DNA of 35,884 bases, taken from a virus. How positions within the stretch are numbered: position 1 is the stretch's first letter; every line of letters begins with the position of its first letter. The stretch lies in the IMG/VR virus record IMGVR_UViG_3300021431_000053. One strand, given 5' to 3'. The notes beneath the pieces are model-generated. The model was not told the DNA's origin. It saw nothing but the letters and a program-made list of their open reading frames with translations, and ran no database searches. The position numbers and the translations under genes were made by a program. Of this stretch, positions 1 through 35,884 are shown piece by piece.

Positions 1-1131
1 CTATATCCTCATGCTGTTGATCTCCCTGTACAGGACGTTCTTCGACTCGTTTGTGTAGACATCGAAAGTTATGTCATTCATCTTGTGTCCGAGAACCTTC
101 TTGCGCACGTAGATGTTTACGCTGTTAAGCTGGCACAGCGATGCGAACGTCTTTCTCGTGTCATGCATAGTGTGGCTGGTGCCAAGCGCATCATTAACGG
201 ATGCAAGCATCTTGCTGAGGCGGCTGTAGCTGCAGTCGATAAGCCTGTCTCCTTCCTTAAGCAGCTCCTCGACGACATAGCCCTTGATGTCATCGTGTAT
301 CGGTATCACCCTGTTCCTACCAGCCTCCGTCTTGGAGCCGGCTACGAGGTAGCTGATTGTCATTTCATTTCCGTCATCGCTGCATGCCTCGTCAATATGG
401 ACTGCATCCCTGCTGATCCCAATAAGCTCGGATGCCCTGCAACCCGTATAGATGTAGATGAGGATGAGATGAGCCTCGGGAGTGTCCAGCTCCTTCAGCC
501 TTCGTATCTCGTCTATCGAGAAGGGATAATGCTTGTCCGACTGGCTGAATCCAGCCACCCTGATGTATGATGTATAGTCAGAGTCTCTTGAGATGTACTG
601 GTGGATAACTGCATACTCGAATATCTTCGAGCAAAGAGCCTTCATGTGGACCTGCGTGCCATTTGCTGAGCCGTCCCTGTCAAAGATATCCTGGAGGTCA
701 GCAAGCGTGATCGTGTCAATCCTCCTGTTATGGATTGAACTGAAGCGCTTGATCCATGCTCTATACCCCCTCCTTGCGGATTCTGAGAGGCCGGAAAGGT
801 CCTCCTCGCTTATGATCTCGAATATCTCCAGGAACGTTGGCACCTTCCTCCTTGTTGCGTCCATGATGCGGTCATAGAGGTCTGGCGCCACTGCGTCAGC
901 CTCATCCCTGGATATCTTCCTTGACTTCGTGAGCGAATAGATCGAGAGGGCATTGAGCGCCTCCTCCCTCGTCTCGAATGTCCCTATGCTTACCTGCTTC
1001 TTCTTTCCTGTTATTATATCTCTTTCATCACTCATTATACGAGCACAGTAGGGCTTTCTTCTCTTTCCCGATAATTTAACCACGGTACCTGTATTGTTCG
1101 GCCTGCGTCTGAATCTTGCGTTCCTAGGCAT
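1..1131 (-). CDS. int: Tyrosine recombinase (phage integrase) with an N-terminal arm-binding-type domain
   Basis: 376-aa ORF. The stop codon TAG is the reverse complement of bases 1..3. Catalytic signature is present: TGCRASEL (Arg), HDTRKTF (H-x-x-R) and LGHKMNDITFDVYT (His/Tyr). It sits at the end of the lysogeny module next to the attP-like repeats. Confidence 0.9.
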   Translation of the reverse strand: MPRNARFRRRPNNTGTVVKLSGKRRKPYCARIMSDERDIITGKKKQVSIGTFETREEALNALSIYSLTKSRKISRDEADAVAPDLYDRIMDATRRKVPTFLEIFEIISEEDLSGLSESARRGYRAWIKRFSSIHNRRIDTITLADLQDIFDRDGSANGTQVHMKALCSKIFEYAVIHQYISRDSDYTSYIRVAGFSQSDKHYPFSIDEIRRLKELDTPEAHLILIYIYTGCRASELIGISRDAVHIDEACSDDGNEMTISYLVAGSKTEAGRNRVIPIHDDIKGYVVEELLKEGDRLIDCSYSRLSKMLASVNDALGTSHTMHDTRKTFASLCQLNSVNIYVRKKVLGHKMNDITFDVYTNESKNVLYREINSMRI

Positions 1132-1159
1132 AATATGACACGTCCTTTCATATAGATGA

Positions 1160-1189
1160 TTGCCTTCAGCGTGCCACAGGTGCTATAAT
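1160..1189 (+). promoter_or_regulatory. Sigma-70-type promoter TTGCCT-18 nt-TGcTATAAT (extended -10)
   Basis: TTGCCT at 1160..1165. Perfect TATAAT at 1184..1189, preceded by TG at 1181..1182. It points away from int into the int/accessory intergenic region. Confidence 0.4.
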
Positions 1190-1194
1190 TGTGT

Positions 1195-1299
1195 ACGCGG
1201 AAGGTCTTTTTTAACGAGATGGTCTTCTTGCAGTGATGTTCCAGCATCACGCTATCAGCATCCTGGCGCTGTCCGGGATGCCTTTTTTCATGTGGAAGA
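1195..1299 (+). ncRNA. Candidate ~100-nt sRNA, antisense to the leader of any minus-strand transcript entering int
   Basis: It lies downstream of the 1160..1189 promoter. Hairpin GTGATG-6 nt-CATCAC at 1243..1260. Terminator hairpin GCATCC(T)GG-CGCTGT-CC(G)GGATGC at 1268..1291, followed by CTTTTTTC. No credible ORF. Confidence 0.35.
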
Positions 1300-1300
1300 T

Positions 1301-1326
1301 TGTAGTGCATTGCACTACGTTGTACT
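1301..1326. repeat. 26-nt element TGTAGTGCATTGCACTACGTTGTACT (copy 1), containing the perfect palindrome GTAGTGCA-T-TGCACTAC
   Basis: 22 of 26 positions match the copy at 2611..2636. Together the two copies bracket the 280-aa ORF and its leader. Confidence 0.7.
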
Positions 1327-1374
1327 ATTGACGGTTACTTTACTATGTGAAGCTAATGATAAAATCATGTAATG

Positions 1375-2217
1375 CTACTTTAGAAGCTTTCTTGTATTTG
1401 AATCAATAGAAAGATATGTAATTAAATATCTATTTTCTTCGATTGCTGAAGAATTTGCAAAACATTTACTCTTGATTATCTTGTCATGCTTCTCCTTGCT
1501 TACGGTCACTGTGTCAATTACATTTACATTCATCAGTTGATTTTTGTATGTTTTGCTGTGGCATCTACTTTCTATTATTTTTCCCGATTCGTCTTTTTCA
1601 ATGATTCTCCTTATTGGCATAATATCCTGATTATTTGTGCGTGGGTTGTGATTTCGGAATGCAATGATATTGGATATGCAAAAATAATTAGAATCATTCT
1701 TCTTGCTTATACATATGTTTAAAACGTATTGCTGAACATGATATGATGCAATGAAGTCAGGGATAAGCTTGGTTTTACCTCTGAATTTGTTAACATCAAA
1801 ATAGTGCCATTCTCCTTCGGTCAATGCTTTCATAATGAAAGGAAATGAAAGAACTCTGATTCTTGTTGTCTCGTTGCTCCAGGCTCGGCCATTTTTTGAT
1901 AACTTAAGGATATCTAATGTGATAATGCTCTTTTTCATGTTCTTATAAGCGTTGATACCATTGAATGCCCCTTCAAACTTTAGCTGCTTGTTATGGGATT
2001 TTTTATCGTAGAATTCGTGGATGTCCAGTATATGGCTTACTGCCTTTGCCTCACAGTAAACTTTAAATGTCATGCCATCATCCATCTCAACAAATATTTC
2101 ATGGTTCTCTATTCGACTTTCAAAGAAATTACAGTAATCCTTTAATGTTATGTACTGATCATCTGGGATGATGCCTTTATTTATGCAATTTTCAATATAA
2201 TCTGTATGATCTTCCAT
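1375..2217 (-). CDS. Hypothetical 280-aa accessory protein with no recognised family; candidate effector/toxin
   Basis: Long ORF in a visibly AT-rich block. I place the start at ATG 2217, four nt after GGAGG (2222..2226), rather than the TTG at 2232 used by the ORF track. I recognise no catalytic motif with confidence. Confidence 0.75.
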   Translation of the reverse strand: MEDHTDYIENCINKGIIPDDQYITLKDYCNFFESRIENHEIFVEMDDGMTFKVYCEAKAVSHILDIHEFYDKKSHNKQLKFEGAFNGINAYKNMKKSIITLDILKLSKNGRAWSNETTRIRVLSFPFIMKALTEGEWHYFDVNKFRGKTKLIPDFIASYHVQQYVLNICISKKNDSNYFCISNIIAFRNHNPRTNNQDIMPIRRIIEKDESGKIIESRCHSKTYKNQLMNVNVIDTVTVSKEKHDKIIKSKCFANSSAIEENRYLITYLSIDSNTRKLLK

Positions 2218-2228
2218 CTTTCCTCCAA

Positions 2229-2266
2229 ACAAAAAAACACCAGCTTACTAGGCTAGTGTTTTTTTA
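2229..2266 (-). terminator. Intrinsic terminator (A-tract/stem/T-tract, bidirectional shape) directly abutting the RBS of the 280-aa ORF
   Basis: Minus strand reads AAAAAAACACUAGC-CUAGUAA-GCUGGUGUUUUUUU, followed by GUUUGGAGGAAAGAUG. The stem is 9 bp with one mismatch. Confidence 0.65.
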
Positions 2267-2455
2267 ATAAGTGCTAGCGAGTGCATCAGATGACTGACCA
2301 CTCCACCCATAGGATACTTGATGCGTCCCCTCCAGGGTCATGGCTGAGCAGGCCAGGGGATACGGTGCTAGCTCCGTATTCGCTTTCTTGCGAACTCGAC
2401 AGTCGACGAGAACGAAACGGCATTCGGCTCAAGGACAAGCCTTTATGTTTTCGTC
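2267..2455 (-). ncRNA. GC-rich structured ~190-nt leader or ncRNA lying between a promoter and a terminator
   Basis: This is a compositional island, roughly balanced in GC, inside about 570 bp of AT-rich non-coding DNA. Local helices on the minus strand: UUCGC-AAGAAA-GCGAA, UACGG-8 nt-CCGUA, UCCCCU...AGGGGA enclosing UGGC-7 nt-GCCA, and GCAUCA...UGAUGC. I do not recognise any Rfam family. Confidence 0.4.
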
Positions 2456-2460
2456 ATCTC

Positions 2461-2491
2461 ATTTATAACACTAGTGATATTCAGTTGTAAA
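2461..2491 (-). promoter_or_regulatory. Sigma-70-type promoter TTTACA-17 nt-(TGt)TATAAAT driving the structured leader
   Basis: Minus strand reads TTTACA (plus 2486..2491), a 17-nt spacer ending in TG, then TTATAAAT (plus 2461..2468). Confidence 0.5.
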
Positions 2492-2571
2492 GCATTATTA
2501 TATTTTTTTGGATCCTAGAATTCATTTATGGCCATTAGGCACAGCATAAAACGCCTTCATGGGTAAAATAT

Positions 2572-2595
2572 TGTGTTCTTAAATGTGTTCTTAAA
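2572..2595. repeat. Perfect tandem 12-mer TGTGTTCTTAAA x2; possible operator upstream of the leader promoter
   Basis: Read directly: 2572..2583 equals 2584..2595. Confidence 0.8.
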
Positions 2596-2610
2596 TATTA
2601 TCTTTAGTTA

Positions 2611-2636
2611 TGTAGAACATTGCACTACGCTGTAAT
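2611..2636. repeat. 26-nt element TGTAGAACATTGCACTACGCTGTAAT (copy 2), followed by the inverted repeat CTGTAATT-6 nt-AATTACAG (2630..2651)
   Basis: 22 of 26 positions match the copy at 1301..1326. The adjacent 8-bp inverted repeat is perfect. Confidence 0.7.
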
Positions 2637-2650
2637 TAATCTAAATTACA

Positions 2651-2737
2651 GGTAAAATGAAAGAGCCCTCACAGGGAGGACTCTTCTTCAGTGGCGCAAT
2701 GGCCGTTGTGTTTAACAGTGGCGTATAGCCGTTGTTC
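2651..2737 (-). ncRNA. Candidate ~85-nt sRNA made of two tandem ~27-nt repeats plus its own terminator
   Basis: The promoter is at 2744..2772. On the plus strand the repeats are GTGGCG-CAATG-GCCGTTGT-GTTTAAC (2691..2717) and GTGGCG-TATA-GCCGTTGT-TCAAC (2718..2743). Terminator is AGAGUCCUC-CCUGU-GAGGGCUCU followed by UUCAUUUU (plus 2651..2684). No ORF. Confidence 0.45.
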
Positions 2738-2743
2738 AACTGT

Positions 2744-2772
2744 ATATTATCCTATAACTGAAGATTTGTCAA
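2744..2772 (-). promoter_or_regulatory. Near-consensus sigma-70 promoter TTGACA-17 nt-TAATAT
   Basis: Minus strand TTGACA corresponds to plus 2767..2772 and TAATAT to plus 2744..2749, with a spacer of exactly 17 nt. It lies about 30 nt downstream of the MazF-like stop codon. Confidence 0.55.
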
Positions 2773-2800
2773 TCCCCTTGATTTACCTGGCTTTTGCCAC

Positions 2801-3334
2801 TTATTTCTTATTTGATTTATCTTTTACAAATAGCTCAATTAACTTAGATTCAATCAAATCAAGTATCAGGTCATCAGCAATCAATTTCTTTAGTGGGTCA
2901 TATTTACTTGTTGGTGGTAGGATTTTGTATTTACTTATCGTTGTAATGTTCTGAACAAGAGCGTAGGACCTCTTATTCTTTTTGATATACATTTCGGCAA
3001 TATCTTTTAATTCGTTCAGGTTTTTCGTTACTTGATTAATATCTTCTTCGTTATATTGCAGTCCGTTGTCATCTAGATCTTGGAATATTCTTGTGAATTC
3101 TTCTAGTTGACTAATGAGTAATGGGAATATTTGTTTGGATACTATGTTTCCGACATCTAAATAATACGCTTTATTCTTAGAACTCAACGGAACGACTGTA
3201 AGAACACCATTTCCTGGTGAATCTTTCTTTGTAAGGACAATCGCGAAATGCTTTCCTCTTAGTTCGCTTCCTGTTGAAGGATTGAAGTTAACAAGGATAA
3301 TTTGTCCTCTTTTGTACTTTTGAAACCTAGTCAT
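2801..3334 (-). CDS. MazF/PemK-fold toxin-like protein (177 aa) with a ~60-aa helical insertion
   Basis: The N-terminus KRGQIILVNFNPSTGSELRGKHFAIVLTKKD...VLTVVPLSSKNK matches the MazF/PemK signature (RGD-I-V-x-V-x-F-x-P-x-x-G-x-E-x-x-G-x-R-P-x-(V/I)-V-(L/V)...VVPLTS). SYALVQNITTISKYKI and the C-terminal helix LIADDLILDLIESKLIELF align with the distal MazF core. I place the start at ATG 3334, seven nt after AGAGG, rather than the TTG at 3370 in the ORF track. Confidence 0.7.
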   Translation of the reverse strand: MTRFQKYKRGQIILVNFNPSTGSELRGKHFAIVLTKKDSPGNGVLTVVPLSSKNKAYYLDVGNIVSKQIFPLLISQLEEFTRIFQDLDDNGLQYNEEDINQVTKNLNELKDIAEMYIKKNKRSYALVQNITTISKYKILPPTSKYDPLKKLIADDLILDLIESKLIELFVKDKSNKK

Positions 3335-3414
3335 GAATTTACCTCTTTTTTTGAAATGATGATTTGTCAAATTTAAAAACGCTTAGCTGTTTGTAAAGCT
3401 GTTTTATAAAATCC

Positions 3415-4059
3415 CTAGAACTCCTTTATGGCCCTCTTGAGGATGCCGATCACGCGAAAGTTTGTGTTGTTCAGGTCAATTACAATGGGATCGTAGCTGG
3501 GATTCATGGGAATGAGCTGGATGAAGGTCTCGCCCTGCCTGAACTTCTTGCATGTCGCTATGCCGTCGTCTATGCAGAACGAACCGATCTGTCCGCTCTC
3601 TATTGAGCTGGACTTCTTGAATATGAGAAGGTCTCCGTCGTTTATGCCTGCATTGATCATGGAGTCACCGCTTGCGATCTGGGCGAAGTAATCGGATTCG
3701 GAGCCGGCAAGCCCGTTGGAAACGACCTCTATCGTATCGACAAGGTTGTCATCAACGAACATGCCGTTTCCACATGAGATGTCACCATATAGCGGAATGG
3801 TGATGAAGGAGACGGGATGCGGTGTGCTTAGGTTAGATGGCTTGTTTTCAACTAGATCGGATTTTTTTATTCCTAAATAGTCAGCTAAAAGTTGTACTTT
3901 ATCCATTCGTGGATATTTTTTTGCATTAACCCAGTCACTGATTGTGCTTGTTGTTATTTTCAAGTCTCTTGATAAATCAGATTGTGTTTTGTTATTAATT
4001 GATAAATAGTGTCTTAAATTTTTCGAGAATATTTCTCTTTCTTTTTGTTTGATATCCAT
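3415..4059 (-). CDS. CI-like repressor: XRE-family HTH plus an S24 (LexA-like) autopeptidase domain
   Basis: The HTH is KTQSDLSRDLKITTSTISDWVNAKKYP. The S24 motif GDSMINAGINDGDLLIF has a downstream Lys (CKKF). I prefer the start at ATG 4059, eight nt after GAGG; the ORF-track start at 4065 is only two nt from the SD. Confidence 0.85.
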   Translation of the reverse strand: MDIKQKEREIFSKNLRHYLSINNKTQSDLSRDLKITTSTISDWVNAKKYPRMDKVQLLADYLGIKKSDLVENKPSNLSTPHPVSFITIPLYGDISCGNGMFVDDNLVDTIEVVSNGLAGSESDYFAQIASGDSMINAGINDGDLLIFKKSSSIESGQIGSFCIDDGIATCKKFRQGETFIQLIPMNPSYDPIVIDLNNTNFRVIGILKRAIKEF

Positions 4060-4080
4060 ATACATTACCTCACTAACTAA

Positions 4081-4110
4081 ATATTACTCCATTAAATGCG
4101 TAAAAATCAA
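4081..4110 (-). promoter_or_regulatory. Repressor (PRM-like) promoter TTGATT-18 nt-TAATAT
   Basis: Minus-strand -35 corresponds to plus 4105..4110 and -10 to plus 4081..4086, upstream of the cI-like start. Confidence 0.5.
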
Positions 4111-4127
4111 CTTATTAAGGAAAAAAT

Positions 4128-4159
4128 TTCCGCTTTAAGTTGACATTACGCTTAAAGCG
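4128..4159. promoter_or_regulatory. Operator pair: TTCCGCTTTAAG (4128..4139) and palindrome CGCTTAAAGCG (4149..4159) bracketing the PR -35 box
   Basis: CGCTTTAAG and CTTAAAGCG are perfect 9-bp inverted repeats 11 bp apart. The same motif recurs at 4666..4679. Confidence 0.6.
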
Positions 4160-4167
4160 AGTATAAT
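4140..4167 (+). promoter_or_regulatory. Early lytic (PR-like) promoter with consensus TTGACA-16 nt-TATAAT
   Basis: TTGACA at 4140..4145 and TATAAT at 4162..4167. The operator palindrome lies inside the spacer. Confidence 0.7.
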
Positions 4168-4195
4168 AAATGGTGTAAGGAGGAGTTACAAAGAA

Positions 4196-4285
4196 TTGAA
4201 AAAGCATAAAAAAATGAAGATTACTAAAATCGAACTCGAAATCAACCTAGTAATCTTCAAAATCAAAATCACCATAGAAAGGTAA
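4196..4285 (+). CDS. Possible 29-aa leader peptide (MKKHKKMKITKIELEINLVIFKIKITIER)
   Basis: TTG start 12 nt after AAGGAGGAG (4177..4185). It is followed by two hairpins, AGAGC-GAAA-GCUCU and CCUCAC-UUGG-(G)UGAGG. It is too short for the ORF track. Confidence 0.25.
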   Translation: MKKHKKMKITKIELEINLVIFKIKITIER

Positions 4286-4361
4286 GAGCGAAAGCTCTTT
4301 CCTCACTTGGTGAGGTAATGGTAACACATTTTTTGTAACTCCTCAACAGGAAGGAGAAATA

Positions 4362-4475
4362 ATGAAGGTAAAAATAAGCGTAAAAAGAACTAAATTTGAC
4401 AAGAAAGCATTTGCTGTATGGATTGTATTGATTATTGCAATTGCTGCAATTGTATGGGTGAGGGGGTGGTTATAG
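4362..4475 (+). CDS. 37-aa basic/hydrophobic single-TM peptide (MKVKISVKRTKFDKKAFAVWIVLIIAIAAIVWVRGWL)
   Basis: ATG at 4362, six nt after AGGAAGGAGA. The stop codon TAG (4473..4475) overlaps the GTG start of cro by one nt (TAGTG), which suggests translational coupling. Confidence 0.45.
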   Translation: MKVKISVKRTKFDKKAFAVWIVLIIAIAAIVWVRGWL

Positions 4476-4726
4476 TGCAGTTAACATTGAAAGCATGGAG
4501 AATCAATGCGGGATTATCGCTTGAAGATGTCGCTTCAATTTTAGGAAAGACGCCCAGAACAATACAAAATTGGGAAAGTGGGTTTAACATTCCTGATAAA
4601 GCTAACGTTTATAAGCTTGCGAAAATATATAACACAACAATTGACAATATTTTTTTGGGAAATCATTCCGCTTTAAGCGAAAGATATAAGAATAATAAAG
4701 AACAACTACAAAAAGGAGATGAATAA
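4475..4726 (+). CDS. Cro-like XRE-family HTH regulator
   Basis: The HTH is LSLEDVASILGKTPRTIQNWESG. I prefer the GTG at 4475, behind GAGGGGGTGG. The Cys-rich N-terminal extension in the ORF track (from 4418) has no RBS. Confidence 0.75.
   Translation: MQLTLKAWRINAGLSLEDVASILGKTPRTIQNWESGFNIPDKANVYKLAKIYNTTIDNIFLGNHSALSERYKNNKEQLQKGDE
4666..4679. promoter_or_regulatory. Distal operator copy TTCCGCTTTAAGCG inside the 3' end of the cro-like gene
   Basis: The 12-mer TTCCGCTTTAAG is identical to 4128..4139. CGCTTTAAGCG is the reverse complement of the palindrome at 4149..4159. Confidence 0.5.
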
Positions 4727-4728
4727 AA

Positions 4729-5493
4729 ATGAACGAATTAAAAGTTTTTAAGAATCAGGAATTTGGTTCGGTCAGGACATTAGTAATTGATAAAGAGCCT
4801 TGGTTTGTCGGAAAAGATGTGGCTGAGGTTCTTGGCTATAAGAATCAAAATGATGCATTAAGCAAACACGTTGATGACGAAGATAAAGATACAATCGCGA
4901 TTCGCGATTCTATCGGTAGAAATAGAGACACTCCAATAATCAATGAAAGTGGTCTTTACAGTCTTATTCTCTCAAGCAAGTTACCAAGCGCCAAGAAGTT
5001 TAAACGCTGGGTCACAAGTGAAGTACTCCCAGCACTTAGAAAAACAGGGCAGTACCAAGTGAAGGAACTAAGCGGACGGGAATTAATGGCTAAGGCATTA
5101 ATCGAGGCACAAAGTGTTCTAGCTGCTAAAGACAAGCAGATCGAGCAAATGAAGCCCAAGGCACTTTTCGCTGATGCGGTGGCAAGCTCCAGCACATCAA
5201 TCCTAATCGGACAGCTCGCCAAGATCCTTACGCAGAACGGGTACAAGACAGGGCAGAACAGACTTTTCGCAAGACTTCGCGAGGAGGGATACCTGAGCAG
5301 CCGAAAGGGCAACGACTGGAACATGCCCCAGCAAAGATACGTTGAGCAGGGACTGTTTAAAATCAAGGAAAGCACGCATCTTGACTCAAACGGCGTGAAC
5401 ATCACTACAAAGACTGTTACTGTAACCGGAAAGGGGCAAATCTATTTTTTAAACAAATTCGTTAAAGAAGGTACAAAATGTTCAAAGATTTAA
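4729..5493 (+). CDS. Antirepressor: BRO-N domain plus KilA-C/ANT domain
   Basis: The N-terminus is LKVFKNQEFGSVRTLVIDKEPWFVGKDVAEVLGY (BRO-N). The C-terminus is ILIGQLAKILTQNGYKTGQNRLFARLREEGYL...YVEQGLF (KilAC). Confidence 0.8.
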   Translation: MNELKVFKNQEFGSVRTLVIDKEPWFVGKDVAEVLGYKNQNDALSKHVDDEDKDTIAIRDSIGRNRDTPIINESGLYSLILSSKLPSAKKFKRWVTSEVLPALRKTGQYQVKELSGRELMAKALIEAQSVLAAKDKQIEQMKPKALFADAVASSSTSILIGQLAKILTQNGYKTGQNRLFARLREEGYLSSRKGNDWNMPQQRYVEQGLFKIKESTHLDSNGVNITTKTVTVTGKGQIYFLNKFVKEGTKCSKI

Positions 5494-6104
5494 CTGGGAA
5501 AAAATTTGGGTTATTGACAGCAATCGAACAATCGGGTGAAACATCATGGAGAAATATTCTATGGAAATGTAAATGCCAATGTGGAAACGAAGTGGTTGTG
5601 CCATCAGGTAAACTCGTTTCAGGAAGAAAACATGATTGTGGATGTATGGAAACAATTAACAGAAGCAAAGCTGCCTCTAAACACGGCATAACTGCGGGAG
5701 GAAAGCCAAGAACTTTCATTATATGGAATGGCATGAAATCAAGATGCAATAATCCAAAAAGCGTTTCTTATAAAAACTACGGTGCAAGAGGTATCAAGAT
5801 TTGCGAAGAATGGATGACGTATGAAAATTTTCATAAATGGGCAATTGCAAATGGATATGCTGATGGATTAGAAATTGACCGTATTGATAATAATGGAAAT
5901 TATTGCCCTTCAAATTGCCGCTGGATAACACAAGCGGAAAACAGGAAAAAAACAAGGAATATCCATAACATCACAATCAATGGAGAAACACACAATGTAA
6001 GTGAATGGTGCAGAATGTTACACATGTCAAAATCTACAGCATACAAGTATTTGAAAAAAGGAGATCAATATTTCATCAGTAAAATTAGGAGGCGACAAGC
6101 ATGA
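5478..6104 (+). CDS. Zn-ribbon/HNH_3-like DNA-binding protein with a degenerate HNH core
   Basis: It has CKCQCG...CGC, NYGARGIKICEEW and EIDRIDNNGNYCPSNCRWITQAEN. That last block has HNH_3 topology, but Arg replaces the first His. A C-terminal HTH-like segment is VSEWCRMLHMSKSTAYKYL. Confidence 0.6.
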   Translation: MFKDLTGKKFGLLTAIEQSGETSWRNILWKCKCQCGNEVVVPSGKLVSGRKHDCGCMETINRSKAASKHGITAGGKPRTFIIWNGMKSRCNNPKSVSYKNYGARGIKICEEWMTYENFHKWAIANGYADGLEIDRIDNNGNYCPSNCRWITQAENRKKTRNIHNITINGETHNVSEWCRMLHMSKSTAYKYLKKGDQYFISKIRRRQA

Positions 6105-6358
6105 ACGAAAACATCAGCGTTGATGAAGTAATGAGAATCACGCACAAGTCGCGTGATTTCATAATCAATGCGATTGAAAACGGATCGTTTCCTGGAAGCT
6201 TCACGAAAACAAAGAACGGCACGAGATGCGTGCACATTCCTCGAAAGGCTTTCGAGGAGTACATGAACCACTTCTACAGGAAGACAAGCGATGAACTGAT
6301 CATTGCTCTTGTAGACGAGCTGACAAGGAAAAAAGCTATAGGAGGACAACGGAAATGA
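6101..6358 (+). CDS. Excisionase-family/MerR-like HTH DNA-binding protein (possible Xis or early regulator)
   Basis: The motif VDEVMRITHKSRDFIINAIENGSFPG...VHIPRKAFEEYM is typical of excisionase-type HTH_17 proteins. The start overlaps the preceding stop (ATGA). Confidence 0.5.
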   Translation: MNENISVDEVMRITHKSRDFIINAIENGSFPGSFTKTKNGTRCVHIPRKAFEEYMNHFYRKTSDELIIALVDELTRKKAIGGQRK

Positions 6359-6459
6359 AGATGACAACAAGAGGCAAGGTTACGTTAGTAATCTTCTGGA
6401 TTGCAATCTACTGCCTGGCATGCTGCTTAAATGCAGATGCTGACTGGTGGATCTGGTAG
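6355..6459 (+). CDS. 34-aa small membrane peptide (MKMTTRGKVTLVIFWIAIYCLACCLNADADWWIW)
   Basis: ATG follows GGAGGA by eight nt and overlaps the upstream stop (ATGA). It has one hydrophobic helix. Confidence 0.45.
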   Translation: MKMTTRGKVTLVIFWIAIYCLACCLNADADWWIW

Positions 6460-6476
6460 AAAGGAGGAAAAAAGCA

Positions 6477-6683
6477 ATGTACGAAGACAAGCAGATGATA
6501 TGCGACAAGCTACTGATTGCTCTCAGATACACGTCTCATCTCTATGACCTGCTTCGACTCACATATGATGACGAGAAGGAAATCGTCACTGCAATGTTCG
6601 ACAACGGTCATGAGAAGCGTGTTAACGTCCACATTGACAGCGGCTATGCGATGATCCAGGACATCATTGATGCGCTGAGATAG
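6477..6683 (+). CDS. Hypothetical early protein (68 aa)
   Basis: ATG at 6477, behind AAGGAGGAAAAAAGCA. The ORF-track start at 6447 lacks an RBS. Confidence 0.6.
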   Translation: MYEDKQMICDKLLIALRYTSHLYDLLRLTYDDEKEIVTAMFDNGHEKRVNVHIDSGYAMIQDIIDALR

Positions 6684-6696
6684 GAGGCGGCTACTA

Positions 6697-6843
6697 ATGA
6701 AACTACAGAACCCGACGCTAGTGAACAAGGAACTATATGAAAGAGTAGAAGAGATAAGAGTCCAGAAGACTCTCATAAAGATATTCATAACAATTGCGAT
6801 AGCTTCAGTAGTGTTCACTGCAATGACGGTTATCGCTAGCTAA
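6697..6843 (+). CDS. 48-aa tail-anchored membrane protein (MKLQNPTLVNKELYERVEEIRVQKTLIKIFITIAIASVVFTAMTVIAS)
   Basis: ATG is seven nt after TAGGAGGCGG. It has a C-terminal TM helix and is below the ORF-track size cut-off. Confidence 0.5.
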   Translation: MKLQNPTLVNKELYERVEEIRVQKTLIKIFITIAIASVVFTAMTVIAS

Positions 6844-7170
6844 AACTGAATAATAACCGGTGGAGCTATGGGGCAGCCACGAGGAGGATAGGCTCGTTTC
6901 ATTGTCAAAAAATCATCTGACTTAATTCTCCTTTTATCGATTGATAAATATTATTTTTCATAGTTATCCAGCACCTCCTGATATCACGTAACTTTTTATA
7001 GCTGGATATAAATAAAATCCCATTAAACGTAAAAAAGAGCTGTGCACAATCCTTCTCGGACTGCGCCACGGCTCCATCGGACAAAGAAAAATCCCCCTCG
7101 ATATAAGAGGAGGAAAACATGAACAAGACTATTGTAGCACAAATAACATCAAACACAACGGAGGAAAAAC

Positions 7171-7497
7171 ATGAACAAGGAAAAGAATTTTTTAAAGGTA
7201 GAAATCATAGATGAAGGAATTGTTGTCAGCGGAAATGGACACCCGGCTTTCGTGAAGTCAATGGCTGCACTGGGAATGGCGCATCTCTTTGCTGAAACTG
7301 ATGAAGACGAGCCTAACATCGATCACTTCATCGCCATGATCAGACTAGCGTGCGATGATAAGGAGTATTTTGCAATACTCAAAAGTGCGCTGAGCCTGTA
7401 TGTCAGAGATGAGGACGAAGGCCTTCAGGCATTAGCTATGGCCATGACAGTAGCAATATATGCCGATGAGAAAGAAAAGGGAGTGATGAGCGCATGA
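7171..7497 (+). CDS. Hypothetical acidic 108-aa protein, first gene of the recombination operon
   Basis: GGAGGAAAAAC precedes the ATG. The sequence is rich in Asp and Glu (AETDEDEPNIDH, VRDEDEG). Confidence 0.65.
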   Translation: MNKEKNFLKVEIIDEGIVVSGNGHPAFVKSMAALGMAHLFAETDEDEPNIDHFIAMIRLACDDKEYFAILKSALSLYVRDEDEGLQALAMAMTVAIYADEKEKGVMSA

Positions 7498-8429
7498 TGG
7501 ACGTCATCAGAAAAAGAATACCGGAGACGCGTGACGAATGGCTTGAGGACAGGATGCAGGGGATCGGCGGAAGCGACGCGGGCGCCGTGCTGGGGTTCAA
7601 CCAGTACAAGTCGCCATACACGCTGTGGTGCGAGAAGACAGGAAGGATTGATTCAGACGTTCCGGACAACGAAGCCATGCGCCAGGGCCGTGACCTTGAG
7701 GACTACGTCGCACACAGATGGATGGAGGCGACAGGCAAGAAGGTCCGCAGGAGCGGATTCTCCTTCCAGTCGAGGGAGCACCCATTCATGCTCGCAAATG
7801 TGGACAGACTTGTCATAGGCGAGAAGGCAGGGCTTGAGTGCAAGACAGCAAACGCCCTTACAAGAACGAAGTACGACAGGGGAGACATACCTGCATCGTA
7901 CTATGCGCAGTGCATGCACTACATGGCAGTGACCGGGCTTGAACGGTGGTACATCGCCATCCTTGTGATGGGCAAGGGCTTCTACACCTACACCATAGAG
8001 CGTGATGATAGGGAGATAGAGGCACTGATCAGCGCCGAGGAGGACTTCTGGAACGGCGTTGAAACGGACACGGAGCCTGAGATAGACGGCTCGGCATCAA
8101 CTGCCGATACCATTGCGTTACTCAATCCCGAAAGCAGCGGAGAGACTGAGGACATCCCCGAGCTTGAGGGCGATGCGGCCATGCTTGATGACATATCATC
8201 AAGAATCAGGGAGCTCGAGGCAATGAAGAGGCAGTACGAGAACCGCATCAAGGACGCAATGAAGGATGCCGAGAAGTGCGACACGGGAAATGCCGTTGTC
8301 ACGTGGAAGACAGTGACATCGGGCAGGCTTGACACGAAGAAGCTGAAGGCCGAGATGCCTGAGGTATACGAGAAGTACGTGAAGCAGTCATCATCAAGAC
8401 GCTTCACGATGAAAATGAAGAGCAAATAG
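7494..8429 (+). CDS. YqaJ-type (lambda-Exo-like, PD-(D/E)XK) recombination exonuclease
   Basis: It has GIGGSDAGAVLGFNQYKSPYTLWCEKTG, then DRLV...GLECKTA and YYAQCMHYMAVTG, followed by an acidic C-terminal tail. Confidence 0.85.
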   Translation: MMDVIRKRIPETRDEWLEDRMQGIGGSDAGAVLGFNQYKSPYTLWCEKTGRIDSDVPDNEAMRQGRDLEDYVAHRWMEATGKKVRRSGFSFQSREHPFMLANVDRLVIGEKAGLECKTANALTRTKYDRGDIPASYYAQCMHYMAVTGLERWYIAILVMGKGFYTYTIERDDREIEALISAEEDFWNGVETDTEPEIDGSASTADTIALLNPESSGETEDIPELEGDAAMLDDISSRIRELEAMKRQYENRIKDAMKDAEKCDTGNAVVTWKTVTSGRLDTKKLKAEMPEVYEKYVKQSSSRRFTMKMKSK

Positions 8430-8443
8430 AGGAGGAAAAGAAA

Positions 8444-9247
8444 ATGGATGCAACAACAAACCAGCAGGGCGCAATCGCAAAGAGCACAGGAGCAGCGCCA
8501 ACAAAGAGGGGGAGAGCCCCACAGACGATAAGGGACTACATCAAGGTCTACGAGAAGGAGGTTGCCAAGGCGCTTCCTAGCGTGATGACTCCCGAGAGAT
8601 TCACGAGAATCGTGACGACGGCCATCACGAACACGCCGAAGCTTGCCGAGTGCACGCCTCAGTCATTCGTGGGCGCAATGCTCAACTGCGCGCAGCTCGG
8701 GCTTGAGCCTAACACTCCGCTGGGACAGGCCTACCTCATCCCTTACGGCAAGCAGTGCCAGATGCAGATAGGATACAAGGGACTGCTTGACCTTGCCTAC
8801 AGAAGCGGTCAGGTGTCAACGGTCTATGCCGAGACGGTATACGAGAACGACACGTTCGACTACGAGCTTGGGCTTGAGCCGAAGCTGAAGCACCATCCGG
8901 CCATGAGCGACAGGGGCGAGCCCGTCTACTACTATGCCGTGATCAAGCTCAAGGGCGAGGGAGTCGTATTCCAGGTCATGAGCCGCGACGACATCGAGAA
9001 GCACGCACGCAAGTACTCGAAGAGCTACAACAACGGGCCATGGAAGACCGACTTCGACGCAATGGCAAAGAAGACCGTGCTCAAGCAGGCACTCAAGTAT
9101 GCGCCTCTCAAGACGGAGTTCGCAAGGGACGTGGCACAGGATGACACGATCAAGCACTTCGACCCTCACGACGCTGACATGAGCATGGCCGACAAGCCAT
9201 CTGATTTCATTGACGTGGAAGCGACTGAGCACCCTCAGGAAGGATAG
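8444..9247 (+). CDS. recT: RecT-family single-strand annealing protein
   Basis: It has FVGAMLNCAQLGLEPNTPLGQAYLIPYG...IGYKGLLDLAYRSGQV, and it is paired with the YqaJ exonuclease. Confidence 0.9.
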   Translation: MDATTNQQGAIAKSTGAAPTKRGRAPQTIRDYIKVYEKEVAKALPSVMTPERFTRIVTTAITNTPKLAECTPQSFVGAMLNCAQLGLEPNTPLGQAYLIPYGKQCQMQIGYKGLLDLAYRSGQVSTVYAETVYENDTFDYELGLEPKLKHHPAMSDRGEPVYYYAVIKLKGEGVVFQVMSRDDIEKHARKYSKSYNNGPWKTDFDAMAKKTVLKQALKYAPLKTEFARDVAQDDTIKHFDPHDADMSMADKPSDFIDVEATEHPQEG

Positions 9248-9288
9248 GCTGACGCCCGATGAAGGCAGCTGGAGGGGACGGAGGCGGC

Positions 9289-9597
9289 ATGTGGCTGAAG
9301 CTCCCATACGACTTCATGGAGAACGAGACGATGAGGGGGCTAAGCCCCGCGTGCCTCAAGCTCTACATCCACTGCCTTCTGAGCGCCTCAAGGAAGAACA
9401 GGGTGGTGGACGGCGAGCCGGTTGCAAAGGGGGCTTTCATCTCGTCCGTAAGACAGCTTGAAAGGGATACGGGGATAAGCCATGCGACGGTTCAGAAGAG
9501 CCTGAAAATCCTAAACGAGAAGGAGCTCATACTATCCTATTCAAAGCGTAACGGTGCGACTGTCATACACATCGTGGACTTCGAGAGGTATCTATGA
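9289..9597 (+). CDS. Winged-helix replication initiator / replisome-organizer-like protein
   Basis: It has WLKLPYDFMENETMRGLSP..., then VRQLERDTGISHATVQKSLKILNEKELI. It is followed directly by the iteron array. I prefer ATG 9289, behind GGAGG. Confidence 0.5.
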   Translation: MWLKLPYDFMENETMRGLSPACLKLYIHCLLSASRKNRVVDGEPVAKGAFISSVRQLERDTGISHATVQKSLKILNEKELILSYSKRNGATVIHIVDFERYL

Positions 9598-9598
9598 G

Positions 9599-9690
9599 GT
9601 GTACTAAAAACTAGCACACTAGTGTACTAAAAATTAGTACACCACTGTACTAAAAACTAGCACACTAGTGTACTAAAAATTAGTACACCC
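9599..9690. repeat. Iteron array: four 23-bp units (two alternating variants, equivalent to 2 x 46 bp), each an inverted repeat
   Basis: GTGTACTAAAAACTAGCACAC occurs at 9599 and 9645. GTGTACTAAAAATTAGTACAC occurs at 9622 and 9668. The arms GTGTACTAA/TTAGTACAC are perfect. Confidence 0.85.
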
Positions 9691-9748
9691 CCATCTATAT
9701 ATATAAGAGAATGTATAGAGAGTGTAAGAGAATGTAAGAGAGTGGGTG
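9691..9748. other. Putative DNA-unwinding element: (TA)n tract plus four helically phased ~10-bp repeats
   Basis: CTATATATATAA is followed by AAGAGAATGT / AGAGAGTGTA / AGAGAATGTA / AGAGAGTGGG. Confidence 0.55.
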
Positions 9749-9872
9749 TTGCTGCTTCTGTATGAATATAGTAGGAGCGGCAAAAACGGCACAGCACAGC
9801 CATCTCAATGGCTTATATCTGATTATTTCTCTATTTGTGAAAATCCTAAATGACAGGAAGGTGAGTGAGTGA

Positions 9873-10310
9873 ATGAACAGGAGCGAAGCTAAGAGAGCCA
9901 TTGCCATCGTAAGGTCCTTCTATCCTAGGATGGAGAGCGGCGATGACGTGGTTGACATGTGGGAAATGATGCTTTCAAGGTTCAGCTTCGATGACGTCAA
10001 GCTTGCGATAGCTTCCATCATGAAGCGAAGCAGGTTCCAGCCTAACTGCGCAGACATACTCCGTGAGCTGGAGTCAGGGACATACGAGGTGACTGTTGAC
10101 AACGAGCACCAGCGCATCGTAGTAAGGACTGTCACAAGGGGAATATTCCCTTTCCGTTGCTGGAACGGCGACGAGGCGAGAAGCCTCAAGACGTGGCTTG
10201 ACATGAGTCCGAGCGTTGACGCCATCGCACAGCGCCACCAGAGATGGAACAGCGATCACATCGAGGCAACCATAAGGGGTTATGAGGCCTATGCTGAAGG
10301 TGCAGGCTGA
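9873..10310 (+). CDS. Putative helicase-loader-like replication protein (G39P-like N-terminus)
   Basis: The pattern AKRAIAIVRSFYPR...DMWEMMLSRFSFDDVKLAIASIMKRSRFQPNCADIL resembles SPP1 G39P-type loaders. The assignment comes from memory only. Confidence 0.35.
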   Translation: MNRSEAKRAIAIVRSFYPRMESGDDVVDMWEMMLSRFSFDDVKLAIASIMKRSRFQPNCADILRELESGTYEVTVDNEHQRIVVRTVTRGIFPFRCWNGDEARSLKTWLDMSPSVDAIAQRHQRWNSDHIEATIRGYEAYAEGAG

Positions 10311-10473
10311 TGCCGAGAGCTTCGAGGAGCTCATGGACATCTACTACAGGCAGTACTTCACGGACTACTCGCTGACTGGATACAGGATGCGCAGGAGGGA
10401 CAATGATACGGAGCCCCTTGCAGTCCTGTGGCTCAGCGAGAGGGAACCTGAGAAAGACAGAAAAAAAGAATAG
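10282..10473 (+). CDS. Hypothetical protein
   Basis: The ORF overlaps the upstream gene's end, and its composition is consistent with the neighbouring genes. Confidence 0.45.
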   Translation: MRPMLKVQADAESFEELMDIYYRQYFTDYSLTGYRMRRRDNDTEPLAVLWLSEREPEKDRKKE

Positions 10474-10703
10474 TGATGATACCGGGCATTTCCATCGGAC
10501 GCGGCTGGGCATTAAATCTTATGTTAACGACGTATAGTTAAGTGCACTCCATTTATAGCGCACCTGCGCCGCAGTCTGATGAATGAATAAAAAATGGTCT
10601 GACGGTTCCTGCTGCGGCGTGGGTGATTACCATCTCATGGCCACAGCCGTGCCGGATGGAGGTGCCCGGACAGAAAGATGATGAAAGGAATGATCATAAG
10701 GCA

Positions 10704-11219
10704 ATGGCAATAATACTTGCGATAGATCCCGGAACGTCAGAGAGCGGCTACGTCGTGGCTGACTATGAGACGCTCAGGCCGCTGAGGTTCGGCAAGGAAG
10801 ACAACGCGACGATCATCGGCATCATAGGCGACGTGCTCGGTTCATCAAGTGACGAATGCACTGTCGCTCTTGAGATGGTGGCAAGCTACGGAATGCCTGT
10901 CGGACGCGAGGTCTTCGAGACCGTGCGATGGATAGGCAGGTTCGAGCAGCACATAAGGGACGGATTCCCAGGCACGGAGATAAGGTACGTCTACCGGAGG
11001 GAAGTTAAGCTGGCAATATGCCACTCACCAAAAGCCAATGACGCAACGATCAGGAGGGCGCTTGCCGACAGGTTCGCATACGGGACAAGGAACGGAGGCA
11101 AGGGCACAAAGAAGGAGCCTGGATTCTTCTACGGGTTCCGTGCCGACATATGGCAGGCGTTCGCTGTCGCGGTGACATGCCACGATGCAATCGAGAAGGA
11201 AAAGGGAAGGATATTCTAG
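10704..11219 (+). CDS. RuvC-like Holliday-junction resolvase
   Basis: MAIILAIDPGTSESGY places the catalytic Asp near the N-terminus. It also has VALEMVASYG and IWQAFAVAV. The ORF-track extension from 10623 is discounted. Confidence 0.7.
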   Translation: MAIILAIDPGTSESGYVVADYETLRPLRFGKEDNATIIGIIGDVLGSSSDECTVALEMVASYGMPVGREVFETVRWIGRFEQHIRDGFPGTEIRYVYRREVKLAICHSPKANDATIRRALADRFAYGTRNGGKGTKKEPGFFYGFRADIWQAFAVAVTCHDAIEKEKGRIF

Positions 11220-11233
11220 AAAGGAGGACATGA

Positions 11234-11308
11234 ATGATGGAACTTGTTGTATTCATAATCGCTTTTGTATACGTCATGCTGATGATTGCAGTCATGAGCA
11301 ATTTTTAG
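11234..11308 (+). CDS. 24-aa hydrophobic peptide (MMELVVFIIAFVYVMLMIAVMSNF)
   Basis: ATG is six nt after AAGGAGGA. It consists of a single TM helix. Confidence 0.35.
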   Translation: MMELVVFIIAFVYVMLMIAVMSNF

Positions 11309-11323
11309 GAGTAAGAGAATGCT

Positions 11324-11566
11324 ATGGTAAGTTTTTATAGAACATGCAGATACAAAAATGAAAGTTATATATTTCATTGTTTTGAACAGTATTCTAATGT
11401 TGTAGGGGAATCGATTGCTATTGGTGGACATTCAGCAGGGCAGATTAGTTTGGTATTCGACATAATTGAAGATAGAAAGGGAAATATCTACCGTGTTGAT
11501 CCTACAGCGATTACATTTACTGATGATAAATACTTTGATTATGATTGTGAGGTTGAAGAAAGATGA
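11324..11566 (+). CDS. Hypothetical 80-aa protein ending in DCEVEER (AT-rich island)
   Basis: The ORF has a C-terminal CEVEE junction motif shared with the next two genes. Confidence 0.55.
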   Translation: MVSFYRTCRYKNESYIFHCFEQYSNVVGESIAIGGHSAGQISLVFDIIEDRKGNIYRVDPTAITFTDDKYFDYDCEVEER

Positions 11567-11952
11567 TAGCTAAGGAGATATATGAAAGAGAAATTGTTCG
11601 CATGTGGGACAGCTTGCGTGATGATAGATTCAAAGGATGTGATGATTGTGTTGGCGTAATTTGTAAGGTATGCCCAATTTATGATGCGGAATATGATAAT
11701 TGTCATCTTTATAATGACGTTTATAACGCTGTTGAAAGGTGGACCAGTAATCACCCGCTAAAAAAATTCAAGGTGTCAAAGCTTGAATACGATATCATTC
11801 GTGCCGCGATTGACTATAGTTCGGAAGAAGAAGCTTTTAAAGATGTTGATATTCTATATGAGCTTCTAATAAATGGATATTTCCAAGGTGCTACAAGAGA
11901 TATGACTATAAATTATTATTTTGACAATTGCGAGGTTGAATATGATAGATAA
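11563..11952 (+). CDS. Cys-rich hypothetical protein, paralog A (CxxCxGVxCxxCP)
   Basis: MIAKEIYEREIVRMWDSLRDDRFKGCDDCVGVICKVCP. It ends in NCEVEYDR. Confidence 0.65.
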   Translation: MIAKEIYEREIVRMWDSLRDDRFKGCDDCVGVICKVCPIYDAEYDNCHLYNDVYNAVERWTSNHPLKKFKVSKLEYDIIRAAIDYSSEEEAFKDVDILYELLINGYFQGATRDMTINYYFDNCEVEYDR

Positions 11953-12397
11953 AGAAACATATGAAAGAGAAATCACAAGAATGTTTGACAGCGTGCGCAC
12001 AAAAAACAAAGGTTGCAGTGACTGTCGCGGGGTTCCTTGTTCACGATGCCCACTCGAAGGACAATGTAGAATTACTGCTTGGAACGTATTCAAAATGATT
12101 GAATTTGTTGAGCAATGGTCAAAAGAACATCAGCCAAAAAAGCTAACAAGATTTGAATTTGAGATGTTGAAATGGTTAGAAAAAGAAGGCTATAAATTCA
12201 TTATAAGAAGTCCAAATAATAATCTGATAGCACATGATAGCACACCTAAAAAAGTTTTGAATGGATGGGTTTCTGGAAGTAGATACAAGTATCTTTCGCC
12301 GTTTGATGAGTTATTATGTTTTATCAAATGGGAAGACGAAGAACCTACATCAATTCAAGATGTTTTAAAGAATTGCGAGGTGAAGGAAGATGTATGA
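11942..12397 (+). CDS. Cys-rich hypothetical protein, paralog B
   Basis: MIDKETYEREITRMFDSVRTKNKGCSDCRGVPCSRCP. It ends in NCEVKEDV. I place the start at ATG 11942, five nt after GAGGT. Confidence 0.65.
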   Translation: MIDKETYEREITRMFDSVRTKNKGCSDCRGVPCSRCPLEGQCRITAWNVFKMIEFVEQWSKEHQPKKLTRFEFEMLKWLEKEGYKFIIRSPNNNLIAHDSTPKKVLNGWVSGSRYKYLSPFDELLCFIKWEDEEPTSIQDVLKNCEVKEDV

Positions 12398-12560
12398 ACA
12401 CGTGAGAGAGATCATCGATGACCTGAAATACGTTATCGCAGACCTTGTGAATGACGTTCGAAATGGCAAAGTAAAGCAGTCAGAGATACTTGACGAGCTC
12501 GGCGACAGTCTTGAGCAGTACTGCGGGATTTACATTGACGAGGAGATCAAGAATGATTGA
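12390..12560 (+). CDS. Hypothetical acidic 56-aa protein (MYEHVREIIDDLKYV...)
   Basis: ATG follows GAGGTGAAGGAAG. The ORF overlaps both neighbouring genes and is below the ORF-track cut-off. Confidence 0.5.
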   Translation: MYEHVREIIDDLKYVIADLVNDVRNGKVKQSEILDELGDSLEQYCGIYIDEEIKND

Positions 12561-12678
12561 AATAGGTTTTGCTGTCATGCTGGTCATGCTGGCATTTTTC
12601 ATCGGTCTTTTCCTGGGAGCTGTCGTGCTGGGACTGGCAATAGCGTCGTCAAGAGAAGACGATTATAGAGGGCGGTGA
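12553..12678 (+). CDS. 41-aa membrane peptide (MIEIGFAVMLVMLAFFIGLFLGAVVLGLAIASSREDDYRGR)
   Basis: ATG is seven nt after GAGGAG and overlaps the upstream stop (ATGATTGA). Confidence 0.5.
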   Translation: MIEIGFAVMLVMLAFFIGLFLGAVVLGLAIASSREDDYRGR

Positions 12679-13091
12679 TTGTATTGCACTTTGATAGCAG
12701 AAGAGAGCTTGTTGATTATCTCAAGCAGTACAAAAGCTACAGGGAAGAGCTTGAGTGCATTGAGAAGGACATTGGTATACATTCCCCTTCATTGTCTGAA
12801 GAAGGAATGAACGGATATGCAAGCAAGATTGCACAGTACAACATGCGGCTGTCACGAAAGCATGAGCTGGAGGAAAAGATGAAGGAGATTGAAGGAGTGG
12901 TCAATCTCCTCAAGGACAGTGATGAGATATGCTGGAAGATCATACATTACAAGTATATTGACTATCATGTTACAGAGTACGGATACTTTGACCATGATGA
13001 CTACTCAAAGCGTATAGGATACTCAAGTTCAAGCATCTATCACACGTATCACAGGAAGGCAATAAACATGTTGCTTGATTTGTGTGAATGA
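12675..13091 (+). CDS. ArpU/RinA-like late-gene transcriptional regulator (sigma region-4-like C-terminus)
   Basis: It is about 138 aa and lies directly upstream of terS. The C-terminal HTH-like segment is SKRIGYSSSSIYHTYHRKAINML. Confidence 0.5.
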   Translation: MIVLHFDSRRELVDYLKQYKSYREELECIEKDIGIHSPSLSEEGMNGYASKIAQYNMRLSRKHELEEKMKEIEGVVNLLKDSDEICWKIIHYKYIDYHVTEYGYFDHDDYSKRIGYSSSSIYHTYHRKAINMLLDLCE

Positions 13092-13159
13092 CTGCACAAC
13101 AATGCATTGCTTTGCAATAAAATTATATAGTATTATGTAAATGTGGAAATAGAAAGAGA

Positions 13160-13208
13160 GGGACATGACATCATGCCCTAAGGACCTGAAGTGGTCCTTT
13201 TTCTTTTG
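13160..13208 (+). terminator. Hairpin plus intrinsic terminator directly upstream of terS
   Basis: GGG(A)CATG-ACAT-CATGCCC at 13160..13178. AAGGACC-TGAAGT-GGTCCTT at 13180..13199, followed by TTTCTTTTG. A possible promoter TTGCTT-18-TATTAT lies at 13107..13136. Confidence 0.55.
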
Positions 13209-13237
13209 CAAGTTTGCTGATGAAGGGAAGTGATGGC

Positions 13238-13675
13238 ATGAAGATGACTGCAAAGCAAGAAAGGTTCGTACAGGAGTATCTCATTGACCTTAACGCGACA
13301 CAGGCAGCCATCCGTGCCGGATACTCCAGGAAGACGGCAGGCGTCATTGGTGTCGAGAACTTAAAAAAACCTTATATCAGGGAAGCAATTGAAGAGAAGC
13401 TCAAGCAGATCGACGATGAGAAGACAGCCGATGCCAAGGAGATACGTGAGTTCTGGACGAGGGTCATGAGAGGCGACGAGAAGGAGACCGTGCTCCGCTA
13501 TGACGGTGAAGGCCACCAGGTCGAGACGGAGATAAGCGTCTCCATGAAGGACCGCATCAAGGCCTCGGAGATGCTTGGCAAGTCGTTTGCGATGTTCACG
13601 GACAAGATAGACTCCAACGTGGACATGGACCTGAACATAGAGGTGGACTATGGAGATCAGGGTTCAGGCGAATAG
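13238..13675 (+). CDS. terS: Terminase small subunit (Terminase_2/P27 family)
   Basis: MTAKQERFVQEYLIDLNATQAAIRAGYSRKTAGVIGVENLKKPYIREAIEE. Confidence 0.9.
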   Translation: MKMTAKQERFVQEYLIDLNATQAAIRAGYSRKTAGVIGVENLKKPYIREAIEEKLKQIDDEKTADAKEIREFWTRVMRGDEKETVLRYDGEGHQVETEISVSMKDRIKASEMLGKSFAMFTDKIDSNVDMDLNIEVDYGDQGSGE

Positions 13676-14894
13676 GTCTTTCCGTGACGCTGACAGCTCA
13701 AAATGCCGGTACATCGTAATGAAGGGAAGCGCCGGCTCAGGAAAGAGCGTGGATACGGCACAGCACTACATACTGCGCCTCATGAAGGACCCTGGACGCA
13801 ATCTCCTTTGCGTGCGGAAGTCAGACGTTACAAACCGTGATAGTACCTTTGCTGAGCTGCAGGGTGCTATTTTTCGCATGTTCGGAGAGAAGTGGAAGCT
13901 TTACTGGTACATCAACTCCAGCAACATGCTTCTTGAGTGCCGGGCAAATCACAACCAGATCATCTTCCGGGGAGTGAATGACGACAAGCAGCGCGAAAAG
14001 CTGAAGTCCATCACGTTCAAGCGTGGGAAACTGACGGATGTATGGATCGAGGAAGCGACGGAACTGATGCAGTCTGACTTCGAAATAATCGATGACCGAC
14101 TGCGTGGCGAGCTTCCACCTGGACAGTTCTACCAGATACGGCTGACGTTCAACCCGGTGAGCGCTTCGCACTGGATCAAGGCACAGTTCTTTGACCGCAA
14201 GGACCCTGATGTCTTCACGCACAGCTCGACTTACAAGAGCAACCGCTTCATCGATGAAGGCTACTACCGACGCATGGAGCGACGAAAGGAAGTTGACCCG
14301 GAAGGATATAGGATCTATGGATTGGGCGAATGGGGAGAAACAGGCGGATTGATTCTTCACAACTATGTAGTTGAGGATTTCAACATCTCCCCCGAGCGGT
14401 TTGACTACATGGTCAATGCCCAGGACTTCGGCTTCAACCATGCGGACTGCCTTCTTGAGGTCGGTTTCAAGGACGATGAAATCTATATCTGTCGAGAGAT
14501 GTATGAATACGAGAAGGATACCGATGAGCTGATAGCCATCGCTGACAGCCGAGGATTCCGCAGGAATATCCGCATGTGGTGTGACTCGGCCGAGCCTGAC
14601 CGCATCAAGATGTGGAAGAAGGCCGGATACAAGGCAAAGGGCGTCAACAAGGAGAAAAATTCGGTGCACGCACAGATTGACTATTTGAAGCAGCACAAGA
14701 TACATATCCATCCGGACTGTATCAATGTATATAAAGAAATTCAGCAATGGAAGTGGCAGAAGGATACGAGAACGAACACGTACCTTGACGAGCCAGTTCC
14801 TTTTTTTGACGATGCAATGGCAGCACTGAGGTACTCGATAGAGACCATGCGAAAGCCTGCCATCGGATACAACAAAGTAGGAGGTGGATTATAA
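13650..14894 (+). CDS. terL: Terminase large subunit (PBSX family)
   Basis: Walker A is GSAGSGKS and Walker B-like is DVWIEEATE. The C-terminal nuclease region is AQDFGFNHADCLL...CDSAEPDRI. Confidence 0.9.
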   Translation: MEIRVQANRSFRDADSSKCRYIVMKGSAGSGKSVDTAQHYILRLMKDPGRNLLCVRKSDVTNRDSTFAELQGAIFRMFGEKWKLYWYINSSNMLLECRANHNQIIFRGVNDDKQREKLKSITFKRGKLTDVWIEEATELMQSDFEIIDDRLRGELPPGQFYQIRLTFNPVSASHWIKAQFFDRKDPDVFTHSSTYKSNRFIDEGYYRRMERRKEVDPEGYRIYGLGEWGETGGLILHNYVVEDFNISPERFDYMVNAQDFGFNHADCLLEVGFKDDEIYICREMYEYEKDTDELIAIADSRGFRRNIRMWCDSAEPDRIKMWKKAGYKAKGVNKEKNSVHAQIDYLKQHKIHIHPDCINVYKEIQQWKWQKDTRTNTYLDEPVPFFDDAMAALRYSIETMRKPAIGYNKVGGGL

Positions 14895-16282
14895 TGCCAC
14901 AGCAGAATGTAAGACCAGCCATCATTCCCGATGAGCTCATATGCATGTCCGATGATGAGGAGATGACAGTGACTAAGCTCGGGGAGCTGATTGCAAAGCA
15001 CAAGAACCTGATCACGAACCGATACAGGATACTGAGGGATGCGTACATGAACGTCTATCCCAACCTCATGTGGAAGGACAAGGAGGACTGGAAGCCCGAC
15101 AACCGCGTGACGGTCAACTTCGCAAAGTATCTCGTCGATACCTTCAATGGGTATTTCATCGGGATTCCAATCAAGGTCCAGTCGGATGATGCAAGAGTCA
15201 CCGATTACCTTGACATGCTTGACTCGTACAACGACATCGATGACAACAACGCCGAGCTGAGCCGCATATGCTCGATCTATGGCAAGGGATATGAGCTGTA
15301 CGCCAATGACGAGAGAGGGGAGATCTCAATCGTCTATCTTGACCCTACGGAGGGATTCATGGTGTATGACAACACATATGAGCAGCATCCGGTATACTTC
15401 GTGACGTACTACTATGACTCGAAGAAAATCATGCATGGGGAAGTGCTTACACCAGCCGAAGTATGGCCGTTCACGGATGATGGCGGCCTGCATTACATCG
15501 AGGATGGATTCCGCTCTCATAGCTTCAGTGACATCCCTGCAACGGAGTTCCTGGAGAACGAGTCACGCATAGCCGTGTTCGAGTCCGTGTACTCGCTTAT
15601 CGTGGGATACAACAAGGCGCTTTCCGAGAAGCTGAACGATGTCGATGCATTTGCTGATGCATACCTCAAGATTCTCGGTCCAAAACTGAATGATGACATG
15701 CTCAGGGACATGAGAGATCACCGCGTCATCTCGTTCGAGGGTGATATGTCAGAGAATCCTGTGGATGTGGGATTCCTTGAGAAGCCCAATGCCGATACGA
15801 CGCAGGAGAACGCACTCAACCGCATGGAGAGACTGATCTACCAGGTGTCCATGATTGCGAACATCAATGACGAGAACTTCGGCAACAGTTCAGGCATTGC
15901 CATGGCTTATAAATTACAGTCCATGTCAAACCTGGCGAAGACGAAGGAGAGAAAGTTCACGTCGGGGCTCAACCGAAGATACCGCATCATCTTCTCCAAT
16001 CCGGTCAACTCGATGTCCGATAATGACTGGATCGGGCTGAGCTACCACTATACGCGCAACCTCCCTCAGAACATCCTCGAGGAGACGCAGATTGCCCAGA
16101 ACCTTTCAGGCATCGTGTCACAGCCAACGCAGCTATCAGTATTGTCGATTGTGGATGACCCTAAGAAGGAAATCGAGCGAATCGATGAGGAGCAGCGCGA
16201 AAGCAATGATGCGGTCGTCAACCGCTTCTACGGAAGCAATCCCGTATACCCGTCAGTAAAGGCAGGCAGCAATGAGCAGTAG
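14894..16282 (+). CDS. Portal protein (SPP1 gp6-like)
   Basis: It follows terL with a TAATG overlap. It has VTVNFAKYLVDTFNGYFIGIPIKV, and its size of 462 aa fits. Confidence 0.85.
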   Translation: MPQQNVRPAIIPDELICMSDDEEMTVTKLGELIAKHKNLITNRYRILRDAYMNVYPNLMWKDKEDWKPDNRVTVNFAKYLVDTFNGYFIGIPIKVQSDDARVTDYLDMLDSYNDIDDNNAELSRICSIYGKGYELYANDERGEISIVYLDPTEGFMVYDNTYEQHPVYFVTYYYDSKKIMHGEVLTPAEVWPFTDDGGLHYIEDGFRSHSFSDIPATEFLENESRIAVFESVYSLIVGYNKALSEKLNDVDAFADAYLKILGPKLNDDMLRDMRDHRVISFEGDMSENPVDVGFLEKPNADTTQENALNRMERLIYQVSMIANINDENFGNSSGIAMAYKLQSMSNLAKTKERKFTSGLNRRYRIIFSNPVNSMSDNDWIGLSYHYTRNLPQNILEETQIAQNLSGIVSQPTQLSVLSIVDDPKKEIERIDEEQRESNDAVVNRFYGSNPVYPSVKAGSNEQ

Positions 16283-17822
16283 CGCCGATTACTGGAGAAG
16301 AAGGGAGGAGGCACAGCGTGCCCACAACATCACCGACGAAAGGGAATATGCCAGGGAGATAAACAGGATCTATGAGTCAATGCTTGACAGCATAGAGGAG
16401 CAGATAAACAGCTTCTATGCGAAGTATGCGAGCGCTGAGGGCATATCCATGGCCGAGGCCAGGAAGCGTGCTGCGAGCCTTGACATCGAGAGGTACGCCA
16501 GGAAGGCCGAGAGGTATGTCGATGAGAGGAACTTCTCGGCAAAGGCTAACGAGGAGATGAGGCTCTACAACCTCACGATGAAGGTCAACCGCCTCGAGCT
16601 TCTCAAGGCGAACATCGGGCTTGAGCTCGTAAGCGGGCACGACGAACTTGAGAGTTTCATGGAGGAGAAGATAGGTGACGCTACGGAGGACGAGCTGAGA
16701 CGACAGGCCGGCATTCTTGGAAAGACGGTCATCAACAATGCGAAGACTGCACATGTGATCGTCAATGCGTCCTTCCACAACGCGACATTCAGCGACAGGA
16801 TATGGATGCACCAGGACCTACTGAGAAATGACATCAACAGCCTCATCCAGGTCGGGCTTATCCAGGGAAAGAACCCGAGGGTGCTTGCAAGGGAGCTAAG
16901 AAGGAAGTTCAAGGTCAAGAAGTCGGATGCCGAGAGGCTGATGCGCACCGAGATGGCAAGGGCGAGAACCGATGCACAGATGCGCGAGTACGAGGAGAAC
17001 GGCTTCGGAGAGTACAAGTACATAGCCTGCGGCGGCTCTGACGTGTGCGAGGTGTGCAAGAAGATGGACGGAAAGGTGTTCAGCGTGAAGAAGATCATGC
17101 CTGGCGTCAACGCCCCTCCCATGCACCCAAACTGCCACTGCTCGACTGCTCCGTACATTGACGAGAAGAAGTACTACGAGTGGCTTGACTCCTACGATCA
17201 GCACCATATGAGCTACAATGACTGGATTGAGCATGAAAACATAGCAAGAGAGGAAGGTCTGAGAACGAAAAAAGGAATGCCTAATGCCGTTAATTGGAAA
17301 ATTGTGAAGTCTAAAGAATATTCGCAAAGATTTAGTAAATTATCTGAAAATACCAAAGCAAATGAATTGGCTGCACAACGTGCAAGGCAGGCATTAAAAC
17401 ATAGAGATGGCACAATGACAGAAGAAATTTATGCAATTGATTTAAAAACGGGAAAAGATATTTCTAGAATAGTAAATCAAAATTATATCCAAGGTGTTAA
17501 GAGAACAAAAAAATTCATTGAGGATGTTGAAAGAGCAGAAGCAAATGGAGCAAATGTTTTGTTTATACATAATCATCCTAATGGATTGATTCCAAGCTTA
17601 GCTGATTTAAATGAATTATTAAATCATGAAAATGCTTCTGGATTGGTTGTTGGACACGATGGAAGCATTTATTTTTATACAAAACCAGATATAAAACTTA
17701 GTGAAAATGATTTTACTATTGCATACCTAAAATCAAGATATTATACTGATGTAAAGCTAAAAAATGAATCAGCTATGGAAGAATTAGCGAGAATGCATAA
17801 ATTTGTGTTTAAAGTTTTATAG
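16272..17822 (+). CDS. Minor head protein (MuF / SPP1 gp7 family) fused to a C-terminal RadC/JAB(MPN)-like domain
   Basis: The MuF core motif is CEVCKKMDGKVFSVKKIMPGVNAPPMHPNCHCSTAPY. The C-terminal ~190 aa are visibly AT-rich from about 17260 and carry FIHNHPNGLIPSLADL (nt 17568..17606), which resembles RadC HNHPSG-x3-PS-x2-D with one fewer spacer residue. Confidence 0.8.
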   Translation: MSSSADYWRRREEAQRAHNITDEREYAREINRIYESMLDSIEEQINSFYAKYASAEGISMAEARKRAASLDIERYARKAERYVDERNFSAKANEEMRLYNLTMKVNRLELLKANIGLELVSGHDELESFMEEKIGDATEDELRRQAGILGKTVINNAKTAHVIVNASFHNATFSDRIWMHQDLLRNDINSLIQVGLIQGKNPRVLARELRRKFKVKKSDAERLMRTEMARARTDAQMREYEENGFGEYKYIACGGSDVCEVCKKMDGKVFSVKKIMPGVNAPPMHPNCHCSTAPYIDEKKYYEWLDSYDQHHMSYNDWIEHENIAREEGLRTKKGMPNAVNWKIVKSKEYSQRFSKLSENTKANELAAQRARQALKHRDGTMTEEIYAIDLKTGKDISRIVNQNYIQGVKRTKKFIEDVERAEANGANVLFIHNHPNGLIPSLADLNELLNHENASGLVVGHDGSIYFYTKPDIKLSENDFTIAYLKSRYYTDVKLKNESAMEELARMHKFVFKVL

Positions 17823-17833
17823 AGGTGAATATT

Positions 17834-17998
17834 ATGAGTAAAGATTCAAAACAAGATGAATATATCTGTGATGACCGTTTTGATTTAATCAAATTCTCAA
17901 ATAAAATAGACGCAATGTCGCAAAAAGAAAAAGAAGAATTTTTAAAACTGGTTCACGCTAATAAGGTTGATTTCAGTGAATTCTATATAGAATCTTGA
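17834..17998 (+). CDS. 54-aa acidic protein (MSKDSKQDEYICDDRFDLIKFSNKIDAMSQKEKEEFLKLVHANKVDFSEFYIES); candidate partner or immunity protein of the MuF C-terminal domain
   Basis: ATG is five nt after AGAGGTGA. It shares the AT-rich composition of the MuF C-terminus and is followed by a terminator. Confidence 0.5.
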   Translation: MSKDSKQDEYICDDRFDLIKFSNKIDAMSQKEKEEFLKLVHANKVDFSEFYIES

Positions 17999-18022
17999 GC
18001 ACGATTTATATCGCGCTTTTTT
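17998..18022 (+). terminator. Intrinsic terminator inside the head-gene operon
   Basis: AGCACGAT-TTAT-ATCGCGCT (one mismatch), followed by TTTTTT. Confidence 0.45.
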
Positions 18023-18036
18023 AATGCAAGAAATAG

Positions 18037-18204
18037 AGGATTAAACAAGACTACTGGAAAATTAAATCACATATAACCAGCGAGTTTTTTGCACATTTCA
18101 TTGAAGCACAGTTTGACTCGGAAAGAAGGAAAATTCTTGAAAGCACGTTTCCTGAAAGCTATAATTACGTTGAGGAGATGCTTAAAAGGAGGAAGCCAAA
18201 ATGA
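18037..18204 (+). pseudogene. Start-less 55-codon open frame (RIKQDYWKIKSHITSEFFAHFIEAQFDSERRKILESTFPESYNYVEEMLKRRKPK*), probably a displaced 3' gene remnant
   Basis: The frame opens after TAG at 18034..18036. It has no in-frame ATG, GTG or TTG until nine codons from the end. Its stop overlaps the next gene's start (ATGA at 18201..18204), as expected for a formerly coupled upstream gene. Confidence 0.35.
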
Positions 18205-18446
18205 AAATTATAAAATCTTTTTTAAGGGTGGCAAAAAAACGACATGCTTTTGCTGATATGTTTGGCTATGATCCTGACATGCCTAGAGCTGTATTATTTG
18301 GTCCACAGGAAGAAAGCGACGAGTATGAGGCTTTGCTGGATAAAAGCTTAGCCGATAAGAAGGACTACCTGGAGATCAAGTACGGGTATGACGCTGATGC
18401 AATCCGTGAAAGAATAGAAAAAAACAGATATATATTTTACGATTAA
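18201..18446 (+). CDS. Hypothetical 81-aa protein
   Basis: AAAAGGAGGAAGCCAAA precedes the ATG. Confidence 0.65.
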   Translation: MKIIKSFLRVAKKRHAFADMFGYDPDMPRAVLFGPQEESDEYEALLDKSLADKKDYLEIKYGYDADAIRERIEKNRYIFYD

Positions 18447-18471
18447 AAGTCACCGCCATGGTGGCTTTTTT
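18445..18471 (+). terminator. Intrinsic terminator
   Basis: AGTCACC-GCCAT-GGTGGCT (one G-U pair), followed by TTTTTTG. Confidence 0.5.
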
Positions 18472-18485
18472 GATAGGAGAACATA

Positions 18486-18674
18486 ATGAAAAAAGACAAT
18501 CACTCAGGCGGTGGGATAGGCTTTTGCGGAGCATTGACCATCGCCTTTATTGTGCTGAGGCTTTGCCACATCGTTGACTGGTCATGGTGGATCGTACTGC
18601 TGCCTGCACTGGTTAAGGCGGCAATCATCCTGGTAATATTCATTGTTTTAGTCATTGCTGAACTGTCGGACTGA
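18486..18674 (+). CDS. Small two-TM membrane protein (Fragile-X-F-like DWSWW motif)
   Basis: LRLCHIVDWSWWIVLLPALV lies between two hydrophobic helices. The RBS is AGGAGA. Confidence 0.6.
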   Translation: MKKDNHSGGGIGFCGALTIAFIVLRLCHIVDWSWWIVLLPALVKAAIILVIFIVLVIAELSD

Positions 18675-18709
18675 ACATAAAAAGTTATTCACATGGAAAG
18701 GAGAAACTC

Positions 18710-18931
18710 ATGTCACAGGGACTAAAGCCACATCACCATCAGTACTTCGAGTACGGAATCAAATCACGCTACGACGCTGAGAGAGGCGTCATGGTAAGAA
18801 ACGTAACCTACATGTGCATGATATGCGGTCGACTCACGCATGAAAGATATGAGGACTACGTGCCCCCTCCTAAGGAGAAGAAGCCAAAGGCGCTCATGAG
18901 ATACAGGAGCAGGCACAGGGAGGCACAATGA
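18710..18931 (+). CDS. Hypothetical 73-aa basic protein
   Basis: GGAAAGGAGA precedes the ATG. The ORF is coupled to the next gene. Confidence 0.6.
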   Translation: MSQGLKPHHHQYFEYGIKSRYDAERGVMVRNVTYMCMICGRLTHERYEDYVPPPKEKKPKALMRYRSRHREAQ

Positions 18932-19263
18932 TAAGGGCGTGCATAGAAACATGGAGCGACGGCCGTCTCCTTGTCAACTGCACGGGACATGCAGGATATG
19001 ACGAACATGGAAGGGATATCGTATGCTCGGCCGTATCGGCGCTTGTCCAGACGCTTGCTTTCTCGCTTGATGAGGTGACTCACGAGGACGTGAAATTTAC
19101 GCTCACAGGAGGGAATGCAAGCATAGAGGCCAGTTCACTGTCCGATGAAGGAAAGACGCTCCTGCGCTCATTTCTCGTGGGAATGAAGGCAATAGAGAGC
19201 GCCTATCCCGATAACTTGGCAGTGGATACAAGACTGTTCAAATGGAAACAAAAGGGAAGCTGA
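18928..19263 (+). CDS. prp: Prp-like cysteine protease (ribosomal-processing protease family, DUF464/YsxB)
   Basis: CTGHAGYDEHGRDIVCSAVSALVQTL matches the Prp His/Cys dyad context (GHAG...DIVC-x-x-VS). Confidence 0.75.
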   Translation: MIRACIETWSDGRLLVNCTGHAGYDEHGRDIVCSAVSALVQTLAFSLDEVTHEDVKFTLTGGNASIEASSLSDEGKTLLRSFLVGMKAIESAYPDNLAVDTRLFKWKQKGS

Positions 19264-19281
19264 TGAATGAGGCTTCCCTTT
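19251..19281 (+). terminator. Perfect 10-bp hairpin spanning the prp stop codon (attenuator or terminator)
   Basis: AAAGGGAAGC-11 nt-GCTTCCCTTT, followed by ATTCATG. The U-tract is weak. Confidence 0.35.
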
Positions 19282-19392
19282 ATTCATGTCCGAGCATTGA
19301 AGACACTAAAAGCCATGGGTCCAGGCATGGAACGACACAAAAAGCTATGGAAGACAAGCATTGAGTCTCAAAACTATGGAGGAAAATCACAT

Positions 19393-20001
19393 ATGAAGAA
19401 ATATTTATTTGACTTGCAGCTTTTCGCAGTAGGAGATAATGGACAAAATCCTGGCAATAATGATCCAGGGCAAAACAATACAACTGGAGTAGACGGTGAT
19501 AAAGGGGAAAATAAATCTCAGCCAAAGTACACGGACGAGGACCTTGACCGCATCATCCAGGAGAAGAAGGCAAAGTGGGAAAAACAGGCAAAAGATAATG
19601 AGGAAGAAGCCAAGAAGCTAGCAAAGATGAATGCCCAGCAAAAAGCCGAGCATGAACGCAACAAGCTGCAGAAGCAGCTTGATGAATTGCTCGCTGAAAA
19701 AGCACGTGCTGACATGGCCAAGGAAGCACGCAAGATGTGTGCGGAAGCCAACGTGAATGTGAGCGATGACATTCTTGCAAGCATCATCACATCGGATGCC
19801 GATACCACAAAAGAAGCCGTTGAATCCTTTATCGAGCTTTTCAAGGGCGAGGTAGAAAAGGCAGTCAAGGACGCTTTGAAAGGAAACTCTTTCAAGCGCG
19901 GAGGTTCTAACGGAGGCGTGACGAAGGAAGACATCATGAAGGTCAGCGACCCGATTGAGCGCCAGCGTCTTATCCGCGAGAACATGAATCTATTCAGATA
20001 G
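19393..20001 (+). CDS. Scaffolding protein (coiled-coil, Lys/Glu-rich) with a Prp-type N-terminal leader
   Basis: ATG 19393 is nine nt after GGAGG. The N-terminus is MKKYLFDLQLFAVG. The sequence is K/E/A-rich and helical. The ORF-track start at 19267 is discounted. Confidence 0.75.
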   Translation: MKKYLFDLQLFAVGDNGQNPGNNDPGQNNTTGVDGDKGENKSQPKYTDEDLDRIIQEKKAKWEKQAKDNEEEAKKLAKMNAQQKAEHERNKLQKQLDELLAEKARADMAKEARKMCAEANVNVSDDILASIITSDADTTKEAVESFIELFKGEVEKAVKDALKGNSFKRGGSNGGVTKEDIMKVSDPIERQRLIRENMNLFR

Positions 20002-20010
20002 GAGAAACAC

Positions 20011-20919
20011 ATGAGAAAACCAATCAACTTGCAGCTATTTGCAGCAGAAACAAACATCACAACAACTAAGGACATCGATCCAGCCATCTCGGTTGACTAC
20101 ACTTCACGAATTGCAACCAACATCAACGAGCTTCGCAATGTTCTTGGAATCAACCAGCTTACTCCAATGGCCAATGGCACACTGATCAAATCATATAAGC
20201 TGACTAAGGAAAACACTCCTGAACAGGTCGGTGAAGGTGAAACAATCGGATTGACAAAGATCACACGTAAACTGGCATGGCAAAAAGAAATCGCATTGAA
20301 GAAGTACCGCAAGGTTGCCACTGCCGAAGCAATCCAGAAGGTCGGCGCACAGAAGGCAATCAACGACACTGACGCAAAGATGACGTTGGAGTTGCAGAAG
20401 GATATCAAGAAAGATTTCTTCACTTCATTAGGAACGGGTACAGGTACTGTAACAGGTACAGGATTACAAGCTGCTTTGGCGAATGCATGGGCACAAATTG
20501 AAGTGCGATTTGAGGACATGACGGTTGATCCAGTCTACTTCGTATCGCCACTTGACGTAGCTGACTATCTCGGCGGCGCACAGGTTACTACGCAGACTGC
20601 TTTCGGCTTCCAGTACATCGAAGGCTTCCTGGGACTTGGAACTGCCTTCATCTCTCCAGCGCTTCCTAAGGGCACTGCCTATGCGACAGCAAAGCAGAAC
20701 CTCACAGGCGCATACATCCCTAACGGCGGCGACGTGGCAAGCAAGTTCGGACTCACATACGACGAGACAGGTCTTATCGGCATGACGCACGCTACTGTCA
20801 CTTCCAATGCAACAATCGAAACATTAGCGTTAACCGGCGTGCAGTTCTGGCCTGAATATGCTGACGGCGTGTTCAAGGTAACCATCAAGGGCGCAGCTGC
20901 AGCAGGAGCGGGAGCCTAG
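20011..20919 (+). CDS. Major capsid protein (HK97 fold, 80alpha/SPP1-like) with a Prp-type N-terminal leader
   Basis: It lies after the scaffold gene. The N-terminus is MRKPINLQLFAAE. Its size of 302 aa fits, and it has a typical GFLGLG...TVTSNATIETLAL C-terminal half. Confidence 0.8.
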   Translation: MRKPINLQLFAAETNITTTKDIDPAISVDYTSRIATNINELRNVLGINQLTPMANGTLIKSYKLTKENTPEQVGEGETIGLTKITRKLAWQKEIALKKYRKVATAEAIQKVGAQKAINDTDAKMTLELQKDIKKDFFTSLGTGTGTVTGTGLQAALANAWAQIEVRFEDMTVDPVYFVSPLDVADYLGGAQVTTQTAFGFQYIEGFLGLGTAFISPALPKGTAYATAKQNLTGAYIPNGGDVASKFGLTYDETGLIGMTHATVTSNATIETLALTGVQFWPEYADGVFKVTIKGAAAAGAGA

Positions 20920-20925
20920 CAGCCT

Positions 20926-21246
20926 ATGGCGGTAATCGATGATGTCAGGGCGCTGCTTGGAATCAAGGATGAAGACAGCAAGCTGAATGTCATCATCACC
21001 TTGACCGAGAACCGCCTTAAAACTCTGATTGACCAAAAAGAAGTGCCAGGCGAGCTGGAGTATATCGTTACCGAAGTATCGATTGCACGCTTCAACCGCA
21101 TCGGCTCCGAAGGGCTGAGCGGCCACACGGTAGAAGGCGAAGCATTGACCTTCAAGGACAATGACTTCGACCAGTATGCCGACGACATCCAGGCATGGCG
21201 TGACGCACAGTCCGACCAGGACAAAGGAAGGATAAGGTTTCTATGA
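20926..21246 (+). CDS. Head-tail connector (gp6-like DNA-packaging/adaptor protein)
   Basis: It has MAVIDDVRALLGIKDEDSKLNVIITLTENRL and lies directly after the capsid gene. Confidence 0.65.
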   Translation: MAVIDDVRALLGIKDEDSKLNVIITLTENRLKTLIDQKEVPGELEYIVTEVSIARFNRIGSEGLSGHTVEGEALTFKDNDFDQYADDIQAWRDAQSDQDKGRIRFL

Positions 21247-21545
21247 GGTACGATACGCCAGTCATCTTCCGCAGGGTTGTTGCCGGCGCATATGACCCTG
21301 ACACAGGCGACTATGCGGATGACTCGTACAAGGATGTACGGCTCTATGCCTCGGTCATGGACACGAGCACAAGGACGATGGAGCTCGTGTACGGAAGCAT
21401 CAAGCAAGGAAGCCTTACGGTGCATGTCCAGGGCCATGTCGACATGCCGTTTGACCAGATGATCATAAGGGGAAGGAATTACCGTGTGGACTACACGAGA
21501 AGGCTGAGGACGAAGCAGTCGTTCGTAATCTCGGAGGTGCAGTGA
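21243..21545 (+). CDS. Head-closure / head-tail joining protein
   Basis: Position, size (100 aa) and coupling to neighbouring genes support the call. Confidence 0.55.
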   Translation: MRYDTPVIFRRVVAGAYDPDTGDYADDSYKDVRLYASVMDTSTRTMELVYGSIKQGSLTVHVQGHVDMPFDQMIIRGRNYRVDYTRRLRTKQSFVISEVQ

Positions 21546-21910
21546 TGGGAATCAAGGTAGAAGGCCTGGACAAGCTCCAGGCAAGGATAAAGGACGTCCA
21601 GAAGGGCGAGATGGTGAAGGGCATCGTAAGAAAGAACGGTGCTGACCTAAAGGAGGCCATTGAGGCAAAGGCCGAATTCAGGGGGCACTACGAGGGCAAT
21701 CAGTTCGTAAGGCCTACAGGCGCCACCAAGGGAAGCGTGCAGCTCAAGTTCAGCGATGGAGGCTTCACGGCCGAGTCAGGTCCTACGACCGAGTATGCGA
21801 AATATCTTGAGTACGGCACGCGCTTCATGGATGCACAGCCTTTCGTCCGCCCGGCATTTGACGAGGTGAGCAAAAAGTTCATAAGCGACATGGAGAAGTA
21901 TGCAAAATAG
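21542..21910 (+). CDS. HK97 gp10-family tail-component protein
   Basis: AKYLEYGTRFMDAQPFVRPAFDE is the family signature. Confidence 0.75.
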   Translation: MMGIKVEGLDKLQARIKDVQKGEMVKGIVRKNGADLKEAIEAKAEFRGHYEGNQFVRPTGATKGSVQLKFSDGGFTAESGPTTEYAKYLEYGTRFMDAQPFVRPAFDEVSKKFISDMEKYAK

Positions 21911-21936
21911 GAAGACGGCTACGGAGGTGATTGCAT

Positions 21937-22323
21937 ATGACTGACCCGCAGCAGGAGATATTCACAGCAATGAAGACAGGGCTTGAGAAGCTCGGATATG
22001 ACGTATACGACGGGTTCCTTCCTCCCGAGGGGACTCCGTACCCCTTCATCTACATCGGCGAAAACAGCCTCCATGACGAGGCAAACAAGACCGCCGTGTT
22101 CGGAAGGGTGACCCAGACAGTAAGCGTGTGGCATGACAGCCCAAGAAAGCGCGGAACGGTGTCAGCCATGTTACTTGACATCAAGAGCACGGCAAGGCAC
22201 ATCCAGCACACGAAGGGCTTCTCATGGATGGTGACCAGCGTCAGCCAGCAGATCATGCCCGACACGTCCACAGGTGCGCCGCTTGTCCATGGCGTGCTGG
22301 ACATAGAATTCATGTTCTCATGA
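21937..22323 (+). CDS. Tail terminator / tail-completion protein (putative)
   Basis: The call rests on position. ATG 21937 is seven nt after GGAGGTG. The TTG at 21931 used by the ORF track is too close to the SD. Confidence 0.5.
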   Translation: MTDPQQEIFTAMKTGLEKLGYDVYDGFLPPEGTPYPFIYIGENSLHDEANKTAVFGRVTQTVSVWHDSPRKRGTVSAMLLDIKSTARHIQHTKGFSWMVTSVSQQIMPDTSTGAPLVHGVLDIEFMFS

Positions 22324-22377
22324 TTTCATGAGAACAATAGAGGACAATATTGACAATCTAGGAGGAAATAATCAGCA

Positions 22378-22878
22378 ATGGAAGCAGTACAGGGAATGAG
22401 AGTCGTATATCTCTACCGCATCCTCAGCGATGCGAAGACAAAGGACGCATCGGCAGTTGCCTTTGCGACTGAGAACAAGAACAAGATCTCGCGCGATGCC
22501 GATTCAACGAAGACAAAGGACGGCTCAATCAGAACGCCAGGAGGAATTGAGGTGGAGATCTCATTCACTTCGATCATGGCGAAGGGTGACACGCTATACG
22601 ACAGCGTGAAGAAGGCAGTGAAGGAAGGCTTAATCGTCGAGGTATGGGAAGTCAACCTTGACGAGAAGGGAACCGACACGAATGCCGACAAGTACAAGGC
22701 GACTTACTACCAGGGCTACATCACCGAGGTAGAGCTATCATCTCCATCTGATGACTTCGCTGAGCTTTCCATCACGTACGGGGCAAACGGCTCCGGCGCT
22801 GACGGATACGCTACGCTCTCGAAGGAACAGCAGGAGATTGCGGAATACGCCTTCAAGGACACTTCAGCATCCGCATAA
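22378..22878 (+). CDS. Major tail protein (phi13-family-like)
   Basis: The call rests on position, size (166 aa), the ...KYKATYYQGYITEVELSS...ITYGANG pattern and a strong downstream terminator. Confidence 0.7.
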   Translation: MEAVQGMRVVYLYRILSDAKTKDASAVAFATENKNKISRDADSTKTKDGSIRTPGGIEVEISFTSIMAKGDTLYDSVKKAVKEGLIVEVWEVNLDEKGTDTNADKYKATYYQGYITEVELSSPSDDFAELSITYGANGSGADGYATLSKEQQEIAEYAFKDTSASA

Positions 22879-22887
22879 AAACATACG

Positions 22888-22932
22888 GGACAGCCGCATG
22901 GCAGCAGTGCCAGGACGTGGCTGTCCTTTTTT
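22888..22932 (+). terminator. Intrinsic terminator after the major tail gene
   Basis: GGACAGCC...GGCTGTCC (8 bp) encloses the inner stem TGGCA-GCAG-TGCCA and is followed by TTTTTT. Confidence 0.65.
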
Positions 22933-22960
22933 AACATAGCTAACAGGAGGAAAAGAGAAA

Positions 22961-23350
22961 ATGGCAGTTATGGAACTTACAATTGGCAACCAGGTATACG
23001 AGTTCAAGGCAGGCATCGGGTTCATGCGCGAGGCGAACAAGAGGGTCGTCGAGAAGATTGACAACACAGACACATACAGGGGCGTTGGCCTCACATACCT
23101 CGTGGCAGGAATCATTGACGGTGACATCGATGACCTCGTTGACGCGCTTGACCTCATGAACAAGGGCATGAAGCCAAGGGTGACAAGAGCCCAGCTTGAG
23201 GACTACGTGGAGGATGTCGAGGACATCGACAAGCTCTTTGAGGACGTTCTCGATTTTTTCGCGAATGCGAATGTATCGAAGAGAATCGTGAAGAACCTCA
23301 CGGAGAGAATCAAGAAGGCCCAGGAGGCGGAACAGGCCAAGGGCAAGTAG
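22961..23350 (+). CDS. Tail assembly chaperone (gpG analogue)
   Basis: It lies directly upstream of the tape measure gene and has an acidic C-terminal half. Confidence 0.7.
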   Translation: MAVMELTIGNQVYEFKAGIGFMREANKRVVEKIDNTDTYRGVGLTYLVAGIIDGDIDDLVDALDLMNKGMKPRVTRAQLEDYVEDVEDIDKLFEDVLDFFANANVSKRIVKNLTERIKKAQEAEQAKGK

Positions 23351-23715
23351 ACGATGAGGAAGTCTACGAAAGCATCACGATGAACTGCTACAGGTATCTC
23401 GGCATGACATCCCAGCACGAGGTGGACATGCTGACGATGAGGGAGTACAGGATGCTGATTCAGGCAGCTGAGCTGCGGTGGGTCGACAGGCGCTACTTCG
23501 TCCATCTCCAGGCATTCCAGAACATGCGCATCAAGGCGGTCAAGGGAAGAGGCAAGGGGACGGTGCCCGTATACGGGTCGTTCGACCGGTTCTTCAACTA
23601 CGAGAAGGAGCAGGACATGGTGATGAGAGGAAAAGACGGCGGAGATGAGACTGGCATAGCCGGAAGGGTGAAGCAGTTCCTCCGCAGGAAGGAGAAGAGC
23701 AATGGCAGGGAATAA
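22961..23715 (+). CDS. Tail assembly chaperone G-T fusion made by a -1 programmed frameshift
   Basis: The downstream ORF (23380..23715) is in the -1 frame relative to gpG. That frame is open from 23242. The ATG at 23380 has no SD. The slippery heptamer T_TTT_TTC lies at 23254..23260 in the gpG frame. Confidence 0.55.
23254..23260 (+). other. Candidate -1 slippery heptamer U_UUU_UUC
   Basis: The gpG frame reads GAT TTT TTC (D98 F99 F100). The -1 frame continues FF-RECECIEENREEPHGENQEGPGGGTGQGQVDDEEVYESIT-MNCYRYL... Confidence 0.45.
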
Positions 23716-26704
23716 CAGCTTCAGCGTCAAGGCGGTGCTGAGCGCCGTCGACAAGGGATTCACCACGGCATTCAAGGAAGCCGGAAAGGCAACCGAGAGC
23801 CTGGGAAGCAAGATCAAGAGCGGCCTTGGATTTGGCATCCTTACGGGAATCGGCCAGAAGGCCTTTGACGTCATAACCCAGGGCGCAACCGACATGGTTG
23901 GCGAGCTTTCGTCAAGCTCGGCAGCGTGGAAGACCTTCACGGGCAACATGGAGATGCTCGGGAAGGGACGAGACGAGATCAAGAGCACGAAGAACGAGCT
24001 ACAGGACTTCGCAACAAAGACCATCTACAGCGCCTCTGACATGGCTACGACATATAGCCAGCTCGCTGCCGTAGGGACGAAGAACTGCACGCAGCTCGTC
24101 AAGGGCTTCGGCGGTCTTGCCTCGGCAGCCGAGAACCCTCAGCAGGCCATGAAGACACTGAGCCAGCAGGCAACGCAGATGGCATCCAAGCCAAAGGTCG
24201 AATGGCAGGACTTCAAGCTCATGCTTGAGCAGACTCCGGCAGGTGTCGCGGCGGTGGCAAGGCAGATGGGCATGTCAACTTCACAGCTCGTCAGGAACGT
24301 CCAGGACGGCAAGGTCAAGACACAGGACTTCTTCAATGCCATCTCAAAGGTCGGAACGAACAAGGCCTTCACGAAGCTTGCAACCGAGTACAAGACGGTT
24401 GACCAGGCGATGGACGGCCTCAAGGAGACGCTAAGCGTCAAGCTCGCTCCGGCATTCGATGCTGCATCCAAGGTCGGAATCAGCAGCATAAACAAGATCA
24501 TAGACAAGATGGACGGCATAGATGCCGGAAAGATTGTCGACAGGATTGGCGACATGGCCACGAAGGTCAAGCCTTACTGGGAGGCCGTGAAGGGAGCGGC
24601 AAGCGACGCAGCCCAGGGCATCATGAGCGTCGTCAAGGTGGCAGGCGAGCTTGCAGGGGAGTTCATCACTGACAAGGACGTCATGAGCACGTTCACGAAG
24701 GCGGTGAGGTTCGCAGGGACTTCAATCAAGAGCCTCGGCAAGTTCGTTGCGGAGCACAAGTCCGAGATCAAGAAGGCCATTCCGATTGTCGTCGGTTTCA
24801 TTGCGGCATGGAAGGGATACAAGGTCATAAGCTCCGCTGCAAAGGCAGTCGGGTCGTTTGCTGACAAGATCAGAAAGATACCAAACAAGACCGTCCCACC
24901 GCCACCTAAGCCTGATGAAATACTTCCAAGCGGTGAGGCGATGGAACAGACTGCCAGGAAGATGGTAGCCAGCGGAAAGGCATTCGCACTTGCAGGTGCA
25001 GGCGTTCTTCTCATCTCGGCAGGATTCGCCCTTCTTGCCTACTCTTCCATCCAGCTTGCAAATGCCGGGCCTCTTGCCATAGGCGTCATGGCCGGCATGG
25101 TTGGAGGGCTCATGGCGGTAGGTGCAGGCATCACGTTCATGATCAAGGCACTTGCCCCGGCAGCGGGACAGCTCAATGCAGTCGGGCCGGCGCTTCTCAT
25201 GGTCGGAGGGGCCGTGCTTCTCGTTTCATCGGGAATCGCGCTTCTCTCCTATTCGGCAATCCAGCTAGCAGCGGCAGGACCGCTCGCAATCGGAGTGATG
25301 GTGGGAATGGTTGCAGCGATTGCGGGACTTGCGGTTGGTGCTGCTGCCATTGGACCAGCACTTACGGCAGGCGCTGTAGGATTCATTGCATTCGGTGCAG
25401 CCATTGCGCTTGTAGGTGCAGGCGCGCTCATGGCTTCAGCTGGGCTCGTTCTCGTTGCCGGCGCACTTCCTACCGTCGTTCAGTACGGCGCAGCAGGAGC
25501 AGTAAGCATTGCGGCGCTCGCAGGAGCCATCACCCTGTTCGGTCTTGGGACTCTTGCGGCAGCTCCCGGAACGCTTCTTCTTGGCGCTGCGCTCCTCGTT
25601 CTTGGAGCAGGAGCGGCGGTGGCAGGAGCAGGGGCAGTCGTTCTCGGCGCGGGCATGGCGGTTGTTGGCGCAGGACTTGTGGCAGCATCGGGTGGTGCTG
25701 CGCTTCTTTCGCCTCTCATCCTTGCGATGGGGGCCTCAATGGCCACGGCATCAGCCGGGGCGCTCGCGTTCTCGGCTTCGCTTGTCGCGTTCAGCGGATC
25801 GGCAGTCATGGCATCTGGATCATCAGTTGCTCTTGGAGGCGCGCTTGTCGTCTCATCCGCCGGAATGATGGCATTCGGGGCATCCGTGACGGTCGCTTCG
25901 GCTGGCATGGTGGTGCTCTCAGCTAGCCTTGTTGCGGTGAGGGCAAGCCTCTCATCCATCAGCGGCAGCGCAAAGTCAACATCAAATTCACTCAAGGCCA
26001 TGAAGTCATCCGTAAGCTTCGTAAGCACGGCCATGAAGGGTCTTGGAAGCATGTGCAAGTCAGCCGTAAGCTCAATGATAAGTTCTTTCTCCAGCGCCGA
26101 GACAAGAGTCGTATCGGCTGGAAGGAACATAGGAAACGGTGCCGTCAGCGGACTGAAGTCCGGCATGTCACGGCTTCCTTCCGTGGCCTCGTCAGGAGTG
26201 AGCAGCGCGGCAAATGCCATGCGCTCGGGACATGGAAAGGCCTATTCAGCTGGCGTCTACATCGGGCAGGGACTTGCAGGCGGCATGCGCTCAACCCTCG
26301 GAACGGTGAGAAGCGTAGCGGCGCAGCTTGCCAGCGCGGCTGATGCAGCCATCAGGGCAAAGGCAAAGATCCACAGCCCTTCAAGGGTATCGATGAAGCT
26401 GGGCGAGTACTTCGGCCAGGGCTTTGCCAACGGCATTGCGGGCATGTCGCACGAGGTAAGACAGGCATCGGCAGAGCTGTTCAGCATTCCTAGGGCTGAA
26501 TCTCCAAGCCTTTCGCTATCAGGCGGATACGGAGGCACTTCAAGCCTCGACCAGCAGTACAGCTACAGCTCGAGCGGAGAGTACACGATCGTCGTTCCCG
26601 TGAAGATTGACGGTCGCGAGGTTGCAAGGACGACCGCCTCATACACTCAGCAGGAGATTGACAGGGCTGAAAGATTCCAGAGAAAGATAAGGGGTGGTAA
26701 CTGA
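23702..26704 (+). CDS. Tail tape measure protein (TP901-family core) with a long Ala/Gly-rich hydrophobic centre
   Basis: It is 1000 aa. It has IYSASDMATTYSQLAAVG...WQDFKLMLEQTPAG...TQDFFNAISKVG, and the C-terminal motif IHSPSRVSMKLGEYFGQGFANGI. Confidence 0.9.
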   Translation: MAGNNSFSVKAVLSAVDKGFTTAFKEAGKATESLGSKIKSGLGFGILTGIGQKAFDVITQGATDMVGELSSSSAAWKTFTGNMEMLGKGRDEIKSTKNELQDFATKTIYSASDMATTYSQLAAVGTKNCTQLVKGFGGLASAAENPQQAMKTLSQQATQMASKPKVEWQDFKLMLEQTPAGVAAVARQMGMSTSQLVRNVQDGKVKTQDFFNAISKVGTNKAFTKLATEYKTVDQAMDGLKETLSVKLAPAFDAASKVGISSINKIIDKMDGIDAGKIVDRIGDMATKVKPYWEAVKGAASDAAQGIMSVVKVAGELAGEFITDKDVMSTFTKAVRFAGTSIKSLGKFVAEHKSEIKKAIPIVVGFIAAWKGYKVISSAAKAVGSFADKIRKIPNKTVPPPPKPDEILPSGEAMEQTARKMVASGKAFALAGAGVLLISAGFALLAYSSIQLANAGPLAIGVMAGMVGGLMAVGAGITFMIKALAPAAGQLNAVGPALLMVGGAVLLVSSGIALLSYSAIQLAAAGPLAIGVMVGMVAAIAGLAVGAAAIGPALTAGAVGFIAFGAAIALVGAGALMASAGLVLVAGALPTVVQYGAAGAVSIAALAGAITLFGLGTLAAAPGTLLLGAALLVLGAGAAVAGAGAVVLGAGMAVVGAGLVAASGGAALLSPLILAMGASMATASAGALAFSASLVAFSGSAVMASGSSVALGGALVVSSAGMMAFGASVTVASAGMVVLSASLVAVRASLSSISGSAKSTSNSLKAMKSSVSFVSTAMKGLGSMCKSAVSSMISSFSSAETRVVSAGRNIGNGAVSGLKSGMSRLPSVASSGVSSAANAMRSGHGKAYSAGVYIGQGLAGGMRSTLGTVRSVAAQLASAADAAIRAKAKIHSPSRVSMKLGEYFGQGFANGIAGMSHEVRQASAELFSIPRAESPSLSLSGGYGGTSSLDQQYSYSSSGEYTIVVPVKIDGREVARTTASYTQQEIDRAERFQRKIRGGN

Positions 26705-26705
26705 T

Positions 26706-28247
26706 ATGTCATACAGCTTTGTGGACACGAATGACATCGCTTCGGGAAGCACGCTTCCTGAAGAGGCAATGAGCTTCAACGGCGTGTACATCGAGAACGA
26801 GATAGAAGGCTACCGCACCCTCTCGGTAAGCGGGAGGGAGCTGATGGGCTCTGACATCGGGAGCACGACGATTGACGGCCGTGACGGTGCTGCATTCAGG
26901 TACAGCACATATCCGGCACGCACGATAACGGTGAGATACCAGCTCTTATGCGCTGACAGCAGGACGTTCAGGGAGGCATTCAACAGGCTGAACGGCCTTC
27001 TTTCAGCCAAGCAGGCGAAGGTGTCATTTGCCGACGAGCCGGACAAGTACTTCATCGGCACAAGGGCAGGAAGCACCGAGCCGGATGATGGAACGAACTG
27101 CACGAAGGGAGAGTTCGAAATACTGTGCACTGACCCGTTCAAGCATTCCTCGGCAGTTAAGGAGTTCAAGGGAACATGGAAGGATGACCAGGTCGTTGAG
27201 GTCGTCATTGAGAACAGCGGTACTGTACCAGTTCCCATAGACTATGAGATCAAGAACACGGCCGAGACGGGCTACATCGGCATAGTGTCCGACCAGGGTG
27301 CCATGCAGTTCGGGAAGAGGGAGGAGGCTGACGGGTATGCCTACAAGGACAACGAGACGCTCGTCACGCTATCTGACTTCATCAGCGCTCCCGACGATAC
27401 GGGAGGAACGGACTACATGCATCCCCAGTACGGTGCAAACGGGACGCTTGCAACGCACACATGGTTTGGAAGAACGTTCCTGGGATTCGGAAGCACAGGG
27501 ACAAAAAAAGGATATGCCAGCGGAGGACTGAGAACCATCGAGATTCCAGCCGACTCCAATGGCAAGAAAGGATGCAGAAACTTCTATGCATACCTTCACC
27601 TCATCTTCTATGCAGGACTCTGGGGACAGACGGGAGAGATGTGCATTAATTTCCTTACATCGTCCAACAGGATGATATGCGGCCTAAACTGGTACAAGAC
27701 GAGCACCAACGGCAATGACGGACGCTATGAGCTTGTCGGAACAGATGGGAAGGTTCTCAGGACATACGCCTACACGACAAGCCATCTTTATTCCGAGAAT
27801 CCATGGTACTGGGACTGGGGTCACTGTGACATCCGCAAGGAGGGCAGCACGATCACGTTCTTCTACTATGGCGGATATCCTTCGTTCGTCATTCCCGAAG
27901 CCGAGAACCTTGAATGTGCAAAGATACAGATAGCAGTGAAGCAGTGGGGCGACAGGAGCGGAAACAGGTTCATGTCATTTGCCGGATTCGACAAGCTCAT
28001 GTTCCAGACACTTCATGTCGACAAATGGAAGGACGTGCCCAACCGCTATCCTTCCGGGTCTACGATTACCATTGACGGGGAGACGACAAAGTTCTTCGTC
28101 AACGGCATGCAGAAGCAGGAGGACGAGGTAAGAGGCACGAAATACTTCAAGGCACTGCCTGGAAAGACGACCGTCAAGGTGCATTCAAGCACGTGGGTGA
28201 AGTCGCTTCCTGAGGTGACCGCAAGGATAAGAGAGGAGTGGATCTAG
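26706..28247 (+). CDS. Distal tail protein (Dit) with an extended C-terminal domain
   Basis: The Sipho_tail-type N-terminus is [22 protein letters not shown]...RTITVRYQL...[11 protein letters not shown]. It lies directly after the tape measure gene. Confidence 0.75.
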
Positions 28248-28248
28248 C

Positions 28249-31200
28249 ATGGAGAACGTAAGAATCATGGTGATGGATGCCAACGGGAAAATGTGCGCGT
28301 TCCTTGACAACTCGGCGCCAGGAGCAATGCACTACTGGAATGACAGGCTCCATACCTATCTCAGGGGCTCAGCCTATACGTTCGAGTTCAGGACGTTCAC
28401 GTCACATGAGGATTCCTCATTCCTTGCAGTTGGCAACAGCCTCTCGTTCATGTACAGGGACAGGGGCTACTACCTCAGCATCATGACGGCCGAGAGAAGC
28501 GAGGACTATACCGACGTCACGGCATACGGCCTATCCCTCGAGCTGACGAACGAGGAGACAGGGGCATACAAGGCATCATCAGCCATGTCGTTTGAGCAGT
28601 ACATTGATGCGTTCAACTTCGAGAAGCCGTTCAGGATAGGAATCAACGAGGTAAGCGACAGGAGAATCACGCACGAGTGGGAAGGAAGCGACACGATACT
28701 TTCAAGGCTCTTCTCGCTCGCTGACGTATTCGGAGCAGAGATCGAGTTCACGACCGAGCTCAATGACGACTACTCGCTGAAGCAGATGACCATGAACGTG
28801 TACCGCGAGCATGGCGACGACTGCCAGGGAATAGGAAGCGACATGAGAAAGGGAACCCCTCTGCGCTATGGCAGGCAGGTAAGCGGGATAACCAGGAAGA
28901 GTGACATCACCGAGCTCTATACAGCCATCCGTCCTACGGGAACCGACGGCCTCACGCTTGCCGGAATAGACAGGAAGGAGTACGACTCATCGGGAAGCCT
29001 TGAGTACACTTCTCCTTCAGGGACAATAGAGATCCTTGCGCCGCAGGCCAGGGACAGGTTCCCGAGCACGCTGATGGCTGACGTAAACGGCAGGTACATC
29101 TGCAAGGTATGGAGCTACGAAACATCTAACGTCAACGTGCTCTATGGCCAGGCCCTTGCCCAGCTTAAGAAGCTGTCGGTACCAGAGGTGTCATACACCG
29201 TAGAGGGATTCACTGACGGTGATATTGGCGATACATACACCATCGAGGATGACGAGTACAGTCCAGTGCTTTACCTCGAGGCACGCATAACGGAGCAGGA
29301 GATATCCTTCACTGACGAGTCGCAGTCAAGGACGACGTTTGACAACTTCAGGGAGGTCAAGTCGGAGGTCAGCAGTGCACTTATCAGCGAGATGAAGAAG
29401 CTCATCAGCGAGAAGCGTATGTACGATGCATCCATCTCCGCTGACAAGGGAATACTCTTCAGAAGCAGGAGCGAAAAGAGCCTACTTAAGGCAGTCATCA
29501 AGAATGGCGGTGCTGATGTTACGTCAAGGCTTTCGATTACATGGTACAGGGACGGCACCAAGGTCGGAGAAGGCAAATCCATTACCGTAAGCGCCTCCGA
29601 CTTCGACGGTAAGGCCGTCTACGGGTACAAGGCGCTAGCATCAAATGGGACGCTGAAGGGAACTTGCGAAGTCACCTGCATGTTCCTCGAGAACGGCGCA
29701 GCTGGCGAGAATGCCTATCTCCACATCATGTATGCTGATGATGATAAGGGCACGGGCATGACATCAAACCCGGGCGGAAAGAAGTACATGGGCCAGTACT
29801 CGGACAGCAGCATGTACAATTCCCAGGATGCCTCCAAGTACAGGTGGTCGCTCATCCAGGGCCCCCAGGGCAACAAGGGCGACACAGGACCTCAGGGCCC
29901 ACAGGGTCCAAAAGGGGAGAAAGGCGACACAGGAGCCAGGGGGCTTCAGGGACTCCATGGCGAGAAGGGAGAACAGGGCATTGCCGGGCCAAAGGGAGAT
30001 CCGGGAAGCGATGGCAGGACATCCTACTTCCACATAAAGTACTCGATAGTCGCCAACCCTTCAACGGCATCTGACATGAGTGAAACTCCTGAGGCCTATA
30101 TTGGCACGTACGTTGACTTCACGGAGGCTGACTCCACAGATCCGAAGAAGTACACATGGACGCAGTTCAGGGGTTCCCAGGGGCCTAAGGGCGACAAGGG
30201 GATTGCCGGAACCAACGGCACAAACGGAAAGACCTCATACCTTCATATCGCCTATGCAATGAGCGCTGACGGAAAGACTGGCTTCTCGGTAAGCGACAGC
30301 GCAGGAAAGACATACATAGGACAGTATACGGACTTCAGCGAAGCTGATTCGACTGACTGCACGAAGTACTCCTGGACGCTCATCAAGGGCGACAAGGGCG
30401 ATACAGGACCAAGAGGAGCAACTGGTCCAACAGGTGCCAATGGTGCAGATGGTGTATCACCAACCGTATCAGTATCCAAGAGCAATGGCATGACGACAAT
30501 ATCCATTACCGACAAGAACGGTACGCATGTCCAGACCGTTAAGGATGGCACAAATGGGACTCCTGGTGCAAATGGTGCTGATGGAAGGACGCCTTACTTC
30601 CATGTGAAGTACTCCAACGACGGAGGAAAGACATTCACGGCCACCAGCGGTGAAACAGCCGGAACCTATATCGGAATATGTACGGATTACAACTCGGCAG
30701 ACCCTACAACTGTTAGTTCCTACACTTGGGCTAAAATTAAGGGTGAGCAAGGCGTTCAAGGAAACACCGGTCCACAAGGTCCTCAAGGGATAAAAGGTGA
30801 TACTGGCCCTCAGGGACCACAAGGGCCTAAGGGAGACACTGGCCCGAAGGGCGATGACGGATGCATAATCAGCGAGACATCCCCAGCCGACAAGACGAGG
30901 CTGTGGTATGACACAAACTCGTCATTACTGAAGAAGTATGATGACTCTTCAAAGGAATGGATGGTCGTCAACGACGCATCTGATGACATCAACAGTTCAG
31001 CGCAGGCCATTACAGCCGCCTATACATCATCCATAGAGAAAGTCAAGAACAGCATCACAAGCTCAGTAGACGTTGCCGTAAGCAGGATAGACAGCAACGA
31101 GAAGACGATTGATACGCTGTCATCGCAGATTCAGCAGAACGCAGGCGCAATCACAGCGACCACGAACACCGTGAAAAGCGTGACCGACTCGCTCTCAGGA

Positions 31201-31449
31201 TACACGACGAAGGTCGAAATAAGAGAGTGGGCGAGATTCTCAAACGGCGTGCTGGAGCTAGGCAAGTCAAGCAGCAACTTCAACACGAAGCTTTCAAACA
31301 CTGAGCTAGGGTTCTACGAGATTGGCAAGAGGATTGCCTTCATATCAAACCAGGAGCTGAACATCACTAAGGCGAGAATACTCGACAAGATGTACATTGG
31401 GGACTACCTGGTGGATGACGATGACGACTATGGATTCATAATCATGTAA
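28249..31449 (+). CDS. Tail-associated protein (Tal / minor structural protein) with four repeat modules separated by collagen-like G-X-Y tracts
   Basis: It lies after Dit and is 1066 aa. G-X-Y runs include [52 protein letters not shown]. It has a C-terminal coiled-coil region. Confidence 0.75.
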
Positions 31450-31467
31450 GGAAAGCGAGGAAAAAGA

Positions 31468-32877
31468 ATGGCAACATACGGAACAAGCAACAAATACATA
31501 AATTATTCCGTCAACTCGCAGGAGATATCAACGAACAAAGCCAGCAACACATCCGTCGTGAGGGTGTGGATAGACGTATGGAGAACCAACTCTGGATACA
31601 CGACATATGGTACTGGAACGGCATATGCGAGAATCAACGGCACTGTTTATAGTGCTGGCATATCGACATCACAGAAGATAACATCAACTGCCATAAGGCT
31701 CCTCACGAAGGACGTGACGGTAGCGCATGATGCAAACGGGTCAAAGAGCATATCGATAACAGGATGGATATCGCACCAGAGATTCAGCTCAAGCGAGCAG
31801 GGGTATACGCACACGCTTACGACGATCCCAAGACAGGCCAACATAACAGGAGCATGGGACATGAGCGATACGGACAACCCTAAGATCACCTTCTCCAATC
31901 CTGGCGGGTTCAGCCTGTCGGTGTGGATAGAGCCGAATCCTAACGGCGAGCATTACGCCGTAAGAAACAACATTCCAAACACCGGGACGTACCAGTGGAC
32001 GCTCACAGACGGCGAACGAAGCCAGCTGAGGAACGCCTGCAAGGGAAAGACATGCACTGTAAGGTTCGGGCTGTACTCGAACGGAACGCAGTGGGCTAGC
32101 TATGTTGACAAGAAGTTCACCATGACCGAGTCCTCAGTCAGGCCTACAGGCGTGTCAGTTGTGGCAGCGACAGTAAACGACTTCTCGGGGTTGTGCCTGA
32201 AGGGCAGGTCATCGGTCAAGTTCACGGTATCTGCAAGCGCACAGTACGGTGCGACAATCTCATCTTACTATGTGACAGGAAACGAATTCTCTTATTCAGG
32301 AACGTCATCGTCATGCACGACCGACGTCATGAATGCGGCTGGAACGTTCAAGTATACTGCAACGGTAACGGACTCTAGGGGGTTCTCGTCATCCTCTACG
32401 GTATCGGTGACCGTCACGGACTATGCGCCTCCTATTCTCTCGATAAGCCCATACAGGTCGGATGCAGACGGAACGAAAAACATCATCAAGGGGACGAGCA
32501 TCACAACCGTTCCTTCGATATCCATCTCGACGCTGGGAGGAAAGAATGCCATATCCTCGGGAAGCATATCGATAGCAGGAACAGTGAAGTCATCATCAAT
32601 CTCTAATGGTGGCAGGTACATATACTCGGGATATGGCATAGGCTCGTCATATGCAGTAACTGCCACCGTGAAGGACAAGGTTGGCAATACATCGTCAGTT
32701 ACGGTAACGGTTCCAATGGCGAACATGCCATTCAACATACCAAAGGCAAAGGATGCAGTAGGACTCGGCACGATAGCGAAGTACCATGGCTATATCAACA
32801 TAGGATACGGATTCATAGATGCCAGCAATGGCACGAAGCTCTACATGGTAGGCAAGATGAACACGTACGACGGATAG
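31468..32877 (+). CDS. Tail fibre / receptor-binding-type structural protein (DUF859-like N-terminus)
   Basis: The N-terminal pattern INYSVNSQEISTNKASNTSVVRVWIDVWRTNSGYTTYGTGTAYARINGTVYS is Ser/Thr-rich and predicted beta-rich. The family assignment comes from memory. Confidence 0.5.
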   Translation: MATYGTSNKYINYSVNSQEISTNKASNTSVVRVWIDVWRTNSGYTTYGTGTAYARINGTVYSAGISTSQKITSTAIRLLTKDVTVAHDANGSKSISITGWISHQRFSSSEQGYTHTLTTIPRQANITGAWDMSDTDNPKITFSNPGGFSLSVWIEPNPNGEHYAVRNNIPNTGTYQWTLTDGERSQLRNACKGKTCTVRFGLYSNGTQWASYVDKKFTMTESSVRPTGVSVVAATVNDFSGLCLKGRSSVKFTVSASAQYGATISSYYVTGNEFSYSGTSSSCTTDVMNAAGTFKYTATVTDSRGFSSSSTVSVTVTDYAPPILSISPYRSDADGTKNIIKGTSITTVPSISISTLGGKNAISSGSISIAGTVKSSSISNGGRYIYSGYGIGSSYAVTATVKDKVGNTSSVTVTVPMANMPFNIPKAKDAVGLGTIAKYHGYINIGYGFIDASNGTKLYMVGKMNTYDG

Positions 32878-32893
32878 AAGGAGGACATATACA

Positions 32894-33454
32894 TTGGCAT
32901 GGATTAACTTTTTTGGCGACAAGGTAAGGATAAAGGACATCTTCCTGAGAAACGGCAGGTGCCTTGCGGACGTCTTCTACCCTGTCGGATCAATATACAT
33001 CTCAGCCGCATCGACAAGCCCTGCCGACATGTTCGGAGGAACGTGGAAGAAGATTAACGGAAGATACCTCCTTGCCGCAGGAGATGATGTATACGTACCT
33101 CTTACGAGTGAAGGAAGCTACTTCACGCTCAACAAGAGGAACCGAGTGAAATGGGGACGTGACGATTCATGGGTATACAAGGATTTGGATGCAGGCACGT
33201 ACAAGGCAGAGAACAAAACATTTGACGACCAAGACCCAGCGTCGGGACATCAGAAGGAAGTATGGGCAAGAGCCGAGGTCGGACTGGAACATGGTGACAT
33301 GGGACAGGGCATGAGAGTGTCAACGTTTGAATCGGTGGGCTACGGGCTGACGAAGGCACCGGGGTTCACGGAGCGTGTCATTGTATCGAGTGGAACATAC
33401 CGCCCATGCCTTCCTTCAACAGTTGTCGCCTATATGTGGCAAAGGACGGCATGA
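32894..33454 (+). CDS. Putative tail fibre/baseplate accessory protein
   Basis: TTG start nine nt after AAGGAGGA. The motif YPVGSIYISAASTSPADMFGGTWKKINGRYLLAAG is common in Firmicute phage fibre proteins. Confidence 0.45.
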   Translation: MAWINFFGDKVRIKDIFLRNGRCLADVFYPVGSIYISAASTSPADMFGGTWKKINGRYLLAAGDDVYVPLTSEGSYFTLNKRNRVKWGRDDSWVYKDLDAGTYKAENKTFDDQDPASGHQKEVWARAEVGLEHGDMGQGMRVSTFESVGYGLTKAPGFTERVIVSSGTYRPCLPSTVVAYMWQRTA

Positions 33455-33492
33455 AAAATTATTTATAAGAAGGCAGCAAGGAGGAAAGGAAT

Positions 33493-33774
33493 ATGCCAGA
33501 AATCATTTCAAGCACAAGCAAGGAGCTCACGCTAACGAACGAGATCAGGGTTGACGACAAGCCGGCATACAGCCAGTCGGTGACGATATCAAGCAGCAAG
33601 AATGAGATGACGATCTCGCAGTGGCCAGTTGACATTGACCTCTACATCAGCAACAAGACTGAGATCAGGAAGCTCAAGGACGAGTTCGAGGACATGGCAA
33701 TCGAGGCAAGAGAAGAGATTGCAGCCGAAACAACAGGCGGAGAGGAGAAAGCAGAAGATGGAAATGGTCATTAG
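33493..33774 (+). CDS. Hypothetical 93-aa protein upstream of the holin
   Basis: AAGGAGGAAAGGAAT precedes the ATG. The C-terminus is acidic. Confidence 0.55.
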   Translation: MPEIISSTSKELTLTNEIRVDDKPAYSQSVTISSSKNEMTISQWPVDIDLYISNKTEIRKLKDEFEDMAIEAREEIAAETTGGEEKAEDGNGH

Positions 33775-34216
33775 CTCGCTTCCAAGGATGAAGTTCGTCA
33801 GTGAGTTCGTTATCTATTTAGTACCGCTTATCTTCATGATTGCAGACATCGTGTCAGGACTTGCAAAGGCCTACGTGCAGAAGAATATCATCTCGCACAA
33901 GATGAGAAGCGGTATCATCAAGAAATGTGGAGAGATGATGATTATCGTGCTGACAGCCGTAGTTGTATATTCAGTTCAATGGCCTCATCAGATCATTGCT
34001 ATCGTGTCAGTATATATGATTCTTATGGAAATCATATCAATTATGGAAAACCTTGATGAAATTGGGGTTCCAATCCCTAAATGGATTGAGAAAACTATCA
34101 ACAACGTTGCGACTGATATTGACAGTGGGACTTCTAACGCAATCAGCGAAGATGACATGAAGAGACTCGTCGAGGCTGCAAGAATCATAGAAGAGAGCAA
34201 CAAGAAAGAAGAGTAA
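33758..34216 (+). CDS. Holin (Phage_holin_4_1-like, multi-TM)
   Basis: I place the start at ATG 33758, behind GGAGAGGAG. It has IADIVSGLAKAYVQKNIISHKMRSGIIKKCGEMMII plus further TM helices and lies directly upstream of the lysin. The ORF-track N-terminal extension is discounted. Confidence 0.75.
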   Translation: MEMVISSLPRMKFVSEFVIYLVPLIFMIADIVSGLAKAYVQKNIISHKMRSGIIKKCGEMMIIVLTAVVVYSVQWPHQIIAIVSVYMILMEIISIMENLDEIGVPIPKWIEKTINNVATDIDSGTSNAISEDDMKRLVEAARIIEESNKKEE

Positions 34217-34233
34217 GGAGGAAAACAAAGAAG

Positions 34234-35178
34234 ATGGCAAATAATGTCAATGATGTTTTAAACGTATTCAAATCATGGAACGGAGCAAGAGAAGGCGGAT
34301 CAACTTACAGGAATATCCTGGCAATCTATAACAATCACCAGCCACTTGCGAGAAACTACAGGGTCACAACCAAGGATTCATGGTGTGCCACTGCCGTAAG
34401 TGCCGCATTCATCCAGGCGGGTGCAGTTGATGCCATTAAGGGCGGTACGGAGTGCTCATGTGGCAAGATGGTAGAACTTGCAAAGCGTAACGGATTATGG
34501 GACGGCAACTGGAAGAGAGTGCCAGCCGTTGGCGATATCGTCATGTATGACTGGGACAAAAAGCACGGATGGCCAGAGCATGTGGGAATCGTTACAGCTG
34601 TAAACGGCTCATCCTTCACGGTAATAGAAGGTAACAAGAACGATGCCGTAGGATACAGGACTGTAATCGTTGGCAGTGCTTCAATTGCTGGATTCATCCG
34701 TCCAACATATAGAGCAGCACAACCAAAACCACAAAAAAAACCACAGCCTTCACCAAAGCCATCTGAAAACGAAAACGTAAGAAAGGCTCAGCACTTTGCA
34801 AACACGTTTGTTGATGCCGGCCTCGAGGAAGACGGAAAGATTGGGCCAGATACAAAAAAGGCCATGATTAAAGTGCTTCAGAAATGCCTAAACATTGATT
34901 ACAAAAAGAATCTTGCAATTGATGGAATTCCAGGTAAGCACACTTATGATGTACTAGGTGATCATTATGTCAAAAGAGGAGAGACTCAGTATCTTGTCAC
35001 ATTTGTCGAATGCGCGCTTAGTGCCCTCGGATATGATGTCCATGGCATCGAAACTCCAGGTATCTTCGGAGCAGGACTTGAGTATGCGGTAAAGAAGGTA
35101 CAGGAAAGAAAAGGCCTCAAGGCTGACGGCGTGGCAGGCCATGACACACTAAGATCTGTCATTTCCATGTTATCGTAG
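34234..35178 (+). CDS. Endolysin: N-terminal CHAP/NlpC-P60-like amidase/peptidase, Pro/Lys-rich linker, two PG_binding_1-like repeats
   Basis: The Cys context is KDSWCATAVSAAF and the His context is WPEHVGIVTAV...VIEGNKN. The linker is AAQPKPQKKPQPSPKPSE. The binding repeats are EDGKIGPDTKKAM and LKADGVAGHDTLRSV. Confidence 0.85.
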   Translation: MANNVNDVLNVFKSWNGAREGGSTYRNILAIYNNHQPLARNYRVTTKDSWCATAVSAAFIQAGAVDAIKGGTECSCGKMVELAKRNGLWDGNWKRVPAVGDIVMYDWDKKHGWPEHVGIVTAVNGSSFTVIEGNKNDAVGYRTVIVGSASIAGFIRPTYRAAQPKPQKKPQPSPKPSENENVRKAQHFANTFVDAGLEEDGKIGPDTKKAMIKVLQKCLNIDYKKNLAIDGIPGKHTYDVLGDHYVKRGETQYLVTFVECALSALGYDVHGIETPGIFGAGLEYAVKKVQERKGLKADGVAGHDTLRSVISMLS

Positions 35179-35180
35179 TC

Positions 35181-35384
35181 ATGATGTATAGATATTTCAT
35201 CGTCATGATCGATGATGATGCTCCATCTGACGAAAACGGCATCATGAGCAGGGACTACTATGCATCGCCTCATATCGTTAAAAAGCTGAAGAAGAATGCC
35301 GAGATTGAGGTATGGGACGATGACCGCAAACTCTCATACCATACATTCGCACTGAAGCATCTCGATCACGAACACTGCCTATAG
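35181..35384 (+). CDS. Hypothetical 67-aa protein (post-lysin moron position)
   Basis: It is an ORF only, with a weak RBS. Confidence 0.4.
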   Translation: MMYRYFIVMIDDDAPSDENGIMSRDYYASPHIVKKLKKNAEIEVWDDDRKLSYHTFALKHLDHEHCL

Positions 35385-35435
35385 ATTTCTTGTTTAACTC
35401 GTTTGCAACGGGAATGAATCTCGTTGCACTAATAT

Positions 35436-35476
35436 GAAAAAATCCCAGGGATTCATTTCCCTGGGAATTTTTTTGC
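35436..35476. terminator. Bidirectional intrinsic terminator at the end of the late operon
   Basis: AAAAAA-TCCCAGGGA-TTCATT-TCCCTGGGA-ATTTTTTT, with a perfect 9-bp stem. Confidence 0.8.
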
Positions 35477-35524
35477 GTTGGAAAAATTCATTTTGTTGAA
35501 TTTTATTGCTTAAAAGTACTCAAT

Positions 35525-35545
35525 TAGTAACAAAATAGTAACAAA
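35525..35545. repeat. Two copies of TAGTAACAAA in 11-bp phase (candidate integrase arm-type sites)
   Basis: The copies lie at 35525..35534 and 35536..35545, identical to the pair at 35662..35682. Confidence 0.6.
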
Positions 35546-35603
35546 CATCACAAAAATAGCGTATTTTATTGACTTAAATTTCTAGGATAAAAACATTTAC
35601 GCC

Positions 35604-35632
35604 AAAAAAAGCCCTTAAAATGGGCTTTTTTT
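35604..35632. terminator. Bidirectional A-tract/GCCC-loop-GGGC/T-tract hairpin lying between the two arm-repeat pairs
   Basis: AAAAAAAGCCC-TTAAAAT-GGGCTTTTTTT. Confidence 0.55.
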
Positions 35633-35661
35633 GTTATGAAAAGTCGTGAAATGCACCTAAC

Positions 35662-35682
35662 TAGTAACAAATTAGTAACAAA
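35662..35682. repeat. Two more copies of TAGTAACAAA in 11-bp phase
   Basis: The copies lie at 35662..35671 and 35673..35682, in the same orientation as the first pair. Confidence 0.6.
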
Positions 35683-35714
35683 GAATCATGCCGCCAGATG
35701 CCGCGGCTGCGCAT

Positions 35715-35751
35715 GAGAAAAGGGGGCGGCAGTGATGACTGCCAGTCCCCC
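35715..35751 (-). terminator. Intrinsic terminator of the integrase gene
   Basis: The minus strand after the int stop reads GGGGG-ACU-GGCAG-UCAUCA-CUGCC-G-CCCCC, followed by UUUUCUC. Confidence 0.65.
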
Positions 35752-35757
35752 TGGTCC

Positions 35758-35884
35758 CTATATCCTCATGCTGTTGATCTCCCTGTACAGGACGTTCTTC
35801 GACTCGTTTGTGTAGACATCGAAAGTTATGTCATTCATCTTGTGTCCGAGAACCTTCTTGCGCACGTAGATGTTTACGCTGTTA
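35758..35884. repeat. 127-bp exact terminal duplication of bases 1..127 (circular-contig overlap)
   Basis: Read directly: CTATATCCTCATGCTGTTGATC...GATGTTTACGCTGTTA occurs at both ends. Confidence 0.95.

Follow-up and report, generated by a model that had tools for sequence, protein, structure and literature searches.

The window analysed here, that is, the whole stretch of 35,884 nucleotides, belongs to a temperate phage, and the locus under study is the part of it that runs from the integrase gene (int) to the repressor gene (cI), at positions 1132-3414. Its G+C content is 35.8%, whereas the window as a whole has 48.1%; this is the lowest-G+C 2.3-kb stretch of the genome, an equally low content being reached in only 0.3% of 2283-nt windows, which bears out the AT-rich island that the initial annotation had described. 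The same annotation had placed four elements in the island, namely (a) a MazF-fold protein with no adjacent protein antitoxin, (b) a small RNA unit made of a promoter, tandem repeats and a terminator, (c) a second promoter driving a structured RNA whose terminator abuts the ribosome-binding site of a 280-aa open reading frame, and (d) a divergent small-RNA-like unit next to int, and all of them were found, either exactly where they had been placed or a few bases away. Every transcript of the island is predicted from sequence. The features, in the order of their coordinates, are the following:

1160..1290, plus strand: small-RNA-like unit (d), divergent from int, predicted RNA of about 95 nt (promoter/terminator scan)
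1301..1324, no strand: 24-nt palindromic direct repeat (repeat families D2, I5)
1375..2217, minus strand: ORF280, 280 aa, candidate toxin of module 2 (PBECR4 via relatives)
2231..2265, minus strand: intrinsic terminator of RNA-1, an inverted repeat with its hairpin at 2238-2258 (fold and repeat search, I4)
2269..2383, minus strand: conserved double-pseudoknot core of RNA-1 (covariance model match, 117 bits)
2384..2455, minus strand: variable 5' part of RNA-1, made of hairpins, missing in L016
2462..2491, minus strand: promoter of RNA-1, TTTACA-18-TATAAA with upstream TG (read directly from the sequence)
2514..2545, minus strand: remnant of a cI 3' end, duplicated along with the -35 region of the promoter; marks the junction on the right of the MazF/small-RNA-2 cassette
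2651..2738, minus strand: small RNA 2, about 85 nt, predicted, candidate RNA antitoxin of module 1 (promoter/repeats/terminator)
2660-2686, minus strand: intrinsic terminator of small RNA 2, followed by a U-run
2689-2708, minus strand: hairpin repeat 2 of small RNA 2
2716-2734, minus strand: hairpin repeat 1 of small RNA 2
2744..2772, minus strand: promoter of small RNA 2, TTGACA-17-TAATAT, 28 nt past the MazF-like stop codon (promoter scan)
2801..3334, minus strand: MazF/PemK-fold protein, 177 aa, candidate RNase toxin of module 1 (Pfam and profile matches)
3370..3397, minus strand: promoter-like site of the MazF-like gene, TTTACA-16-TAAATT, right after the cI stop codon (promoter scan)

The MazF-like protein matches PemK_toxin of Pfam (PF02452) at 1.4e-11 through its N-terminal half only (residues 8-57), and phrog_1412 at 6.8e-41. 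The profile of its family aligns with solved MazF/PemK structures at positions 12-65 and again at 127-163, so that both halves of the fold are matched but split, with about 60 residues inserted between them. His29, Ser52 and Lys53 are invariant in the family alignment and fall in the stretch aligned to the MazF catalytic region; His29 stands at the position of the MazF catalytic Arg (alignment to MazF9), and Ser52 is presumably at that of the catalytic Thr of E. coli MazF. The exchange of Arg for His, together with the presumed one of Thr for Ser, counts against the reading that we favour below. A PemK from Staphylococcus whose catalytic residues are likewise non-canonical was non-toxic and inactive as an RNase (PMC11915791). 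As the initial annotation had it, the protein lacks an adjacent protein antitoxin: the 80-nt gap between its gene and cI holds no plausible antitoxin ORF, and the protein neighbours on the upstream and downstream sides vary among relatives. Such relatives are present in 337 viral contigs (profile scan) and, by tblastn, in 104 GenBank phage records, 61 from Staphylococcus and 43 from Streptococcus; the database label 'antitoxin MazE-like' that the protein bears is at odds with its PemK toxin fold. Its promoter-like site has the upstream sequence GCTTTACAA in common with the promoter of RNA-1.

Just beyond the stop codon of this gene lies the small RNA 2 unit (2651-2772), whose tandem repeats are CAACGGCTATACGCCACTG and CAACGGCCATTGCGCCACTG. 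Among the 73 homologous loci with enough sequence downstream of the MazF-like gene, 43 have an equivalent strict sigma-70 promoter that adjoins or overlaps the stop codon, the expectation per window (150 nt, from 45 nt before the stop to 105 nt after it) being 0.064, and the unit is therefore more than a product of chance. When 36 distinct MazF-like lineages were folded, a terminator was found in 32, where the RNA measures 81-113 nt, and most of these 32 have two tandem hairpins of lineage-specific sequence and fixed layout; in the stem, a G-C pair becomes A-U between lineages. The architecture is repeated in thirteen further loci (L021, L023, L033, L048, L053, L055, L059, L069, L073, L086, L089, L093 and L108) as well as in L109 (S. 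pyogenes 315.1) and L110 (S. aureus phiMR25), and the layout of gene and small RNA is kept down to about 30% protein identity, the RNA trailing the gene whatever comes next, be it the RNA-1 cassette, an integrase gene (which can face either way) or other genes. In six lineages a single long hairpin stands in for the pair, and some few MazF-like loci are without any small RNA unit, observations that do not sit well with the reading favoured below. The small RNAs show no excess complementarity to the 5' region of the toxin gene (mean z 0.13), which speaks against an antisense mechanism of type I for module 1.

ORF280, at the other end of the island, had been described as belonging to no recognisable family, and searched alone it indeed has no Pfam match at E<=1 and none in Pfam and NCBIfam together; its relatives, however, point to PBECR4. 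These amount to 41 representative proteins at E<=1e-3 among 1.84 billion, and PBECR4 (PF18813), a predicted RNase domain of phage polyvalent and stand-alone proteins, is matched by 15 of the 30 relatives that were aligned (best 1.8e-19). P0133 has a value of 2.4e-20 against a 4-sequence ORF280 profile and carries PBECR4 (PF18813) in precomputed Pfam. By a membership that is transitive through its relatives, ORF280 is thus probably a divergent PBECR4 predicted RNase, with the BECR-fold domain at about residues 1-205 and a further domain, some 75 aa long, at the C terminus. H62 is invariant in the family, H67 and R121 are nearly so, and the His motif HLxGLHxF is present. The AlphaFold2 model (pLDDT 95.4) matched viral proteins and a segment of a polyvalent protein in BFVD, with no significant match among solved structures, and no conserved protein neighbour of ORF280 was found among the relatives examined.

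RNA-1 precedes ORF280 on the same strand. Its promoter, which the promoter scan did not list because the -10 hexamer ends in A, is conserved in L001, L004, L005 and L008. The predicted RNA of about 225 nt (2231-2455, minus strand) folds with a minimum free energy of -79.4 kcal/mol (z-score -2.7), and the block 2267-2455 has 53% G+C. Within the core, the loop of hairpin Ha (GCUAGC) pairs with GCUAGC at 2273-2278, helix Pi (CCCCU/AGGGG) encloses the inner hairpin Hb, and helix Pii (ACCC/GGGU) crosses Pi, Hd being the terminal hairpin; all of these helices are canonical in 8 lineages despite differing sequences, and the loop-to-3' pairing covaries (GCUAGC:GCUAGC, ACUGGC:GCCAGU, AGCUGG:CCAGCU, UGCUGG:CCAGCA). 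In the alignment 89% of cells pair, against 35-45% when the partners are slid, and the covariation that the initial annotation had proposed looking for in 2267..2455 is present, with 13 pairs changed on both sides versus 5.9±1.6 in shuffles, a number reached by 0 of 500 shuffles. The core is 83-85% identical where ORF280 DNA is 62% identical. It lies upstream of all 7 full-length ORF280 relatives checked (L001, L004, L008, L026, L029, L027 and L111) and persists there through compensatory changes even where protein identity has dropped to about 30%. The U-run of the terminator ends 4 nt short of the GGAGGA ribosome-binding site (2221-2226), with the ATG at 2217, much as had been described; terminator and ribosome-binding site are retained in ORF280 relatives, the terminator with compensatory changes in L004, L008, L026, L027 and L029. 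A promoter, a structured RNA and a terminator also stand upstream of the short PBECR4 genes of L112-L114. In L011 and L016 RNA-1 occurs with its promoter and terminator in loci without ORF280, so that it might serve a separate function, and this too counts against the reading favoured below.

The int-repressor junction gathers unrelated cargo in related phages, and the comparison of such loci reveals the boundaries of what is exchanged. The MazF cassette is absent from L001-L003, where RNA-1 directly follows cI, and L009 has a DUF4041/T5orf172 gene where the MazF unit would otherwise lie; duplicated junctions flank the cassette, and gene and small RNA move as one. The RNA-1/ORF280 cassette is bracketed by the 24-nt palindromic repeat and its second copy at 2611-2634 (88% identical). 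Unit (d) has a promoter at 1160-1189 (TTGCCT-18-TATAAT with TG) and a terminator hairpin at 1258-1281, and L033, L037 and L016, whose integrase is of the type found here but whose cargo differs, conserve its promoter, its 5' segment and, through compensatory changes, its terminator. Its place next to int in the island is as described, but by this comparison it travels with the integrase type and belongs to the integrase module, not to the cargo. The island had been put forward as a single undescribed system. Undescribed it is, in the resources covered: PADLOC-DB v2 protein models gave no family at E<=1 for the MazF-like protein or ORF280, Rfam 15 gave only two chance-level matches at E<=1 over positions 900-4400 and nothing over the equivalent RNAs in 10 related loci, and neither RNA-protein pairing is described in the searchable literature. 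Single it is not, since the island is made up of two independent, separately exchangeable cassettes.

The type III toxin-antitoxin systems (ToxIN, CptIN, TenpIN; AbiQ/antiQ) resemble both modules in having an endoRNase toxin without a protein antitoxin and an adjoining short non-coding RNA on the same strand, and the location on a mobile element suits a defence role. Tandem RNA repeats add to the likeness in module 1, and in module 2 a terminator that separates RNA from toxin gene and would determine how much RNA is made relative to toxin; the Rho-independent terminator expected of type III is found in module 2 only and does not apply to module 1. The structure of ToxN is itself related to the Kid/MazF fold. 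Neither protein, however, falls among ToxN/AbiQ, CptN or TenpN, as Pfam and NCBIfam assign the 177-aa protein to PemK/MazF and leave ORF280 unassigned, its relatives matching PBECR4. Type III antitoxins are upstream tandem repeats on the toxin transcript, whereas the RNA of module 1 is downstream, with hairpin repeats and a consensus promoter of its own, and that of module 2, although upstream, is a single, non-repetitive, pseudoknotted molecule instead of a repeat array. That neither layout fits canonical type III counts against the favoured reading; the earlier description of toxin folds without protein antitoxins, each with its own small RNA, as type III-like and non-canonical agrees with what was found, since both RNA-protein pairings persist in distant relatives while the RNAs differ by lineage or through compensatory change. 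For the type III trait that the RNA binds and neutralises the toxin and is processed by it, the strict joint inheritance, the lineage-specific RNA sequences and the lack of antisense complementarity give indirect support. In comparison with MazEF/PemIK (type II), module 1 shares the toxin fold, both halves of which match solved MazF structures, but has no MazE/PemI gene, a conserved RNA gene being in the partner position, and its protein has the insertion, His for the catalytic Arg and, presumably, Ser for Thr. With PBECR4 proteins ORF280 shares its matching relatives, the His motif and the resemblance of its model to a polyvalent-protein segment, and differs in lying below Pfam detection and in its extra C-terminal domain; no description of an RNA partner for PBECR proteins was found in the searchable literature. 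The best functional analogue of module 2 is AbiF/Abi_2 with RCd22 of a C. difficile prophage, in which a non-repetitive structured RNA upstream of a toxic RNase gene reduces expression of the toxin and also binds it directly, thereby neutralising it (PMC12373285). Here ORF280 is not Abi_2, its probable family being the BECR-fold PBECR4; Abi_2 (PF07751) has no match in the MazF-like protein or ORF280 (Pfam), and RNA-1 matches no Rfam family.

The position of RNA-1 invites the explanation that it is a purely cis-acting leader of ORF280, a riboswitch or protein-responsive attenuator that neither binds nor inhibits the protein and whose double-pseudoknot core would sense a ligand or phage signal and decide passage through the terminator. 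The terminator directly between RNA-1 and the ribosome-binding site, the highly conserved, pseudoknotted, aptamer-like core, and an orientation and spacing fixed in all relatives speak for it, yet we consider it unlikely: inspection by eye shows no conserved way for the core's 3' strand to pair with the terminator instead, the terminators of L026 and L027 lack complements of GCCAGU and CCAGCU, respectively, no Rfam riboswitch is matched, RNA-1 persists with promoter and terminator where ORF280 is gone, and a predicted RNase without a protein antitoxin would still need a neutraliser. A leader and an antitoxin are also compatible, by analogy with RCd22, which reduces abiF expression in addition to binding the toxin.

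Strict RNA-protein linkage and joint variation by lineage would suit any stable ribonucleoprotein, and the fold of RNA-1 is far more elaborate than known type III antitoxin repeats, which might make the RNAs cofactors of an RNase that is active as a ribonucleoprotein, with the RNA as scaffold, specificity element or sensor. We find this quite improbable, as there is no guide-like variable segment or array, and the strong stand-alone promoters and terminators would yield an excess of RNA better suited to an antidote than to a stoichiometric cofactor; the MazF- and BECR-fold RNases characterised to date are not known to work with RNA cofactors. Very improbable, in our judgement, is that adjacency means nothing, the small RNAs being independent prophage regulators of lysogeny or host genes, or leftover punctuation, and the MazF-like protein having no catalytic activity and serving, for instance, as a regulator that binds DNA or RNA, in keeping with its 'MazE-like' label. 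Such a view can draw on the replaced catalytic residues, the inactive non-canonical PemK (PMC11915791), the unrelated cargo at the junction, and unit (d), a predicted regulatory small RNA tied to other genes of the phage; it is opposed by a small RNA that follows the MazF-like gene in every context and moves with it as one cassette, by the invariant residues, which suit a retained active or binding site, and by the PemK fold, which contradicts the label.

Taking together the folds, the families, the lack of a conserved protein partner, the RNA-gene linkage, the covarying RNA structures and the cassette boundaries that were observed, we lean, by a little better than even chances, toward two independent, type III-like RNase-toxin/RNA-antitoxin cassettes, in which the RNA would bind and neutralise the toxin. 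In module 1, the weak promoter just after cI would give the MazF-fold protein, and the consensus promoter immediately downstream of the toxin gene an abundant RNA, with perhaps one hairpin unit per RNA-binding site of a MazF-type dimer; the hairpin repeats might in addition be processed by the toxin. In module 2, a single promoter would give the double-pseudoknot RNA, most transcripts ending at the terminator and occasional read-through allowing translation of the PBECR4-like RNase; with termination mostly before the ribosome-binding site, RNA-1 would always exceed the protein, as in ToxIN and AbiF/RCd22. If a superinfecting phage shut off transcription, or the prophage were lost, the RNA would decay and release the RNase, which would then arrest the cell, the outcome being abortive infection or addiction. 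Toxicity, RNA-protein binding, neutralisation and a defence role are what we infer for both modules.

That both cassettes represent new families of RNA-neutralised RNase toxins, a MazF/PemK two-hairpin family and a PBECR4 double-pseudoknot family, is a more tentative proposal, to which we give slightly less than even chances. If it is true, a downstream small RNA of two hairpins, with its own promoter, would have replaced the protein antitoxin of a MazF/PemK-fold toxin in module 1, a change from type II to type III partnering, and module 2 would provide the first case of a BECR-fold (PBECR4) RNase restrained by a double-pseudoknot RNA, which could double as an infection sensor. The findings point to two undescribed RNA-antitoxin families, of which that of module 1 is common in Staphylococcus and Streptococcus prophages and, if the proposal is true, would be widespread but without annotation in S. 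aureus, S. pyogenes and S. pneumoniae prophages.

The window seems to represent the whole genome of a temperate phage, and a 35,812-bp contig at ~3,775-fold coverage has gene content matching it. DNA similarity searches against GenBank phages returned no match, close or remote, and the matches of the integrase all lie at ~30-38% identity, the best being to Butyrivibrio, [Clostridium] innocuum and Fusobacterium phages. The region between the integrase and the cI-type repressor (1132-3414) is indeed the AT-rich island described in the initial annotation: its G+C content is 35.8% against 48.1% for the genome, the minimum of all 2.3-kb stretches in the window, with the RNA-1 block within it at 49-53%. 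The island and its flanking genes are laid out as follows.

1-1131, minus strand: tyrosine integrase
1375-2217, minus strand: 280-aa ORF (ORF280)
about 2231-2455, minus strand: RNA-1, a G+C-rich non-coding block
2651-2772, minus strand: small RNA 2, a short RNA unit
2801-3334, minus strand: MazF-like ORF, 177 aa
3415-4065, minus strand: cI-type repressor, HTH and S24 peptidase

This arrangement comprises two RNase-fold proteins, neither of which has a conserved protein partner, and each of which is accompanied by one conserved, structured and separately promoted RNA (a predicted transcript). A retron or CRISPR-like reading was dropped because a reverse transcriptase, a cas gene and a repeat array are all absent nearby. 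ARAGORN found no tRNA or tmRNA, and thus no evidence of a tRNA-derived attachment-site remnant. The divergent small-RNA-like unit noted beside int is also present, on the plus strand at 1160-1290 (promoter 1160-1189, terminator 1258-1281); its promoter, 5' segment and terminator, the latter with compensatory changes in its stem, are kept in three related viral loci (L033, L037 and L016) that have the same integrase type and other cargo. The unit belongs to the integrase module and may be antisense to the integrase leader.

The 177-aa protein matches Pfam PemK_toxin (1.4e-11) over the domain's first half only, and the C-terminal part of its family profile (positions 127-163) also matches solved MazF/PemK structures, which indicates that the fold is complete, with an insertion of ~60 residues. 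His29, Ser52 and Lys53 are invariant in the family alignment, His29 sitting opposite the catalytic Arg in the profile match to MazF9 and Ser52 presumably standing at the MazF Thr position. A main caveat to reading this protein as a toxin lies in these non-canonical catalytic residues, given that a staphylococcal PemK with non-canonical catalytic residues is inactive (PMC11915791). The gap of 80 nt between the gene and cI leaves no room for a protein antitoxin, in keeping with the earlier description of a MazF-fold ORF that lacks an adjacent one. A profile-free search with the single protein recovered no related viral loci; a profile scan found relatives encoded on 337 viral contigs, and tblastn located the protein in 104 GenBank phage records (61 Staphylococcus and 43 Streptococcus), where the gene usually adjoins the integrase and the annotations conflict, these orphan PemK/MazF genes being labelled toxin, 'MazE-like antitoxin', repressor or hypothetical.

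Around the MazF-like gene the protein-coding neighbours vary on both sides, and the small RNA is the sole constant partner. In the window, a promoter (TTGACA-17-TAATAT) begins 28 nt 3' of the stop codon and is followed by two ~20-nt repeats, CAACGGCUAUACGCCACUG and CAACGGCCAUUGCGCCACUG, each able to fold as a small hairpin, and by an 11-bp terminator with a U-run, as expected from the promoter/tandem-repeat/terminator unit first proposed here. A near-consensus sigma-70 promoter occurs in a 150-nt interval around the stop codon at 43 of the 73 loci whose sequence extends far enough downstream, against 0.064 per interval expected from the background rate of the same loci. Among 36 distinct lineages that were folded, reaching down to ~30% protein identity, 32 have a terminator that gives a predicted RNA of 81-113 nt, most of these containing a tandem pair of hairpins and then a strong terminator; in six lineages a single longer hairpin takes their place, and no terminator was found in four loci. 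The hairpin sequences are alike within a lineage and unlike between lineages. Comparison of the closest lineages shows one stem pair switched from G-C to A-U, both partners having changed (GGC...GCC versus AGC...GCU), and the related locus L021 has a G-U pair that is workable only on the gene's own strand, which together support a structured RNA. The GenBank records checked for this unit, Streptococcus pyogenes prophage 315.1 and Staphylococcus aureus phiMR25, both carry the promoter, two hairpins and terminator, 3' of SpyM3_0682 and of orf2, respectively. A third copy of the hairpin repeat, set in a stem of its own with a separate terminator after it, lies farther 3' in L021 (about 4700-4775) and in another related locus, L023 (about 1222-1300), and may be a second small RNA.

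ORF280 has no direct match in Pfam or NCBIfam and a single chance-level match in PHROGs (E 0.16), so that the initial statement that no family could be recognised stands for direct matches, but 15 of its 30 aligned relatives match PF18813 (PBECR4), the best at 1.8e-19. One relative, P0133, which matches the ORF280 profile at 2.4e-20, has PF18813 in its precomputed annotation. The family is small: a 90%-identity collection has three clusters of it, and a search of 1.84 billion proteins recovers 41 representatives at E<=1e-3; a homologue search with the wide, diverse alignment returned only five proteins. The PBECR4 domain is predicted to be an RNase with the Barnase-EndoU-Colicin E5/D-RelE (BECR) fold, and it was in polyvalent proteins that PBECR domains were initially recognised. 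His62 is invariant in the ORF280 family, His67 and Arg121 are nearly so, and the conserved motif reads HLxGLHxF. The AlphaFold2 model, unusable with four sequences (pLDDT 53), became confident with the 30-sequence alignment (pLDDT 95.4), but the structural comparison suggested at the outset gave no PDB match by Foldseek at E<=1e-3; among viral models it comes closest to two proteins without a name (1.6e-5 and 5.2e-5) and to a polyvalent-protein segment. The BECR-fold assignment is thus based on sequence profiles together with these weak viral-model matches.

RNA-1, of ~225 nt, follows a promoter (TTTACA-18-TATAAA, 2462-2491) and closes with a long terminator hairpin; 4 nt separate the end of its U-run from the GGAGGA ribosome-binding site. 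This agrees with the G+C-rich structured RNA and abutting terminator that had been predicted. Every full-length relative with readable DNA (L001, L004, L008, L026, L029, L027 and L111) has a counterpart of this RNA, with terminator and ribosome-binding site placed in the same way. In the nearer lineages the ~115-nt core is 83-85% identical, versus 62% for the ORF DNA and 49-52% for the protein, and in the farther ones it is 56-67% identical with all helices retained. The loop of hairpin Ha pairs with a 3' segment just ahead of the terminator, hairpin Hb lies inside helix Pi (CCCCU/AGGGG), which is crossed by helix Pii, and hairpin Hd closes the core; across eight lineages of different sequence every core helix is fully canonical, the loop-to-3' pairing appearing as GCUAGC:GCUAGC, ACUGGC:GCCAGU, AGCUGG:CCAGCU or UGCUGG:CCAGCA, and Pii as ACCC/GGGU, ACCU/AGGU, ACUC/GAGU or CCAAUC/GAUUGG. 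The covariation sought in this block is present: in the covariance-model alignment 89% of cells pair, versus 35-45% with slid partners, and both-side changes occur at 13 pairs against 5.9±1.6 in shuffles, a value reached by 0 of 500 shuffles, a formal count that understates the pairing because the alignment, not fitted to the two crossing helices, has uncorrected one-column shifts in four rows (L026, L027, L029 and L111). An extra helix, GCAUCA/UGAUGC, was discarded since it is kept only in the closest relatives. Exact-pattern scans for the core gave chance matches in GC-rich coding sequence (L010 and L012) and one real partial copy, in L011, where RNA-1 and its terminator stand without the ORF and the inner Hd helix is broken.

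Short PBECR4 genes (~200 aa, L112-L114) are likewise directly preceded, ~200-420 nt before the start of the match (position 1501), by a structured RNA with promoter and terminator. Their structured RNA also has crossing helices (in L112, GUGUGUA/UAUACAC and GAAUAGC/GCUAUUC), with compensatory differences between L112 and L113, and from these sequences the RNA partnership may be a trait of the whole PBECR4 family. Just 5' of the structured leader in L113, positions 1193-1311 match the Rfam Fusobacteriales-1 RNA (RF02920) with 82 bits, where the gathering score is 52. The 5' ends of both RNA types, just past the -10 element, tend to carry UGAACAA or a near variant (window about 2738 and about 2455; also L021, L023, L026 and L029), which may reflect an initiation context or a recognition site that the two have in common.

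The two modules are separable, and their distribution fits the view of the int-repressor junction as a hot spot for cargo. In L001-L003, RNA-1 and an ORF280 homologue directly follow cI and the MazF unit is absent, and in L009, an otherwise near-identical phage, a 442-aa DUF4041 and T5orf172/MUG113 protein (2270-3598) occupies the site of the MazF cassette, so that one cargo stands in for another at this junction. In L016 the MazF unit, the RNA-1 core and the terminator remain, with ORF280 replaced by a fragment that we take to be the C-terminus of an S24 peptidase. Such swaps and absences would be expected if cargo is interchangeable at this prophage hot spot. The 3' end of cI (GGCCATAAA.GA.TTCTAGG) and the -35 region of the promoter after it (GCTTTACAA) are both present twice, at 3391-3440 and 2485-2545, flanking the MazF/small RNA 2 cassette, and L001 has the 'empty' arrangement at this junction, which argues that the cassette was inserted there by recombination. 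A 24-nt direct repeat, itself palindromic (GTAGTGCATTGCACTAC) and 88% identical between its copies, brackets the RNA-1/ORF280 cassette, just past the ORF280 stop codon (1301-1324) and just past the small RNA 2 terminator (2611-2634), and may represent a scar left by recombination or a hairpin signal common to both sites. The spacer between the cassettes holds a 12-nt perfect tandem repeat (TGTGTTCTTAAA x2.1, 2572-2596), apparently in single copy in L009. In the L001-L003 prophages (L001 6087-7695), the gene after the ORF280 homologue encodes 265 aa with weak, sub-threshold matches to integrase N-terminal domains and is followed by an opposite-strand IS transposase (rve), as would suit a prophage in decay whose integrase is disrupted but which has retained RNA-1 and ORF280.

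By analogy with type III systems and with AbiF/RCd22, where the RNA is reported to neutralise the toxin by direct binding (PMC12373285), each RNA would bind and neutralise its own protein, and loss of transcription would free the toxin; speculatively, the two hairpins of small RNA 2 might match the dimeric MazF fold. Antisense action on the MazF-like mRNA, as in type I systems, would call for complementarity that small RNA 2 does not have in excess, since pairing with the 5' region of the toxin gene is no higher than in shuffled controls (mean z 0.13, 12 lineages), and an antisense mechanism is thus unlikely. A peptide could be read from a 32-codon TTG frame (2641-2739), and was dropped because this frame varies in length and phase in L021 and L023, where the variation keeps the hairpins instead. 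RNA-1, whose predicted terminator must limit translation of ORF280, might act in cis only.

Compared with the known RNA-antitoxin systems, which include ToxIN, CptIN, TenpIN and AbiF, neutralisation by a bound RNA would operate in module 1 from a reversed gene order. That these systems may be undescribed is supported by Rfam 15, which has no family for small RNA 2 or RNA-1, and by PADLOC, which has no match for either protein. The literature searched, which covered few subscription journals, contained no description of a PemK/MazF-like protein with an RNA antitoxin and a single paper with a passing mention of 'PBECR4', and in the passages available of a 2026 BECR RNase classification the term 'non-coding' is absent and no PBECR-RNA link is drawn. 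We rate the island as carrying candidate RNA-antitoxin systems whose toxin folds, RNA architectures and module 1 gene order would be new.

If this reading is true, two toxin folds and two RNA architectures would be added to the RNA-antitoxin systems, the large class of orphan PemK/MazF genes beside Staphylococcus and Streptococcus prophage integrases would be explained, and the uncharacterised PBECR4 RNases would for the first time be given a functional partner. Because two of its long-range helices cross, the RNA-1 core is well suited to structural study of RNA-protein recognition. Tractable phages of medical relevance, such as phiMR25, phage 85 and 315.1, allow a direct test of the MazF case, which matters for the stability of prophages, for superinfection exclusion and for how phage therapy turns out.

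Follow-up and report, generated by a model that had tools for sequence, protein, structure and literature searches.

A double-pseudoknotted RNA gene upstream of a predicted PBECR4-like endoRNase gene in a temperate siphophage

The window, i.e., the whole 35,884-nucleotide stretch of viral DNA that was analysed (IMG/VR record IMGVR_UViG_3300021431_000053), carries on its minus strand a new structured RNA class, absent from Rfam 15, as the leader of a gene for a 280-aa protein. Comparison of homologous sequences predicts for this leader a long-range, double-pseudoknotted fold with a core of ~110 nt plus a 5′ domain. The protein is predicted to be a divergent, remote PBECR4 homologue, in which a BECR-fold endoRNase domain is followed by a C-terminal extension of ~75 aa. 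RNA and protein genes form a self-contained two-gene 'moron' of a temperate siphophage, whose host is probably a gut Lachnospiraceae. With a probability that we place a little above even, the locus is a type III-like toxin–antitoxin or abortive-infection module, with the RNA as antidote of the PBECR4 protein.

Layout of the locus

Inspection of the minus strand gave, in order, an extended −10 promoter, a GC-rich structured leader, an intrinsic terminator and an RBS with ATG. The same elements had been described in an earlier reading made from the letters of the window (the sequence-only reading), and all of them were confirmed at the following positions.

2462..2491, minus strand: promoter; −35 TTTACA at 2491..2486, TG at 2470-2469, −10 TATAAA at 2467..2462
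2231..2455, minus strand: complete RNA gene (~225 nt), made up of the 5′ domain, the double-pseudoknot core, a linker and the hairpin of the terminator
2379..2455, minus strand: 5′ domain, P0 and P0b, from upstream regions compared by eye
2455..2449 with 2417..2411, minus strand: P0, long-range helix, GACGAAA:UUUCGUU
2394..2390 with 2383..2379, minus strand: P0b hairpin, UUCGC:GCGAA, from by-eye comparison
2361..2378, minus strand: P1a hairpin; UACGG at 2378..2374 with CCGUA at 2365..2361
2372..2367, minus strand: 5′ strand of P1, GCUAGC, within the P1a loop
2273..2278, minus strand: 3′ strand of P1, GCUAGC, which pairs with the P1a loop (2372..2367) as pseudoknot 1 and closes the core
2360..2356 with 2330..2326, minus strand: pseudoknot 2, UCCCC:GGGGA, with GGGGA at the start of the P3 loop
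2355..2353 with 2343..2341, minus strand: P2, UGG:CCA, with a 9-nt loop, in the span 2326..2360 (helices 3 and 4) together with pseudoknot 2 and the 5′ strand of P3
2305..2338, minus strand: P3; ACCCUGGA at 2338..2331 with UCCU at 2314..2311 and GGGU at 2308..2305
2279..2303, minus strand: P4 hairpin; GAGUG-GUCAG at 2303..2294 with CUGAU-G-CACUC at 2289..2279
2231..2266, minus strand: intrinsic terminator; A-tract, ACACUAG at 2259..2253 with CUGGUGU at 2243..2237, U-run to 2231
2215..2226, minus strand: RBS GGAGG at 2226..2222 and ATG at 2217..2215, assigned from the sequence, with the N-termini of relatives P0001-P0003 in agreement
1375..2217, minus strand: 280-aa protein gene; PBECR4-like domain in residues 14-205, extension in residues 206-280

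The −35 and −10 elements are separated by an 18-nt spacer with the TG inside, and a simple sigma-70 scanner missed this promoter solely owing to the A at position 6 of the −10 element. Homologous loci showed the same −35 and TG-extended −10, with the same spacing to the RNA. From the sequence, transcription would start near 2455. The RNA gene stands out as a GC island, again as the sequence-only reading had noticed, with 51-53% GC at 2251-2475 compared with 29-37% in the flanks. The distance between the U-run and the ATG is 13 nt, and therefore a separate promoter for the ORF has no space. The earlier proposal that the protein can be encoded only by transcripts reading through the terminator was borne out, and this arrangement is conserved.

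Fold and covariation of the RNA

The leader folded with an MFE of −80.6 kcal/mol (z = −3.1), and none of 200 shuffled sequences folded equally well. Covariation among homologues, which the sequence-only reading had suggested as a check, backed seven helices, two of which are the pseudoknot helices (P1 and UCCCC:GGGGA). In an alignment of 13 long-group sequences, built by hand around the proposed helices, 97.6% of the cells were paired versus 78% in shuffles (0/500 reached 97.6%), and both sides had changed in 31 of the 48 pairs. Slid controls paired in 32-47% of cells. Four short-group RNAs, with pairs counted in Python, gave 136/136 paired. RNAalifold on an unbiased MAFFT alignment found P1, P2, P3, P4 and the terminator. 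The leader had earlier been described in terms of local helices; this description has to give way to a predicted long-range double pseudoknot.

P1a (helix 1) showed changes on both sides in 5 of its 6 pairs with 100% of the cells paired, and 23/23 in the short group. P1 (helix 2) was likewise 100% paired with both-side changes in 4 of 6 pairs, and its variants were GCUAGC, GCUGAC:GUCAGC, ACUGGC:GCCAGU, GCUGGA:UCCAGC, and GCUAAC:GUUAGC. Pseudoknot 2 took the form CUCC:GGAG in loci L020 and L022, and its fifth pair was seen as U-A, G-C, and C-G. The U-A pair of P2 was changed to A-U and G-C in homologues, and neither the short-group RNAs nor L043 had this helix. P3 (helix 5) had both-side changes in 6 of 8 pairs, and two adjacent, independent compensatory changes were visible already among close relatives. 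Its loop reads GGGGAC...AAGUA and is A-rich in the 3′ half. Both-side changes were most numerous in P4 (helix 6; 9 of 12 pairs), which was missing in L027 and L043 and degraded in L018, a locus with RNA only. The core was followed by an A/U linker of 10-24 nt and by the terminator, a 17-nt inverted repeat (I1) with a pairing probability of 1.00 in the full-length fold. The terminator stem (helix 7) covaries, yet its GYGCUAG/CUAGCRC sequence was unusually conserved in the long group. Inside the 5′ domain, which was compared by eye without a formal count, P0 recurred in homologues as GAAYAGAA:UUCUGUUC, GAACA:UGUUC, and GACAC:GUGUC, and most long-group loci had P0b as a hairpin whose sequence was unrelated.

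Between close relatives, the RNA core showed 83-84% DNA identity compared with 61% for the adjacent CDS. Across subfamilies the RNA identity fell to 42-53% with the helices kept, and almost none of the unpaired nucleotides was conserved. The helix content varied with the protein subfamily; a strict link between P2 and the C-terminal extension was considered and rejected, as L043 breaks it. Decay from a coding sequence, which the sequence-only reading had named as a possible refutation, does not explain the leader, because its stem substitutions are compensatory and its 'conserved ORFs' were antisense artefacts.

Rfam scans of the leader, which the sequence-only reading had proposed, gave no family at gathering score; the sub-threshold E-value matches were far below each gathering score, and the abiF motif (RF03085) was not matched. 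Direct or tandem repeats were absent from 2229..2455, in agreement with the sequence-only reading, and ARAGORN found no tRNA or tmRNA. Three other candidates were rejected: a retron (no reverse transcriptase), an IS110 bridge RNA or TnpB omega RNA (no such protein domains), and a fragment of an attP or of a host gene (RNA and PBECR4 gene travel together, also into contexts outside phages).

A conserved structured domain upstream of a gene is also what a riboswitch would present, and a riboswitch-like architecture was one of the two options of the sequence-only reading. The core would then serve as the aptamer that senses a metabolite or a nucleotide signal, and binding would alter termination and make RNase synthesis conditional. 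Such a ligand-sensing attenuator is in line with the complex, pseudoknotted core and its high conservation in the close clade, with the terminator directly 5′ of the RBS, and with the association with a single gene family, which fits a dedicated regulator. However, no conserved alternative pairing was found for either terminator arm in 15 homologues by nearest-neighbour folding without pseudoknots, where the terminator showed a pairing probability of 1.00 in the 15 leaders and the partners of the 5′ arm were inconsistent once the 3′ arm was removed. The core and terminator are separated by the linker and do not overlap. The poor conservation of unpaired nucleotides and the dispensability of P2 or P4 fit a fixed ligand pocket badly, a regulator would lack its target gene downstream in the RNA-only locus, and no known class was matched. 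Because a conserved antiterminator is absent, the RNA sequence drifts with its helices kept, and P2 and P4 come and go, this option has weakened; it is disfavoured and in our judgement decidedly unlikely.

The protein and its linkage to the RNA

The 280-aa ORF had been regarded as an orphan without an assignable motif. Remote homology searches overturned this view and indicated a PBECR4 homologue. The profile search gave 41 representative relatives of the window protein, and Pfam PF18813 was matched by 15 of 31 relatives. P0013, a full-length relative, matched the window-protein profile at E 2e-20 and reached 50.5 bits against PF18813, the cutoff of which is 27. With hhalign, the window subfamily aligned with bona fide PBECR4 members at 99.6% and E 2e-23 over residues 14-205 (nt 2178..1603). 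The window protein itself had no Pfam match at E ≤ 1, and its PBECR4 assignment is a transitive but strong prediction. PADLOC and PHROGs returned nothing usable for it; no ToxN/AbiQ, CptN, or TenpN match was found for it in Pfam, PADLOC or PHROGs, and no Abi_2 domain in Pfam.

Among 31 sequences, H62 was invariant and H67 and R121 were nearly invariant; S182 and N183 were conserved within the close subfamily. Colicin-D-like BECR RNases have a catalytic-type His in the N-terminal helix region and a C-terminal Ser/Thr. PBECR domains have been predicted to act as endoRNases in conflict systems, and for the family as such this activity is a prediction (PMC5512222). The AF2 model reached a pLDDT of 94.9 with the 31-sequence alignment and 53 with 4 sequences. 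Foldseek against the PDB did not confirm the predicted BECR fold, because no match was significant (best E 0.05) and no solved BECR structure resembled the high-confidence model. Significant Foldseek matches were two unnamed phage proteins only, and a segment of a polyvalent protein was matched at E 0.018.

In 17/17 independent lineages for which upstream sequence was available, a promoter, the RNA, a terminator, and an RBS precede the PBECR4 gene in this order; two of the loci were inspected only after the model was fixed, and both conform. The contexts of the module vary. It lies between the cI repressor and integrase (int) genes in the window, after holin/lysin genes in L021, L022, and L029, and elsewhere in non-phage neighbourhoods. 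L018 has the RNA and terminator without the gene. An all-vs-all comparison of neighbouring ORFs gave no conserved protein partner and no other candidate for immunity, with only phage core genes recurring. The RNA is the sole conserved neighbour of the ORF.

The RNA might also be independent of the protein, as a self-cleaving ribozyme or a trans-acting sRNA on host or phage genes, and a mere neighbour in the cassette. Its fold is as complex as those of small ribozymes, it has its own promoter and terminator, and one locus lacks the gene. Against this, the RNA stands directly upstream of the gene in every one of the 17 PBECR4 lineages, at a fixed distance and in unrelated neighbourhoods, and no ribozyme or sRNA family was matched. 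A pattern scan of IMG/VR for the core returned two known loci and four GC-rich chance matches, so that in this collection the core occurred solely beside PBECR4 genes. We consider such independence extremely improbable.

A metagenome scan gave one real match (L018) and three chance matches in coding DNA, and a single scan of a genome collection gave chance-looking matches in unrelated taxa, none of which fitted the RNA profile. Neither the locus nor the protein had a blastn or tblastn match in 50,697 phage records; the relative P0032 had weak matches in the phage records to two Streptococcus satellite phages only.

Proposed function and related systems

The second option of the sequence-only reading, a type III toxin–antitoxin architecture, gained support in a type III-like form. 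The ORF product is predicted to be an endoRNase from a superfamily of toxins, with the RNA as sole conserved neighbour; no conserved structure competes with the terminator; one locus has the RNA alone; and a system of the same layout has been characterised experimentally (RCd22/AbiF). The persistence of helices through sequence drift, and a helix content that differs between protein subfamilies, also favour this reading. In the mechanism that we propose, a constitutive sigma-A-type promoter would drive the ~225-nt non-coding RNA, the core of which would compact as a double pseudoknot with P2, P3, and P4, and the strong intrinsic terminator would end the RNA. The terminator would act in cis, so that far less RNase than RNA is made, and the folded RNA would act in trans, binding and neutralising the RNase in the manner of type III-like antitoxins. 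A drop in RNA supply or destruction of the RNA would then free the RNase to cut cellular or phage RNA, and growth would be aborted; possible triggers may be a transcription shut-off by a superinfecting phage or loss of the element. The RNase activity, the toxicity, the RNA–protein binding, and the trigger in this scheme are what we infer. Among the points against the module are the transitive assignment of the protein and the Foldseek result. In addition, the toxin of a classical type III system processes an antitoxin made of tandem repeats, and this RNA has no repeats; and the close-clade RNA is much more conserved than the protein, a pattern that is also typical of ligand-binding aptamers.

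The RNA could instead work together with the protein in an obligate ribonucleoprotein effector, as a cofactor, specificity subunit, or processed substrate. It would then be a scaffold or guide directing the RNase, or a precursor cut into a functional small RNA. The invariant linkage, the co-variation of RNA architecture with protein subfamily, the conservation of the GYGCUAG/CUAGCRC stem beyond the needs of termination, and an RNA made by design in excess of protein would all agree with this. On the other hand, no variable 'guide-like' segment was found in the RNA, its variable positions being compensatory stem changes; an RNase of a toxin superfamily would be hard to carry without an immunity factor; the RNA-only locus is more easily seen as an orphan antitoxin; and the characterised precedents of the same layout are antitoxins. 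This arrangement is unlikely in our view. The same linkage and co-evolution would also fit a cis-only autoregulatory leader, through which the PBECR4 protein, by binding or cleaving it, would control its own amount, with the free RNA being no antidote. RNases that control their own mRNA leaders, e.g., RNase III and RNase E, are an established precedent. However, with a strong constitutive terminator most RNAs would lack the CDS, which is wasteful for a cis element, L018 retains the RNA without the gene, and RCd22 also works in trans. The cis-only explanation is thus rated highly unlikely.

We also give a small probability, well below that of the antidote, to an RNA that is more than a passive antidote. 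It might recognise a phage-derived molecule or protein as an infection sensor, or might itself be catalytic, and in either way set free or activate the PBECR4 RNase. If so, an RNA-based infection sensor would be combined with an RNase effector, a logic undescribed for BECR-fold toxins.

ToxIN, CptIN, and TenpIN share with the locus the order of promoter, RNA, terminator, and endoRNase toxin gene (the endoRNase being predicted here). They have roles in phage defence and addiction, and in the structures of ToxIN and CptIN a pseudoknotted RNA is the inhibitor. Their antitoxins differ from this RNA in being tandem 34-45-nt repeats excised by the toxin, compared with a single long-range fold without repeats, and their toxins are unrelated to the window protein.

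The closest precedent in layout is RCd22/AbiF of C. difficile phage phi027, in which a SigA promoter, an RNA of ~100-130 nt, a terminator, and a toxin gene without its own promoter follow the holin gene. In this type III-like Abi system, RCd22 works in cis by reducing the expression of the toxin and in trans by neutralising it (10.1101/2025.04.15.648962; PMC12373285). Both are prophage 'morons', RCd22 after holin like the copies after holin/lysin genes above. Both have a SigA-type promoter, a non-repetitive RNA of 100-230 nt, a Rho-independent terminator, no second promoter, an RBS, and a toxic RNA-acting protein (here predicted). RCd22 differs in its two simple abiF hairpin motifs (RF03085), compared with the single ~110-nt double-pseudoknot core and 5′ domain, and AbiF is Abi_2/HEPN-like, compared with the predicted PBECR4/BECR fold. 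In architecture the locus is identical to RCd22/AbiF, with an RNA and a toxin family that would both be new.

AvcID is a type III system of phage defence, in which the RNA antitoxin AvcI is paired with the deoxycytidylate deaminase toxin AvcD and activation follows loss of the antitoxin RNA (PMC10511110). AvcID resembles the locus as a pair of RNA antitoxin and protein toxin (here a candidate pair) and differs in its deaminase toxin, compared with the predicted RNase, and in an unrelated RNA.

The RNA class is unusually elaborate, with two pseudoknots and near-perfect covariation, and it is tied to solo PBECR4 RNases, a toxin family without a described immunity or control factor. Should the RNA prove to be the antidote, the type III-like RNA–protein toxin–antitoxin and abortive-infection modules would also include the BECR superfamily, and the safe carriage of PBECR4 RNases by prophages would be explained. 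The RNA–protein pair is compact and apt for structural work, with a protein model of pLDDT 95 and a well-constrained RNA secondary structure.

PBECRs have been discussed as injected or virion-associated effectors and as solo phage proteins, with no RNA partner mentioned (Iyer, Burroughs, Anand, de Souza, Aravind 2017; PMC5512222). Profile searches place the window protein, through its PBECR4 relatives, in the same superfamily; His residues are conserved, and polyvalent proteins are among the structural neighbours. The loci described here differ in that solo PBECR4 genes stand behind a dedicated RNA gene in lysogeny-expressed moron positions, and this RNA should be sought upstream of PBECR4 genes during annotation.

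The phage and its RNA-PBECR4 cassette

The window contained a nearly complete temperate siphophage. On the plus strand beyond the repressor, a cro-like gene and an antirepressor were followed by terminase, portal, capsid, tail, and lysis genes. As the large terminase showed 78.5% identity with that of Dorea phage DO134P1, the host is probably a gut Lachnospiraceae bacterium. The RNA-PBECR4 cassette was located between the repressor and the integrase, which is the classical 'moron' position. The promoter, GC-rich structured leader, terminator, RBS, and ORF claimed in the sequence-only reading were all located on the minus strand.

Features of the cassette and its flanking genes (first two from gene annotation, others from sequence)
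1..1131, minus strand, integrase
3415..4065, minus strand, S24/HTH repressor
2491..2486, minus strand, −35 element TTTACA
2470-2469, minus strand, TG of the extended −10
2467..2462, minus strand, −10 element TATAAA
about 2455 to 2267, minus strand, GC-rich leader
2266..2231, minus strand, terminator (A-tract, stem, and U-run)
2226..2222, minus strand, RBS GGAGG
2217, minus strand, ATG
stop codon ending at 1375, minus strand, ORF of 280 codons

The leader was indeed a GC island in AT-rich DNA (51–53% GC vs 29–37% in the flanks), and its fold (z = −3.1) was better than that of 200/200 shuffles. No tandem repeats were found in the leader, as stated before. No Rfam 15 family matched the RNA; nothing reached the gathering score, and an E-value scan gave only sub-threshold matches.

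The protein as a PBECR4 relative

The ORF had been described as an orphan without an assignable motif, which the profile searches contradicted. A word-based search with the window protein gave only three clusters (99, 52, and 49% identity), and an exhaustive profile search collected 41 representative relatives. PBECR4 (Pfam PF18813), a predicted BECR-fold endoRNase family, was matched by 15 of 31 aligned relatives (best E 1.8e-19), and the full-length relative P0013 scored 50.5 bits against a cutoff of 27. When the profile of the window subfamily was set against that of bona fide PBECR4 members, the probability was 99.6% (E 2e-23, residues 14-205). Judged by these profiles, the window protein is a PBECR4 relative and not an orphan. 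Among the aligned relatives His62 was invariant, and His67 and Arg121 were nearly so. The AlphaFold model built with 31 sequences showed a pLDDT of 94.9 and a pTM of 0.91. Searched with Foldseek, this model had no solved homologue; its matches among viral models were confined to two phage proteins without a name, and a segment of a polyvalent protein scored E 0.018. It is thus the sequence profiles that carry the fold assignment. The PBECR paper makes no mention of any RNA partner (PMC5512222), and our literature search found no paper linking PBECR4 to an RNA.

A conserved pseudoknotted RNA and its probable role

In the three close lineages, the ~110-nt RNA core was 83–84% identical and the CDS 61%. 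RNA identity fell to 42–53% with the structure retained. In contigs of more distant relatives, a 250–650-nt non-coding gap preceded every PBECR4 gene fetched, and each gap held an RNA that was recognisably homologous, together with its promoter and terminator and an RBS. Over all loci, the RNA was present in 17/17 independent lineages.

On a plain MAFFT alignment, RNAalifold predicted P1 to P4 as well as the terminator helix, and six of the pairs were compensatory. Thirteen long-group RNAs, aligned by hand, were then scored over 48 pairs in seven helices. Of the cells, 97.6% were paired, vs 78.0% in shuffles (0/500 reached the observed value) and 32–47% in slid controls. This alignment was built around the helices; the helices, however, form gapless blocks held in register by conserved flanks, and pairing collapsed in the slid controls. 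Both-side changes were observed at 31 pairs vs 17 in shuffles. Two of the seven helices were pseudoknot helices. In P1, the 5′ strand of 6 nt (window sequence GCUAGC) lay in the P1a loop with its partner about 90 nt downstream, and P1a and P1 covaried independently. In PK2, UCCCC directly after P1a paired with GGGGA opening the P3 loop; in the loci L020 and L022 this helix was CUCC:GGAG. Four RNAs upstream of ~200-aa PBECR4 genes lacked P2; in their P1a, P1, PK2, P3, and P4 helices and their terminators, 136/136 pairs were canonical. Two loci were examined only once the structure model was fixed: L042 showed all helices fully paired, and L043 was minimal, reduced to P1a, P1, PK2, P3, and the terminator.

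The sequence-only reading had offered a ligand-switched attenuator or a type III-like locus. The first, a riboswitch, appears unlikely. Terminator pairing probability was 1.00 in 15 leaders, and the 5′ terminator arm had no consistent partner once the 3′ arm was withheld. An A/U linker parts the core from the terminator without overlap, and between subfamilies the sequence outside the helices was hardly conserved and P2 or P4 could be missing.

The RNA was the sole conserved neighbour of the predicted toxin genes; nearby recurrence was limited to int, lysin/holin, and cI. RNA and gene travelled as a unit through cI/int, post-lysin, and non-phage contexts, beside which an independent ribozyme or sRNA seems highly improbable. 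This joint movement, the sole conserved neighbour, the structure kept despite drift, and the locus L018 are points for an RNA–protein partnership. L018 (metagenome contig OCTW010755699.1, 985..1149, minus) carried an L004-type RNA and terminator without a downstream PBECR4 gene; converging genes on the opposite strand came next, and P4 was partly degraded, with mismatches at two positions. This RNA may be an antitoxin that was orphaned by loss of its toxin and is now decaying.

RCd22/AbiF of C. difficile phage phi027, located after the holin, comprises a SigA promoter, a ~100–130-nt RNA, a terminator, no second promoter, and the toxin (10.1101/2025.04.15.648962), exactly the layout of our cassette. 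RCd22 lowered toxin expression 17-fold in cis and neutralised the toxin in trans by direct binding (10.1101/2025.04.15.648962). PMC10511110 describes a further type III system, AvcID, in which the toxin is a deaminase and the RNA AvcI serves as antitoxin. Systems of this kind, in which an RNA antidote precedes a protein toxin and a terminator stands between them, are already known; novel within the kind are the RNA fold and the toxin superfamily.

Given the negative switch evidence, the partnership evidence, and the RCd22/AbiF precedent, we lean toward a type III-like toxin–antitoxin or abortive-infection module. The terminator would yield RNA in excess over the predicted RNase, and the folded RNA would sequester that RNase until the RNA supply fails. 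An obligate RNP or a processed RNA is rather unlikely, and a leader acting only in cis by autoregulation is quite improbable.

The terminator stem (window 2259..2237) kept GYGCUAG...CUAGCRC across long-group loci whose proteins were only 20–50% identical. This conservation exceeds the need of termination alone; the hairpin may have a second role, as a site for protein binding or for processing. The Streptococcus satellite phage Javan201 (L041, MK448357.1) ended in a distantly PBECR4-like gene. Ahead of it, at about 1210..1470, stood a promoter, some 230 nt without coding sequence, and a hairpin resembling a terminator, inside which the annotated start codon apparently lies. The fold of the cassette RNA was not recognised in that non-coding stretch.

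Neighbouring modules and repeats

Of a PemK/MazF-like toxin domain, a 189-aa ORF (window 2801..3370, minus) contained no more than the first ~50 residues (Pfam E 1.8e-11); the ORF matched phrog_1412 (E 8e-41) and had its own terminator (2686..2660). The whole ~877-bp block around it (window 2534..3410) was missing from the related prophages L001-L003, and its edges were a ~23-bp duplication of the repressor gene 3′ end, as window 2511..2533 and 3411..3433 both aligned to L001 5686..5708. The block thus has the look of a second moron that entered the interval from cI to the RNA gene. L009, an IMG/VR contig, carried the identical RNA-PBECR4 cassette, but its 2270..3598 stretch lacked the PemK-like gene and S24 repressor. 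A small gene for an HTH protein stood there instead, along with two ORFs of 222 aa and 442 aa, the latter with a coiled coil. The slot beside the same cassette is thus filled by different accessory genes.

A 24-nt direct repeat, 88% identical (window 1301..1324 and 2611..2634), held the near-perfect palindrome GTAGTGCA-T-TGCACTAC. The PBECR4 ORF and the PemK-like ORF were each followed downstream by one copy; window–L009 homology started at 2628, within the upstream copy. The repeat could serve recombination at module boundaries or the binding of a protein. At 2572..2596, some 80 nt ahead of the RNA promoter, the 12-mer TGTGTTCTTAAA was perfectly duplicated in tandem.

A strong GC-rich hairpin GCATCCTGGCGCTGTCCGGGATGC with the T-rich tail CTTTTTT (window 1258..1288, plus strand) lay in the interval from the stop codon of PBECR4 to the start of the integrase and ran opposite to both genes. 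Its role may be to shield the integrase from read-through or to end an unannotated plus-strand transcript. In L001, an IS element with a gene for an rve-family transposase broke the integrase gene at 7884..9256; the L001/L002 prophage was otherwise 97% identical, and the interrupted copy is probably locked in.

Follow-up and report, generated by a model that had tools for sequence, protein, structure and literature searches.

A constant downstream RNA gene suggests an RNA-neutralised MazF-fold toxin module in temperate phages

RESULTS

A MazF-fold gene and a separately promoted RNA unit form one cassette

The DNA analysed here (the window) is a 35,884-nucleotide stretch of a virus genome. In its lysogeny region, a gene for a MazF/PemK-fold protein is followed by a short RNA unit with its own promoter, two hairpin repeats and a terminator, and this arrangement recurred in every homologous locus that we compared, while no protein antidote accompanied the gene. 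The constant downstream RNA gene and the absence of a protein antidote suggest an undescribed RNA-neutralised toxin module, whose role is probably phage defence or prophage retention. On balance, we lean towards reading the two genes, a cassette within the lysogeny module of a temperate phage, as a type III-like toxin-antitoxin (TA) or abortive infection (Abi) system in which the gene order is reversed and the antitoxin has a promoter to itself. For the MazF-fold protein, we infer toxicity, RNase activity, RNA binding and neutralisation by the RNA.

All features of the cassette (open reading frame (ORF), promoter, repeats and terminator) lie on the minus strand of the window (Table 1). The product of the 177-aa ORF starts with MTRFQKYKRGQIILVNFNPSTGSELRGKHFAIVL, and a Shine-Dalgarno sequence, AGAGG, is located 8 nt ahead of the ATG. 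The initial annotation had described a gene about 80 nt from the repressor stop, with no clear promoter in between and no small ORF beside it, and this description proved accurate. The gap is exactly 80 nt, it holds no terminator, and its sole promoter-like site is a weak one (TTTACA-16-TAAATT, 9/12, at 3397..3370), while the ORF list of the window contains no plausible small ORF on either flank of the gene. The transcript of the cI-like repressor probably carries the toxin gene. A 32-aa ORF with a TTG start (2641..2739) was considered as a protein partner and rejected, as it overlaps the RNA and its frame is broken by loop-length differences among homologues.

Table 1. Coordinates of the cassette and its surroundings in the window
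Feature	Coordinates	Strand	Evidence
20-nt direct repeat, second copy	2514..2533	minus	18/20 identical to 3414..3433 (repeat family D2)
Intrinsic terminator	2651..2686 (11-bp stem 2686..2660, then CAUUUUA)	minus	Sequence, folding
Hairpin repeat 2	2689..2709	minus	Folding, repeat search
Hairpin repeat 1	2714..2736 (core 2716..2735)	minus	Folding, repeat search, covariation
Sigma-70-type sRNA promoter, TTGACA-17-TAATAT	2744..2772	minus	Sequence; starts 28 nt past toxin stop
Putative MazF/PemK-fold endoribonuclease toxin gene, 177 aa	2801..3334	minus	Pfam PF02452, AlphaFold2, Foldseek, PHROG 1412
Inserted antiparallel helical hairpin, aa 64-118	2981..3145	minus	AlphaFold2 secondary structure, alignments
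Spacer, cI stop to toxin start, 80 nt	3335..3414	minus	Sequence reading
cI-like repressor, HTH + Peptidase_S24	3415..4065	minus	Pfam Peptidase_S24 E 4e-22, HTH_26/HTH_3

The near-consensus promoter of the small RNA (sRNA), which had been placed about 30 nt past the toxin stop, was found 28 nt past it, with a predicted transcription start at ~2737. Two tandem 27-nt repeats and a good terminator had also been claimed. The two repeats are real, since their pattern occurs twice in the window and 0 times by expectation (100 shuffles), but their start-to-start distance is 26 nt; likewise, the terminator has a stem of 11 bp, but its T-tract is imperfect. The core of repeat 1 reads ACAACGGCTATACGCCACTG (2735..2716) and is predicted to fold into a lower stem AACA/UGUU, a 2x2 internal loop AC/AC, an upper stem GGC/GCC and a loop UAUAC. 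Repeat 2 reads ACAACGGCCATTGCGCCACTG (2709..2689), with the hairpin arrangement ACAAC-GGC-CAUUGC-GCC-ACUG. The units are predicted hairpins, not demonstrated pseudoknots. The folding energy of the predicted ~84-nt RNA was -25.8 kcal/mol (z = -3.2). As no other terminator intervenes before 2651..2686, the cI-toxin mRNA carries both hairpins in its 3' UTR.

Within the closest class of RNAs, 85.6% of cells were paired, compared to 25-47% in slid registers. The outer pair of the upper stem showed a compensatory change from G:C to A:U, with GC in 11 sequences, AU in 5 and unpaired bases in 0. This was the one clean compensatory pair, the covariation score of 0.160 was reached by 19 of 500 shuffles, and the hairpin core was conserved in sequence rather than covarying; covariation within this class lends the hairpins modest support.

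At gathering score, no Rfam family was found in the window, and the matches of a permissive search of 2200..2850 (E <= 10) were all well below gathering scores. Nor did the corresponding RNA of 23 homologue loci match any Rfam family. The sole known family nearby was Spy779816, which in L057 and L102 lies near the locus, on the other strand. The S. aureus RNAs SprC and Srn_9340, both located in the nuSAbeta island, were rejected as the same RNA, and the GC-rich block at 2266..2470 was unconvincing as a structured RNA (z about -1.4 on both strands). In two homologue loci, L007 and L008, there is a solitary third hairpin copy farther downstream; reading the window sequence for an equivalent yielded none. 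A type I-like antisense mode was rejected, as pairing of the sRNA with the toxin translation start was no better than with shuffles at six loci (z from -0.16 to +1.58). Moreover, the RNA is on the same strand as the ORF without overlapping it, and the toxin is a 177-aa protein predicted to be soluble and MazF-fold, whereas type I toxins are small hydrophobic peptides.

The protein has a MazF fold interrupted by a helical arm

From the sequence, the protein had been assigned a MazF/PemK N-terminal signature and a helical insertion of about 60 aa in its core. Both assignments agree with the present results. The Pfam family PemK_toxin (PF02452) matched aa 8-57 only, corresponding to profile positions 1-50 of 109 (E 1.4e-11), with a score of 45 bits against a cutoff of 23.1 bits, so that the match covers the N-terminal half alone. 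The structure prediction that had been proposed as a check was run with AlphaFold2 on the 177-aa protein (pLDDT 91.1, pTM 0.82). In the model, MazF-like strands are located at residues 11-16, 28-33, 44-51 and 131-134, and residues 155-169 form a C-terminal helix. The core is interrupted by two long antiparallel helices (64-93 and 96-118), an insertion of about 55 aa that follows the beta-strand 'YYLDVG' and precedes the strand 'SYALVQNITTISK'. When the model was compared to the PDB with Foldseek, the best 50 matches were all members of the MazF family (MazF proper, MoxT/PemK and YdcE/EndoA), with a probability of 1.0 and TM scores of 0.64-0.76 normalised to the target. AlphaFold2, Foldseek and Pfam together indicate that the protein has the SH3-like beta-barrel fold of MazF. 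It also matched PHROG 1412 over its full length (E 7e-41), while NCBIfam gave N-terminal MazF matches only, all sub-threshold, and PADLOC gave no match for it.

In family alignments, the insertion varied in sequence and in length, reaching about 200 aa in long forms, and most members carried an N-terminal extension of ~55 aa that is absent from the window protein. Residues R9, G22, E24, H29, T46, V47, P49, L50, T132, S134 and K135 were invariant across the family. The motifs of the MazF groove (GxE24, H29, TV-P-L-[ST]-S-K and T-[IV]-S-K) were invariant in 32 members with 27-62% identity, indicating a conserved active-site region. When aligned by HMM to MazF from E. coli and to MazF-mt9, the family has the invariant His (H29) where MazF has its catalytic Arg (E. 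coli R29). The position of the catalytic Thr (E. coli T52) is Ser/Thr here, within S51-S52-K53, which together with H29 would be consistent with catalysis although it is not the canonical pair.

Because the catalytic Arg is replaced, the 177-aa protein could bind RNA without being a nuclease. It may then be a non-toxic MazF-fold protein that binds or processes RNA, with the hairpin RNA as its ligand or substrate, and the two may form a ribonucleoprotein regulator of lysogeny, acting for example on int/xis or on the stability of the repressor mRNA. We consider this explanation unlikely. Besides the His, it draws on the long helical insertion, which is atypical for MazF toxins, on the presence of the hairpins in the 3' UTR of the cI-toxin mRNA, and on the location of the cassette between repressor and integrase in most phages. 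However, His can act as a general acid or base in an RNase, and E24, [ST]52, K53 and T-I-S-K of the MazF active-site region are kept. The integrase is not a constant neighbour either: in L007 it is inverted, in the SaPI-like loci it is found upstream, the plasmid locus L021 lacks it, and it can be either a tyrosine or a serine recombinase. The position between repressor and integrase is, in addition, a typical moron or defence site.

The RNA unit accompanies the gene in all homologous loci

We compared 50 distinct downstream regions of homologues with 27-100% protein identity. All 50 shared the layout of a promoter at the toxin stop, two (sometimes three) similar short hairpins and a terminator, while the genes flanking gene and RNA differed on either side. 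The pairing of a separately promoted two-repeat RNA with a MazF-fold gene, in an inverted type III-like order, which the initial annotation had proposed for the window, thus extends to 50/50 homologue loci. The promoters of the homologues matched the consensus at 8-12 of 12 positions and were located within -17 to +42 nt of the toxin stop. These loci came from gut Erysipelotrichaceae and Holdemanella phages, S. aureus phages 92 and 77, pneumococcal phage 34117, S. pyogenes-type prophages, SaPI-like islands and an Apilactobacillus plasmid. For 40 distinct RNA bodies without the terminator, the mean folding z-score was -1.70, and 95% of the values were below 0.

Within one locus, hairpins 1 and 2 had common loops and flanks, and their stems differed by compensatory changes. 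In phage 92, for instance, the stems are GCCGC/GCGGC and GUCGC/GCGAC with identical loops, and in phage 34117 the hairpins are GGAG-UUUAG-CUCC and GGAU-UUUAG-AUCC. Across homologues, the hairpin sequences switched class along with the protein. When IMG/VR was searched in reverse, from the RNA pattern, 24 of 74 matches were genuine AT-rich units, and among these 18 lay directly after the gene, 2 were truncated by the locus end and 4 were orphans. At the level of sequence comparison, we take comparative genomics as the decisive evidence for the pairing of gene and sRNA. At E <= 1e-30 the protein family falls into about 130 clusters (50% identity), a number that rises to about 700 at E <= 1e-10, and tblastn found it in 104 phage records; megablast of the locus against INPHARED phages gave no match.

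The linkage also bears on the idea of an independent trans-acting phage sRNA with host or phage mRNA targets, in which the MazF-like gene would be an orphan moron, travelling along and otherwise controlled. The RNA does have its own promoter and terminator, it recombines as a separate block of 260 nt, and in one phage lineage (L119, L135, L139 and L153) the unit occurs without the gene, so that the RNA can exist, and perhaps act, alone. But linkage was found in 50/50 distinct loci down to 27% protein identity with a hairpin class that follows the protein, duplicated hairpins with identical loops are unlike a base-pairing seed, and the rest of the 35.9-kb phage genome contains no other hairpin copy and no antisense (complementary) target. 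An orphan antitoxin is explained equally well as an anti-defence or immunity element. An independent trans-acting role is, in our view, improbable.

Upstream neighbours vary and the cassette is mobile

The 69 distinct upstream neighbours among homologues, separated from the toxin gene by -4 to 458 nt, included HTH+S24 repressors with at least four different HTH domains, HTH-only repressors, tyrosine integrases, lipoprotein-like proteins, RepA, an HSDR_N protein and an ImmA/IrrE protease. The initial annotation had set its proposal against the case of homologues that always carry a MazE-like gene; 0 of the 69 distinct upstream contexts contained one. As the upstream neighbours vary widely and none is MazE-like, the RNA is the sole constant partner of the gene.

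The same comparison does not support the alternative offered at the outset, that the XRE/S24 repressor doubles as a protein antitoxin and that its RecA-stimulated self-cleavage frees the toxin. This would be an unconventional type II system for which the RNA is irrelevant. HTH-type antitoxins are known from other type II families, the toxin gene of the window follows an HTH+S24 repressor after 80 nt without a terminator, and in phage 34117 the repressor and toxin ORFs are 1 nt apart. Nevertheless, toxins ~80% identical to P0011 are preceded by repressors whose HTH domains are of at least four unrelated kinds, and close relatives lie behind HTH-only repressors without S24, at gaps of 205-300 nt and, in L007, with a terminator-like hairpin. 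Other cassettes, some near-identical, lie behind integrases, lipoproteins, plasmid RepA or the ImmA protease, and no single upstream protein is conserved. The cI-like repressor does not consistently accompany the module, and its acting as the antitoxin is very improbable.

A role of the repeats at the DNA level, as protein-binding sites such as integrase arm-type sites or operators close to attP, is scarcely credible. It would fit their direct orientation, their 26-bp spacing and their location close to the integrase end of the prophage. However, they always lie on the toxin strand between promoter and terminator, keep their hairpin potential across classes of unrelated sequence, accompany integrases of both the tyrosine and the serine type, are also present on a plasmid, and show the compensatory change in the upper stem.

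The cassette of toxin and sRNA is bracketed in the window by a duplicated cI 3' end, present as two 20-nt copies. The copy at 2514..2533 is a remnant of this end, encoding ..AINEF and a stop as against ..AIKEF and a stop. The bracketing copies look like a recombination scar, and in a relative, L006, an S24-domain remnant is located downstream of the same cassette.

DISCUSSION

We propose the following mechanism for a type III-like module of this kind. The toxin would be made from mRNA that either continues from the repressor gene or starts at a weak promoter specific to the toxin gene, which would keep its level low. Its mRNA would end at the sRNA terminator, and the 3' UTR thus already holds both hairpins. 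From the toxin stop, a strong constitutive promoter would supply the same two hairpins in excess as free sRNA. One hairpin might occupy each of the symmetric RNA grooves of a MazF-like dimer as a pseudo-substrate, and the inserted helical arm may help to hold it. If transcription were shut off, by a superinfecting phage or by loss of the prophage, the short-lived RNA would decay, and the freed nuclease would cleave cellular or phage RNA, resulting in aborted infection or in the death of cured cells.

A fuller reading joins all these elements, and we put its chances at about even. It holds that the module represents an unrecognised type III-like TA/Abi family, in which a MazF/PemK nuclease with a helical arm is neutralised by a downstream, separately promoted two-hairpin sRNA, with one hairpin plugging each active site of the toxin dimer. 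The family would be widespread in Firmicute prophages and phage-inducible islands (S. aureus, S. pneumoniae and S. pyogenes), and in phages that have the sRNA only, it would serve as a decoy against such defence.

Should the RNA prove to be the antitoxin, MazF, the best-studied type II toxin fold, would have been captured by an RNA antitoxin, and type II and type III systems would be connected evolutionarily. The logic of the locus would mirror that of type III, with a promoter after the toxin replacing the terminator before it. The PemK/MazF genes now annotated as orphans in prophages of major pathogens and of gut Firmicutes would acquire a partner, and with it a function open to testing, either defence against superinfecting phages or retention of the prophage or island. 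This has a bearing on the use of phages to treat staphylococcal and streptococcal infections. Rfam would gain a family that it lacks, and a compact protein-hairpin recognition pair with many natural variants of specificity would become available. Loci with the RNA only would be candidates for natural anti-defence elements, much like the pseudo-ToxI of phage phiTE.

Comparison with known systems

In the open-access literature and bioRxiv, we found neither a MazF/PemK toxin with an RNA antitoxin nor a study of the phage PemK-like gene; the nearest reports concern type II PemIK, ToxIN/CptIN/TenpIN and AbiF/AbiV. PHROG 1412 ('antitoxin mazE-like') and the NCBI family 'type II toxin-antitoxin system PemK/MazF family toxin' denote the same protein family, with annotated examples in phage 92 ORF020, phage 77 ORF017 and a pneumococcal 'PemK domain phage protein'. 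These labels are names only, as neither a partner RNA nor a function was annotated in the phage records examined, and the label 'MazE-like antitoxin' is wrong for a MazF-fold protein.

With MazEF/PemIK, the module shares the toxin fold, the N-terminal GxE...(R/H)P/FA(V/I)V motif, and the motifs VP(x)[TS][TS] and (I/L)(R/T)T(I/V)(D/S)K. Unlike MazEF/PemIK, it has no MazE/PemI gene of AbrB or RHH type in 69 distinct contexts, and neither the flanks in the window nor the 69 neighbours offer a co-transcribed adjacent antitoxin of that sort. The protein further differs by the inserted helical hairpin, whose length runs from 55 to about 200 aa, by the invariant His in place of the catalytic Arg and, in most members other than the window protein, by the N-terminal extension.

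Type III systems act in abortive infection or element retention, and the toxins of ToxIN/AbiQ, CptIN and TenpIN are endoribonucleases of the wider Kid/MazF/CcdB-like structural superfamily. The module has in common with them a MazF-like protein that is a putative RNase, an adjoining short noncoding RNA (ncRNA) built of repeats, the absence of a protein antitoxin, carriage on mobile elements and an excess of RNA over toxin designed into the locus. The tandem repeats number two in the window, and 2-3 hairpin units occur in 50/50 loci; arrays of two repeats are normal for CptIN and TenpIN (PMC4885055, PMC13064643). In contrast to type III, the toxin here has the PF02452 MazF/PemK fold with a helical insertion and is not of the ToxN/AbiQ family, and no ToxN was found by Pfam (E <= 1), by PADLOC or among the best 50 Foldseek matches in the PDB. 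The order also differs: type III repeats lie upstream of the toxin under one shared promoter, before a leaky terminator, whereas here the RNA lies downstream with its own promoter, and the one terminator follows it. The hairpin units are 20-30 nt long with stems of 3-7 bp, as opposed to pseudoknot repeats of roughly 36-45 nt in type III.

AbiF/RCd22 and AbiV are HEPN-type, type III-like systems found in prophages and plasmids of Firmicutes. Their HEPN/Abi_2 toxins are unrelated to MazF, and their ncRNA is located upstream of the toxin gene. The likeness lies in the design, a single-protein RNase borne on a phage or plasmid and neutralised through direct binding by an adjoining ncRNA, as we suppose the MazF-fold protein of the present module to be.

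Layout of the locus

The MazF-like ORF of 177 aa lies, like every other cassette and lysogeny-side feature described here, on the minus strand, between a cI-like repressor and a 285-aa ORF, beyond which a tyrosine integrase is found. On the far side of cI, a perfect divergent promoter leads to cro-like, anti-repressor and HNH genes, which, together with cI and the integrase, indicates that the locus is the lysogeny module of a temperate phage. The initial annotation, which had described a MazF-like gene followed by two RNA repeats with their own promoter and terminator, was correct overall, except that the repeat period is 26 nt, not 27; promoters and terminators are consensus matches only. 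The 285-aa ORF, which is missing from the relative L003, had no match in Pfam, PHROG, NCBIfam or PADLOC and may be a second moron or defence gene.

Features of the cassette and its surroundings in the window
Feature	Coordinates	Strand	Remarks
cI-like repressor	3415..4065	-	HTH and Peptidase_S24 (Pfam)
Spacer from cI to the MazF-like ORF, 80 nt		-	Without terminator
MazF-like ORF, 177 aa	2801..3334	-	
sRNA promoter-like site TTGACA-17-TAATAT	2772..2744	-	10/12 consensus; 28 nt past the stop of the MazF-like ORF
Repeat 1, ACAACGGCTATACGCCACTG	2735..2716	-	
Repeat 2, ACAACGGCCATTGCGCCACTG	2709..2689	-	
Intrinsic terminator	2686..2660	-	After the repeats
ORF, 285 aa	1375-2232	-	Between cassette and tyrosine integrase
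20-nt direct repeat, first copy	3414-3433		Translates as ..AIKEF-stop
20-nt direct repeat, second copy	2514-2533		Translates as ..AINEF-stop
-35 region of the sRNA promoter, TTGACAAATCTTCAGTT	2756-2772	-	
Recurrence of the -35 region, TTGACAAATCATCATTT	3354-3370		Just upstream of the Shine-Dalgarno of the MazF-like ORF
Tandem duplication, TGTGTTCTTAAA x2	2572-2596		Between sRNA terminator and cI-end remnant
GC-rich block, ~200 nt	2266-2470		
Bidirectional terminator	2231-2265		Adjoins the GC-rich block
Iteron-like repeats, GTGTACTAAAAACTAGCACAC	9599-9744		23/46-nt period, ~4 copies, then 10/21-nt repeats

The cassette, consisting of the MazF-like gene and the small RNA (sRNA) unit, is flanked by a 20-nt direct repeat (18/20 identical), both copies of which read as the 3ʹ end of cI, and in the relative L006 an identical cassette is followed downstream by a larger ORF that is an S24-domain remnant. 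The duplicated cI end and this remnant point to recombination at the cI end as the way in which the cassette was inserted or exchanged.

Other features were observed nearby. The perfect tandem duplication could be a protein-binding site, and the recurrence of the -35 region, with no -10 element after it, could be a shared operator or a coincidence. The GC-rich block, set in an otherwise AT-rich intergenic region, is kept in the relatives L001-L006, of which L003 and L006 lack 67 nt of it; it had no Rfam match, and its folding z was no stronger than about -1.4 whichever strand was taken. The iteron-like repeats are probably the phage replication origin.

The two-hairpin RNA

The repeat pattern occurred exactly twice in the 35.9 kb window, versus 0 expected, and the predicted RNA of about 84 nt folds as hairpin-hairpin-terminator (-25.8 kcal/mol, z = -3.2). 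No terminator separates the MazF-like gene from the RNA unit, so the mRNA of the gene would also end in the hairpins. Neither antisense potential against the translation start of the gene nor any other sRNA target in the 35.9 kb phage genome was found, and no Rfam model matched the sRNA of the window or of 23 homologue loci. In the closest RNA class, 85.6% of cells were paired compared with 25-47% in slid registers, with one clean G:C to A:U compensatory pair and a covariation score reached by 19 of 500 shuffles. This covariation is modest, and the main support for RNA structure is the architecture conserved across RNA classes.

A MazF fold with a variable insertion

Although the Pfam PemK_toxin match was limited to residues 8-57, an AlphaFold2 model built from a 35-sequence alignment was confident (pLDDT 91, pTM 0.82), with the MazF strands and C-terminal helix and a core split by two long antiparallel helices (64-93 and 96-118). 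The best 50 Foldseek matches in the PDB were all MazF-family toxins (target-normalised TM up to 0.76), including MazF-mt1, mt3 and mt9 of M. tuberculosis, MazF of E. coli, S. aureus, B. subtilis and D. radiodurans, and B. anthracis MoxT; ToxN was absent from these 50. A profile search of PDB sequences aligned 'GSElkGkHFAIVL' with 'GSEannQRPAVVV' and 'TVVPLSSK' with 'TVVPVTSN' of MazF-mt9, which indicates that in this family an invariant His replaces the catalytic Arg of MazF, and Ser/Thr stands at the Thr position. Among 32 members with 27-62% identity, R9, G22, E24, H29, T46, V47, P49, L50, T132, S134 and K135 were invariant, while both the length and the sequence of the helical insertion varied freely, as in a putatively RNA-binding or catalytic groove that is conserved and carries a variable appendage.

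At E <= 1e-30 the family numbers 133 clusters (50% identity), and at E <= 1e-10 it numbers 712. Its counterpart in PHROG is 1412, whose label 'antitoxin mazE-like' is a mislabel; PADLOC does not include the family, and NCBIfam has no dedicated model for it.

The RNA is constant while the neighbours change

The comparative context, drawn from metagenome assemblies, GTDB genomes, IMG/VR and GenBank phages, is the decisive evidence. In close relatives (48-65% identity), the hairpin motif CAAnnGC-N4-7-GCnAnTG followed the stop by 50-100 nt on the strand of the gene, preceded by a promoter that in some overlaps the stop codon. In distant relatives (27-40% identity), among them 200-330-aa proteins of S. 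aureus phages 92 and 77, pneumococcal phage 34117, S. pyogenes-type prophages, SaPI-like islands, lactobacilli and an Apilactobacillus plasmid, the hairpin sequences were unrelated but the architecture was identical: a promoter at -17 to +42 nt of the stop, two (sometimes three) short hairpins, an AU-rich linker and a terminator.

The promoter-hairpins-terminator layout was present in 50 of 50 distinct downstream regions. Once the terminator was taken off, the 40 distinct RNA bodies had a mean z of -1.70 against dinucleotide shuffles (95% below 0), a test that treats loci as independent and leaves relatedness uncorrected; exactly two hairpins were formed in 25 and three in 9. Within one locus, both hairpins were alike in loop and flanks, and their stems differed by compensatory changes (GCCGC...GCGGC and GUCGC...GCGAC in phage 92; GGAG-UUUAG-CUCC and GGAU-UUUAG-AUCC in phage 34117).

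Upstream, the neighbour was not conserved. Repressors were found there, some HTH-only and others joining S24 to one of at least four different HTH domains, as were tyrosine integrases, lipoprotein-like or membrane proteins, RepA, an HSDR_N protein and an ImmA/IrrE protease. The gap was -4 to 458 nt, and no MazE-like gene was found among these neighbours. The RNA is the only constant partner of the protein.

Some loci showed further features. In L022-L043, the cI-like repressors before near-identical cassettes share an S24 C-terminal domain (...GRAVAFQSDVI), but their N-terminal HTH domains are of at least four unrelated kinds, which clearly illustrates how recombination inside cI swaps immunity specificity. 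A solitary third hairpin-motif copy, enclosed by an outer stem and with its own terminator (e.g. ggtagaaTACAACGACTTAACGTCACTGgctacc), lies 60-100 nt past the sRNA terminator in the homologue loci L007 (~3706-3760), L008 (~3712-3790) and L009-L011; L025-type loci have two hairpins with CGCCAA loops there, and no equivalent was found in the window. In two streptococcal prophages, Spy779816, an S. pyogenes small RNA in Rfam, was located at L057 3685-3771 (-) (81.8 bits) and L102 3257-3340 (-) (43.8 bits, under the gathering score), antisense to the integrase leader since it lies on the strand opposite to the sRNA, between the sRNA terminator and the integrase start. Closely following the module are skipping-rope RNA in L046, 3782-3852 (+), and RatA antitoxin RNA and rli28 in the Apilactobacillus plasmid locus L021, 3930-4266.

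RNA units without the gene

As a test in the opposite sense, from RNA to gene, a scan of IMG/VR with ACAACGGC-N3-6-GCGCCAYTG gave 74 stretches, 50 of which were chance matches inside coding DNA (G+C 0.43 or above, without second repeat, promoter or terminator) and 24 genuine AT-rich units. Among the latter, 18 stood directly after the gene, 2 were cut by the locus end and 4 were orphans, all of one phage lineage (L119, L135, L139 and L153; IMG/VR contigs 3300045988_044284, 3300029377_000120, 3300045988_139067 and 3300029379_000160, respectively). The orphan loci have a cI-like repressor, a 26-aa hydrophobic ORF (MQIALDIIQIVLDVVIIVCLVKSMNK), a terminator-like hairpin and the promoter-hairpins-terminator unit; the 26-aa peptide resembles a type I-like toxin. 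Homology to a gene-bearing locus was confined to a 260-nt block of 95% identity beginning at the RNA promoter, indicating that the RNA unit is a module of its own, able to persist alone. The orphans could be an orphan antitoxin or an anti-defence decoy or element, and they also speak most strongly for a function of the RNA on its own.

Proposed function and alternatives

The protein has a MazF fold with conserved groove residues, has no conserved protein partner and is obligately linked to an sRNA with its own promoter; the two very probably form a functional two-part module. As to function, all of which we infer, we lean towards a type III-like toxin-antitoxin (TA) module of inverted architecture, with a MazF-fold toxin neutralised by the sRNA. 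The protein would be a dimeric endoribonuclease, and the sRNA, made in excess from a strong promoter, would bind with one hairpin per protomer and block the groove; upon transcription shut-off or loss of the element, the labile RNA would decay and free the toxin. The antitoxin excess would come from the promoter after the toxin gene, the type III logic in reverse order.

The change from Arg to His and the position of the cassette would also suit a lysogeny regulator that binds or processes RNA, takes the sRNA as its ligand and is not toxic, but linkage to the integrase varies and we consider this unlikely. An independent sRNA merely travelling with the gene, to which the orphan loci would conform, is still less probable, given the linkage in all 50 distinct loci and the change of hairpin class together with the protein clade. 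That cI is the antitoxin, an alternative raised in the initial annotation, or that the repeats act at the DNA level, is in either case very improbable, as both are contradicted by the diversity of upstream neighbours, by the coupling of strand and of promoter and terminator, and by cassettes occurring with serine integrases and on a plasmid.

Comparison with known systems

The observation holds and extends to a large family of medical relevance. In open-access papers and bioRxiv, neither a PemK/MazF toxin paired with an RNA nor a functional study of the phage 'PemK-like' gene was found. As the inverted module that we favour, the protein and RNA would work by the logic of type III TA systems, but the toxin family and the RNA-upstream layout that define those systems are not found here, and the canonical type III antitoxin excess results from a leaky terminator before the toxin. 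The MazF fold is shared with type II TA systems, but their protein antitoxin is missing. Conceptually close are AbiF/RCd22 and AbiV, which combine a prophage RNase with a two-motif ncRNA but differ in having HEPN toxins and upstream RNAs (PMC12373285, PMC13064643).

What the first reader, a model, noticed from the sequence alone, without database searches (positions are those of the whole stretch)
16272..18022. MuF/gp7 head protein fused to an AT-rich RadC/JAB-like C-terminal domain, followed by a small acidic ORF and a terminator (polymorphic-cargo cassette)
The first ~300 aa are a standard MuF/SPP1-gp7 domain. From about nt 17260 the composition drops sharply in GC, and the remaining ~190 aa end in a domain carrying FIHNHPNGLIPSLAD. 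This resembles the JAMM/RadC metal-binding motif HNHPSG-x3-PS-x2-D, with the spacer one residue shorter here.

MuF domains are known carriers that package variable C-terminal toxin or effector domains into capsids (MuF polymorphic toxins, polyvalent proteins). Those are often followed by a small immunity gene. Here a 54-aa acidic ORF (17834..17998) and a terminator follow, all with the same foreign composition.

A virion-delivered JAB-type isopeptidase or peptidase would be injected with the DNA. It could act on host proteins, for example by removing ubiquitin-like or other conjugates used by defence systems. That function is inference only.
Basis: partly seen in the sequence, partly recalled or inferred. 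Interest (0 to 1): 0.7.

Follow-up and report, generated by a model that had tools for sequence, protein, structure and literature searches.

The report
Phage head protein carrying swappable JAB enzyme
A temperate phage's portal-associated MuF head protein has had its tail end replaced by a foreign, RadC-like JAB metal-enzyme module that travels with a tiny acidic partner gene; this is a new cargo type for the known MuF "polymorphic toxin" system and a possible handle on what RadC-like enzymes do.

Summary
ORF 16272..17822 (516 aa) is a MuF/SPP1-gp7 head protein directly after the portal gene. GC falls from 54% to 30% at about nt 17235. Residues 330-516 form a confidently predicted JAB/MPN fold (pLDDT 93.7) with E384, H433, H435, S442 and D445 conserved family-wide. 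The HxH-x6-S-x2-D spacer, one residue shorter than canonical, is a clade signature (145 of 161 relatives).

Right after the JAB cassette lies a 40-codon pseudogene stub (18052-18171) of a different, HExxH-type MuF C-terminus. It is followed by that domain's intact 81-aa partner gene, as in Streptococcus phage Javan351.

Orthologous MuF N-termini (57-66% identity) carry at least 9 unrelated C-terminal classes. Each has its own small downstream ORF.

The JAB clade is large (1,080 clusters at 50% identity). It sits mostly on MuF or minor-capsid proteins, falls below all Pfam JAB thresholds, and lies nearest RadC.

It is best read as a new cargo member of the known MuF polymorphic toxin/effector system, with the 54-aa acidic protein as cognate neutraliser. 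Substrate, toxicity and virion delivery are untested. The ubiquitin-like deconjugation idea has no specific support.

The parts
14894..16282 (+). Portal gene (SPP1 gp6-like), immediately upstream of the MuF gene and overlapping its start
   Evidence: Pfam SPP1_portal E=2.8e-115. TerS and TerL lie upstream.
16272..17237 (+). MuF/SPP1-gp7 carrier part of the 516-aa ORF (residues 1-322), native composition (GC 0.54). It ends in the conserved junction motif EWLDsY..H.MsY.dW.
   Evidence: PF04233 residues 187-292, TIGR01641, PHROG 115. 57-66% identical to 70+ orthologues whose sequences diverge right after this motif.
17238..17822 (+). Foreign C-terminal part (GC 0.30). It consists of a short linker and the ~187-aa module (residues 330-516, nt 17259-17819). 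The module is an N-terminal three-helix subdomain (V.W....S..Y..RF) plus a RadC-like JAB core.
   Evidence: GC. AF2 pLDDT 93.7, pTM 0.89. Foldseek JAMM1, RadC, AMSH, BubCD, CSN5. Profile to RadC 2qlc E=5e-4. 1,080 relatives.
17421..17606 (+). Predicted catalytic constellation: E384 (17421-17423), H433 and H435 (17568-17576), S442 (17595-17597), D445 (17604-17606). Spacing is HxH-x6-S-x2-D.
   Evidence: Invariant or nearly invariant columns in A5 (107 sequences) and A6 (26 sequences). Motif census 145 of 161. Aligned to the RadC motif.
17834..17998 (+). 54-aa acidic partner ORF (pI 4.8), with a GAGGTG ribosome-binding site at 17822-17827. Proposed cognate neutraliser (immunity) of the JAB module.
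   Evidence: Homologous small ORFs follow the JAB gene in L002, L003, L004, L007, AC844P2 and MissF. Other JAB subtypes have their own small acidic ORF. It is retained 100% identical in L102, where the JAB is destroyed.
17997..18024 (+). Hairpin plus U6: a modest intrinsic-terminator-like element closing the JAB cassette. The cassette's 3' border is about 18056.
   Evidence: -8.4 kcal/mol, z=-2.2. Not called by the consensus scan. L102 homology ends at 18056.
18049..18200 (+). Pseudogene stub: the last ~40-50 codons of a different, displaced MuF C-terminal domain (HExxH ... SEFFAH type). It has no start codon and has stop codons upstream.
   Evidence: blastn to the Javan351 MuF 3' end, 76%. 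tblastn of Javan351 MuF residues 543-582 against window 18052-18171: 77.5% aa identity, E=1.3e-14. Alignment and translation.
18137..18165 (+). Sigma-70-like promoter (TTGAAA-17-TATAAT, 11 of 12) inside the stub, upstream of the 81-aa ORF
   Evidence: The same hexamers are conserved within the Javan351 coding sequence. It is a consensus match only; the count of such sites in the region is not above shuffles.
18201..18446 (+). 81-aa ORF: orphan partner of the displaced HExxH-type CTD. It is intact and has an AGGAGG ribosome-binding site.
   Evidence: 49-51% identical to Javan351_0033 and JavanS343_0014, which sit directly after the intact CTD and after a 65-codon stub respectively.
18445..18475 (+). 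Second hairpin plus U-tract, closing the older cassette layer
   Evidence: -12.2 kcal/mol, z=-2.8.

Best explanation
The gene encodes a MuF polymorphic toxin/effector. Residues 1-322 are the conserved MuF/gp7 carrier. By analogy with SPP1 gp7, this part is recruited to the procapsid through the portal and leaves the capsid with the DNA.

The last ~190 residues are a horizontally acquired enzyme module from a low-GC phage lineage. It has a three-helix subdomain and a RadC-like JAB metallohydrolase core with an intact E/HxH/S/D centre.

The module moves as a two-gene cassette (about 17235-18056) together with a 54-aa acidic protein and its own terminator. It entered by recombination, with the 5' crossover at the conserved end of the MuF domain. 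It displaced an earlier HExxH-type C-terminal domain. That domain's 3' stub, an apparent internal promoter and the intact 81-aa partner gene remain downstream.

Proposed mechanism (inferred): the JAB enzyme is carried in the virion and acts in the newly infected cell on a nucleic-acid, nucleotide or protein substrate. The small acidic protein binds and neutralises it in the producing or lysogenic cell. Orphan partners are kept because they protect against the same cargo delivered by related phages.

Shown here: domain identities, fold, conserved catalytic residues, foreign composition, polymorphism of the C-terminus, the displaced stub, and the conserved subtype-specific small partner. Inferred: virion packaging and ejection, toxicity, neutralisation, and substrate.
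For: MuF identity and canonical position after the portal.

Temperate phage: integrase, and a 127-bp terminal repeat showing a complete assembly.

GC step from 0.54 to 0.30.

JAB fold and catalytic set.

Polymorphism: 73 complete orthologues fall into at least 9 CTD classes, each with a different small downstream ORF.

The module also occurs as a stand-alone gene that starts exactly at the module boundary and keeps the small ORF (L002, L004, L007).

Displaced-CTD stub plus intact orphan partner in the window.

Two further independent cases of a stub plus an intact partner: satellite Javan343 and L102 for the JAB cassette itself.

Zero differences between the window and L008 across 16800-18200, against 1.7-3.8% in the flanks, consistent with a recent recombination tract.

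Of 107 family representatives, 68 carry MuF or Phage_min_cap2, 4 carry VG15 and 1 a portal domain.

MuF toxins with C-terminal toxic domains and downstream immunity genes are experimentally established for other cargoes (PMC5576092, PMC12226406).
Against: There is no experimental evidence that this CTD is toxic, is packaged, or binds the 54-aa protein.

The small partners are unusually short (37-62 aa) for immunity proteins, and their mutual similarity is weak.

Charge complementarity is not general: only 15 of 26 CTDs are basic.

No Pfam JAB model reaches its gathering score on the window protein. The Foldseek PDB scores are modest (best E=4e-3, TM 0.40/0.55).

Metal-ligand geometry could not be inspected.

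L102 is a single 1.4-kb metagenomic contig and could be chimeric.
Confidence: 0.6

Rival explanations
1. Injected anti-defence isopeptidase. The JAB domain is a DUB-like enzyme that strips ubiquitin-like or CD-NTase conjugates made by host systems (Bil/Bub, or type II CBASS as a Cap3 mimic). The small ORF would be a chaperone or adaptor rather than an immunity protein.
For: The top Foldseek hit is a bona fide deubiquitinase homologue, PfJAMM1 5ld9, and BubCD also appears. 13 of 26 members give sub-threshold Prok-JAB hits. Virion delivery would place the enzyme in the cell before defence fires (inference). MuF-fused effectors are proposed to be injected (PMC5512222).
Against: The nearest clade is RadC (18 of 26; RadC 2qlc is the only significant profile hit). 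It has the HNHP signature rather than H[ST]HP. Published analyses argue that RadC-type JABs lack the Ubl-tail groove (PMC5512222, PMC3482391). No PADLOC Cap3 or defence-JAB model matches. Retention of orphan small partners after loss of the enzyme fits immunity better than a chaperone.
Confidence: 0.2
2. Phage-autonomous housekeeping role. The JAB module serves the phage's own life cycle, for example by processing head proteins or the packaged or ejected DNA end bound by MuF/gp7. It would not target the host.
For: MuF/gp7 proteins bind the portal and DNA (established knowledge on SPP1 gp7). RadC-type JABs are predicted to act on nucleic acids (PMC3239186). PHROG neighbours of this family carry labels such as 'head maturation protease'.
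Against: Orthologous MuF proteins replace this module with unrelated domains (an unrelated ~190-aa class that I read as ART-like from its motifs, HExxH types, a 111-aa domain and others) or carry different cargo, so it is dispensable for morphogenesis. It has foreign composition and travels with a private small gene, also outside MuF contexts. A separate Prp-type maturation protease is encoded nearby.
Confidence: 0.07
3. Catalytically irrelevant remnant. The AT-rich tail is a decaying or merely structural appendage, and the small ORFs are chance ORFs in AT-rich DNA.
For: The small ORFs are short and weakly conserved. L006 shows that this very gene can decay into fragments in a prophage remnant.
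Against: The catalytic E/H/H/S/D set and further G, H.G and Y positions are invariant across relatives down to about 20% identity. The fold prediction is of high confidence. There are 1,080 clusters with the domain at a fixed distance from the C-terminus. A small ORF with a ribosome-binding site is present in every locus checked that has downstream sequence.
Confidence: 0.03

Closest known systems
MuF polymorphic toxins of temperate phages (Jamet et al. 2017, PMC5576092; Apk2 (p)ppApp-synthetase toxins, PMC12226406)
   Same: N-terminal MuF domain next to the portal gene. A variable C-terminal enzymatic domain swapped by recombination. A small ORF immediately downstream. Encoded by a temperate phage.
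   Different: The cargo is a RadC-like JAB domain. That cargo does not appear in the main text or the held supplements of that survey. The partner is only 54 aa. Toxicity and immunity are unproven here.
RadC-type JAB domains (Pfam PF04002; PDB 2qlc), including RadC domains of phage and plasmid 'polyvalent proteins' (Iyer et al. 2017, PMC5512222)
   Same: HNHP...PS..D signature with an upstream Glu. Deaminase-like/JAB fold. Occurrence in mobile elements. Only the profile-level sequence hit is significant.
   Different: The spacer between HxH and S is one residue shorter in essentially all members. A family-specific three-helix N-terminal subdomain replaces the HhH domain. A GH.G..Y.Y motif is present. 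Scores lie far below the RadC model cut-offs (19 against 180 bits in NCBIfam; no Pfam hit for the window protein).
Tox-JAB-1 (PF15659) and Tox-JAB-2 (DUF4329) toxin domains of classical polymorphic toxins (Zhang et al. 2012, PMC3482391)
   Same: A JAB domain used as the C-terminal warhead of a polymorphic toxin, with a dedicated downstream immunity gene. Predicted to be divergent from Ubl peptidases.
   Different: Those are listed with T2SS, T6SS, T7SS or RHS delivery and Imm65 or NTF2 immunity proteins, not with MuF. Only 2 of 26 members here give even sub-threshold Toxin-JAB1 hits, and DUF4329 is not among the 25 most-hit families listed.
Orphan toxin/immunity modules of CDI and Rhs loci (Poole et al. 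2011, cited in PMC5576092)
   Same: A displaced 3' toxin fragment and its intact immunity gene are retained downstream of the currently expressed toxin-immunity pair.
   Different: Here the carrier is a phage head protein. The array has a single orphan layer. The stub appears to keep a promoter for the orphan gene.

Membership tests
MuF / SPP1 gp7 minor head protein (PF04233, TIGR01641) | Profile HMM match above the curated cut-off | tested here: met
   PF04233: 70.8 bits against 29.6. TIGR01641: 98.3 bits against 39.65.
MuF / SPP1 gp7 minor head protein (PF04233, TIGR01641) | Gene position directly after the portal gene in the terminase-portal-MuF-scaffold-capsid module | tested here: met
   TerS, TerL, portal, MuF, Prp, scaffold, capsid and TMP in order.
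MuF / SPP1 gp7 minor head protein (PF04233, TIGR01641) | Incorporation into the capsid via the portal and ejection with the DNA | not testable with these tools
   Needs virion proteomics or biochemistry.
MuF polymorphic toxin system (Jamet 2017) | Conserved MuF N-terminus with unrelated, interchangeable C-terminal domains among close relatives | tested here: met
   At least 9 CTD classes among 73 complete orthologues at 57-66% N-terminal identity.
MuF polymorphic toxin system (Jamet 2017) | Encoded by a temperate phage or prophage | tested here: met
   Tyrosine integrase at 1-1131 on the minus strand. The remnant L006 sits next to bacterial genes.
MuF polymorphic toxin system (Jamet 2017) | Small ORF (<150 aa) immediately downstream, specific to the CTD type | tested here: met
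   54-aa ORF 11 nt after the stop codon. Partners differ by CTD class and JAB subtype.
MuF polymorphic toxin system (Jamet 2017) | The C-terminal domain is toxic and is neutralised by the downstream protein | not testable with these tools
   Indirect support only: orphan partners are retained after loss of the enzyme.
JAB/MPN (JAMM) metalloenzyme superfamily | JAB/MPN fold | tested here: met
   AF2 pLDDT 93.7. The top 15 PDB Foldseek hits are all JAB/MPN, best E=4e-3, TMt 0.55. Phage RadC and MPN proteins appear in BFVD.
JAB/MPN (JAMM) metalloenzyme superfamily | E-x(n)-H-x-H-x7-S-x2-D catalytic motif | tested here: inconclusive
   All five residues are present and conserved and align with RadC. 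The spacer is x6, not x7, in 145 of 161 members. The ligand geometry in the model could not be inspected.
JAB/MPN (JAMM) metalloenzyme superfamily | Match to a curated JAB-family HMM at its gathering score | tested here: not met
   The window CTD has no Pfam JAB hit at E<=1. Relatives are sub-threshold, for example Prok-JAB at 23.4 bits against a cut-off of 25.
RadC family proper (PF04002 / NCBIfam PRK00024, TIGR00608) | HMM score above the cut-off and the HhH-JAB architecture | tested here: not met
   PRK00024: 19.3 bits against 180. TIGR00608: 12.4 bits against 133.85. No HhH domain was detected; a family-specific helical subdomain is present instead. The HNHP signature is shared.
[quoted passage not shown] | Match to PF15659 or DUF4329 | tested here: not met
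   2 of 26 weak (E>=0.05) Toxin-JAB1 hits. DUF4329 is not among the 25 most-hit families listed.
Defence-system JAB deconjugases (Cap3, BilB and similar) | Match to PADLOC JAB-component models | tested here: not met
   No hit for the window CTD. One of 26 members hits a SAVED_TIR_JAB model at E=0.018.

The most novel reading that the evidence does not exclude
This locus represents a large clade (at least 1,000 clusters at 50% identity) of virion-carried, RadC-like JAB enzymes. I found no description or naming of the clade in the papers searched. Each enzyme is paired with a dedicated 37-62-aa acidic inhibitor. If the pair behaves as toxin and antitoxin, it would give the first simple genetic and biochemical assay for the activity of RadC-type JAB domains, which has been unknown since the 1980s. 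It could reveal a new injected activity: a nuclease or nucleotide hydrolase, or a deconjugase aimed at host immunity.
Probability: 0.3. Interest if true: 0.7.

Novelty: new member of a known kind. Interest (0 to 1): 0.45.

Why it matters
MuF polymorphic toxins are a recognised but little-tested way for temperate phages to deliver enzymes into bacteria. Only a few cargo types have been characterised, such as (p)ppApp synthetases.

This locus adds a cargo clade that standard domain models miss. It is common in gut and oral Firmicutes phages.

The locus also preserves a clear record of cargo replacement: a current cassette, a stub of the previous cargo, and its orphan partner.

Because the enzyme is RadC-like, a toxicity and neutralisation phenotype would make the long-unresolved biochemical function of RadC-type JAB domains directly testable.

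Tried and rejected
- Direct Pfam and PHROG scans of the CTD gave no meaningful hit.
- A single-sequence phmmer search against the PDB gave only noise.
- An Rfam scan of the whole window found nothing, so the AT-rich intergenic DNA match is not a known RNA.
- The word-indexed homologue search suggested a rare family of 15 hits. The exhaustive profile search corrected this to 1,080.
- The search for related loci with the alignment failed for lack of a conserved 7-10-residue stretch.
- The genome-contig scan found only distant JAB proteins in MAGs, so the host was not identified.
- Pattern scans for the 54-aa and 81-aa ORFs recovered only the two sister contigs.
- A basic enzyme paired with an acidic inhibitor was considered as support for a nuclease/immunity pair. 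It was dropped because only 15 of 26 CTDs are basic.
Folding shows a modest hairpin.
- The PADLOC scan for defence-type JABs was negative.
- An assembly chimera was considered and rejected because three independent contigs share the junction.


Full report
**Observation.**
The window is a complete temperate siphovirus assembly. Bases 1-127 repeat exactly at 35758-35884. The gene order is integrase, TerS, TerL, portal, MuF, Prp protease, scaffold, capsid and tape measure.

ORF 16272..17822 encodes 516 aa. Residues 187-292 match Phage_Mu_F (70.8 bits against a 29.6 cut-off). TIGR01641 phageSPP1_gp7 scores 98 bits, and PHROG 115 'minor head protein' covers residues 4-417.

GC is 0.54 over nt 16272-17237 and 0.30 over 17238-17822. 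It is 0.28 in the following 54-aa ORF, 0.36-0.37 up to 18446, and returns to about 0.5 by 18700.

FIHNHPNGLIPSLAD is residues 431-445. The 54-aa ORF (ATG 17834, GAGGTG ribosome-binding site) has pI 4.8.

The 'terminator' is a modest hairpin (17997-18018, -8.4 kcal/mol, z=-2.2) followed by U6. The consensus scan did not call it.

The junction is not an assembly artefact. Two IMG/VR contigs (L008, L009, 99% identical) and an ENA contig (L006, 93.5%) span it.

**What the C-terminal domain is.**
Alone, the CTD hits no Pfam or PHROG family. It matches NCBIfam RadC only weakly (E=7e-4, 19 bits against a 180 cut-off).

An AlphaFold2 model of residues 330-516 is confident (pLDDT 93.7, pTM 0.89). Its 15 best PDB matches are all JAB/MPN proteins: P. 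furiosus JAMM1, RadC 2qlc, AMSH, BubCD and CSN5. Scores are modest (best E=4e-3, TM 0.40/0.55). Cytidine deaminases, the sister fold, come next.

In BFVD the best matches are the C-termini of 'minor capsid proteins' of uncultured siphoviruses (TM up to 0.84, E=1e-13). Phage RadC and MPN proteins follow.

An exhaustive profile search of 1.84 billion representatives finds 1,080 clusters at E<=1e-3 and 672 at E<=1e-10. The domain is almost always at the extreme C-terminus.

Among 107 representatives, E, H, S and D are invariant. H, N, P, P, G, H.G and Y are conserved in at least 90%. In window numbering these residues are E384, H433, N434, H435, P436, P441, S442, D445, G457, H462, G464 and Y469.

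A profile of 26 diverse CTDs reaches RadC 2qlc at E=5e-4. Glu, HNHP and PS..D align, and RadC shows a one-residue insertion. The x6 spacer is present in 145 of 161 fetched members.

Sub-threshold Pfam hits fall on RadC (18 of 26), Prok-JAB (13 of 26) and Toxin-JAB1 (2 of 26). No PADLOC defence JAB model matches.

So this is a distinct RadC-like JAB clade with a clade-specific three-helix N-terminal subdomain. It is not a member of RadC proper by model score or architecture.

**Carrier and polymorphism.**
Of the 107 representatives, 38 carry Phage_Mu_F, 30 Phage_min_cap2, 4 VG15 and 1 a portal domain.

A search with the window's MuF N-terminus returned 80 viral loci. The 73 complete orthologues (57-66% identical over the first ~305-329 residues) diverge right after the motif EWLDGY..HG..F..WKK. 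They fall into at least 9 unrelated C-terminal classes:
- an unrelated ~190-aa class that I read as ADP-ribosyltransferase-like from its sequence motifs, not from a domain search (35 loci)
- a 111-aa domain (14 loci)
- JAB (12 loci, in four subtypes)
- several HExxH types and others

Each class is followed by its own small ORF.

This is the defining pattern of MuF polymorphic toxins (PMC5576092, PMC3482391). JAB and RadC do not appear as a MuF cargo in that survey's text or held supplements. No paper in the library links MuF with JAB beyond two comparative-genomics surveys.

**The small partner.**
A 37-62-aa acidic ORF starts within about 25 nt of the JAB gene's end, sometimes overlapping it. 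This holds in every locus examined that has downstream sequence: L002, L003, L004, L007, Anaerostipes phage AC844P2, Streptococcus phage MissF, and the L016, L062 and L049 subtypes.

Seven of the ten partners share a loose (E/D)(Y/W)..DDr.D...(M/L)(S/T).EE.E pattern. The partner changes with the JAB subtype.

The module also exists as a stand-alone gene that begins exactly at the module boundary (EESLR[ST]K), still with its partner. One example lies next to serine recombinases in L004.

Window 18052-18171 is 76% identical in DNA to the very 3' end of the MuF-like gene of Streptococcus phage Javan351. That gene carries a different, HExxH-containing C-terminal extension.

Translated, the window reads YWKIKSHITSEFFAHFIEAQFDSERRKILESTFPESYNYV. 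Javan351 reads YWEKKGNIESEFFAHVFEAQFDSERREILEKTFPESYNYV. That is 77.5% identity, E=1.3e-14.

The window copy has stop codons upstream and no start codon, so it is a pseudogene stub.

The next ORF (18201..18446, 81 aa, AGGAGG ribosome-binding site) is 49-51% identical to the gene that follows the intact CTD in Javan351. It ends in a stronger hairpin plus U-tract (-12.2 kcal/mol).

A promoter-like TTGAAA-17-TATAAT sits inside the stub and is conserved in Javan351's coding sequence.

The same 'stub plus intact partner' arrangement recurs twice more:
- In the satellite Javan343, with a 65-codon stub and no MuF.
- Reciprocally in L102. There only the last 47 JAB codons survive, but the 54-aa ORF is 100% identical in protein. 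Homology to the window stops at 18056 and resumes at 18512, which marks the cassette borders.

Between the window and L008 there are no differences across 16800-18200. The flanks differ by 1.7-3.8%, which suggests a recent recombination tract.

**Mechanism.**
Best supported (confidence about 0.6): this is a MuF polymorphic toxin/effector. Its warhead is a RadC-like JAB metallohydrolase delivered with the virion. The 54-aa protein neutralises it in the producer or lysogen. The 81-aa gene is an orphan immunity from a previous cargo.

The retention of intact small genes after loss of their enzyme, in three independent contexts, argues for a protective role rather than an assembly role.

The substrate is unknown. 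Published contextual analyses predict nucleic-acid or nucleotide substrates for RadC-type and toxin JABs (PMC3239186, PMC3482391, PMC5512222).

Here it is supported only by generic fold similarity.

A morphogenetic role (about 0.07) is unlikely because orthologues swap the domain freely. An inert remnant (about 0.03) is contradicted by the invariant catalytic set.

**Novelty and score.**
The kind of system is known: MuF polymorphic toxins, JAB toxin domains, and RadC domains in phage polyvalent proteins.

What is new:
- the combination of a MuF carrier with this cargo
- a sizeable JAB clade that I found neither described nor named in the papers searched, with an x6 spacer and a tiny acidic partner
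- a particularly clear fossil record of cargo replacement

This is a new member of a known kind. Interest is 0.45.

Noticed in passing
window 1-127 and 35758-35884: An exact 127-bp direct terminal repeat. The window is a complete, circularly closed assembly with about 35,757 bp of unique sequence.
   Followed up: yes
L006 (ENA k141_460266) 3452-4884, compared with window 35590-35884, 1-211 and 16767-17840: A decaying prophage remnant next to bacterial genes (GGGtGRT, HSP20, HTH_6/SIS; flank GC about 0.38). The window's two ends are joined, and about 16.5 kb (211..16767) is deleted. The remaining MuF-JAB gene is broken into four ORF fragments.
   Followed up: partly
window 18472-18695, compared with L008 6201-6628: The slot holding the 62-aa two-TM ORF (18486..18674) is replaced in the 98%-identical sister contig by a different ~430-bp segment encoding an unrelated 55-aa ORF. 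This is a second hypervariable 'moron' slot right after the cassette layers.
   Followed up: partly
window 18928-19263: The phage encodes its own Prp-type cysteine protease (PF04327, E=1e-21) between the cargo region and the scaffold gene. Presumably it processes head or scaffold proteins. A homologue sits at the same place in L049.
   Followed up: no
L103 (Streptococcus satellite phage Javan343, MK448444.1) 8674-9131: A 9-kb phage satellite carries an unannotated 65-codon stub of the Javan351-type MuF C-terminal domain (98.5% aa identity) plus the intact 85-aa downstream gene. It may be an orphan immunity gene carried by a satellite.
   Followed up: partly
L101 (Streptococcus phage MissF, OL799250.1) locus 3084-3242: The 52-aa partner ORF after the JAB-bearing minor capsid gene is annotated 'ATP-dependent RNA helicase'. 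This is almost certainly a mis-annotation of a tiny acidic protein.
   Followed up: no
L016/L020 5776-6069: In the L016-type JAB loci, the small partner is followed by a 97-aa ORF with an HExxH motif (LRHELVHAF). This is a possible additional small metallopeptidase-like gene in the cargo region.
   Followed up: no
window 18710-18931, and L020 6129-6341: A 73-aa ORF with a C..C-containing motif (YMCMICGR..HE.Y..YVPPPK) is conserved downstream of the cargo region in distantly related phages with different cargo. Its function is unknown.
   Followed up: no
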